DNA of 32,000 nt from Pseudomonas aeruginosa (lineage in GTDB: Bacteria > Pseudomonadota > Gammaproteobacteria > Pseudomonadales > Pseudomonadaceae). The notes under the pieces are model-generated. The model searched no databases, was not told where the DNA came from, and saw only the letters and a list, made by a program, of their open reading frames with translations. A program made the position numbers and the translations under genes. The stretch's first letter is position 1. Each line of letters starts with the position of its first letter. Shown here piece by piece: positions 1-32,000 of this stretch. The DNA is taken from the NCBI RefSeq assembly GCF_001457615.1, contig NZ_LN831024.1, forward strand, positions 870,001-902,000, in the 5' to 3' direction.

Positions 1-650
1 TAGGTGGCGGCGGTGAAGAACAGCACCCAGAACAGGCTTTCCAGGTCCAGCTGGAAGCTGAACAGGTCGGCCACCAGCGGCCGCACCGGAGTGAAGTAGC
101 CGATGAAGGTGATCGCCGTGACCAGGCTCACACCCAGCCACAGCGCGTGCTTGGCCGTTTTGCGCAAGAGCTTGGCGGCGCTCGCCGGACCCTGGTCGAG
201 CTTGATCCGCGCATTGCGGTCGCCCTCGGTGACCTTCTCGCACCACATGAACACCCAGGTCCACACGCTCTGCGGGCAGGTATAGCCGCACCAGACGCGG
301 CCGGCGAACACGGTGATGAAGAACAGGCCGAAGGCGGCGATGATCAGCAGCGCCGAGAGCAGGATGAAGTCCTGCGGCCAGAAGGTCGCGCCGAAAATGT
401 AGAACTTGCGTTCGGGCAGGTCCCAGAGCACCGCCTGGCGGCCGTTCCAGTTCAGCCACAGGGTGCCGAAGAACAGCAGGAACAGCAGGCCGCCGCCGAG
501 GCGGCGGAAGTTGCGGAACAGACCGGTGAAGCTGCGGGTGTAGATCGGGCCGTTCACCGCCGACGGCAGCTTGCCGGGCGCGGGCGGCTGTTTCGACGGA
601 GCGGCCGGTGCGGCGGGCTCGACCTGGATCGCGGGAATTCTTTCGCTCAT
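1..650 (-). CDS. CcoG/FixG/RdxA-type membrane-bound iron-sulfur protein, N-terminal part (gene runs off the left edge)
   Basis: Absent from the ORF track because no stop codon lies in the window. My translation of the reverse strand from the ATG at 650-648 gives MSERIPAIQVEPAAPAAPSKQPPAPGKLPSAVNGPIYTRSFTGLFRNFRRLGGGLLFLLFFGTLWLNWNGRQAVLWDLPERKFYIFGATFWPQDFILLSALLIIAAFGLFFITVFAGRVWCGYTCPQSVWTWVFMWCEKVTEGDRNARIKLD... It stays open to position 1 and has strong G/C third-position bias. The TM - WxDLPxRKFxxFG - TM - GRVWCGYxCPQ layout is the conserved CcoG/FixG N-terminus. Position fits the PAO1 PA4131 neighbourhood. Confidence 0.75.
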   Translation of the reverse strand, partial: MSERIPAIQVEPAAPAAPSKQPPAPGKLPSAVNGPIYTRSFTGLFRNFRRLGGGLLFLLFFGTLWLNWNGRQAVLWDLPERKFYIFGATFWPQDFILLSALLIIAAFGLFFITVFAGRVWCGYTCPQSVWTWVFMWCEKVTEGDRNARIKLDQGPASAAKLLRKTAKHALWLGVSLVTAITFIGYFTPVRPLVADLFSFQLDLESLFWVLFFTAAT

Positions 651-1046
651 TTTTCGTAGGCCCATCAGGCTGGAGAGGCGGTTGCGACTATAGGAACCGG
701 CTGATGGGCGAAACAGCGGCAGATCGAGCGGGAAAAACCGTATCAGATGCCTCCGGAAAGCAGCGGCCCAGCATTGCCGCGGGTTGCCGGGCGACCTCGG
801 GCAGTACAGATATGCGCCCCGTGGCAACCGGTCGCAGGCGGCACGAATTCGCCGCCGTCGGCCATCTGATGTGTTTTTTTCGGCGGAATCTGCCGCTGTT
901 TCGCTGTCTGTACGCGGGCGATAGTGGGTGCCAGTGAACACCGGCCCATCCTGTCGCCAGAAACAGGGGCGCAGCCGGTCCCCGGTTTCTTCGCCACGCA
1001 CCCTGCCCGTCATCGGTGGAGAAACCCTGTCGATGAGGGCTTTGCG

Positions 1047-2720
1047 ATGTACCAGTACGACGAATACGACCAGGCGCTGGTGAGCGAGCGGGTGGCGCAG
1101 TTCCGCGACCAGATCGCCCGCCGCCTCGACGGCGAACTGAGCGAGGAGGAGTTCCTCCCGCTGCGCCTGCAGAACGGCCTGTACCTGCAGAAGCACGCCT
1201 ACATGCTGCGCGTGGCGATTCCCTACGGCACCCTCTCGTCGCCGCAACTGCGCGCCTTGGCGCACGTCGCCCGGCACTACGACCGCGGCTACGGGCACTT
1301 CACCACGCGGCAGAACATCCAGTTCAACTGGATCGAACTGGAGCAGGTCGGCGATATCCTCGAACACCTCGCCGGCGCGCAGATGCATGCGATCCAGACC
1401 TCCGGCAACTGCGTGCGCAACATCACCACCGAAGCCTTCGCCGGGGTCGCCGCGGACGAATGGACCGACCCCCGGCCGCTGGCCGAGATCCTGCGCCAGT
1501 GGTCGACGGTGAACCCGGAGTTCCTGTTCCTCCCGCGCAAGTTCAAGATCGCCCTCAGTTCGGCGGTGGAAGACCGCGCCGCGGTGCAGATGCACGACAT
1601 CGGCCTGTACCTTTACCGCCACCCCGACGCCGGCGAGTTGCGCCTGCGGGTCCTGGTCGGCGGCGGCCTGGGACGCACGCCGATGCTCGGCCAGGTGATC
1701 CGCGACGACCTGCCCTGGCAGCACCTGTTGTCCTACGTCGAGGCGATCCTGCGGGTCTACAACCGCTACGGCCGGCGCGACAACAAGTACAAGGCGCGGA
1801 TCAAGATCCTGGTCAAGGCGCTGGGCATCGAGGCTTTCGCCCGCGAGGTGGAGGAAGAGTGGCAGCACCTGCGCGACGGCCCGGCGCAACTGACTGCCGA
1901 GGAGTGCCAGCGGGTCGCCGAGCGCTTCGTATTGCCGCGCTACCTGCCGCCGGCCGGCGGCGAGCTGGCCTACGGCAGCGCCCGTGCGGCCGATCCGGCC
2001 TTCGCCCGCTGGGCCTCGCGCAACGTCCAGGCGCACAAGGTGCCGGGCTACGCCTCGGTGGTGCTGTCGACCAAGCCCGGCGCCAGCGCGCCGCCGGGCG
2101 ACGTCACCGCGGAGCAGATGGAACGTGTCGCCGACTGGGCCGAGCGCTACGGTTTCGGCGAGATCCGTGTGGCCCACGAACAGAACCTGGTGCTCCCCGA
2201 CGTGCGCCTGGAGAACCTCCACGCGCTGTGGCGCGAGGCCTGCGCAGCCGGCCTCGGCACGCCTAACCAAGGCCTGCTCAGCGACATCATCGCCTGTCCC
2301 GGCGGCGACTACTGCGCGCTGGCCAACGCCAAGTCGATCCCCATCGCCCAGGGTATCCAGCAGCGCTTCGAGGACCTCGACCACCTGCACGACATCGGCG
2401 AGCTTAGCCTGAACATCTCCGGCTGCATGAACGCCTGCGGCCACCACCACATCGGCAACATCGGCATCCTCGGCGTCGACAAGAACGGCAGCGAGTGGTA
2501 CCAGGTCACCCTCGGCGGCGCCCAGGGCAAGGACAGCGCGCTGGGCAAGGTGATCGGGCCATCGTTCAGCGCTGCCGAGGTGCCGGCGGTGATCGAACGG
2601 ATCGTCGAAACCTTCACCGACCTGCGGGTCGGCCCGGAACGTTTCATCGACACCTTCAACCGGGTCGGCCTGGAGCCGTTCAAGGCCCGGGTCTACGCCA
2701 GGATGGAGGAACCGGCATGA
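1047..2720 (+). CDS. nirA: Sulfite/nitrite reductase hemoprotein (siroheme + 4Fe-4S, CysI/NirA family; PA4130-like)
   Basis: The 924..2720 ORF is trimmed to the ATG at 1047 (MYQYDEYDQALVSERV...), which has GAGGG 7 nt upstream. The translation carries the family Cys cluster CPGGDYC (C-x5-C) and SGCMNACGHHH (C-x3-C). Two nitrite/sulfite-reductase ferredoxin-like half domains are present, with high GC3. Confidence 0.9.
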   Translation: MYQYDEYDQALVSERVAQFRDQIARRLDGELSEEEFLPLRLQNGLYLQKHAYMLRVAIPYGTLSSPQLRALAHVARHYDRGYGHFTTRQNIQFNWIELEQVGDILEHLAGAQMHAIQTSGNCVRNITTEAFAGVAADEWTDPRPLAEILRQWSTVNPEFLFLPRKFKIALSSAVEDRAAVQMHDIGLYLYRHPDAGELRLRVLVGGGLGRTPMLGQVIRDDLPWQHLLSYVEAILRVYNRYGRRDNKYKARIKILVKALGIEAFAREVEEEWQHLRDGPAQLTAEECQRVAERFVLPRYLPPAGGELAYGSARAADPAFARWASRNVQAHKVPGYASVVLSTKPGASAPPGDVTAEQMERVADWAERYGFGEIRVAHEQNLVLPDVRLENLHALWREACAAGLGTPNQGLLSDIIACPGGDYCALANAKSIPIAQGIQQRFEDLDHLHDIGELSLNISGCMNACGHHHIGNIGILGVDKNGSEWYQVTLGGAQGKDSALGKVIGPSFSAAEVPAVIERIVETFTDLRVGPERFIDTFNRVGLEPFKARVYARMEEPA

Positions 2721-3205
2721 ACAACCTGATCCGTTTGCGCGATGGCGTCGCCGAGGTCTGCCGCGACGATCCCTGGCAACTCCTGCGCGAGTTGCCCGAC
2801 GCGCTGCCGCCGGGGCCGTTGCTGCTGCCTCTGGCGGCCTGGCTGGAGCGCCGCGGCGAGGCCGGAGCCGCCGCGCCCTGGCTGGCGCCGGACGATGAGG
2901 TGGAGGCCTTGCTGCCGCACTTCGCCGAGCTGCCGCTGATCGCCGTCGACTTCCCCAGCTTCCGCGACGGTCGTGGCTACAGCCTGGCCTACCTGCTGCG
3001 CGTGCGCCTGGGGTGGAGCGGCGAGTTGCGCGCAGTGGGCGACGTGTTGCGCGACCAGCTCAGCCATATGCGCCAGTGCGGCTTCGATGCCTTCGCGGTG
3101 CGCGAGGACAAGAACGTCGAGGATGCGCTCAAGGGGCTGGCGGGCTTGAGCGTGCTCTACGGCCGCTCGGCGATCGAGCCGCGACCGTTGTTCCGCCGAC
3201 GCTAG
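2717..3205 (+). CDS. DUF934-family protein, the usual partner of CysI-type reductases (PA4129-like)
   Basis: Internal start MNNLIRLRDGVAEV... within ORF 2495..3205. The ATG at 2717 overlaps the reductase stop as ATGA (2717-2720), indicating translational coupling. FPSFRDGRGYSLAYLLRVRLGWSGELRAVGDVLRDQLSHMRQCGFDAF is the DUF934 core. Confidence 0.8.
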   Translation: MNNLIRLRDGVAEVCRDDPWQLLRELPDALPPGPLLLPLAAWLERRGEAGAAAPWLAPDDEVEALLPHFAELPLIAVDFPSFRDGRGYSLAYLLRVRLGWSGELRAVGDVLRDQLSHMRQCGFDAFAVREDKNVEDALKGLAGLSVLYGRSAIEPRPLFRRR

Positions 3206-3252
3206 GCATACGCCCCCGGACCGACGCCGATACCTGCCGCAACGCCGACCTG

Positions 3253-3279
3253 GCCCCTCTCCCGCAGCGGGAGCGGGGC
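3253..3279. terminator. GC-rich hairpin between convergent genes (candidate bidirectional terminator)
   Basis: GCCCCTCTCCCGC (3253-3265) pairs with GCGGGAGCGGGGC (3267-3279) with one mismatch. It sits between the DUF934 stop (3205) and the hpaI stop (3287). There is no clear U-tract. Confidence 0.35.
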
Positions 3280-3286
3280 GCACCCC

Positions 3287-4093
3287 TCAGCCGTAGACCG
3301 AGGAACTGGCGGACGGCGCCGGCGCGCCGCCCTTGAAGCGCCCCGCCAGCTCGCGCAGCGAACGCATCAGCAGGCTGGTGTCCACGCCCACCGCGACGAA
3401 CGCGCAGCCCAGCTCCAGGTAGCGCCGCGCCAGTGTCTCGTCGGCGGAGAGGATGCCGGCGGCCTTGCCGGCCGTGCGGATGCGGTGGATGGCGTCCTCT
3501 ATGGCCGCCTGCACCTCGGGATGGCCTGGATTGCCGCGATGGCCCATGGCTGCGCTGAGGTCGGCCGGACCGATGAACACGCCGTCGACGCCCTCGACGG
3601 CGGCGATCGCGTCGAGGTTGGCCAGGCCCTCCAGGTTTTCCACCTGGACCAGCAGGCACATCTGCTCGTCGGCGTGGTTCAGGTACTCCGCCACGCTGTT
3701 CCAGCGCGAGGCCCGGGCCAGCGCACTGCCGACCCCGCGTACGCCCGCCGGCGGATAGCGCACGGCGCGCACCAGCCCTTCGGCCTGGGCGGCGCTGTCG
3801 ACCATCGGTACCAGCAGGGTCTGCGCGCCGATGTCGAGCAATTGCTTGATCAGCGCAGTGTCGCCCTGCACCGGGCGGATCACCGGCTGGCCGGGGTAGG
3901 GCGCCAGCGCCTGCAACTGGCCGAGCAGGCTGCGCAGGTCGTTGGGCGCGTGCTCGCCGTCCAGCAGCAGCCAGTCGAAGCCGGCGTTGGCGGCCAGCTC
4001 CGCGCAGTAGGGATCGGCCAGGCCGAGCCACAGGCCGATCTGCGCCTCGCCGCTGCGCAGGCGTTGCTTGAAGCGATTGACGGGCAGGTCCAT
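3287..4093 (-). CDS. hpaI: 4-hydroxy-2-oxoheptanedioate (2,4-dihydroxyhept-2-ene-1,7-dioate) aldolase, HpcH/HpaI family
   Basis: 268 aa. [52 protein letters not shown] is the typical HpaI N-terminus. It is the last gene of the hpa meta-cleavage operon, 12 nt after hpaH. Confidence 0.93.
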
Positions 4094-4105
4094 GGAAATG
4101 CCTCC

Positions 4106-4909
4106 TCAGACGAAACGGCAGGAGATGCTGCCGAGCAGGTCGTAGTCGACGTGGAAGGTGTCCCCCGGCGCGGCCGCCACCGGGCGGGTGAAGGAGCCGC
4201 CGAGGATCACCTGGCCGGCCTCCAGGCAGACGCCGTAGGGCGCCAGCTTGTTGGCCAGCCAGGCGACGCCCTTGGCCGGGTGGTTGAGCACCGCGGCGGA
4301 GACGCCAGACTCCTCGATCACGCCATTGCGGTAGAGGATCGCCGGTACCCGCCGCAGGTCGATATCGCCTGGCCGCACGGCCCGGCCGCCCATCACCACG
4401 CCGGCGTTGGCGGCGTTGTCGGAGATGGTGTCGAAGACCTTGCGCGTGACTTTCGTTTGCGGGTCGACCTGCTGGATGCGCGCATCGATGATTTCCAGCG
4501 CCGGGATCACCCACTCGGTGGCCTCGAGCACGTCGAACAGGGTGCAGCCCGGTCCCTTCAGCGGCTTGCCGAGGATGAACGCCAGCTCCACCTCGACCCG
4601 CGGCACGATGAAGCGCTGGAAGGGGATGTCGCTGCCCTCCTCGAAGAACATGTCGTCGAGCAAGGCGCCGTAGTCCGGCTCGCTGATGTTCGACGAGACC
4701 TGCATGGCGCGCGAGGTCAGGCCGATCTTGTGGCCCTTGAGCACGCGCCCGTCGGCGATCTTGCGCTCGACCCAGGCGCGCTGGATGGCGTAGGCGTCCT
4801 CGATGGCGATGTCCGGGTAGTCGAGGGAGAACTGCCTTACCTGCTGGCGCGAGCGTTCGGCGGCGTCGAGGCGGTTGGCGGCTTCCTGGATCAGACGGGG
4901 ATCGAGCAT
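4106..4909 (-). CDS. hpaH: 2-oxohept-3-enedioate hydratase (HpaH/HpcG)
   Basis: Internal start [28 protein letters not shown]... (ATG complement at 4909-4907) within the over-long ORF 4106..5674, giving 267 aa. MhpD/HpcG hydratase family sequence ([13 protein letters not shown]..., [12 protein letters not shown]). Confidence 0.92.
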
Positions 4910-4926
4910 GGTCGGGGTCTCTCGGT

Positions 4927-6231
4927 TCAGCGTGGGTTGACCACGGCGGCGGGGGTCCGCAGGACCAGGCCGGCGCCGAGGGCGATGAGGATGGCCAGCA
5001 GGTACAGGGCCAGGCTGGCGCTCTGGGTGGTGTCGCGCATCCAGCCGATCAGGTAGGGCGCGAGGAAGGCGGCGATGCTGCCGAAGGAACTGATCAGGGC
5101 GATTCCGGCGGCCAGGGTGGCGCTGGAAAGGAAGGCCGGCGGCAGTTGCCAGAACATCGGCAGGGCGGCGCTGGCGCCCATCCCGGCGATCACCAGGCCG
5201 CCCATCACCAGCCAGGCGCTGGTCGGCGCCAGGGCCGCCAGGCTGAGCCCGGCGGCGGCCATCAGCAACGGAATGCCCAGGTGCCAGCGGCGCTCGCGCA
5301 GGCGGTCGGAGGAACGGCCGATGAAGATCATGAAGGCGCAGCCGGCGAGATAGGGCACCGCGCTGAGCATGCCGATGCGGCTGTCCTGGGCGATGCCGGC
5401 GCCATGGATCAGGCTCGGCATCCAGAACGCGATGGTGTTCACCGCCAGCATCACCGCGAAATAGATCGCCACCAGCAGCCACACCTGCGGATTGCTGAAG
5501 ATGCCGGAGAAGGAGGTGATGGTCTTGCGCTGCTCCTCGCCGGCCAGTTCCTCGCGCAGCAGGTGCTTCTGTTCGTCGCTGAGCCACGTCACCCGTTCGA
5601 AGCTTTCCGGCAGCGAGCACCAGACCACCACGCCGAGCAACACAACCGGCAGGCCTTCGATCAGGAACATCCACTGCCAGCCGCGCAGTCCGAGGGCATC
5701 ATGGAAGCCTTCTAGGATCCAGCCCGAAAGCGGTCCGCCGATCACCCCGGCCATGGGCACGGCGATGGCGAACAGAGCGGTGATCTGCCCGCGTCGGCGC
5801 GCCGGGAACCAACGGTTCAGGTAGACCAGGATACCGGGGAAGAAGCCGGCCTCGGCGACCCCCAGGAGAAAGCGCAGCAGGTAGAAGCCGCGCGCGGTCT
5901 CCACCAGCAGCATGGCGGTGGAGAGACAGCCCCAGACCAGCATCAGGCAGGCGATCCAGCGGCGCGGGCCGATCCGTTCCAGCATCAGGTTGCTGGGCAG
6001 GCCGAACAGCGCATAGGCGATGAAGAACAGCCCGGCGCCGAGACCGTAGACGGTGTCGCTGAAGTGCAGGTCGGCGCTCATCTGCAACTTGGCGAAACCG
6101 ATGTTGATGCGGTCCAGATGGGCGAAGACGTAGCACACCAGCAGCAGCGGCATCAGCCGCCAGGTGACGCGGTCGTGGGTGCTGTCGCTGAGAGGCAGGG
6201 TGGTGCTGTTCAGGGTGCTGGCTGTGCTCAT
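4927..6231 (-). CDS. hpaX: MFS (anion:cation symporter type) 4-hydroxyphenylacetate permease
   Basis: 434 aa with about 12 hydrophobic segments. MFS motifs are present ([16 protein letters not shown]). It is embedded in the hpa operon between hpaF and hpaH. Confidence 0.9.
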
Positions 6232-6323
6232 GATCTTGTACTTTTTGTGAGCGCCCGGACGTCCCGGCGACCTGTCGGTGGCCGGGAGGCGAGCTGGGTG
6301 AGTGCAGCGTTATGGCGGGCTGG

Positions 6324-6716
6324 TCAGTCCGCCGGGTTGTTCAGGAATTCATGCACGTTGTTGCGCTTGTAGTTCAGCTCCGCGTCCAGTTCGGTGAGTT
6401 CGAAGGACAGCGCCAGCAGGCGTCGCGCCTGGAGCTCGGCGAAGTGCGCGGTGATCACCTCGAAAAGTGCCTCGGCGACTTGCCGGCGAGTCTCCAGGTC
6501 GCGACCGGCGCCGACTTTCAGGGTCATGTGGACGAAGGCGTAGTCGTGCCTGCCGTCGGCCATGCGCCAGGTGTCCAGGCGCACGCCGCGGCTGCGGATG
6601 CCGCCGAGCGGGAAAACGCCGCTGGCGCCGAGGCAGGCGTGGACCTTCTCGAACAGGCCGGGCAGGTCGGCTTCGGCTTCGATGTTGTCGGTGTATTCGG
6701 CGATGAAGTGCGGCAT
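6324..6716 (-). CDS. hpaF: 5-carboxymethyl-2-hydroxymuconate isomerase
   Basis: 130 aa, MPHFIAEYTDNIEAEADLPGLFEKVHACL...: the CHM isomerase (HpcD/HpaF) family N-terminus and size. It lies 10 nt downstream of hpaD. Confidence 0.9.
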   Translation of the reverse strand: MPHFIAEYTDNIEAEADLPGLFEKVHACLGASGVFPLGGIRSRGVRLDTWRMADGRHDYAFVHMTLKVGAGRDLETRRQVAEALFEVITAHFAELQARRLLALSFELTELDAELNYKRNNVHEFLNNPAD

Positions 6717-6726
6717 GGTGGCGTCC

Positions 6727-7650
6727 TCAGAGGCGGCTGGCGCAACTGGCGCCGGCCGGGTTGCCGGCCTGGGCGGCGGGGATCGCCGAGCCGTCCTGGG
6801 CGGTGACCGGGAATACCGCGTTGATCTGCCCGGTGCCGGAGGAGCCGAAGTAGGGCGTCACGACCTCCGCCTTGCCGTCGTAGGCCGACCAGCCGAGGGC
6901 GCCGAGGAGCATCGCGGTGTCGTGCATGAAGCCTTCGCCATGGCCCTTGGAGGCGTACTCGGGGAGCATCCCGCAGAACTCGGCCCAGCGGCCCTCCTGC
7001 CACATCTGCACGACTTCATGATCGAGAACCTCGAGGAACGGGCTCCAGATGCGGTCGGAGAAGTCCGGCGCCTGGCCGTTCTGGGCGAAGCGGTGGGACA
7101 GCGAGCCGCTGGCGAGGAACGCCACCGTGCCGTCGTAGTGCTCTTCCACCGCCTTGCGCATGGCCCAGCCCAGGCGCGCGCTGTCGTTCAGGTAATGCAC
7201 GGTGCACAGGGCGGAGACCGAGACCACCTTGAAGTGGCGGTCCTGGTTCATGTAGCGCATCGGTACCAGGGTGCCGTACTCCGGGCCGAGGGTGGTGGCG
7301 TCGTGGGCCAGGGTCTCCACGCCGAGCGCGTTGCAGCCCTCGGCGAGGATGCGGCCCAGCTCCGGGTTGCCGGGGAAGCCGTACTCCATGTTGGCGATGA
7401 AGTGCGGCAACTCGTTGCTGGTGTAGAGCCCCTCGAAGTGCGGCGCGCAGTTGATGTGGTAGCCGGCGTTGACCAGCCAGTGGGTGTCGAACACCACGAT
7501 GGTGTCGACCCCCAGTTCGCGGCAGCGCCGGCCGATCTCGCGGTGCCCGTCGATCGCCGGCTGGCGGCAGCCGTGGCGCGGGCCGGGCAGCTCGGACAGG
7601 TACAGCGAGGGTACGTGGGTGATCTTGGCAGCCAGAGCGACTTTGCCCAT
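6727..7650 (-). CDS. hpaD: 3,4-dihydroxyphenylacetate (homoprotocatechuate) 2,3-dioxygenase, LigB-type extradiol dioxygenase
   Basis: Internal start MGKVALAAKITHVPSLYLSELPGPRHG... (ATG complement at 7650-7648) inside the over-long ORF 6727..8811, giving 307 aa. Class III extradiol dioxygenase sequence like E. coli HpaD. Confidence 0.9.
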   Translation of the reverse strand: MGKVALAAKITHVPSLYLSELPGPRHGCRQPAIDGHREIGRRCRELGVDTIVVFDTHWLVNAGYHINCAPHFEGLYTSNELPHFIANMEYGFPGNPELGRILAEGCNALGVETLAHDATTLGPEYGTLVPMRYMNQDRHFKVVSVSALCTVHYLNDSARLGWAMRKAVEEHYDGTVAFLASGSLSHRFAQNGQAPDFSDRIWSPFLEVLDHEVVQMWQEGRWAEFCGMLPEYASKGHGEGFMHDTAMLLGALGWSAYDGKAEVVTPYFGSSGTGQINAVFPVTAQDGSAIPAAQAGNPAGASCASRL

Positions 7651-7781
7651 GACGATTCTCCTGGTGGCCCGTTGGGCCTGGCAGCGGGCGCGGCCGTTGG
7701 CGGCTGGCCCGGATTCTTCTGATTGTGTCTGCACGCCGGCGCTGCTGGCGGCCTCGGGCGGCCGCTCTGCACGAGCGCGCC

Positions 7782-9242
7782 CTACACGCCCCAGCGGGGG
7801 ATGTGATGGCTGCCCATGGATATACACACGTTCTTGATCTCGGCGAATACCTCGAAGCTGTATTCCCCGCCTTCGCGTCCGGTGCCCGAGGCCTTCACCC
7901 CGCCGAACGGCTGGCGCAGGTCGCGCACGTTCTGGCTGTTGATGAAGACCATCCCGGCCTCGATGCCGCGTGCCAGGCGATGGGCCTTGCCGATGTCCTG
8001 GGTCCAGATGTAGGAGGCCAGGCCGTATTCCACGTCGTTGGCCAGGCGCAGCGCCTCGGCTTCGTCCTTGAACGGGATCAGGCAGACCACCGGGCCGAAG
8101 ATCTCCTCCTGGGCGATGCGCATGCGGTTGTCCACGTCGGCGAACACCGTGGGCTGGATGAACTGCCCCTTGCTCAGGTGCGCCGGCAGGCCGGCCGGAC
8201 GCTCCAGGCCGCCGGCCACCAGGGTGGCGCCTTCCTCGAGGCCGATGCGGATGTAGCCGGTGACCTTGTCGTAGTGGGCCTGGGTGATCATCGAGCCGAC
8301 CTGGGTCTTCGGGTCCTGCGGATCGCCGACGATCAGGCGCCTGGCGCGCGCGGAGAACTCGGCGACGAACTGCGGGTAGACGCTTTCCTGGACGAAGATG
8401 CGACTGCCGGCGGTGCAGCGCTCGCCGTTCAGCGAGAAGATGGTGAACAGAGCGGCGTCCAGCGCCCGCTCGAGGTCGGCGTCTTCGAAGACCAGCACCG
8501 GCGACTTGCCGCCCAGTTCCATCGAGTATTTCTTGATCCCGGCCGCCTCCATGATCCGTCGCCCGGTGGCGGTGCCGCCGGTGAAGGACACCGCGCGCAC
8601 GTCGCGGTGGCGAACCAGCGCGTCGCCGGCGCTGGCGCCGTAGCCCTGGACCACGTTGAACACCCCCGGCGGAATGCCCGCCTCGTGCACCAGGCGGCCC
8701 AGCTCGTTGGCGGTCAGCGGCGACAGCTCGGACATCTTCAGCACCGCCGTGTTGCCCAGCGCCAGGCACGGCGCGGTCTTCCAGGTGGCGGTCATGAACG
8801 GTACGTTCCACGGCGAGACCAGGCCGCAGACGCCCACCGGCTGGTACAGGGTGTAGTTGAGCATCTGGTCGTCGACCGGATAGCTGTGCCCGTTCATCCG
8901 CGTGCAGACTTCGGCGAAGAACTCGAAGTTGTGCGAGGCGCGCGGGATCAGTACGTTCTTCGTCTGGTGGATCGGCAGGCCGGTGTCGAGGGTCTCAAGT
9001 TCCGCCAGGTGCGGCACGTTCCGGTCGATCAGCTCGCCGAGCCGGCGCATCAGGCGCGCGCGCTCCTTGGCCGGGGTATTGGCCCATTTCGGGAAGGCTT
9101 CCCGGGCCGCCGCCACCGCCGCGTCGATTTCCGCCGCGCCGCCGCTGGCAACCTCGCCGATCAGCTCGCCGGTGGCCGGGTTGTAGTTCTCGAAGACGTC
9201 CTTGCTTTCGACCTCGCGGCCATTGATCCAGTGTTTGATCAT
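7782..9242 (-). CDS. hpaE: 5-carboxymethyl-2-hydroxymuconate semialdehyde dehydrogenase (NAD-dependent aldehyde dehydrogenase)
   Basis: Internal start MIKHWINGREVESKDVFENYNPATGE... (complement of 9242-9240), giving 486 aa. ALDH signatures ELGGKSP and FSLNGERCTAGSR (catalytic Cys) are present. The start overlaps the hpaG2 stop as ATGA. Confidence 0.93.
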   Translation of the reverse strand: MIKHWINGREVESKDVFENYNPATGELIGEVASGGAAEIDAAVAAAREAFPKWANTPAKERARLMRRLGELIDRNVPHLAELETLDTGLPIHQTKNVLIPRASHNFEFFAEVCTRMNGHSYPVDDQMLNYTLYQPVGVCGLVSPWNVPFMTATWKTAPCLALGNTAVLKMSELSPLTANELGRLVHEAGIPPGVFNVVQGYGASAGDALVRHRDVRAVSFTGGTATGRRIMEAAGIKKYSMELGGKSPVLVFEDADLERALDAALFTIFSLNGERCTAGSRIFVQESVYPQFVAEFSARARRLIVGDPQDPKTQVGSMITQAHYDKVTGYIRIGLEEGATLVAGGLERPAGLPAHLSKGQFIQPTVFADVDNRMRIAQEEIFGPVVCLIPFKDEAEALRLANDVEYGLASYIWTQDIGKAHRLARGIEAGMVFINSQNVRDLRQPFGGVKASGTGREGGEYSFEVFAEIKNVCISMGSHHIPRWGV

Positions 9243-10018
9243 TCTGCGTGCTCCTGTGCGCGGGCGCGGAAGAATTCGGCCTCGCTGACGATTCGGTTGA
9301 CCAGGCGACCGACGCCTTCCACCTCCACCACCACTTCGTCGCCGGGGACCACGTCGGACAGGCCTTCCGGGGTGCCGGTGGCGATCATGTCGCCCGGCTG
9401 CAGGGTCATGAAGCTGGAGAAGTATTCGATCAGGTAGGGAATGTCGAAGATCATGTCCGCGGTGCTGCCTTCCTGGCGCAGCTCGCCGTTGACCCAGGTG
9501 CGCAGGACCAGCCGGTTCGGCTCGGGAACCTCGGCCGCGTCGACGATCCACGGCCCCACCGGGGTGGTGGCGTCGCGGTTCTTCACCCGCAGGTTGGGCC
9601 GGTAGTAGTTCTCCAGGTAGTCGCGGATCGCGTAGTCGTTGCACACCGTGTAGCCGGCCAGGTAGCCGAGGGCGTCCTCGCGGCGGACGTTGCGCGCCGG
9701 CTTGCCGATCACCGCCACCAGTTCGCACTCGTAGTGCATGTAGTCGACGTTGTCCGGACGCCAACTGACCTGGCGGTGGCCGGTGTAGGTGCCCGGCGAC
9801 TTGATGAACGCCAGCGGTTCGCTGGGCGCCTTGAACGACAGTTCGGCGGCATGGTCGGCGTAGTTCAGGCCGAGGGCGAACATGCTCCCGGTGGCCGGCG
9901 GCAGCCACTCCACCCGGTCCTCGGCGAGCAGGGTGCCGTCGGCCAGGCGGACGGCGTTGGCGTCTTCCACGGTGACCTGGTGAACCCGGCCCTGGTAGCG
10001 GATGCGTGCGTGTTTCAT
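9239..10018 (-). CDS. hpaG2: Fumarylacetoacetate-hydrolase-family enzyme, homologous to the HpaG C-terminal domain (HHDD isomerase / OPET decarboxylase)
   Basis: 259 aa. FAH-fold sequence: MHYECELVAVIGKPARNV..., GDMIATGTPEGLSDVVPGDEVVVEVEGVGRLVNRIV. Second gene of the operon. Confidence 0.9.
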   Translation of the reverse strand: MKHARIRYQGRVHQVTVEDANAVRLADGTLLAEDRVEWLPPATGSMFALGLNYADHAAELSFKAPSEPLAFIKSPGTYTGHRQVSWRPDNVDYMHYECELVAVIGKPARNVRREDALGYLAGYTVCNDYAIRDYLENYYRPNLRVKNRDATTPVGPWIVDAAEVPEPNRLVLRTWVNGELRQEGSTADMIFDIPYLIEYFSSFMTLQPGDMIATGTPEGLSDVVPGDEVVVEVEGVGRLVNRIVSEAEFFRARAQEHAE

Positions 10019-10028
10019 GGTCGGTTCC

Positions 10029-10688
10029 TCATTCCGCGACGATGCTGTTGGCGAGGCGGCCGAGGCCGTCGATCTCGACCTCGACGCGGTCGCCGGGATG
10101 CACGTCGACGCGCCCTTCGGGGGTGCCGGTGATCAGCACGTCGCCGGCGTGCAGGGTCATGAACTCGCTGATCTCGGCGATCAGCCGCGGGATGTCGCGC
10201 ACCAGGTTGGCGGTGTTGTTGCGCTGGCGCAGTTCGCCGTTGACGTACAGCTTCAGCTCCAGCGCATGGGGATCGACGATCTCTTGCGCCGGCACCAGTT
10301 GTGGACCGAGCGGGCAGAAGCCGTCGCGGCACTTGGCTTTCACCGCCGGGCGGTAGTAGCTGTCTTCCGGCAGGCTGAACTCGTTGACGATCACGTAGCC
10401 GGCGACATGCGCCATGGCCTCTTCCTCATTCACCCGGCTTGCGTCGCGAGCGATCACCACGCCCAGCGCCGGGCCCGGTTGCAGGCGCTCGACGCCGCGC
10501 GGGAAGAGCACCGGGGCGTCGTGCTCGTTGCGGGTATTCGGTGTCTTGATGAACAACACCGGCTTCACTGGCGGCTTCTGGTAGGGCGGCTGCTGGAACT
10601 CCGGCAGGCGGCTGTCGAGCAGGCCCTTGTAGTTCAGCGCGACGCCGAACAGGGTGCCGGCGGCGACGTCATTCAGTGCGCGGCTCAT
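10029..10688 (-). CDS. hpaG1: Fumarylacetoacetate-hydrolase-family enzyme, homologous to the HpaG N-terminal domain
   Basis: 219 aa. A paralogous FAH fold: GDVLITGTPEGRVDVHPGDRVEVEIDGLGRLANSIV. AGGAGA lies 10 nt upstream of the ATG. First gene of the operon, divergent from hpaA. Confidence 0.9.
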   Translation of the reverse strand: MSRALNDVAAGTLFGVALNYKGLLDSRLPEFQQPPYQKPPVKPVLFIKTPNTRNEHDAPVLFPRGVERLQPGPALGVVIARDASRVNEEEAMAHVAGYVIVNEFSLPEDSYYRPAVKAKCRDGFCPLGPQLVPAQEIVDPHALELKLYVNGELRQRNNTANLVRDIPRLIAEISEFMTLHAGDVLITGTPEGRVDVHPGDRVEVEIDGLGRLANSIVAE

Positions 10689-10748
10689 TGTGGTGGTGTC
10701 TCCTGGCGCGATAAGCGAACGGCGAGGGGGCCGTCCTGGCGAAAACTC

Positions 10749-10783
10749 GTTAATGTGTTAACGTTATATTTAACATGTTAATG
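10749..10783. promoter_or_regulatory. AT-rich TTAA-palindrome block in the hpaG1 / hpaA divergent promoter (candidate operator/promoter core)
   Basis: GTTAATGTGTTAACGTTATATTTAACATGTTAATG contains a perfect 12-bp palindrome TTAACATGTTAA (10770-10781). It also has the GTTAAC palindrome (10757-10762) and the direct repeat GTTAATG at 10749 and 10777. This is the only strongly AT-rich block in a 219-bp intergenic region. Confidence 0.4.
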
Positions 10784-10907
10784 ATCGTCAACCCCGGTTG
10801 CTGCGCCATTCGTCCCGGGGAGGTGGCAAGAGGCGCCGTCTGCGGTATACGGATGCCCGCGACGGCTTGCGTGCGCAGCCGGGAAGAACAACAAAGAGAA
10901 GATCGCC

Positions 10908-11819
10908 ATGCCAGAGCGCCAGCCGATCCCCAACATCAACATTGGGCAGGTCTACGACCAGCGCTATGCCGACGCCGAGGTGCACTACGATGCGCTGGGC
11001 AACCTGGCCGGATTCTTCGGCCGTAACATGCCGGCGCACCGGCACGACCGTTTCTTCCAGGTGCACTACGTGAAGAACGGCGCGGTGCGGGTCTATCTCG
11101 ACGAGCGCCAGTACCTTGAGTCGGGGCCGATGTTCTTCCTCACCCCGCCGACCGTGCCGCACGCCTTCGTCACCGAGGCGGACGCCGATGGCCATGTGCT
11201 GACCGTGCGCCAGCAACTGGTGTGGAGCCTCACCGAGGCCGAGCCGGGCCTGGCGCCCGGCCCGCAGGTGGCGCCGGCCTGCGTGGCGCTGGGCAACCTG
11301 GAGGGCGGCGCGGCCGAGGAGGCGGCGCGCCTGGCGCTGCTCTTCGAGCAGTTGCGCAGCGAGTCGATGGCCAGCCGTCCCGGCCGCCAGCAGACGCTGC
11401 TGGCGCTGACCCGCCTGGTCATGATCAGCCTGCTGCGTCTCTCGGCCAATTCGGTGGCTGCGCGGCCGATGCGCCACGAAGACCTGCAGATCTTCCAGCG
11501 CTTCAACGCGCTGATCGAGGAGCGCTATGCCGAGCACTGGCCGCTGTCGCTCTACGCCAGCCGCATCGGCGTCACCGAGGCGCGCCTCAACGACGTCTGC
11601 CGGCGCATCGCCGACCTGCCGTCGAAGCGCCTGGTGTACGAACGGCTTATGCAGGAGTCCAAGCGCCTGCTGCTGTTCACCGGCGGCTCGGTGAACGAGA
11701 TCTGCTACCAGCTCGGCTTCAAGGACCCGGCCTACTTCAGTCGTTTCTTCGTGCGTTACGCGGGGCTCACCCCCAGCGCTTACCGCCAGCGACAGGCCGA
11801 CGGGGAGTCCCGTCGCTGA
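10908..11819 (+). CDS. hpaA: AraC/XylS-family activator of 4-hydroxyphenylacetate catabolism
   Basis: 303 aa. N-terminal cupin-like effector domain (NMPAHRHDRFFQVHYV) and a C-terminal double HTH (EICYQLGFKDPAYFSRFFVRYAGLTPSAYR). Divergent from the hpa operon. Confidence 0.9.
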   Translation: MPERQPIPNINIGQVYDQRYADAEVHYDALGNLAGFFGRNMPAHRHDRFFQVHYVKNGAVRVYLDERQYLESGPMFFLTPPTVPHAFVTEADADGHVLTVRQQLVWSLTEAEPGLAPGPQVAPACVALGNLEGGAAEEAARLALLFEQLRSESMASRPGRQQTLLALTRLVMISLLRLSANSVAARPMRHEDLQIFQRFNALIEERYAEHWPLSLYASRIGVTEARLNDVCRRIADLPSKRLVYERLMQESKRLLLFTGGSVNEICYQLGFKDPAYFSRFFVRYAGLTPSAYRQRQADGESRR

Positions 11820-12674
<855 letters not shown>

Positions 12675-12797
12675 AGTAGGGCCGGTTCGGGTCCGGACTG
12701 GATTCGGCCTGCCGTTGCACGAAAACGAGGTACAACGGCATCGGCCACTATCGCCAACGCCACCGCGCGCCCTCGCTCGTTCCGCGGAGTCGCCGGT

Positions 12798-13367
12798 TCA
12801 GTTCAGCCGGTACTGCGCCAGTTCCTTCGCCGAAAGCACGCGCATCCGTTTGGGATCGGTGCTTTGCATGGCCTGTACCAAGGTGCTGGGGATATCCATT
12901 TCGCGGAAGTAGGCGGCGGAGTCGTAGCGCATGCCGTTGGCCGAGCGCGAGTGCAGCGAGTCGCCGTGGGCGTAGTAGGGACGGTGCAGGCCGACGTAGC
13001 CGCGTACGGTCTTGCGCTTGCCGGCCGCCAGCAGGTAGACGCAGGTGCCCTGGCAGACGCTGCTCGACGGCACCAGCGCGTCGAAGCCGGATTCGCGCAG
13101 CAGGCGGCCCATGCGGATCGCCTCCGGCACGCTGCCGCCGATGCTGTTCAGCAGGAGCAGCTTGCGCGAGTAGGTTCCCGGATTGTTGCGCAAACCCTTG
13201 AGCAGCGTTTCGTAGTCGCCCGGCGCGATCTCCTCCGAGACGCGGACCGTCAGCACCCGCCCCATGCTCTTGTGTTGCAGCGAATGCACTTCGACCCTGG
13301 CCAGTGCGGGAGTCGCGCAGAACACGGCGAGGCAGGCGAGGACGGTCCGGAGGCGGAGGCGGGGCAT
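12798..13367 (-). CDS. Secreted/periplasmic hypothetical protein (PA4118-like)
   Basis: Internal start MPRLRLRTVLACLAVFCATPALA-RVEV (signal-peptide-like, AxA site) within the over-long ORF 12798..14156, giving 189 aa. High GC3. The segment LLLLNSIGGSVPEAIRMGRLLRESGF is loosely reminiscent of ClpP/NfeD-like periplasmic proteins; I cannot verify the fold. Confidence 0.7.
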   Translation of the reverse strand: MPRLRLRTVLACLAVFCATPALARVEVHSLQHKSMGRVLTVRVSEEIAPGDYETLLKGLRNNPGTYSRKLLLLNSIGGSVPEAIRMGRLLRESGFDALVPSSSVCQGTCVYLLAAGKRKTVRGYVGLHRPYYAHGDSLHSRSANGMRYDSAAYFREMDIPSTLVQAMQSTDPKRMRVLSAKELAQYRLN

Positions 13368-13444
13368 GGAACGGGGCGATCCTGTCAGACGGCGATGGCT
13401 GCCGAAGATACCTGCAAGCGTTGCATTGTGCACGGTCCTCGTCG

Positions 13445-15631
13445 TCAGGACGAGGAGCCGGTCTCCGCCTGGCGCACCGGCAGGCGCAGGCAGAAGGTGA
13501 TGACGTCGTCGCGGCAGTCCACGTCGATACGCCCCTGGTGGGCCTGGGCGATGGCCTGGGAGATGTACAGGCCGATACCGAGGCCGTTGCGGTTGCGCTG
13601 GTTGTCCGCCGACTCGCGCTTGAACGGTTCGAACAGGTTGGCCAGCTGCGCTTCGGAGAGGCCGCTGGTTTCGTTGAGCACGCTCAGGCACACCTCGTCG
13701 CCCTGGCGGGTCAGGGTTACCAGCACCGGCCGGCCGGGCAGGCCGTGATGACGGGCGTTGCTCAGCAGGTTGGCGGCGACCTGGGCGTAGCGGTCCGGGT
13801 CGACCACGGCACGAACCTGCGGGTCGATGGCGATCTCGATCACCAGGCCGGGATAGGCGACGTCGGTTTCGCAGACGATCTGCTGCACCAGTTGCGAGAC
13901 GTCGGTGTCGACCGGGTTCACGGTGAGGCCGATGCCCGATTGCAGGCGGCTCATGTCGAGGATCTGGCTGACCAGCCGTTCCATGCGGCTGCTGGACGCG
14001 GAAATGTGTTGGCGCAGTTCGGTGGTGCGGGTGTCGCTGGAGGACAGCAGGGCCGCCGCCATGGAGATCGACTGCAACGGGTTGCGCAGGTCGTGGCCGA
14101 GCACCGCGATCAGGCGCTGGCGCATGCGGTCGACCTCGGCCGCATGGTTGAGGCACAGTTCCATCAGGTCCAGGCGCAGCTTTTCGGCGATCGCCAGGTC
14201 GGTTTCGCTCCAGGGCGTGGAGTGGCCGCGGACCACTTCCTCCCAGGCCTCGAACGAGCCGCGCGGGGTCAGCCGCGGGCCGGAGGGGCCGATGGTCAAC
14301 AGCTTTTCCGGCTTGCCGCCCCAGCGGATGCGGTGCACTTCCTCGTGGCGGAACCAGAAGATCCAGCCCGATTCCTGGCGGTGGAAACGGATCGCCAGCA
14401 CACCGCAGCAGTCGCCGCCGTCCGGAGAGTCCTCGCTGGGCTGCGGCCAGTTGTCGGTGTGGTAGATGTCCCGTTCCGGGTCGCGCTGCAGGCGTTGCAG
14501 GACATTCCCGGCCTGGCGCTCGAAGTCGCCGCGGATGCTCAAGGTGCGGCCGCCGAGCATGACCAGGGCGCCGTCGCAGGGAATCAGTGCGGCGATGCCA
14601 TCGTCCGGGTGGGCCAGTGCGCCGAACAGGTCGTCGGCGTCCCGCGCGCGGCGAGCCAGGGCCAGCCTGCGCTCGGTGGACACGCGCAGCAGTTCGGCGA
14701 TACGCCCCTGCTCCAGGCGCTCGACGATGGCGCTGCAGACCTGGGAGAAGATCTGGAACGACATGCGCACCGGGTAGGGAATCAGTTTGGGCGACATGTG
14801 ATGGCAGGAGAACAGTCCCCAGAGCTTGCCGCCGACCACGATGGAGATGCTCATCGAGGCGCGCACGCCCATGTTGGTCAGGTATTCGCAGTGGATCGGC
14901 GAAACGCTGCGCAGCACGCTGTAGCTGAGATCGAACGATTCGTTGGTCTCCGGGTTCAGCGCGGGAAACACGCGCATCGGCGTATAGGCCACGTCGGCGA
15001 TCAGCCTGATCGGGTTCTGGATGTACAGGCGACGCGCCTGGGCCGGGATGTCCGAGGCCGGGTAGCGTTGTCCCAGGTAGCTTTCGAGGTCTTCGCGACG
15101 GCTCTCGGCGACCACCTCGCCGGAGTCGTCATGACGGAAACGGTAGGCCATCACCCGGTCGTAGCCGGTCATCCGGCGCAGTTCGTCGGTGACGTTGCTG
15201 AGCAGGCTGGCGGTGTCGTTGTGCAACTGGACCTGGGCGATGATGCGCTGGGCGTTGAGGGTGAAGGAGGTGATCGACAGCGTGTCCGCGGTGCGGATCT
15301 CGAACTCCAGGTAGAACACTTCCTTGTAGCTGTGGCCGATCACGTCGAACAGGTGTTCGCCGATCCGCGTCTCGACGCTGTTCGACCATGGGCCGTTGCC
15401 GGTCAGTCCCTCTTCGAGCATGCGCAGGACCTCCGGCCCCACCTGCTCCGGCGTCAGGTAGGAACCCGGCGAGGCGACGAAACCCAGTAGCGCCTGGATG
15501 TTCTCGCTTGCCGCGAGGACCATGCCGTCCGCGCGCAGGGCGATCAGCGCCCCGTGCGGCTGGATCGCGCCAGGCACGTGGATGGGTTCGTCCTCGCAGT
15601 TCGCCAGGGTAACCGGGGTGATGCTCGTCAT
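13445..15631 (-). CDS. bphP: Bacteriophytochrome histidine kinase (PAS-GAF-PHY-HisKA-HATPase)
   Basis: 728 aa. N-terminal biliverdin-attachment Cys in TLANCEDEPIHVPGAIQPHG. GAF/PHY core, H-box LGHDLRNPL and the ATPase G-box GLGIGLYISQAIAQAHQG are present. It starts 27 nt downstream of bphO. Confidence 0.97.
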   Translation of the reverse strand: MTSITPVTLANCEDEPIHVPGAIQPHGALIALRADGMVLAASENIQALLGFVASPGSYLTPEQVGPEVLRMLEEGLTGNGPWSNSVETRIGEHLFDVIGHSYKEVFYLEFEIRTADTLSITSFTLNAQRIIAQVQLHNDTASLLSNVTDELRRMTGYDRVMAYRFRHDDSGEVVAESRREDLESYLGQRYPASDIPAQARRLYIQNPIRLIADVAYTPMRVFPALNPETNESFDLSYSVLRSVSPIHCEYLTNMGVRASMSISIVVGGKLWGLFSCHHMSPKLIPYPVRMSFQIFSQVCSAIVERLEQGRIAELLRVSTERRLALARRARDADDLFGALAHPDDGIAALIPCDGALVMLGGRTLSIRGDFERQAGNVLQRLQRDPERDIYHTDNWPQPSEDSPDGGDCCGVLAIRFHRQESGWIFWFRHEEVHRIRWGGKPEKLLTIGPSGPRLTPRGSFEAWEEVVRGHSTPWSETDLAIAEKLRLDLMELCLNHAAEVDRMRQRLIAVLGHDLRNPLQSISMAAALLSSSDTRTTELRQHISASSSRMERLVSQILDMSRLQSGIGLTVNPVDTDVSQLVQQIVCETDVAYPGLVIEIAIDPQVRAVVDPDRYAQVAANLLSNARHHGLPGRPVLVTLTRQGDEVCLSVLNETSGLSEAQLANLFEPFKRESADNQRNRNGLGIGLYISQAIAQAHQGRIDVDCRDDVITFCLRLPVRQAETGSSS

Positions 15632-15658
15632 CTATCGTCCAGCCTGGTCTCCAGGCAG

Positions 15659-16246
15659 TCAGGCTTCGTCGAGAACCCATCGACGAAACGAAAGGAATGT
15701 AGCCTGTGCCGCATCCTGCGCAAGGCCGATGGCTTCGGGGCTGTCGATCTGCCGGGCGAGCTGTTCGAGAAACTCCTGCCAGCGCACCCCGGTTGCCTGG
15801 CCGTAGCCCCGCAACCACTGTAGCGGCAGACCGGGCAGGCGTGGAGCTAGTCGTTTGTAGAGATACGCGCCGCCCAGCGTCGCGCCTTCCATCACGTAGG
15901 CCACCCCGAAGACCTCCGCGGCCCGTGTCGCATTCGGCAGGTCGGCGCAGCGCGGTAGCGCCTCCACCTGCGCGCGGCTCATGCCGCCGGCCAGCAGGTC
16001 GCTTTCCAGCCAGGCGCTCTTGACCAGCCGCGCGTCGGCCCGCAGCGCCGCCGGCCAGCCGCTGCGGTTGTCGCGCAGCGCGCGCTCCAGAGGCTCCAGC
16101 CAGCCAAGGATACGTCCGGCATGGTCGAGGTAGGCGCGGTCGTCGAGATCGTCGTCGCCCAACGGCGAACGGCGGTCCAGTTCTGCGTGCAGGTCACGGG
16201 TGGCGTCGCGGAGTGCGGCGAGGGCTGGCGATGGAGATGGGGACAT
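15659..16246 (-). CDS. bphO: Heme oxygenase supplying biliverdin to BphP
   Basis: Heme-oxygenase family sequence (FGVAYVMEGATLGGAYL). The start is taken at MSPSPSPALAALRDATRDLH (195 aa). An in-frame ATG at 16273 would add 9 aa. Neither start has a good SD, so the start is uncertain. Confidence 0.88.
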   Translation of the reverse strand: MSPSPSPALAALRDATRDLHAELDRRSPLGDDDLDDRAYLDHAGRILGWLEPLERALRDNRSGWPAALRADARLVKSAWLESDLLAGGMSRAQVEALPRCADLPNATRAAEVFGVAYVMEGATLGGAYLYKRLAPRLPGLPLQWLRGYGQATGVRWQEFLEQLARQIDSPEAIGLAQDAAQATFLSFRRWVLDEA

Positions 16247-16321
16247 GAGGTCAGGGCCAGCGATTCGAGGCATGAACGGAAAAGAGTAGCAGGAAGCCGT
16301 ACGCCCGGCTCGGAATAAATG

Positions 16322-16350
16322 GGCATCCCCGCGCGCGGCGCAGGGATGCC
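16322..16350 (-). terminator. Candidate rho-independent terminator after the PpnN-like gene
   Basis: GGCATCCCCGCG / CGCAGGGATGCC form a 12-bp stem (one mismatch) with a 5-nt loop, 14 nt after the stop at 16364. On the minus strand it is followed by CATTTATTCC. Confidence 0.45.
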
Positions 16351-16363
16351 GGAGCGGGCGCGC

Positions 16364-17749
16364 TCAGGCCGCCTCGGTCTGCACCACCCGGTAGCAGGGG
16401 ACGTAGGCCGCGCCGCCGGGCAGCTTCATCCGGTGCTGCTTGACGAAGGCCTGCAGCAGGCGGTCCAGCGGCAGCATCACCGCCGGGTCGCCGTGGATCT
16501 CGTAGGGCCCGTATTGCTCGATCATGCGGATGCCGTTGTCCTTGACGTTGCCGGCGACGATCCCGGAAAACGCGCGGCGCAGGTTGGCCGCCAGTTCGTG
16601 GGGCGGCAGGCTCCGGCTGAGCTGGAGGCTGGCCATGTTCTCGTGGGTCGGCTCGAACGGGCGCTGGAAGCTTTCATCGATCTTCAGCATCCAGTTGAAG
16701 TGGAAGGCGTCGTTGCGCTCGCGGCGGAACTGCTTCACTTCCTTCAGGCCCTGGGCCATCTGCTTGGCCACCTCGGCCGGGTCGTCGATGACGATCCGGT
16801 AGTGGCGCTGCGCCGCATGGCCGAGGGTCGCCCCGACGAATTCATGGAGCTGCTGCAGGTAGGCTTCGGCGCTGCGGGGACCGGTGAGGATGACCGGGAA
16901 GGGCAGGTCCTGGTTGTCCGGGTGCATGAGGATGCCCAGCAGGTAGAGGAACTCCTCCGCGGTCCCGGCGCCGCCGGGGAAGATGATGACCCCGTGGCCG
17001 ACGCGGACGAAGGCTTCCAGGCGCTTCTCGATGTCCGGCAGGATCACCAGTTCGTTGACGATCGGGTTCGGCGCCTCGGCGGCGATGATCCCCGGCTCGG
17101 TCAGGCCCAGGTAGCGGCCGCCGACGATGCGCTGCTTGGCGTGGCTGATGGTGGCGCCCTTCATCGGCCCCTTCATCACCCCCGGTCCGCAGCCGGTGCA
17201 GACATCCAGGCTGCGCAGGCCGAGTTCGTGGCCGACCCTCTTGGTGTACTTGTATTCCTCGCTGCTGATCGAGTGGCCGCCCCAGCACACGACGATCTTC
17301 GGCTCGACGCCGGGGCGCAGCGTACGGGCGTTGCGCAGCAGCTGGAAGACGTAGTCGGTGAGGCCCTGGGAGCTGTCCAGGTCGACGTGCTGGCTGTCCA
17401 GCCCGCTCTGGGTGTAGACGATGTCGCGCAGGGCGCTGAACAGCATCTCGCGGGTGCTGGCGATCATCTCGCCATCGACGAAGGCGTCGGCCGGCGCGTT
17501 GATCAGCTCCAGGCGCACGCCTCGGTCCTGCTGGTGGATACGCACCTCGAAGTCCTTGTAGGCGTCGAGGATGGTCTTGGCGTTGTCGCTGTGGGCGCCG
17601 GTATTGAGGATCGCCAGGGCGCACTGGCGGAACAGTTGGTAGGTCTTGCCGTTGGCGGTTTCGCTCAGTTGTTGCACTTCGCGTTGGGAGAGGGTTTCCA
17701 GCGTGCCTTTCGGACTGACCGAGGCGTTGATCACAGGGCGATGAGACAT
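16364..17749 (-). CDS. ppnN: LOG-family nucleotide 5'-monophosphate nucleosidase (PpnN/YgdH-like; formerly annotated as lysine-decarboxylase-like)
   Basis: Start at MSHRPVINASVSPKGTLETLSQREVQQLSE... (461 aa), chosen over the longer 502-aa ORF. The N-terminus and ELINAPADAFVDG align by eye with E. coli PpnN. The LOG motif PGGAGTAEE and GCGPGVMKGP are present. Confidence 0.88.
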   Translation of the reverse strand: MSHRPVINASVSPKGTLETLSQREVQQLSETANGKTYQLFRQCALAILNTGAHSDNAKTILDAYKDFEVRIHQQDRGVRLELINAPADAFVDGEMIASTREMLFSALRDIVYTQSGLDSQHVDLDSSQGLTDYVFQLLRNARTLRPGVEPKIVVCWGGHSISSEEYKYTKRVGHELGLRSLDVCTGCGPGVMKGPMKGATISHAKQRIVGGRYLGLTEPGIIAAEAPNPIVNELVILPDIEKRLEAFVRVGHGVIIFPGGAGTAEEFLYLLGILMHPDNQDLPFPVILTGPRSAEAYLQQLHEFVGATLGHAAQRHYRIVIDDPAEVAKQMAQGLKEVKQFRRERNDAFHFNWMLKIDESFQRPFEPTHENMASLQLSRSLPPHELAANLRRAFSGIVAGNVKDNGIRMIEQYGPYEIHGDPAVMLPLDRLLQAFVKQHRMKLPGGAAYVPCYRVVQTEAA

Positions 17750-18168
17750 GTGCGATTCCATGCAGGGGACGCGGCGGCGTAGAAGAACCGCCGCATCCGG
17801 ATAAGGGAGCGCCGGGCAGGTTGCGTGCCGGGGGAGAGGGCGATCAGCCGTCGGAGTGGGGCGACGAGGCAACCGTGCGCTGGGGCTTGGCTCCAGGGTC
17901 TTGGTTAAATGTAATAGCGAGAACCTGACTGATCTGACAAGGAAAATCTCGAATTTATCTGTCGCCGGCCTGGCACCGGGGAAATCCTGCCACTAGCCAT
18001 GGGCGAAAAAATCCGGCATCGGCTGGGATAATCGACTCTTCTCCTGATATCGTTGCGTTTCCGCCGGATGCTCGGCCAGTCGAAGGGAGGAACGAAGCAT
18101 GTCGTATGAACAGTCCAGCAGCGTACCTAGCGACTTTCTTTCCTCCTTTTTCCAAGAGCCTGTCATCC

Positions 18169-18678
18169 ATGATCGAACTCAGAACCATCACCCGCGACGA
18201 CTGGGAAACCTGCATTGACCTGAAGGTCGCCCGCCACCAGGCGCACTTCGTCGCTTCCAACCTCTATTCGCTGGCCCAGAGCCGCTTCCTGCCGGGGTTC
18301 CGCGCGGTCGGCATCCACCACGGCGGGCGCATGGTCGGCTTCGCCCTCTACGGCCCCGACGCCGACGACGGCCACTACTTGCTCTACCGCCTGATGATCG
18401 ACCGCCGCTACCAGGGCAAGGGGCATGGCCGCGCCGCCCTGCAACGGATCATCGCCAGCGTGCGCCGGACGAGGCGGCGCAGCGATCGCCTGATGGTCGC
18501 CTACGCCGTCGACAACGATGTGGCCCGCCAGCTTTATCGGGATGCCGGCTTCGTCGAACAGGGCCTCGCGCCCTGGGGCGAGACGATGGCCTGCCTGATG
18601 CTGCCGGAGCCGTCCCATCGCTCCGGGAAGGTCGCCGGAGCGCCGGGCGGGCGTGCAGCGCACGGCGTCCCGGCGTAG
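18169..18678 (+). CDS. GNAT-family N-acetyltransferase (diamine/spermidine acetyltransferase-like, PA4114-like)
   Basis: Start taken at MIELRTITRDDWETCIDL, a typical GNAT N-terminus. The acetyl-CoA motif RLMIDRRYQGKGHGRAAL is present. The in-frame ATG at 18106 would add 21 low-complexity residues; see the upstream-ORF finding. Confidence 0.85.
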   Translation: MIELRTITRDDWETCIDLKVARHQAHFVASNLYSLAQSRFLPGFRAVGIHHGGRMVGFALYGPDADDGHYLLYRLMIDRRYQGKGHGRAALQRIIASVRRTRRRSDRLMVAYAVDNDVARQLYRDAGFVEQGLAPWGETMACLMLPEPSHRSGKVAGAPGGRAAHGVPA

Positions 18679-18737
18679 AATCGCGGGATTCGGCAGTTCC
18701 CTCCAATACCTATAACGACCATCCAACGCACATCGCC

Positions 18738-18768
18738 GCCCCGGACCCTTGCGTCCGGGGCGTTTTCC
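18738..18768 (+). terminator. Rho-independent terminator after the GNAT gene
   Basis: Perfect 9-bp stem GCCCCGGAC / GTCCGGGGC with a 6-nt loop, followed by GTTTTCC. Confidence 0.6.
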
Positions 18769-18829
18769 GTCGCGTGGCGAGGGTCGCGGGACCTGCCCGT
18801 CCGCCCCCTGCTCCGGAACCGAACGCCCC

Positions 18830-20020
18830 ATGGACAGCACCTCCGAAACCCGCAGCGGCAGCTGGCTGAGCGTGATCGCCCTGGCCCTGGCCGCCTTCAT
18901 CTTCAACACCACGGAGTTCGTCCCGGTCGGCCTGCTCAGCGACATCGGCCACAGCTTCGAGATGCCTACCTCGCAGGTCGGCCTGATGTTGACCATCTAT
19001 GCCTGGGTGGTGTCGCTGGCCTCGTTGCCGATGATGCTGCTGACCCGCAATATCGAGCGGCGCAAGCTGCTGGTCGGGGTATTCCTGCTGTTCATCGCCA
19101 GCCACGTGCTGTCCGGGCTGGCCTGGAGCTTCCAGGTGCTGATGCTCAGCCGGATCGGCATTGCCTTCGCCCACGCGGTGTTCTGGGCCATCACCGCTTC
19201 GCTGGCGGTGCGCGTGGCGCCGCCGGGACAGCAGGCCAAGGCGCTAGGGCTGCTGGCCACCGGCACCACCCTGGCGATGGTCCTGGGCATCCCGCTGGGG
19301 CGGGTGGTTGGCGAGGCCCTGGGCTGGCGTACCACCTTCATGGCCATCGCCGGACTCTCGGTGCTGACCCTGCTCTACCTGGCGCGCTCCCTGCCGCTGC
19401 TGCCAAGCCAGAACTCCGGTTCCCTGCGCAGCCTGCCGATGCTGTTCCGACGCCCGGCGCTGGTTTGCCTGTACGTGCTGACCGTGGTGGTGATCAGCGC
19501 CCAGTTCACCGCCTACAGCTACATCGAGCCCTTCGCCAAGCAGGTGGCGCGGATGAGCGGCGAGGCGACCACCCTGCTGCTGCTGTTGTTCGGCGGCGCC
19601 GGGATCTTCGGTTCGATCCTCTTCAGCCGCTACAGCGAGGCTTTCCCGCGAGGCTTCCTGCTGGCCGCGATCCTCGCCTTGGGCAGCAGCCTGGCGCTGC
19701 TGCTGCCGCTGTCCGCGCAGCCGACCTGGCTGATGGCGCTCAGCCTGCTCTGGGGCATGTCGATCATGTGCTTCGGCCTGGCCCAGCAGTCCCGCGTCCT
19801 GCGCCTCGCCTCGGACGCCACCGACGTGGCCATGGCGCTGTTCTCCGGCCTGTACAACGTCGGCATCGGCGCCGGCGCGCTGCTCGGCAGCGTGGTCAGC
19901 GAACGCATGGGCCTGGCCTCGATCGGCAACGTCGGCGCCGTGCTGGCGCTGGCCGGCCTGCTGCTCGCCCTGTTCGCCGCACTGCGCTACGCGGAGGCGC
20001 TGAAAAGCACGTCGTTGTGA
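18830..20020 (+). CDS. MFS transporter, DHA1 / sugar-efflux (SotB/YdeA-like) type (PA4113-like)
   Basis: Start taken at [40 protein letters not shown] (396 aa). About 12 TM segments. The N-terminal [12 protein letters not shown] motif is typical of the SotB-like subfamily. Confidence 0.88.
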
Positions 20021-20147
20021 GCGGTCATACCTGGGGTCGGATGATTCGGCGGAGGAATCCGCCCGCTTGATCTAGTCTTCTGTGACGAAAAGGCGCAGGG
20101 AGTGCGGGATTGCCCCGCGCCGGGCCGGCGCAGGGACGGAATATCGG

Positions 20148-23100
20148 GTGAACGTACAACAGAGCAAGTTCAGGCTGAGCCGCTGGGCGGGCGCGACACT
20201 GGCGCTCGGACTGCTGCTGTCCGGGCTGGGCGCCTGGGGGCTGGCGCTGGTCAACGAGCAACAGGCGCGGATGGCGCTGGAACGCGAGGCGGAACTGCTG
20301 GCCGAGGCGGTGACCCGCCGCGTGGAACTCTACCAGTATGGCTTGCGTGGGGTGCGCGGTGCCTTGCTGACGGCGGGCGAGGCGCACATCGACCGCGAAC
20401 TGTTCCGCCGCTACAGCCTGACCCGCGACATCGACCGCGAGTTTCCCGGCGCCCGCGGCTTCGGCTTCATACGCCGGGTGGCGGCCGCCGACGAGGCCGG
20501 GTTCCTGCGCCAGGCGCGGGCCGACGGCCAGCCGGAGTTCCGCATCCAGCAACTGACTCCGCACGATGGCGAGCGCTACGTCATCCAGTACATCGAGCCG
20601 GTGGCGCGCAACGGCCAGGCGTTGGGCCTGGACATCGCCTCGGAAGCCAATCGCCGGGAGGCCGCCCGCGCCGCCCTGGAGACCGGGCAGGTGCGCCTGA
20701 CGGGGCCGATCACCCTGGTCCAGGCCAGCGGCTTGCGCCAGCAATCGTTCCTCATCCTGATGCCGATCTACCGCAGCGGCATCACTCCACCGCCGGGGCC
20801 CCAGCGCGAACTCGAAGGCTTCGGCTGGAGCTATGCGCCGCTGCTGACCGGCGAGGTGCTGGCCGGGTTGCCCATCGACAATGCGGCGATCCACCTCGAA
20901 CTCAGCGACGTCACCGGCGACGGCGCTGCCGTACCCTTCTTCGTCAACGGCGCCGCGGCGCCGGCTCAACGCCTGTTCGGCCACATGCTGCGGCGGGAGA
21001 TCTACGGTCGGCACTGGCAGATGGCGTTCAGCGCACTGCCGCTGTTCGTCCAGCGCCTGCACCAGCCTTCGCCGCGCATCCTGTTCCTGGCCGGCAGCCT
21101 GGTCAGCCTGTTGCTGGCGGCGCTGGTCAACGCCAGCGCCCTCGGCCGCCAGCGCCGGCGTCGGGAGGCGGCGACCCAGGCGCGGCTGGCGGCGATCGTC
21201 GGCAATTCGGCGGACGGCATCATCGGCGTCGGCCTCGACGGCGTCATCAGCGACTGGAATCGCGGGGCCGAGGCGTTGTTCGGCTACCGCGAGGAGCAGG
21301 CGGTCGGGCGGCGGGTGGTGGACCTGCTGGTGCCGCCATCCAAGGAGAACGAGGAACTCGACATCCTCGCCCGCATCGCCCGTAAAGAACAGGTGGTCAG
21401 CTTCGATACCGTGCGCCGGCACCAGGATGGCCACCTGCTCGACGTGGCGGTGACCGTCTCGCCGATCCTCGGTCCGGACGGCGGCGTGGTCGGCGCCTCG
21501 AAGACCGTACGCGACATCTCCGCGAAGAAGGCCGCCGAGGCCCGCATCCGCGAGCTCAATACCGGCCTGGAGCACCAGATCGCCGAGCGTACCGCCGAAC
21601 TGCGTCGGTTGAACGTACTGCTCGGCAGCGTGCTGCAGGCGGCGTCCGAGGTGTCGATCATCACCCTCGACCGCGACGGCATCATCAGCGGCTTCAATCT
21701 CGGTGCCGAGCGGATGCTCGGCTACCGCGCCGACGAGGTGGTCGGCAAGGCCTCGCCGACCCTGCTGCACAGCGAGCGGGAGTTGCTCGCCCGCGGCCAG
21801 GAGCTGGGCGAGGAGGGTTTCCGCGTGCTGGTGGCGCGGGCCGAACAGGAGGGCGCCGAGACCCGCGAATGGACCTATCTGCGCAAGGACGGCTCGCCGC
21901 TCAGCGTGACGCTTTCGGTTACCGTCCTGCGCGACGAGGCTGGGGCGATCAACGGCTACCTGGGCATCGCCGTCGATGTCACCGAATGGCGCAACGCCGA
22001 GCGCGAGATGGCCGCGGCGCGCGACCAGTTGCAAATGGCCGCCGACGTGGCGCGCCTGGGCATCTGGCGCTGGAACCTGGCCGACGACAGCCTGCAGTGG
22101 AACGAGCGCATGTGCGAGCTGTATGGCCAGCCGCTGGCGTTGCGCGACGGCGGCCTGGTCTACGAGCATTGGCGCAGCCGCCTGCATCCGGAAGACCTCG
22201 AGCGCACCGAGGCCAGCCTGCGCGCGGCGGTGGAGGGGCGCGGCAACTACGATGTGATCTTCCGCGTGGTGCTGCCCGACGGCGGCATCCGCTTCATCCA
22301 GGCCGGCGCGCAGGTCGAGCGCGACGCCGACGGCAACCCGCTGCAGGTCACCGGGATCAATATCGATATCACCAGCGACCAGCAACTGCAGGCGCGCCTG
22401 CGCGAGGCCAAGGAGCAGGCGGACGCCGCCAGCGCGGCGAAGTCGTCGTTCCTGGCGAACATGAGCCACGAGATCCGCACGCCGATGAATGCCGTGCTGG
22501 GCATGCTGCAACTGGCCCGGCAGACCGATCTCAACGAACGCCAGCGCGACTACCTGGACAAGGCCAGCTCGGCGGCAACCTCGTTGCTCGGCCTGCTCAA
22601 CGACATCCTCGACTACTCGAAGATCGAGGCCGGCAAACTGGTCCTGGAAATGCTCCCCTTCGAGCTGGAGCCGCTGATGCAGGACCTGGCCGTGGTGCTC
22701 TCCGGCAACCAGGGCGACAAGGACGTCGAGGTGATCTTCGACATCGATCCCGAGCTGCCCAGCGCGGTGGTCGGCGACCGCCTGCGCCTGCAGCAGATCC
22801 TCATCAACCTGGCCGGCAACGCACTGAAGTTCACCGCCCGCGGGCACGTCCTGGTGAGCTTGCGGCGTCTGGCGCACGACGCCCACCTGGTGCGCCTGCG
22901 GGTGCTGGTGGCGGACACCGGCATCGGCATCAGCGCGGAACAGCAGCAGCGCATCTTCGAAGGTTTCACCCAGGCCGAGGCGTCCACCTCGCGACGCTTC
23001 GGCGGCACCGGCCTCGGCCTGTTCATATGCAAACGCCTGGTCGACCTGATGGGCGGTGAATTGCGGGTCGAGAGCGCGCCGGGCAGCGGTAGCCGGTTCT

Positions 23101-24401
23101 GGTTCGACCTGGACCTCGACGTCGCCCACGACCAACCGCTGCGTGCGGCCTGCCCCGGGGCCGGCGAACCGCTGCGGCTGCTGGTGGCGGACGACAACCT
23201 GGTAGCCGGCGAGCTGCTCGAACGCACGGTCGGCGCCCTCGGCTGGCGCGCCGACTGCGTCGGCAGCGGCAGCGAGGCGGTGGCGCGGGTCCAGGCGGCG
23301 ATGGCCGAGGGCCGTCGCTACGACGTGGTGCTGATGGATTGGCGCATGCCCGATCTCGACGGCCTCAGCGCGGCGCAACTGATCCGCCAGTTGCAGGGCG
23401 ACCTGCCGCCGCCCATGGTGATCATGATCACCGCCTATGGCCGCGAGGTGCTGGCCGATGCGCGCGACCACAGCGCGCCGCCCTTCGTCGATTTTCTCAC
23501 CAAGCCGGTCACGCCCAAGCAACTGGCCGACTCGGTGCTGCATGCGTTGCACGGCGAACAGGGCGCCCCGGCCAACCCGCCGCCGCGCCCGGTGGAGCGC
23601 ACCCAGCGGTTGCGGGGCGTGCGTCTGCTGGTAGTGGAGGACAACGCGCTGAACCGCCAGGTCGCCGCCGAGCTGTTGAGCAGCGAGGGCGCCCGGGTGG
23701 CCCTCGCCGACGGCGGGCTGGCGGGCGTTCAGCAGGTGCTGGAGGCGAGCGTGCCGTTCGACGCGGTGCTGATGGACATGCAGATGCCGGATATCGATGG
23801 TCTCGAGGCGACCCGGAGAATCCGCGCCGACGGGCGCTTCGCCGGGCTGCCGATCCTGGCCATGACCGCCAACGCCTCGCTGGCCGACCGCGAAGCCTGC
23901 CTGGCGGCGGGCATGAACGACCATGTGGCGAAGCCGATCGACAAGGAGCGCCTGGTGCTTTGCCTGCTCGGTCATCTCGGCAGGAGCGGCGCCAGGGGCG
24001 CGCCGGCAACGGCAGCGGACGCGGGCGAACTGGTCGAGGCGCGGGGCGATATCGTCGGGCGTTTCGGCGGCAGCCTGGAGCTGATCGTCCAGGTGTTGCG
24101 GCGCTTCGTTCCGGACATGCAGGACCTCTTCGCCCAGCTCGAACGCCAGCTCGGCGAGGGCGATGTCCAGGGCAGCGCCGCGACCCTGCATACCATCAAG
24201 GGCAGCGCTTCCACCGTTGGCGCCAGCGCCCTGGCCGGCCGTGCCAGCGAGCTGGAGCAGGCCCTGCGCCGCGCCGATCCGCTGCGCGGCATGGAAATCC
24301 TCGCCGGCATCCGCCTCGACGAACTGCGCACCCTGTGCGATGCCTGCCTGCTCCGCCTGCAGGCGATGTTCGGCGACGTGCAGGCGGAGTCGGCGAGCTG
24401 A
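20148..24401 (+). CDS. Hybrid sensor histidine kinase: CHASE - TM - PAS x3 - HisKA/HATPase - REC x2 - Hpt (PA4112-like)
   Basis: - Start: GTG at 20148 (VNVQQSKFRLSRWAGATLALGLLL, N-terminal TM) is preferred; the GTG at 20082 is an alternative.
- Sensor: periplasmic CHASE-like region (YIEPVARNGQALGLDIASE), a second TM and three PAS repeats.
- Kinase core: H-box SHEIRTPMN and G-box GTGLGLFICKRL.
- Receivers: DWRMPDLDG and DMQMPDIDG.
- Hpt: HTIKGSASTVGA. Confidence 0.92.
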   Translation: MNVQQSKFRLSRWAGATLALGLLLSGLGAWGLALVNEQQARMALEREAELLAEAVTRRVELYQYGLRGVRGALLTAGEAHIDRELFRRYSLTRDIDREFPGARGFGFIRRVAAADEAGFLRQARADGQPEFRIQQLTPHDGERYVIQYIEPVARNGQALGLDIASEANRREAARAALETGQVRLTGPITLVQASGLRQQSFLILMPIYRSGITPPPGPQRELEGFGWSYAPLLTGEVLAGLPIDNAAIHLELSDVTGDGAAVPFFVNGAAAPAQRLFGHMLRREIYGRHWQMAFSALPLFVQRLHQPSPRILFLAGSLVSLLLAALVNASALGRQRRRREAATQARLAAIVGNSADGIIGVGLDGVISDWNRGAEALFGYREEQAVGRRVVDLLVPPSKENEELDILARIARKEQVVSFDTVRRHQDGHLLDVAVTVSPILGPDGGVVGASKTVRDISAKKAAEARIRELNTGLEHQIAERTAELRRLNVLLGSVLQAASEVSIITLDRDGIISGFNLGAERMLGYRADEVVGKASPTLLHSERELLARGQELGEEGFRVLVARAEQEGAETREWTYLRKDGSPLSVTLSVTVLRDEAGAINGYLGIAVDVTEWRNAEREMAAARDQLQMAADVARLGIWRWNLADDSLQWNERMCELYGQPLALRDGGLVYEHWRSRLHPEDLERTEASLRAAVEGRGNYDVIFRVVLPDGGIRFIQAGAQVERDADGNPLQVTGINIDITSDQQLQARLREAKEQADAASAAKSSFLANMSHEIRTPMNAVLGMLQLARQTDLNERQRDYLDKASSAATSLLGLLNDILDYSKIEAGKLVLEMLPFELEPLMQDLAVVLSGNQGDKDVEVIFDIDPELPSAVVGDRLRLQQILINLAGNALKFTARGHVLVSLRRLAHDAHLVRLRVLVADTGIGISAEQQQRIFEGFTQAEASTSRRFGGTGLGLFICKRLVDLMGGELRVESAPGSGSRFWFDLDLDVAHDQPLRAACPGAGEPLRLLVADDNLVAGELLERTVGALGWRADCVGSGSEAVARVQAAMAEGRRYDVVLMDWRMPDLDGLSAAQLIRQLQGDLPPPMVIMITAYGREVLADARDHSAPPFVDFLTKPVTPKQLADSVLHALHGEQGAPANPPPRPVERTQRLRGVRLLVVEDNALNRQVAAELLSSEGARVALADGGLAGVQQVLEASVPFDAVLMDMQMPDIDGLEATRRIRADGRFAGLPILAMTANASLADREACLAAGMNDHVAKPIDKERLVLCLLGHLGRSGARGAPATAADAGELVEARGDIVGRFGGSLELIVQVLRRFVPDMQDLFAQLERQLGEGDVQGSAATLHTIKGSASTVGASALAGRASELEQALRRADPLRGMEILAGIRLDELRTLCDACLLRLQAMFGDVQAESAS

Positions 24402-24471
24402 ACCCCGGCGCGGTGGCCAGTCCCGCCAAGGATTCAGGCGGACCCGGGGCTCGCCTGCATCCGCTGCGGCC

Positions 24472-24505
24472 TGTAGGGCGAATAACGCCATGGGCGTTAT
24501 CCGCC
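24472..24505. repeat. REP (repetitive extragenic palindrome) element
   Basis: TGTAGGGCGAATAACGCCATGGGCGTTATCCGCC: an imperfect palindrome of the P. aeruginosa GTAGGGCGGATAACGC...GCGTTATCCGCC type. It sits between the convergent kinase gene and the 132-aa ORF. Confidence 0.7.
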
Positions 24506-24564
24506 GATACTCCTGAAGCCCGCCCAGGTCTTGAGCGACATCCTCTTCCTGTCGTTCAGTACCT

Positions 24565-24963
24565 TCAGGCGTCGCGCAGCAGGTCATGGGCGTTGAGCAG
24601 GGCGTAGGCGACTTCCGGGCGCTTCTCCAGGCCGCGGCGGATGGCGGCGGGAATCGCCTGGCGGGTCTTGCGGCAGAGCCCCGGCTGCTCCTCGAAGCGC
24701 ATGCGGATGCCGCGCATGCTGCGCACCTCGCCGAAGGCCGGGGCGATCCGCAGGCGGATGCCCAGTTGTTCCTCCATGCGCCGCAGCAGGTGTTCCAGGT
24801 CTTCCAGGCTGCGCAGGGCTTCCAGGCGAGCGGCCAGGCGCTGCTCTTCCTGGCGGGTCAGGAGGAGGATGCGACGGTCCGCGCCGGGCGCCTCCAGGCG
24901 CTCGCGTTCGCAGACGCAGGCGCCGGGCGGGCAGGGCTGGCGGAGGGGCGGGGAAGCGCTCAT
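24565..24963 (-). CDS. Conserved hypothetical protein (PA4111-like), 132 aa
   Basis: Strong GC3 bias across the whole frame, for example CTG GAA GCC CTG CGC AGC CTG GAA GAC CTG. The N-terminal PCPPGACVCERE is followed by a predicted helical Arg/Glu-rich region. The SD is weak, so the start is uncertain. Same strand as ampC, 64 nt downstream. Confidence 0.6.
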   Translation of the reverse strand: MSASPPLRQPCPPGACVCERERLEAPGADRRILLLTRQEEQRLAARLEALRSLEDLEHLLRRMEEQLGIRLRIAPAFGEVRSMRGIRMRFEEQPGLCRKTRQAIPAAIRRGLEKRPEVAYALLNAHDLLRDA

Positions 24964-25027
24964 GGCACCATCATAGCCAGGACCGGCGTCCCGCGCCGCT
25001 ACGCTCCGTCGCCCTCGCGAGCGCGCT

Positions 25028-26347
<1,320 letters not shown>

Positions 26348-26353
26348 TTAGAA

Positions 26354-26367
26354 AAATTTGGAGCAGA
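26354..26367. promoter_or_regulatory. Putative AmpR (LysR-type) binding box in the ampC-ampR intergenic region
   Basis: AAATTTGGAGCAGA, whose reverse complement is TCTGCTCCAAATTT. This matches the AmpR box reported for the P. aeruginosa ampC promoter, from memory. It overlaps the ampR SD (GGAG at 26360-26363). Confidence 0.55.
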
Positions 26368-26369
26368 GA

Positions 26370-27260
26370 TTGGTTCGACCCCATTTGCCGCTGAACGCCC
26401 TGCGCGCCTTCGAAGCTTCGGCCCGGCACCTGAGCTTCACCCGCGCGGCCATCGAGCTGTGCGTGACCCAGGCGGCGGTCAGCCACCAGGTGAAGAGCCT
26501 CGAGGAGCGTCTCGGCGTGGCCCTGTTCAAGCGTCTGCCGCGCGGCCTCATGCTGACCCACGAGGGCGAGAGCCTGCTGCCGGTGCTGTGTGACTCCTTC
26601 GACCGCATCGCCGGCCTGCTGGAACGTTTCGAGGGTGGCCACTACCGGGACGTGCTCACCGTCGGCGCGGTCGGAACCTTCACGGTCGGTTGGCTGCTGC
26701 CGCGGCTGGAGGACTTCCAGGCGCGCCATCCCTTCATCGATCTGCGCCTGTCCACCCACAACAACCGCGTCGACATCGCCGCCGAGGGGCTCGACTACGC
26801 GATCCGCTTCGGCGGCGGCGCCTGGCACGGCACCGAGGCGCTGGCGTTGTTCGAGGCGCCGCTGACGGTGCTCTGCTGCCCGGAGGTCGCCGCCCAGTTG
26901 CACAGTCCCGCCGACCTGCTGCAGCACACCCTGCTGCGCTCCTACCGCGCCGACGAGTGGCCGCTGTGGTTCCAGGCGGCCGGACTGCCGGCGCACGCGC
27001 CACTGACCCGGAGCATCGTCTTCGACACCTCGCTGGCCATGCTCGAGGCGGCCCGCCAGGGTGTCGGCGTGGCCCTGGCGCCGGCGGCGATGTTTGCCCG
27101 GCAACTGGCCAGCGAGAGCATCCGGCGTCCGTTCGCCACCGAAGTGAGTACCGGCAGCTACTGGCTGACGCGCTTGCAGTCGCGGGGGGAGACCAGCGCG
27201 ATGCTGGCGTTCAGGGAGTGGTTGCTGGAGAGGGCTGCCGTTGAGGCGCGGGGGAGATAA
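26370..27260 (+). CDS. ampR: LysR-type transcriptional regulator of ampC
   Basis: TTG start at 26370 gives (M)VRPHLPLNALRAFEASARHLSFTRAAIELCVTQAAVSHQVKSLEERLG (296 aa), with GGAG 6 nt upstream. The track ORF begins 4 codons earlier, at the TTG at 26358. Divergent from ampC. D135 and G154 are unaltered. Confidence 0.95.
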   Translation: MVRPHLPLNALRAFEASARHLSFTRAAIELCVTQAAVSHQVKSLEERLGVALFKRLPRGLMLTHEGESLLPVLCDSFDRIAGLLERFEGGHYRDVLTVGAVGTFTVGWLLPRLEDFQARHPFIDLRLSTHNNRVDIAAEGLDYAIRFGGGAWHGTEALALFEAPLTVLCCPEVAAQLHSPADLLQHTLLRSYRADEWPLWFQAAGLPAHAPLTRSIVFDTSLAMLEAARQGVGVALAPAAMFARQLASESIRRPFATEVSTGSYWLTRLQSRGETSAMLAFREWLLERAAVEARGR

Positions 27261-27276
27261 CGGTTATGCAGGCGAT

Positions 27277-27663
27277 TCAAGTGTCGATGAAGAAGTAATC
27301 ACCTTCCTCGCGCCTTTCTTTATACGCTCGGGCTCTCCCAAGGTTGATACGGTTTGAGGCGTTGGGGTTGTGATTGGAATTGCTGACGGCGTGGTGGATA
27401 TGGACCGGCTCGTCGGCGTTGCTGATCGCTCCGCTAAGCGTCACTCCCAGGCTGGCGGCATAGGCCCGGCGTGCCGCAACGATCTCGCTCTCGAGCATGC
27501 CTGCTTTCCCTGCTGCGGCAACGACGGCAAGTTCGCATAGGCGGCCAGCCTTCCTCGGGGAAACCCTCAGGTCGGCGCCTGCGGACCACAGGGCAAGCAG
27601 CGCTTTGGATGGAGCACAGCCATTTCTGCTGCGCTCTTCGATTGTCTCCAGGAGCGGACTCAT
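27277..27663 (-). CDS. Orphan hypothetical protein, 128 aa, with atypical composition
   Basis: ATG preceded by AGAGG (4-nt spacer). A sigma70-like TTGCTT-N16-GATACT lies on the minus strand (27725-27720 / 27703-27698). By my hand count GC3 is only about two thirds, clearly lower than the neighbouring genes by eye. I recognise no family motif. Confidence 0.45.
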   Translation of the reverse strand: MSPLLETIEERSRNGCAPSKALLALWSAGADLRVSPRKAGRLCELAVVAAAGKAGMLESEIVAARRAYAASLGVTLSGAISNADEPVHIHHAVSNSNHNPNASNRINLGRARAYKERREEGDYFFIDT

Positions 27664-27754
27664 ATGGCCTCTTGAAAACTGTCGGTGGATTGCCAGCAGT
27701 ATCGACGATGGTGCGCTTAAAGCAATGCGGAGCAGGCGGAGATTGTGGCGAAAC

Positions 27755-27786
27755 GGCGGATAACGCTTCGCGTTATGCGCCCTACG
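27755..27786. repeat. REP element
   Basis: GGCGGATAACGCTTCGCGTTATGCGCCCTACG: the same REP family as 24472 and 31535, with one stem mismatch. It lies just beyond the HD-GYP gene stop. Confidence 0.65.
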
Positions 27787-27816
27787 GGAGCGGTGCCCGG
27801 CGTTGCCGGCGGAAGG

Positions 27817-29061
27817 CTACGGCTTTTCGGTTCCCGCGTCGAAATACGATCCGCCGTTGCTCGGCAGTCCCGTCCACATCTCGTCGAGATTGCGGAAGTT
27901 CCAGGCCTCCGCCGGCTCGAAGCCGACGATTCGGTCGGTCTGTCCGGCCCTACCCAGGTCTATCACCTGCTGCGGGATCGGCACCTTCGAGCGGGCCGAG
28001 AAGAATACCTTGACCCGTGGCGTCAGCAGCGAGCGGCCGTGTTGCTCGAGGACCACGCCGAGGCGCCCGCTTTCCAGCCTGACCAGCGCGCCGACCGGGT
28101 AGATGCCCACTGCCTTGACGAAGGCGCGGAACACCTGCGGGTCGAAGTGCCCGTTCCATTCGGCCATGCGCCGGATCGCCTCGGCGGCGTTCCAGCCCTT
28201 CTTGTAGGGACGGTCGGAGGTGATCGCGTCGTAGACGTCGCACACCGCGCCCATTCGCGCCAGCAGGCTGATCTGCTCCTGCGCCAGGCCGAAGGGGTAG
28301 CCGGTGCCGTCGATGCGCTCGTGGTGGTGCAGGCAGACATCCACCACCAGGGCGCTGACCTGGCGGCAATCGAGCAGCATCCGCGCGCCGTTCTGCGGAT
28401 GCCGGCGAACCAGGCCGAACTCCGGGTCGGTGAGCTTGCCGGGCTTGTTCAGGATCGGATCGGGCACCGCCATCTTGCCGATGTCGTGCAGCAGCCCGGC
28501 CAGCCCCGCCTCGCGTACCAGCGGGTCGGGCAGTTCGAGCTGGCGGGCGAGGGCGATCATCAGCGCACAGACCGCCACCGAATGCATGTAGGTGTATTCA
28601 TCCGAGGTCTTCAGCCGTACCAGGCTGAGCAGCGCGTTGGGATGGCGCAGCACCGAGGCGGAGATTTCGTCCACCAGGTCCGATGCATGCGCGGTATCGA
28701 TGGCCTGGCCCATGCGCGCGTCGCGGAACATGCTGACCACGGCGGCCTTGGCACGGCTGCAGAGCAGGGCGGCGTGGCGGATTTCCTCCTCCAGGGCGAC
28801 CCGCGCCGGCGAAGGGCCGGCCGGCATGGTGACCGGCAGGACCGCAGCGGCCGAGACCGCCGCTTCCTCCGGGAGGTCGAGGCCCTTGCTGGCATCGATC
28901 CAGACTTCCTTCACGGCGCTTTCGCGCAGGCGCTGCAGGTCGGCCTGGCTGTCGAGCAGGAAGCCACCTCTTTTCCAGAACGGGTGGTCCAGCCACGAGC
29001 CGCAAAGGCTCTGGACGAACATACCGAGGCGAAGCTGGGTTACCGGAATGCGTTTCAGCAC
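27817..29061 (-). CDS. HD-GYP domain cyclic-di-GMP phosphodiesterase with an N-terminal DUF3391-like domain (PA4108-like)
   Basis: 414 aa, GTG start. MLKRIPVTQLRLGMFVQSLCGSWLDHPFW is the DUF3391-type N-terminus. The HD motif LLHDIGK and the GYP motif HHERIDGTGYP are present. Confidence 0.93.
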   Translation of the reverse strand: MLKRIPVTQLRLGMFVQSLCGSWLDHPFWKRGGFLLDSQADLQRLRESAVKEVWIDASKGLDLPEEAAVSAAAVLPVTMPAGPSPARVALEEEIRHAALLCSRAKAAVVSMFRDARMGQAIDTAHASDLVDEISASVLRHPNALLSLVRLKTSDEYTYMHSVAVCALMIALARQLELPDPLVREAGLAGLLHDIGKMAVPDPILNKPGKLTDPEFGLVRRHPQNGARMLLDCRQVSALVVDVCLHHHERIDGTGYPFGLAQEQISLLARMGAVCDVYDAITSDRPYKKGWNAAEAIRRMAEWNGHFDPQVFRAFVKAVGIYPVGALVRLESGRLGVVLEQHGRSLLTPRVKVFFSARSKVPIPQQVIDLGRAGQTDRIVGFEPAEAWNFRNLDEMWTGLPSNGGSYFDAGTEKP

Positions 29062-29174
29062 GATGGGCTCGACCTCGAGACTGGGCCAGGTGGCTGTCTC
29101 CTAACGGTAGCCGAGATGGGCCGGCGGGAGTGAGAGATGCCCGGCACTTCGTCGGCATGCCCGCGCTCGATTGC

Positions 29175-29252
29175 GTATCGCTTTGTATCCATGCGCGGTT
29201 TCGATACCTCCGGCGTACAAATCCACGTGTCGGGCGATACACCCCCGATACA
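29175..29252. promoter_or_regulatory. Phased GTATC/GATAC pentamer repeats in the HD-GYP / efhP divergent promoter region
   Basis: GTATC occurs at 29175 and 29185 (10-bp spacing). GATAC occurs at 29203, then CGATACA at 29235 and 29246 (11-bp spacing). That is five copies of one pentamer or its complement within 78 bp of GC-rich DNA. Confidence 0.3.
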
Positions 29253-29384
29253 TCTCCCAGGCGAAATGGCCACATCCGAACCGCGGCGCCCGGGACGACC
29301 CCAGAAGGTCCCGCCGCCCGGTTCGTACCGGCGCCCACCAGCGCCGCGCCTGCGGCCCGGCCGCGTTTACTGTGGAGAAGAAGC

Positions 29385-29852
29385 ATGTCCGTTTTCGATT
29401 CGCGTCAAAAGACTTCCGCCAGCCTGCTCGGTGCCGTACTGGTGGGGGGAATGCTGCTCGGCGGTTCGGCGTTCGCCGTCGAGCCGCTGGGCCAGGGGCT
29501 GCAAGTGGCGGCGGCGAGCGCCGGCGAAGGCAAGTGCGGAGAAGGCAAGTGTGGTAGCGGCGGCTCCGCGAAGACCCCGACCAAGGCCGGCGCCGAGGGC
29601 AAGTGCGGGGAGGGCAAGTGCGGCGACGCCTCCTTTGCCCGAACCGACACCGATCACGATGGCAAGGTCTCGCGCGCCGAGTTCCTCGCGGTGGCCAAGG
29701 ACCGTGCCGGTGAGTTCGACAGCATCGATAGCGACCATGACGGCTTCATTTCCGAAGCCGAGGCCTACGAACACCTGCGCAAGACCTACGAGGCCAACGG
29801 CAAGCCGATGCCCGCCGGGCTGTTCAGCAAGCTGGAGCAAGGCCGGCACTGA
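29385..29852 (+). CDS. efhP: EF-hand calcium-binding protein EfhP with a Sec-type signal/anchor and four EGKCG cysteine motifs (candidate MNIO substrate)
   Basis: The ATG at 29385 has GGAGAAG 4 nt upstream; the track ORF from 29130 is over-extended. 155 aa: [34 protein letters not shown] (signal-like). [10 protein letters not shown] spans residues 48-57 and 71-80. Two canonical 12-residue EF loops follow: [12 protein letters not shown] (88-99) and [12 protein letters not shown] (115-126). Confidence 0.93.
29526..29624 (+). repeat. Two tandem doublets of the 15-nt unit encoding EGKCG (4 copies)
   Basis: The units are gaaggcaagtgcgga, gaaggcaagtgtggt (29526-29555), then gagggcaagtgcggg, gagggcaagtgcggc (29595-29624). 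All are in the efhP frame. Confidence 0.9.
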
Positions 29853-29867
29853 GCCTTTCCACACCCT

Positions 29868-29915
29868 GGCGGCGCCCTCTCTTTCCCCTGGGAAAGCGGG
29901 GGCGTCGCCGTTTCC
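29868..29915 (+). terminator. Long imperfect hairpin between efhP and the MNIO gene (candidate attenuator / partial terminator)
   Basis: GGCGGCGCCCTCTCTTTCCC (29868-29887) pairs with GGGAAAGCGGGGGCGTCGCC (29890-29909). The stem has about 17 pairs including 2 G-U, with 1 mismatch. It is followed by GTTTCC and then the MNIO SD GGAG (29916-29919). Confidence 0.4.
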
Positions 29916-29926
29916 GGAGCTATCCC

Positions 29927-30757
29927 ATGACCCTGATCGACAACGCCGCCGGCCTCGGCCTGAGGCGCGGCCTGCTTCCGCAACTGCTGGCGATGGCGCC
30001 CGGCGCGGTGGACTTCCTCGAATGCGCGCCGGACAACTGGATCGGCGTCGGCGGTGCCTTCGGTGCCGACCTGGAGCGCCTGGTGGAGCGCTTTCCACTG
30101 ACCTGCCACGGTCTCTCGCTGTCCCTCGGCGGCTCCACACCGCTGGATGCCGCCTTCATCGAGCAGACCCGACGCTTCCTCGTCCGCCACCGGGTCGCGT
30201 TGTACAGCGAGCACCTCAGTTACTGTTCCGACGATGGCCATCTCTATGATCTGTTGCCGCTGCCGTTCACCGAGGCCGCGGTGCGTCACGTCGCGGCGCG
30301 CATCCGCGAGGCGCAGGAACGCCTGGAGCGGCGCATCGCGGTGGAGAACATTTCCTACTATGCAGCGCCGTACCGGGAGATGAGCGAGATCGAGTTCGTC
30401 AACGCGGTACTCGACGAGGCCGACTGCGACCTGTTGCTGGACGTCAACAACCTGTTCGTCAACGCCTGCAACCACGGCTACGACGCCCTCGACTTCCTCG
30501 CCCGGCTGCCGCCCGGGCGGGTCGCCGTCTACCATGTGGCGGGGCACTACGACGAGGCGCCGGACCTGAAGATCGACACCCATGGTGCCGCCGTGAAGCC
30601 CGGCGTCTGGGCCTTGCTTGGAGCCGCCTATCGTCGCTTCGGCGTGCGCCCGACCCTGCTCGAGCGGGACTTCAACTATCCGCCGCTGGGCGAACTGCTG
30701 CTGGAAGTGGAGCAGATCCGCCAATGGCAACGCGACGAGGGACGCCGTCATGGATGA
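29927..30757 (+). CDS. DUF692 / MNIO (multinuclear non-heme iron oxidase, MbnB/BufB/HvfB-like) enzyme (PA4106-like)
   Basis: 276 aa. Family landmarks by eye: [66 protein letters not shown] (TIM-barrel metal ligands). Confidence 0.93.
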
Positions 30758-31505
30758 GCGCCTGCGCCAACAGCAGTTCAGCCTCGCCCGGCACCTGCGC
30801 GACCCGCTTGGCAATGCGCCGCCGCCGGACATCGAAGAACGTCGCCTGCGGGTCTACCGCGAGCTGTTCTACAACGCCATCGAAGGCCTCCTTGCCAGCG
30901 GCTTCCCGCGCTTGCGCGGGCTGCTTGGCGAGCAGCAGTGGCATGGCCTGGTGCGCGAGTTCTATCGCGAGGAGAGAAGCCATACCCCCCTGTTCACCCG
31001 TATCGCCGGGGTCTTCGTCGACTACCTGCGGCAGCGGGGCGAGTATCGGCCGGCGTGGCAAGCCGAGTTGGCCCACTTCGAATGGAGCGAAACGCGCCTC
31101 TACCTGGCCGAGCCCGACGATCCGCCGTATCGGCGTGAAGGCGACCTGCTCGACGGGGTGCCGCTGCTGTCGAGCCTGGCGCTGCCGCTGGGCTATCGCT
31201 GGCCGGTGCATCGGCTCGAAGAGGACGTCGCGCTCGCCGAAGCGCCTGCGGAACCGACCCTGCTGTTGATGCACCGCGATTCCTCGCATCGCGTGCATAC
31301 CGCGCGCCTGACTCCGCTGGCCTACCGCCTGCTGGAGTCGCTGGCGAGACGGCGCCTGAGAGGGCGCGAGCACCTGGCGGCGCTGGCGCTCGAGGCGCGG
31401 AGTGCGCCCGGAGCGCTCGACGCGGCGGGGCTGGAGTTGCTGGCAGCGTTGCGGACCCAGGGTGTCGTGCTCGGAACCCTGGAACGCGATTGGGCGGGCG
31501 GATGA
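30750..31505 (+). CDS. DUF2063-family partner protein (MbnC/BufC/HvfC-like, putative substrate-recognition subunit) (PA4105-like)
   Basis: Start [19 protein letters not shown] at the ATG at 30750, overlapping the MNIO gene by 8 nt, giving 251 aa. The DUF2063-type N-terminal region is present ([22 protein letters not shown], FxREF..., [10 protein letters not shown]). The C-terminal domain is compatible with an RRE/winged-helix-like fold. Confidence 0.88.
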
Positions 31506-31534
31506 CGACGCAGCCCTTGTGGAGTCGATGCATC

Positions 31535-31690
31535 GGCGGATAGCGCCGTTGGCGCTATCCGCCCTACGTGGTGGGTGGGACGGTCTTGGTGTAGGGCGGA
31601 TAACCGCTTGCGGTTATCCGCCGGGGTGGGTCCGGTGTATCGGCGAATAGCGCCGTTGGCGCTATTCGCCCTACGCGGTGGGTGGGATGG
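31535..31690. repeat. Cluster of three REP elements in alternating orientation, with a flanking ~50-bp direct repeat
   Basis: REP copies lie at 31535-31568 (GGCGGATAGCGCCGTTGGCGCTATCCGCCCTACG), 31591-31622 (inverted: GTAGGGCGGATAACCGCTTGCGGTTATCCGCC) and 31642-31675 (GGCGAATAGCGCCGTTGGCGCTATTCGCCCTACG). The first and third are each followed by GGTGGGTGGGA(C/T)GGT. Confidence 0.75.
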
Positions 31691-31705
31691 TTCTGGCTTG
31701 CTGTG

Positions 31706-31740
31706 AAAAACCCCGGAGGCGATCGCGTTCCGGGGTTTTT
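31706..31740. terminator. Bidirectional rho-independent terminator
   Basis: AAAAACCCCGGA (31706-31717) and TCCGGGGTTTTT (31729-31740) are perfect complements with an 11-nt loop. This gives a GC stem plus a U-tract on both strands, between the convergent DUF2063 and DoxX genes. Confidence 0.65.
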
Positions 31741-31757
31741 CCGTGGCTGGCCGAATC

Positions 31758-32000
31758 CTAGCGGGACAGGCCCAGGCGCCGCCCGAGCCAGTGGTCCAGG
31801 CTCAGCTTCCCCGCCCCCGCCAACAGCAGCGGCAGCAGCGCCGCCAGGTAGATCGCCGGGAGCTTGAAATTGCCGAAGCCGTGGTCGGTGATCGAGTAGC
31901 CGCGGGCCAGTTCCGCCAGGCTCGACCACTCCGCCGGCCAGTGTACGGCGGCGGTCGCCACCAGAGTGACGACGATCAGCACCAGGGCGGTCAGGCGGGT
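31758..32000 (-). CDS. DoxX-family inner-membrane protein, C-terminal part (gene continues past the right edge)
   Basis: The C-terminal ...[34 protein letters not shown] is the typical DoxX ending (GxGxxSLD). The frame stays open upstream of the GTG at 31982 to the window end, so the true start is probably outside the window. Confidence 0.7.

Follow-up and report, generated by a model that had tools for sequence, protein, structure and literature searches.

The question raised by the efhP locus of P. aeruginosa is whether EfhP, an EF-hand protein, is also the substrate of the two proteins encoded directly downstream, an MNIO enzyme (DUF692) and a DUF2063 partner. A sequence-only reading of the window (the whole stretch of 32,000 nt of DNA that was analysed) had proposed that this pair modifies EfhP and installs as many as four Cu-binding heterocycles in it. 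Family membership and synteny lend the proposal strong support, but it does not stand as a new idea.

Gene order and family membership

The coordinates were re-derived from the sequence and the ORF list (Table 1), and the gene order, the gap and the overlap first noted all proved correct. The efhP and MNIO genes are separated by 74 nt (29853-29926), and the MNIO stop codon overlaps the ATG of the partner gene by 8 nt (ATGGATGA). The order precursor, MNIO, partner is found together with the 8-nt overlap in a P. putida-type locus (L081) and in P. sichuanensis (L084) as well, and in 30 of 80 homologue loci the HvfB and HvfC genes lie 60-141 nt 3' of the precursor gene; hence the arrangement goes beyond chance. 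The operon holds no other small ORF with cysteines, and no protease gene.

Table 1. Positions of genes, protein segments and regulatory elements at the efhP locus, numbered from the first letter of the window.
Feature	Position	Strand	Details
efhP (PA4107-type, HvfA-family precursor fused to EF-hand pair)	29385..29852	+	155 aa; ATG at 29385
EfhP signal peptide	residues 1-31 (29385-29477)	+	n/h/c regions by inspection
EfhP EGKCG doublet 1	residues 48-57 (29526-29555)	+	inspection of translation
EfhP EGKCG doublet 2	residues 71-80 (29595-29624)	+	inspection of translation
EfhP EF-loop 1	residues 88-99 (29646-29681)	+	canonical 12-residue DxDxDG...E loop
EfhP EF-loop 2	residues 115-126 (29727-29762)	+	canonical 12-residue DxDxDG...E loop
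HvfB-family MNIO gene (PA4106-type)	29927..30757	+	276 aa; stop codon TGA 30755-30757
HvfC-family partner gene (PA4105-type)	30750..31505	+	251 aa; ATG at 30750
hvfX/DoxX (PA4104-type), 3' part, convergent	31758..32000	-	cut by window end; last 80 aa present
Five GATAC(A) half-sites, efhP / HD-GYP divergent promoter region	29175..29252	.	motif scan
Published BfmR box GATACAAAGC (GATACAnnGC)	29180-29189	-	motif match; within half-site cluster
Direct GATACA pair, 11 bp apart	29236 and 29247	+	within half-site cluster
Two 71-nt REP-like direct repeats	31519-31589 and 31626-31696	.	85% identical; each with long GC-rich palindrome; convergent intergenic region
Bidirectional intrinsic terminator hairpin, A5-CCCCGGA...UCCGGGG-U5	31705..31741	.	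RNA folding

As the sequence-only reading had it, EfhP starts with a signal-peptide-like N-terminus and has exactly four cysteines (C51, C56, C74 and C79), every one of them within an EGKCG unit and arranged as two doublets. In the gene we find 15-nt tandem repeats at 29522-29551 and 29595-29623. The HvfA-family domain model KCGExKCG_twice (NCBIfam NF050137.2) matched EfhP in two stretches within residues 48-81 with 33 bits (cut-off 19.5). The score against the HvfA equivalog NF050188 was 24.2 bits, under the cut-off of 95, and EfhP is hence a member of the HvfA family and not an HvfA orthologue. EF-hand_1, 5, 6 and 7 all scored above the Pfam gathering thresholds, with the two loops forming a pair, and Ca2+ binding has been measured on the recombinant protein with a Kd of 13.7 uM (PMC9132961). 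In the AlphaFold2 model (mean pLDDT 56) the EF-hand pair is the sole confident part, residues 81-140 averaging about 67-81 and residues 1-76 lying below 50; by this model the stretch from the signal peptide to the EF-hands is predicted to be disordered. The syntenic operon of P. sichuanensis encodes a 92-aa precursor without EF-hands whose signal peptide and linker are the same as those of EfhP, which shows the N-terminal half of EfhP to be a genuine precursor of the HvfA type.

The profile searches which had been suggested as a check matched all three proteins to the expected families (PF05114 for DUF692, DUF2063 and the HvfA-family domain). The MNIO matched PF05114 with E=1.3e-99 and the HvfB model NF003818 with 411.6 bits (cut-off 360). 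It stayed under the cut-offs of MbnB (TIGR04159, 34.9 bits against 325) and of the BufB equivalog (NF050167, 257.6 bits against 310), hence it is not a BufB. The nearest solved structure is 3BWW (E=1.9e-72), and the motifs bearing the iron ligands are kept, including LLERDFN. The site-3 ligands N175, D242 and H244 are reported as essential in the HvfB literature; by inspection, their likely counterparts in the enzyme of the window are the DVNN and DTH motifs. The PA4106-type MNIO is predicted to be an iron- and O2-dependent enzyme which oxidises EGKCG cysteines. The partner matched PF09836 (DUF2063, 1.6e-23), the RRE-like NGO1945_C domain PF22106 (3.7e-19) and the HvfC model NF050145 (251.8 bits, cut-off 142), and has a homologue in the PDB (3DEE, 5e-5). 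For hvfX only the last 80 aa of the protein could be scored in the window, and this fragment gave 66.7 bits against NF050144 (cut-off 80); the full-length P. paraeruginosa orthologue (L001 6066-6575), 98.75% identical over the fragment, reached 155 bits against 80 and matched Pfam DoxX.

We therefore consider it very probable that the locus is the P. aeruginosa version of the hvf-type ('EGKCG/oxazolin', 'captophorin') metallophore operon, with EfhP as its substrate. The link between EfhP and the maturases is already known from both the literature and public annotation. RefSeq and UniRef carry the names HvfA-family metallophore, HvfB maturase and HvfC on these exact proteins, the RefSeq name of EfhP being 'HvfA family oxazolone/thioamide-modified RiPP metallophore'; the occurrence of the hvf operon in P. 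aeruginosa was noted in PNAS in 2024 (PMC11252979), and the four EGKCG repeats of EfhP in mBio the same year (PMC11559002). The EGKCG/EF-hand chimaeras described by Leprevost et al. are the same object, with a hydrophobic N-terminus, a short EGKCG domain and two EF-hand_5 domains upstream of an MNIO and a DUF2063 gene. EfhP is their cited example, and we see no structural difference. Their study is purely bioinformatic and is without the copy-number variation between alleles, the fixed 9-residue junction and the BfmR link, which together with the share of orphan homologues are what is assembled and added here. Likewise, the 'protein-scale' precursor of the sequence-only reading is not new, as precursors of 31-506 residues have been described for the family. 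The statement that modification of EfhP lacks experimental demonstration still holds, as our literature search found no published experiment on it.

The EGKCG modules among homologues and the fate of their cysteines

The 80 EfhP homologue loci of this survey were retrieved by querying with nothing but the EF-hand domain. EGKCG units were present in all 80, and 268 of the 270 cysteines lie within [EA]GxCG. The fusion junction is invariant: in every locus the last cysteine stands exactly 9 residues ahead of EF-loop 1, with the consensus EGKCG-DAS[FM]A-x-TD. The number of units varies, from 1 to 5 between P. aeruginosa alleles, and common alleles, among them one of 150 aa, have an isolated single EGKCG. 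The tandem doublets suit what is known of the maturases, as FonBC requires two repeats and tolerates only small residues after the Cys (PMC13097082), and HvfBC accepts fragments down to a single 11-residue EGKCG-doublet module (PMC11252979). The single-unit alleles count against modification, as FonBC leaves an isolated single EGKCG unprocessed in vitro.

Fifty of the homologues are orphans: their EGKCG doublets are perfect and no maturase gene lies within 4 kb, so EGKCG can persist without an adjacent enzyme. About 40 P. fluorescens-type loci have conserved neighbours which by their sequences are NDH-2-like (upstream) and ClpB-like (downstream), and we found nothing metal-related among the conserved neighbours of these orphan efhP homologues. 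The flanks of one orphan locus (L054) are unique to it. We asked if homologues without an adjacent MNIO lose EGKCG, and they do not. As the motif is kept with or without an adjacent maturase, this co-variation test speaks neither for nor against modification.

The persistence of the motif in the orphans would also be expected if the cysteines stay unmodified in vivo and serve as thiolate or disulfide ligands, for instance in Fe or Fe-S sensing, with MNIO and HvfC irrelevant to EfhP or inefficient on it. Fe sensing through the four EGKCG cysteines has been proposed by the EfhP laboratory (PMC11559002), and unmodified HvfA too binds several Cu(I) ions (PMC11252979). On the other hand, at least one species with an orphan (P. 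sichuanensis) encodes a maturase pair elsewhere in its genome. In the present operon EfhP has no rival as a small Cys-bearing product, and the Hvf-family cut-offs are passed by EfhP (domain model), HvfB and HvfC alike. Moreover, each EGKCG peptide tried with its cognate B/C pair became modified, that is oxazolin (PMC11252979), fontiphorin and gonophorin (PMC13097082) and bulbicupramide (5-thiooxazoles). We hold unmodified cysteines to be very unlikely.

The survey bears further on whether a modified EfhP would stay in one piece. The thiooxazole-bearing N-terminal segment might be cut off as a peptide metallophore, leaving the EF-hand pair in the role of a follower domain, a chaperone domain or a Ca2+ sensor of its own. 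The disorder predicted ahead of the EF-hands would suit this, as would the EF-hand-less precursors of syntenic operons, and the whole or digested fate of EGKCG products is left undecided in PMC13097082. However, no protease is encoded in the operon, and the invariant junction with its fixed spacing argues for covalent fusion under constraint and against a linker made to be cut. Such cleavage appears highly improbable to us.

Export, regulation and transcript ends

By inspection EfhP has a Sec signal peptide in place of a classical leader peptide, with R7 and K9 in a basic n-region, then 14 hydrophobic residues as the core and A-F-A31|V32; 72 of the 80 homologues have an (A/V)-x-A motif at the corresponding position. 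The same segment has been taken for a membrane helix. Earlier predictors (TMHMM and SignalP 4.0) favoured a transmembrane segment, Leprevost et al. give their chimaeras 'a predicted transmembrane helix', and one report finds HvfA membrane-bound in H. influenzae. EfhP could then be held on the inner membrane by an uncleaved signal anchor, with repeats and EF-hands in the periplasm and possibly beside HvfX, PA4103 or BfmS. A hydrophobic core of just about 14 residues followed by the widely conserved (A/V)-x-A speaks against this, as do the cleavage predicted by SignalP 5 (PMC9132961) and the cleavage of the HvfA signal peptide in E. coli (PMC11252979), and we regard an anchored EfhP as rather unlikely. 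An anchor would alter the localisation of EfhP and not its chemistry.

Upstream of efhP, the cluster of half-sites in Table 1 contains 3 of the 4 GATACA occurrences in the window. BfmR was found by EMSA to bind a PA4107 promoter fragment from -490 to -131, and PA4103-PA4107 were all upregulated more than 10-fold in a bfmS deletion mutant (PMC4148453). A two-component system is linked to the efhP-type locus in the P. putida-type operon too, hence the link to a BfmRS-type system is conserved. Our literature search found no connection between BfmRS and copper, and a scan of the locus for sigma-70 consensus promoters found none.

At the other end, the first REP-like copy folds at -33.9 kcal/mol (z=-2.4). 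The efhP-hvfB-hvfC operon and the hvfX operon convergent with it have the terminator hairpin in common. Its folding energy is -25.6 kcal/mol (z=-4.0) for the plus strand and -23.9 kcal/mol (z=-4.75) for the minus strand, and none of 200 shuffles was as stable. Its loop exceeds 8 nt; it was missed by the terminator scan and recovered by folding.

Proposed maturation and its meaning

We suggest the following route for EfhP, in which the enzymatic steps are modelled on homologues, where alone they have been demonstrated. BfmR would switch on the efhP operon and the convergent PA4103-hvfX operon together. The precursor would consist of a Sec signal peptide, a disordered linker, two EGKCG-doublet modules and the C-terminal Ca2+-binding EF-hand pair. 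The translationally coupled HvfB-family MNIO and its HvfC partner would form a cytoplasmic 1:1 complex that uses O2 and a mixed-valent diiron cofactor for the four-electron oxidation of each EGKCG cysteine to a 5-thiooxazole, with a predicted mass change of -4 Da per Cys and -16 Da in total. The still unfolded apo protein would be exported via Sec and cut after A31 to a mature size of about 124 aa, and in the periplasm the thiooxazole pairs would bind Cu(I) and the EF-hands Ca2+. HvfX/DoxX and the ferric-reductase-like PA4103 may act as accessory membrane partners. With regard to the complex, the HvfB-HvfC heterodimer is known to form only on co-expression, and fusing B directly to C raises the activity (bioRxiv 10.64898/2026.07.17.739211).

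The chemistry as first stated needs revision, since the oxazolone/thioamide product of HvfBC has been re-assigned to 5-thiooxazole. The expected chromophore lies at about 302-305 nm, which falls in the range of 300-340 nm proposed for detection but does not reach as high as 340 nm. Loss of alkylatable thiols, also proposed as a readout, would be misleading, as iodoacetamide readily alkylates 5-thiooxazoles (PMC13097082).

The closest likeness is to the oxazolin system of nontypeable H. influenzae (HvfA/HvfB/HvfC/HvfX), which shares the Sec signal peptide, the EGKCG modules, the HvfB-family MNIO, HvfC and the DoxX-like HvfX; in oxazolin each Cys is 4 Da lighter, absorbance is found at about 302 nm and Cu(I) is bound (PMC11252979; bioRxiv 10.64898/2026.07.17.739211). 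Unlike EfhP, HvfA of H. influenzae is a 95-aa protein of three modules that lacks EF-hands and has an additional N-terminal disulfide, and in P. aeruginosa hvfX is convergent and paired with the ferric-reductase-like gene, the locus being under BfmRS control. Fontiphorin and gonophorin (the 'captophorins') are likewise EGKCG precursors converted to 5-thiooxazoles by an MNIO-PME1 heterodimer, and their minimal substrate is a double repeat like each module of EfhP; neither carries a Ca-binding domain, and FonA is modified at seven sites (PMC13097082). The bufferins Buf1 (DUF2282) and Buf2 with BufB/BufC belong to a closely related MNIO sub-cluster with a DUF2063-RRE partner, Sec precursors, 5-thiooxazole products and a copper-buffering role (PMC11626156, PMC12452194); the fold and motifs of their precursors differ from those of EfhP, and the MNIO in the window scores below the BufB cut-off. 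In methanobactin (MbnA/MbnB/MbnC) an MNIO and a partner also oxidise precursor cysteines to Cu-binding heterocycles. That system is distant, as the low MbnB score indicates, and differs in its oxazolone/thioamide groups absorbing at 340/394 nm, its leader peptide instead of a Sec signal and its role in copper acquisition.

Further, we speculate that EfhP might be a dual-metal periplasmic sensor, in which Cu(I) on the thiooxazole doublet 9 residues before EF-loop 1 couples allosterically to Ca2+ binding, an idea we consider quite unlikely as it stands. If true, the 'calcium' phenotypes of efhP (virulence and regulation of iron uptake) would hinge on MNIO modification and on the copper and redox state, the signal could feed back via the co-inherited BfmRS-type two-component system, and the variation from 1 to 5 EGKCG units would tune the response between clinical lineages.

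For a decade, work on EfhP of this priority pathogen has treated it as a pure calcium sensor that controls virulence and iron uptake. The published biochemistry was all done on residues 33-155 produced on their own in E. coli, without the maturase; the protein studied was hence unmodified, and it still bound Ca2+. The need to revisit EfhP in light of modification has been raised already in print and in annotation, and the value that remains is in the experiment. If native EfhP carries four copper-binding thiooxazoles, its Ca2+ affinities, its interaction partners and the mutant phenotypes would need re-examination, the last including possible polar effects on hvfB and hvfC of the gentamicin-omega replacement by which efhP was deleted.

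Operon layout and family assignment

The ORF coordinates agree with the arrangement proposed by the sequence-only reading, which had a 74-nt gap between efhP and the MNIO gene (29852 to 29927) and an 8-nt overlap of the DUF2063 partner gene with the MNIO gene (start at 30750, end at 30757); the start of the partner ORF lies within ATGGATGA. In the translated EfhP sequence the four cysteines (C51, C56, C74 and C79) were indeed each found in EGKCG, arranged as two doublets, and the signal-peptide-like N-terminus consists of a basic n-region followed by a 14-residue hydrophobic core and A-F-A31 before V32. In the AF2 model of EfhP, built with 30 homologues, residues 1-76 have pLDDT <50, while a moderately confident EF-hand pair is seen from residue 81, with helix 1 beginning right after G80.

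The profile-HMM searches suggested as a check placed both enzymes above the HvfB and HvfC cut-offs, with the MNIO protein falling below those for BufB (257.6 vs 310) and MbnB (34.9 vs 325). EfhP passed the HvfA-family domain model but not the HvfA equivalog (24 vs 95), and its C-terminal half was above threshold for four Pfam EF-hand models. The closest structural relation of the MNIO protein was PDB 3BWW (E=2e-72), with conservation of the motifs that bind metal. These appear to include DVNN and DTH, which are taken to hold the counterparts of HvfB N175, D242 and H244; mutation of these HvfB residues leaves no activity. The neighbouring genes at 13445-29061 fit the P. aeruginosa ampC region.

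Features of the efhP region and surrounding genes in the window
Feature	Position	Strand	Remarks
Bacteriophytochrome histidine kinase	13445-15631	minus	
1520-aa ORF	20025-24587	minus	no Pfam match at E<=1e-5; may not be the true frame
Class C beta-lactamase	25028-26221	minus	
LysR regulator (AmpR-like)	26358-27260	plus	
Putative 128-aa ORF	27277-27663	minus	no Pfam match; lies between the LysR and HD-GYP genes
HD-GYP/DUF3391 protein	27817-29061	minus	
GATAC(A) half-sites	29175-29252		five within 78 bp, efhP promoter region
efhP	29385-29852	plus	ATG at 29385, stop codon ends 29852; 155 aa; KCGExKCG_twice 33 bits vs 19.5
EGKCG repeats of efhP	29522-29551, 29595-29623		
C79 to D88 of EfhP	29619-29648		
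MNIO ORF (hvfB type)	29927-30757	plus	276 aa; PF05114 E=1e-99; NCBIfam HvfB equivalog 411.6 bits vs cut-off 360
Partner ORF (hvfC type)	30750-31505	plus	251 aa; DUF2063 and NGO1945_C; HvfC model 251.8 bits vs 142
REP-like direct repeats	from 31519		two copies of 71 nt with 85% identity; a strong palindrome inside each copy
Bidirectional terminator hairpin	31705-31741		
hvfX (DoxX-like) ORF	31758 to window end	minus	80-aa fragment inside the window, 66.7 bits on the HvfX model (cut-off 80); 155 bits for the complete P. paraeruginosa orthologue

Promoter, terminator and two-component linkage

The GATACA hexamer occurs four times in the 32-kb window, and three of these sites are in the efhP promoter, including the published BfmR box. 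The promoter sites form two tandem pairs with a spacing of 10-11 bp, as expected for an OmpR-family regulator such as BfmR. BfmR has been shown to bind the promoters of efhP and PA4103, and a bfmS mutant shows more than 10-fold induction of every gene from PA4103 to PA4107 (Cao et al., PMC4148453). At the other end of the operon, the REP-like repeats 3' of hvfC are followed by a hairpin common to the hvfC side and the convergent hvfX, which the consensus terminator scan did not report.

In a P. putida-type contig (L081) the gene order is EfhP, HvfB, HvfC, convergent DoxX, histidine kinase and response regulator (the last three at 12075-14693), hence the linkage to a BfmRS-like system is conserved. 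In P. paraeruginosa (L001, 6066-8198) HvfX is followed by a PA4103-like membrane protein, with weak MsrQ/ferric-reductase similarity, and then by a BfmS-like kinase. Inheritance of the two-component system seems to go together with that of the hvf genes.

EF-hand loci, orphans and a precursor lacking EF-hands

To avoid bias we used the EF-hand domain alone (residues 81-155) as query, with one genome per species, and retained the 80 best loci. EGKCG units precede EF-hand 1 in every one of the 80 proteins, between 2 and 8 per protein and mostly as doublets, and 268 of 270 cysteines are in [EA]GxCG. The last EGKCG cysteine and the first Asp of EF-loop 1 are exactly 9 residues apart in 80/80 loci, and the junction reads EGKCG-DAS[FM]A-x-TD throughout. 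This fixed spacing points to a constraint, structural or functional, linking the last predicted heterocycle site to the first Ca2+ site.

HvfB and HvfC genes were found 60-141 nt downstream in 30 of the 80 loci. No maturase was detected within 4 kb in the other 50, whose proteins are for the most part of the P. fluorescens type and have a single doublet. Of these P. fluorescens-type loci, about 40 (among L036-L080, gene at about 3800-4210) encode a short EfhP of 130-136 aa with one EGKCG doublet. Their flanks are conserved; judged by sequence, the upstream gene is NDH-2-like and the downstream gene ClpB-like, with no MNIO or HvfC within 4 kb.

In a P. sichuanensis assembly a 92-aa precursor with five cysteines and no EF-hands (L084, 5666-5944) precedes HvfB and HvfC; it has the signal peptide and linker of EfhP, and the operon is syntenic with the P. 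putida-type locus. The EF-hand version is an orphan at another place in the genome of the species (L020). The precursor without EF-hands shows the N-terminal half of EfhP to be a genuine HvfA-type precursor. As both versions occur in one species, the EF-hand pair behaves as a gain-or-loss module on such a precursor, and the arrangement suggests that one maturase pair can serve two substrates.

Predicted maturation of EfhP and its allelic variation

The interpretation of EfhP as the substrate of the adjoining MNIO/DUF2063 pair is very probably correct. [quoted passage not shown] Modification takes 4 Da from each HvfA-type cysteine and turns it into a heterocycle that binds Cu(I) and absorbs near 302 nm (PMC11252979). 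For FonBC the substrate has to be a double EGKCG repeat in which the Cys is followed by a small residue (PMC13097082), and both EfhP modules are of this kind. Because of this match and the steps known for the homologues, we infer that an HvfB-HvfC heterodimer would form and modify EfhP in the cytoplasm (-16 Da in total), and that Sec export and cleavage after A31 would follow, giving a mature periplasmic form in which two pairs of thiooxazoles accompany two Ca2+ sites. A dual sensor role coupling Cu and Ca with output to BfmRS is an unlikely extension.

The oxazolone/thioamide chemistry that the sequence-only reading gave for HvfBC is outdated; two groups have reassigned the product, oxazolin, to 5-thiooxazoles, which bufferins, fontiphorin, gonophorin and bulbicupramide also contain. 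Since 5-thiooxazoles react readily with the alkylating agent iodoacetamide (PMC13097082), loss of alkylatable thiols would be a misleading readout.

The maturation idea is already public as prediction and annotation, and no new mechanism is added here. RefSeq/UniRef names the three proteins 'HvfA family oxazolone/thioamide-modified RiPP metallophore', 'HvfB family MNIO-type RiPP peptide maturase' and 'HvfC family RiPP maturation protein'. The hvf operon was reported as conserved in P. aeruginosa (PNAS 2024, PMC11252979), the EfhP laboratory described the four EGKCG repeats and proposed iron sensing (2024, PMC11559002), and Leprevost et al. described fusions of unstructured EGKCG domains with a pair of EF-hands, citing EfhP by name. 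The literature search found no experimental modification of EfhP; its biochemistry so far concerns residues 33-155, expressed alone in E. coli.

Our additions are modest: the fixed Cys-to-EF-loop spacing, the abundant, stably inherited orphans, the syntenic precursor without EF-hands, the conserved two-component-system linkage, and a polymorphism of 1 to 5 EGKCG units in P. aeruginosa. The efhP alleles differ by whole 15-nt units (proteins P0049, P0003, P0054, P0061, P0063 and P0067), with products of 160 aa (five units), 155 aa (four, the window allele; 617 contigs), 150 aa (three; 325 contigs), 145 or 132 aa (two) and 127 aa (one). The pattern resembles what slippage or recombination between tandem repeats would leave, and it alters the count of candidate modification sites between strains.

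Follow-up and report, generated by a model that had tools for sequence, protein, structure and literature searches.

An old peptide motif in a young array: the EGKCG repeats of Pseudomonas aeruginosa EfhP as the probable core of an HvfA-family precursor domain

The four EGKCG units of EfhP, a virulence-associated calcium sensor of Pseudomonas aeruginosa, are probably the core motifs of an HvfA-family (Buf_EGKCG/captophorin) precursor domain, which is fused N-terminally to the periplasmic EF-hand domain of the same protein. We give this reading a probability of about 80%. The EGKCG peptide is under strong purifying selection, and the repeats are an old peptide motif in a young array. The analysis was carried out with a window of 32,000 nucleotides of P. 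aeruginosa DNA (contig NZ_LN831024.1, positions 870,001 to 902,000), and all positions given below are counted from the first nucleotide of this window. The motif and its presence in EfhP are already known. [quoted passage not shown] What is added here is a quantitative pN/pS contrast, the absence of concerted evolution and a polymorphism of the unit number within the species. The value of these data lies in confirmation and quantitative evolutionary support, not in discovery.

The efhP gene (PA4107-like; 29,385 to 29,852, forward strand) comprises 155 codons plus a stop codon and was assigned by translation, Pfam and the NCBIfam model NF050137. A ribosome-binding GGAG is located at 29,374 to 29,377, 7 nt in front of the ATG at 29,385. 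A longer ORF with a GTG start at 29,130 was considered but rejected, since the N-termini of the orthologues, which begin with MSVF, and the ribosome-binding site favour the ATG at 29,385. The gene product is organized as signal/anchor, conserved pre-core, EGKCG core, and two EF-hands. The N-terminal hydrophobic segment (aa 1–31; 29,385 to 29,477, forward strand) ends with SAFA/VEP and could serve either as a membrane anchor or as a Sec signal peptide. The published predictions disagree on this point, with a signal peptide by SignalP 5 (PMC9132961) and a transmembrane anchor (PMC4053335), and a transmembrane anchor was also predicted for the N-terminus of EGKCG/EF-hand chimaeras (PMC12452194, accessible text). 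Residues F30, A31, L35, and G38 are invariant among 19 EfhP homologues. The two Ca2+ loops are located at aa 88–99 (29,646 to 29,681; Pfam EF-hand_1 at aa 83–105) and aa 115–126 (29,727 to 29,762; Pfam EF-hand_7 at aa 111–139), both on the forward strand, and these positions in the 155-aa window allele agree with those published for PA4107 (PMC4053335). They form a pair of canonical 12-residue DxDxDG loops with Pfam EF-hand_1/5/6/7 scores above the cut-offs, and the EF-hands are the sole Pfam domains found in EfhP. Ca2+ binding by EfhP has been published (PMC9132961, accessible text).

The promoter fragment of PA4107 from -490 to -131 is bound by BfmR, which directly activates PA4107-4106-4105, an operon that is up-regulated in CF lungs (PMC4148453). 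A putative BfmR box, GATACAAAGC, was detected at 29,180 to 29,189 on the reverse strand, about 200 nt 5' of efhP, where it matches the published GATACAnnGC. It was the one match of this search, and at least one match was also obtained in 37 of 100 shuffles, so the box is not significant on its own. A promoter scan of 29,000 to 32,000 revealed no sigma-70-like site, and the terminator scan of the same region yielded one hairpin (29,351 to 29,365), just in front of the ATG, which lies within chance expectation.

The sequence-only reading had described four units that encode the same pentapeptide and differ at third positions only, and this is exactly what is obtained by translation from the ATG at 29,385. 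Unit 1 (29,526 to 29,540; GAA GGC AAG TGC GGA) and unit 2 (29,541 to 29,555; GAA GGC AAG TGT GGT) constitute doublet 1 (29,526 to 29,555) with Cys51 and Cys56, whereas unit 3 (29,595 to 29,609; GAG GGC AAG TGC GGG) and unit 4 (29,610 to 29,624; GAG GGC AAG TGC GGC) constitute doublet 2 (29,595 to 29,624) with Cys74 and Cys79, all on the forward strand. The codons had been listed correctly as well, with GAA/GAA/GAG/GAG for Glu, TGC/TGT/TGC/TGC for Cys, and GGA/GGT/GGG/GGC for the terminal Gly. The arrangement of two back-to-back doublets around a linker of 13 residues (29,556 to 29,594, forward strand) is seen in the translated ORF, and the doublet was also recovered in the repeat search as a 36-nt direct repeat (29,519 to 29,554 and 29,588 to 29,623) with 83% identity and a spacing of 69 nt.

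MNIO and DUF2063 genes had further been named in that reading, and efhP indeed lies in an operon with genes for an HvfB-family MNIO and its HvfC partner, which follow it. The hvfB gene (PA4106-like; 29,927 to 30,757, forward strand) encodes an MNIO of 276 aa (Pfam MbnB_TglH_ChrH, E = 1e-99), which reaches 411.6 bits with the NCBIfam model NF003818 (“HvfB family MNIO-type RiPP peptide maturase”; cut-off 360) and has the DUF692 protein 3BWW as its closest solved structure (E = 2e-72). The start of hvfC (PA4105-like; 30,747 to 31,505, forward strand) overlaps the hvfB stop by 11 nt; its product of 252 aa is a DUF2063/RRE partner (Pfam DUF2063 and NGO1945_C) and scores 251.8 bits with NF050145 (cut-off 142). 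The convergent doxX gene (PA4104-like; 31,758 to 32,000, reverse strand) is cut by the window end, so that only its 3' part is present as an ORF fragment. It was mapped by blastn offset, and loci that carry the same efhP allele have a 169-aa DoxX (PF07681) gene at that position. The upstream neighbours are a gene for a LysR-family regulator and one of the HD-GYP type (DUF3391/HD_5/HD). Altogether, the gene arrangement is that of PA4107-PA4106-PA4105/PA4104 of P. aeruginosa, and the order efhP-hvfB-hvfC is the same in all P. aeruginosa loci fetched.

EfhP itself scores 33 bits with NF050137 (KCGExKCG_twice, HvfA family oxazolone/thioamide-modified RiPP metallophore; cut-off 19.5), and NCBI and UniRef label many of its homologues as “HvfA family oxazolone/thioamide-modified RiPP metallophore”; the NCBI annotation of EfhP itself is likewise HvfA family. 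Features of the HvfA family or Buf_EGKCG class that are found together at the locus are the KCGExKCG doublet twice, HvfB and HvfC directly 3', and DoxX in the cluster. With the HvfA equivalog model for oxazolin proper (NF050188), EfhP gave 24.2 bits at a cut-off of 95, whereby only aa 43–80 aligned, and EfhP is therefore not an oxazolin orthologue. The MNIO of the window remained below the cut-offs of the MbnB model TIGR04159 (34.9 bits vs. 325; E = 1e-7 to MbnB from the PDB) and of the BufB model (257.6 bits vs. 310). Pfam yielded no DUF2282 match in the EfhP precursor, and within the window no other small ORF containing Cys was found 5' of hvfB.

The best characterized relative is HvfA (oxazolin) from nontypeable Haemophilus influenzae, encoded by hvfABC together with DoxX (PMC11252979). 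There, each of the six Cys in the three motifs is modified by HvfB and HvfC with a loss of 4 Da, and modified HvfA binds Cu(I) tightly, at a ratio that the authors estimate as about one Cu(I) for two modifications (PMC11252979). Initially described as oxazolone/thioamide, the modified group was later reassigned to 5-thiooxazole by the same authors (bioRxiv 10.64898/2026.06.05.730506). The same reassignment was reached independently, and the class is now named captophorins (PMC13097082). The 5-thiooxazole product, with its loss of 4 Da and a chromophore at about 302 nm, is established for HvfA, FonA, and gonophorin (PMC11252979; bioRxiv 10.64898/2026.06.05.730506; PMC13097082), and P. aeruginosa is listed as a host in both chemistry papers (PMC11252979; PMC13097082). 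HvfA shares with EfhP the doublets with short variable linkers, and the two loci have in common an adjacent HvfB-family MNIO with its HvfC RRE partner and a DoxX gene nearby. HvfA has an N-terminal secretion signal, for which the hydrophobic segment of EfhP is a candidate. In contrast to EfhP, where two doublets are followed by a folded Ca2+-binding domain of two EF-hands, HvfA is a stand-alone peptide of 95 aa that lacks EF-hands and has three doublets as well as two additional disulfide Cys. Modification and copper binding have been demonstrated for HvfA, whereas EfhP is likened to it by sequence and gene context.

Among the other known systems, the EGKCG/EF-hand chimaera class described in Microbial Genomics in 2025, for which EfhP is cited as the example, shows no structural difference to it; its members consist of a hydrophobic helix, an EGKCG domain that is short and lacks the 17-residue beta-helix repeats, and two EF-hand_5 domains (PMC12452194, accessible text). 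The accessible text of that paper contains no experimental data on the chimaeras and describes neither a unit-number polymorphism nor a codon-level analysis. Fontiphorin (FonA/FonBC) and gonophorin belong to the same class of EGKCG 5-mer “Lys-Cys” motifs and likewise have an MNIO-PME1 gene cluster, but both come from other genera and are repeat peptides that stand alone, with no EF-hand domain (PMC13097082). The bufferins Buf1 (DUF2282) and Buf2 with BufB/BufC are Sec-exported, copper-buffering peptides with 5-thiooxazole groups, which are made by a closely related MNIO and the same type of partner. However, their precursors (DUF2282 or Buf_6/12Cys) have no EGKCG motif, and the EfhP precursor is of neither type. 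In methanobactin (MbnA/MbnBC), a distantly related MNIO likewise has Cys as its target and each Cu(I) is bound by two ligands of the N,S heterocycle type, but the products are oxazolone/thioamide groups and not 5-thiooxazole (bioRxiv 10.64898/2026.06.05.730506), the short leader-core precursor has no signal peptide or repeats, and the role is copper acquisition. The sequence-only reading had compared the paired heterocycles to methanobactin-type sites, and this part of it has to be given up, since the heterocycles of the homologues have been reassigned to 5-thiooxazoles (bioRxiv 10.64898/2026.06.05.730506; PMC13097082).

By analogy to these systems, HvfC would bind the EfhP precursor before Sec export, and HvfB would oxidise Cys51, Cys56, Cys74, and Cys79 (-4 Da each) to 5-thiooxazole. 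Each doublet would then provide two N,S-donor heterocycles and thus about one high-affinity Cu(I) site, which would amount to two sites in the window allele. The EF-hand pair would stay attached, so that mature periplasmic EfhP would carry both Ca2+ and Cu(I) sites, the latter on a flexible segment. The proposal that the doublet is the working unit fits, as far as the homologues can be taken as a guide, with the ratio of about one Cu(I) per two HvfA modifications and with the behaviour of FonBC, which in vitro modified a peptide of two units and left a peptide of one unit unmodified (PMC13097082). EGKCG peptides possibly bind copper in a stochastic and not in an ordered manner (PMC13097082), and the copper stoichiometry is heterogeneous in the homologues (PMC13097082; PMC11252979). 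Within the unit, FonBC depends on Cys at position 4 and on a small amino acid at position 5, whereas positions 1–3 accept many substitutions (PMC13097082), and many of the accepted substitutions are never seen in natural EfhP units. Thus, enzyme recognition alone does not explain the natural invariance. If the FonBC data can be transferred, the invariance of E, G, and K exceeds the in vitro need of the enzyme and points to an added constraint, e.g., the geometry of the metal site. In the searchable literature, we found no experiment on the modification of EfhP by PA4106/PA4105 or on copper binding by EfhP. The published Ca2+-binding characterization of recombinant EfhP does not mention the maturase genes, and the terms “copper,” “Cu2+,” and “truncat” are absent from its text (PMC9132961).

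It might also be that the EGKCG cysteines act unmodified, either in direct sensing of metal (Fe/Fe-S) or as redox disulfides, and that the MNIO targets something else, although we regard this as unlikely. The iron-sensing hypothesis was put forward by the laboratory working on EfhP, and deletion of efhP alters the expression of iron-uptake genes (PMC11559002). Even without modification HvfA keeps 2–3 Cu(I), but it does so weakly and fails to compete with BCA for Cu(I) (PMC11252979). The distribution of the maturase genes bears on this question as well. HvfB and HvfC adjoin 42 of the 62 EF-hand fusions with enough flanking DNA. For roughly one third, predominantly fusions of the P. fluorescens group, no MNIO was found within 2.5 kb or more, yet these fusions keep a perfect doublet, such as one homologue encoded between a Pyr_redox_2 gene and clpB. 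A co-variation of unit number and MNIO presence had been suggested as a check, and the comparison gave a median of 5.5 KCG units (range 3–11, n = 42) for the fusions with adjacent HvfB/HvfC and of 2.5 (range 2–9, n = 20) for those without an MNIO within 2.5 kb or more. The Mann–Whitney P is 6e-4, but this P value ignores phylogeny and the second group is largely made up of the P. fluorescens group. Nearly all genomes with such precursors carry an MNIO somewhere, as in published counts only 67 of 2583 genomes with a Buf_EGKCG gene are without one (PMC12452194, Table 3, accessible text). Furthermore, motif, enzyme, and partner each score above the cut-offs of the curated HvfA/HvfB/HvfC family models, Cys is converted in every characterized EGKCG system, and the window contains no other Cys-containing small ORF in front of hvfB. 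These points speak against cysteines that act unmodified.

The selective constraint on the units was analyzed by the Nei–Gojobori method with eight Pseudomonas genes, all of the 2+2 architecture (two doublets). For the EGKCG units, pN was 0.000 at a pS of 0.554 (pN/pS 0.00), whereas the linker is nearly unconstrained between species (pN 0.366, pS 0.483, pN/pS 0.76); the EF-hand domain (pN 0.201, pS 0.493, pN/pS 0.41) and the signal segment (pN 0.268, pS 0.516, pN/pS 0.52) were analyzed in the same way. These data agree with the earlier suggestion of old repeats that are kept by selection on the exact peptide, for which the comparison of repeats and linker had been proposed. Within P. aeruginosa, the linker is polymorphic at the amino acid level, with TPTK, TPAK, TSAK, PSAK, APAK, and TSAN. 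A count of the units in orthologues showed that the pentapeptide is essentially invariant in 120 homologues from the database and at 80 genomic loci, from Pseudomonas to Lysobacterales. In the same set, the units occur nearly always as doublets, with 1 to 5 doublets per protein, and the linkers between the doublets are rich in A/G/S/K/T/Q and variable in length. Some Lysobacterales have a permuted doublet-EF-EF-doublet architecture, and the EF-hand domain is kept beside the EGKCG core in hundreds of species.

At the codon level, the four units of the window differ by 2.17 nt per 15 in the pairwise mean, and 2.12 is predicted from independent codon draws with the usage of the four neighbouring genes. 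The diversity thus equals the codon-usage expectation, which means that the synonymous sites are fully randomised while the peptide is identical. Adjacent units within a gene show 1.86 differences per 15 nt, and units across species show 1.78 (81 genes, 390 units). Concerted evolution was rejected on these grounds, since the distances within genes equal those between species; there is no homogenization, and the repeats are old, with only the peptide held constant. The use of each of the four Gly codons once at the terminal position does not represent a meaningful signal. Given the local codon usage, its post-hoc probability is about 0.035, and other alleles and species do not share it, as another P. 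aeruginosa haplotype has GGA GGC/GGG GGC and P. paraeruginosa has GGC GGC/GGA GGT, so we take it as a coincidence of the window allele. Between the window and P. paraeruginosa, the units show a synonymous divergence of 0.67, compared with 0.22 for the remainder of the gene (Fisher P = 0.0025). Judged from these sequences, the most economical reading would be a turnover or shuffling of units rather than faster point mutation.

A different picture emerged for the number of units. The EfhP proteins of P. aeruginosa in the database have lengths of 127, 132, 145, 150, 155, and 160 aa. According to a published figure, EfhP is encoded by 64% of genomes (PMC9132961), a value that might have been lowered by length variants that miss a full-length criterion. 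The 2+2 architecture is represented by the window allele, whose exact protein occurs in 933 blocks of public assemblies with constant gene context, and by two further sequences, P0121 (at least 1000 contigs) and P0122 (607 contigs). The 1+2 architecture (P0008) was found in 417 blocks and 325 contigs and a lone doublet (P0017) in 26 blocks, followed by 3+2 (P0127, 11 contigs), 1+3 (P0135, 9 contigs), 1+1 (P0015, 9 contigs), 2+1 (P0010, 7 contigs), 2+3 (P0003–P0007 and P0009, one contig each), and a single unit (P0021, 1 contig). The 2+3 allele contains an exact extra copy of unit 3 (GAG GGC AAG TGC GGG twice), in the 1+2 and 2+1 alleles one doublet has collapsed to a single unit, and the 132-aa allele shows a 69-nt in-frame deletion that fuses unit 2 to the end of unit 4. 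Thus, the earlier view that the pattern is not expected from recent slippage is correct for the window allele but not for the species, since within P. aeruginosa 15-nt units and doublets are gained and lost, with 1 to 5 units per allele. As the allele sequences indicate, the unit number changes readily while strains diverge, and it does so through slippage during replication or through unequal recombination of the 15-nt units. The locus does not behave as a phase-variable contingency locus, because the 15-nt units stay in frame and the alleles with 1–5 units keep the EF-hand frame; the unit length leads to in-frame copy-number variation and not to on/off switching. Loss or scrambling of the motif with retention of the enzymes had been named as an observation that would speak against selection on the peptide. 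Units are indeed lost while HvfB, HvfC, and DoxX are intact, as hvfB, hvfC, and doxX were at every P. aeruginosa locus fetched, but the motif is never scrambled and no allele with zero units was seen. In the 1+2, 2+1, and 1+1 alleles, the singleton units may stay unmodified, because FonBC needs two units and a singleton is possibly no substrate if the enzymes of P. aeruginosa behave alike. We found no published account of the efhP unit-number polymorphism, whereby the search was not restricted to EfhP and an earlier report is thus possible.

This lability raises the question of whether the synonymous differences between adjacent units are themselves selected, in that they break long exact repeats and stabilise the four-Cys array against slippage. 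In the haplotype that is seen collapsed at doublet 1 (L082/L083 type), units 1 and 2 share an exact repeat of 14 nt, whereas unit 2 of the window allele has two further synonymous changes (TGT GGT), by which the exact repeat of doublet 1 is reduced to 11 nt, and adjacent units differ slightly more than random pairs (1.86 vs. 1.78 nt). However, a permutation on 198 adjacent pairs was not significant (P = 0.075 for all genes; P = 0.16 for Pseudomonas), the observed diversity matches the neutral expectation from codon usage, and doublet 2 of the window allele still has an exact repeat of 14 nt, so that we consider such selection quite improbable. It is highly improbable that the repeats are merely a low-complexity flexible tether between the signal or membrane segment and the EF-hands, made by slippage and without a sequence-specific role, although there are 1 to 5 units within one species, the region is predicted to be unstructured in EF-hand chimaeras (PMC12452194, accessible text), and some homologues are labelled “uncharacterized low-complexity protein” by JGI, since a neutral tether should gain replacements like the linker does, whereas the units have none at saturating pS, and since the same pentapeptide is invariant from Pseudomonas to Lysobacterales and is also the motif of Haemophilus HvfA.

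Starting from the reading of the units as core motifs of an HvfA-family precursor domain, one can tentatively go a step further, although we regard this extension as doubtful. EfhP might be bifunctional, with two thiooxazole Cu(I) sites functionally coupled to the two EF-hand Ca2+ sites, and slippage of the units might tune the copper capacity between lineages. For example, when Ca2+ opens the EF-hands, the doublets could change in their exposure or in their affinity for copper, or Ca2+ signalling could be modulated by the loading with copper. The permuted architecture and the widespread retention of the EF-hand domain fit such a coupling but do not prove it.

Conversion of the four Cys to copper-binding thiooxazoles, if it takes place, may call for a reinterpretation of the calcium and iron phenotypes of efhP mutants in terms of copper handling. 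In this case, recombinant EfhP that was produced without PA4106/PA4105 may not represent the native protein. Furthermore, the copper capacity may then differ among P. aeruginosa strains with 1, 2, 3, 4, or 5 units.

The four 15-nt EGKCG units of efhP (window 29526-29624) were compared with the corresponding array of the P. paraeruginosa locus L001 (4139-4237), whereby a synonymous divergence of 8 out of 12 synonymous sites was found, which is approximately three times that of the remainder of efhP. Unit 1 of the window is identical to unit 3 of L001, and unit 4 is identical to unit 2 of L001. This occurrence of exact window units at other positions of the L001 array is compatible with a shuffling of units, but the state space for such matches is small. 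A further array form was seen in P0014, a 149-aa protein from P. aeruginosa, in which the sequence over the second doublet is ...AKARARRRGQGKCGD... Judged from its sequence, this doublet looks like the product of an out-of-frame slip within the repeat, with the frame being regained a few codons later. It is also possible that the P0014 doublet represents a sequencing error, since this protein is known from one contig only. EfhP has been reported to be encoded by only 64% of P. aeruginosa genomes, when "full-length" homologues are counted (PMC9132961). We speculate that part of these "missing" genomes might carry the common 150-aa form, with one and two units on either side of the linker (1+2), or other length variants.

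Analysis of the gene neighborhoods revealed 20 genes encoding EGKCG/EF-hand proteins that have no MNIO gene within 2.5 kb or more (loci L009, L014-L016, L018-L021, L024-L026, L029-L031, L033, L035, L036, L040, L058, and L062), mostly from species of the P. fluorescens group. The number of units in these genes ranges from 2 to 9, and in half of them a single perfect doublet is left. In L030, for example, the gene (3884-4384) has clpB on one side and a gene for a pyridine-nucleotide disulfide oxidoreductase on the other. A different gene order was observed in Pseudomonas karstica (L034, 458-4510), where a ferric-reductase-like gene is followed by the genes for DoxX, the MNIO maturase HvfB, its DUF2063 partner HvfC, and, as the last gene of the cluster, an EGKCG/EF-hand precursor with three doublets. 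Since the precursor gene is placed after hvfC here, the EGKCG precursor is not invariably located upstream of the MNIO gene.

Two further elements were identified in the window. The hvfC-doxX intergenic region contains, at 31519-31696, an element with the internal palindrome GGCGGATAGCGCCGTTGGCGCTATCCGCC, which is present in two copies 107 nt apart with 85% identity over 71 nt and, by its sequence, resembles a REP element. Its copy number varies among P. aeruginosa strains, as seen by blastn against other P. aeruginosa loci, and an outer 16-nt inverted repeat is located at 31475-31490 and 31722-31737. Between the genes for a LysR-family regulator and an HD-GYP protein lies a small ORF on the minus strand (27277-27663), for which a Pfam search yielded no match. 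Its annotated length differs between strains, with 128 aa in one of them and 73 aa in the others.

In some homologues from Lysobacterales/Dokdonella, a permuted order of doublet, EF-hand, EF-hand, and doublet was found (L066, 3905-4321; L069, 3959-4351; L071, 3959-4336), with HvfB and HvfC encoded directly downstream in L069 and L071. In all three, the linker position is taken by the EF-hand pair, with one doublet on each side. This arrangement suggests that the EF-hand domain would be integral to the mature product rather than a cleaved appendage.
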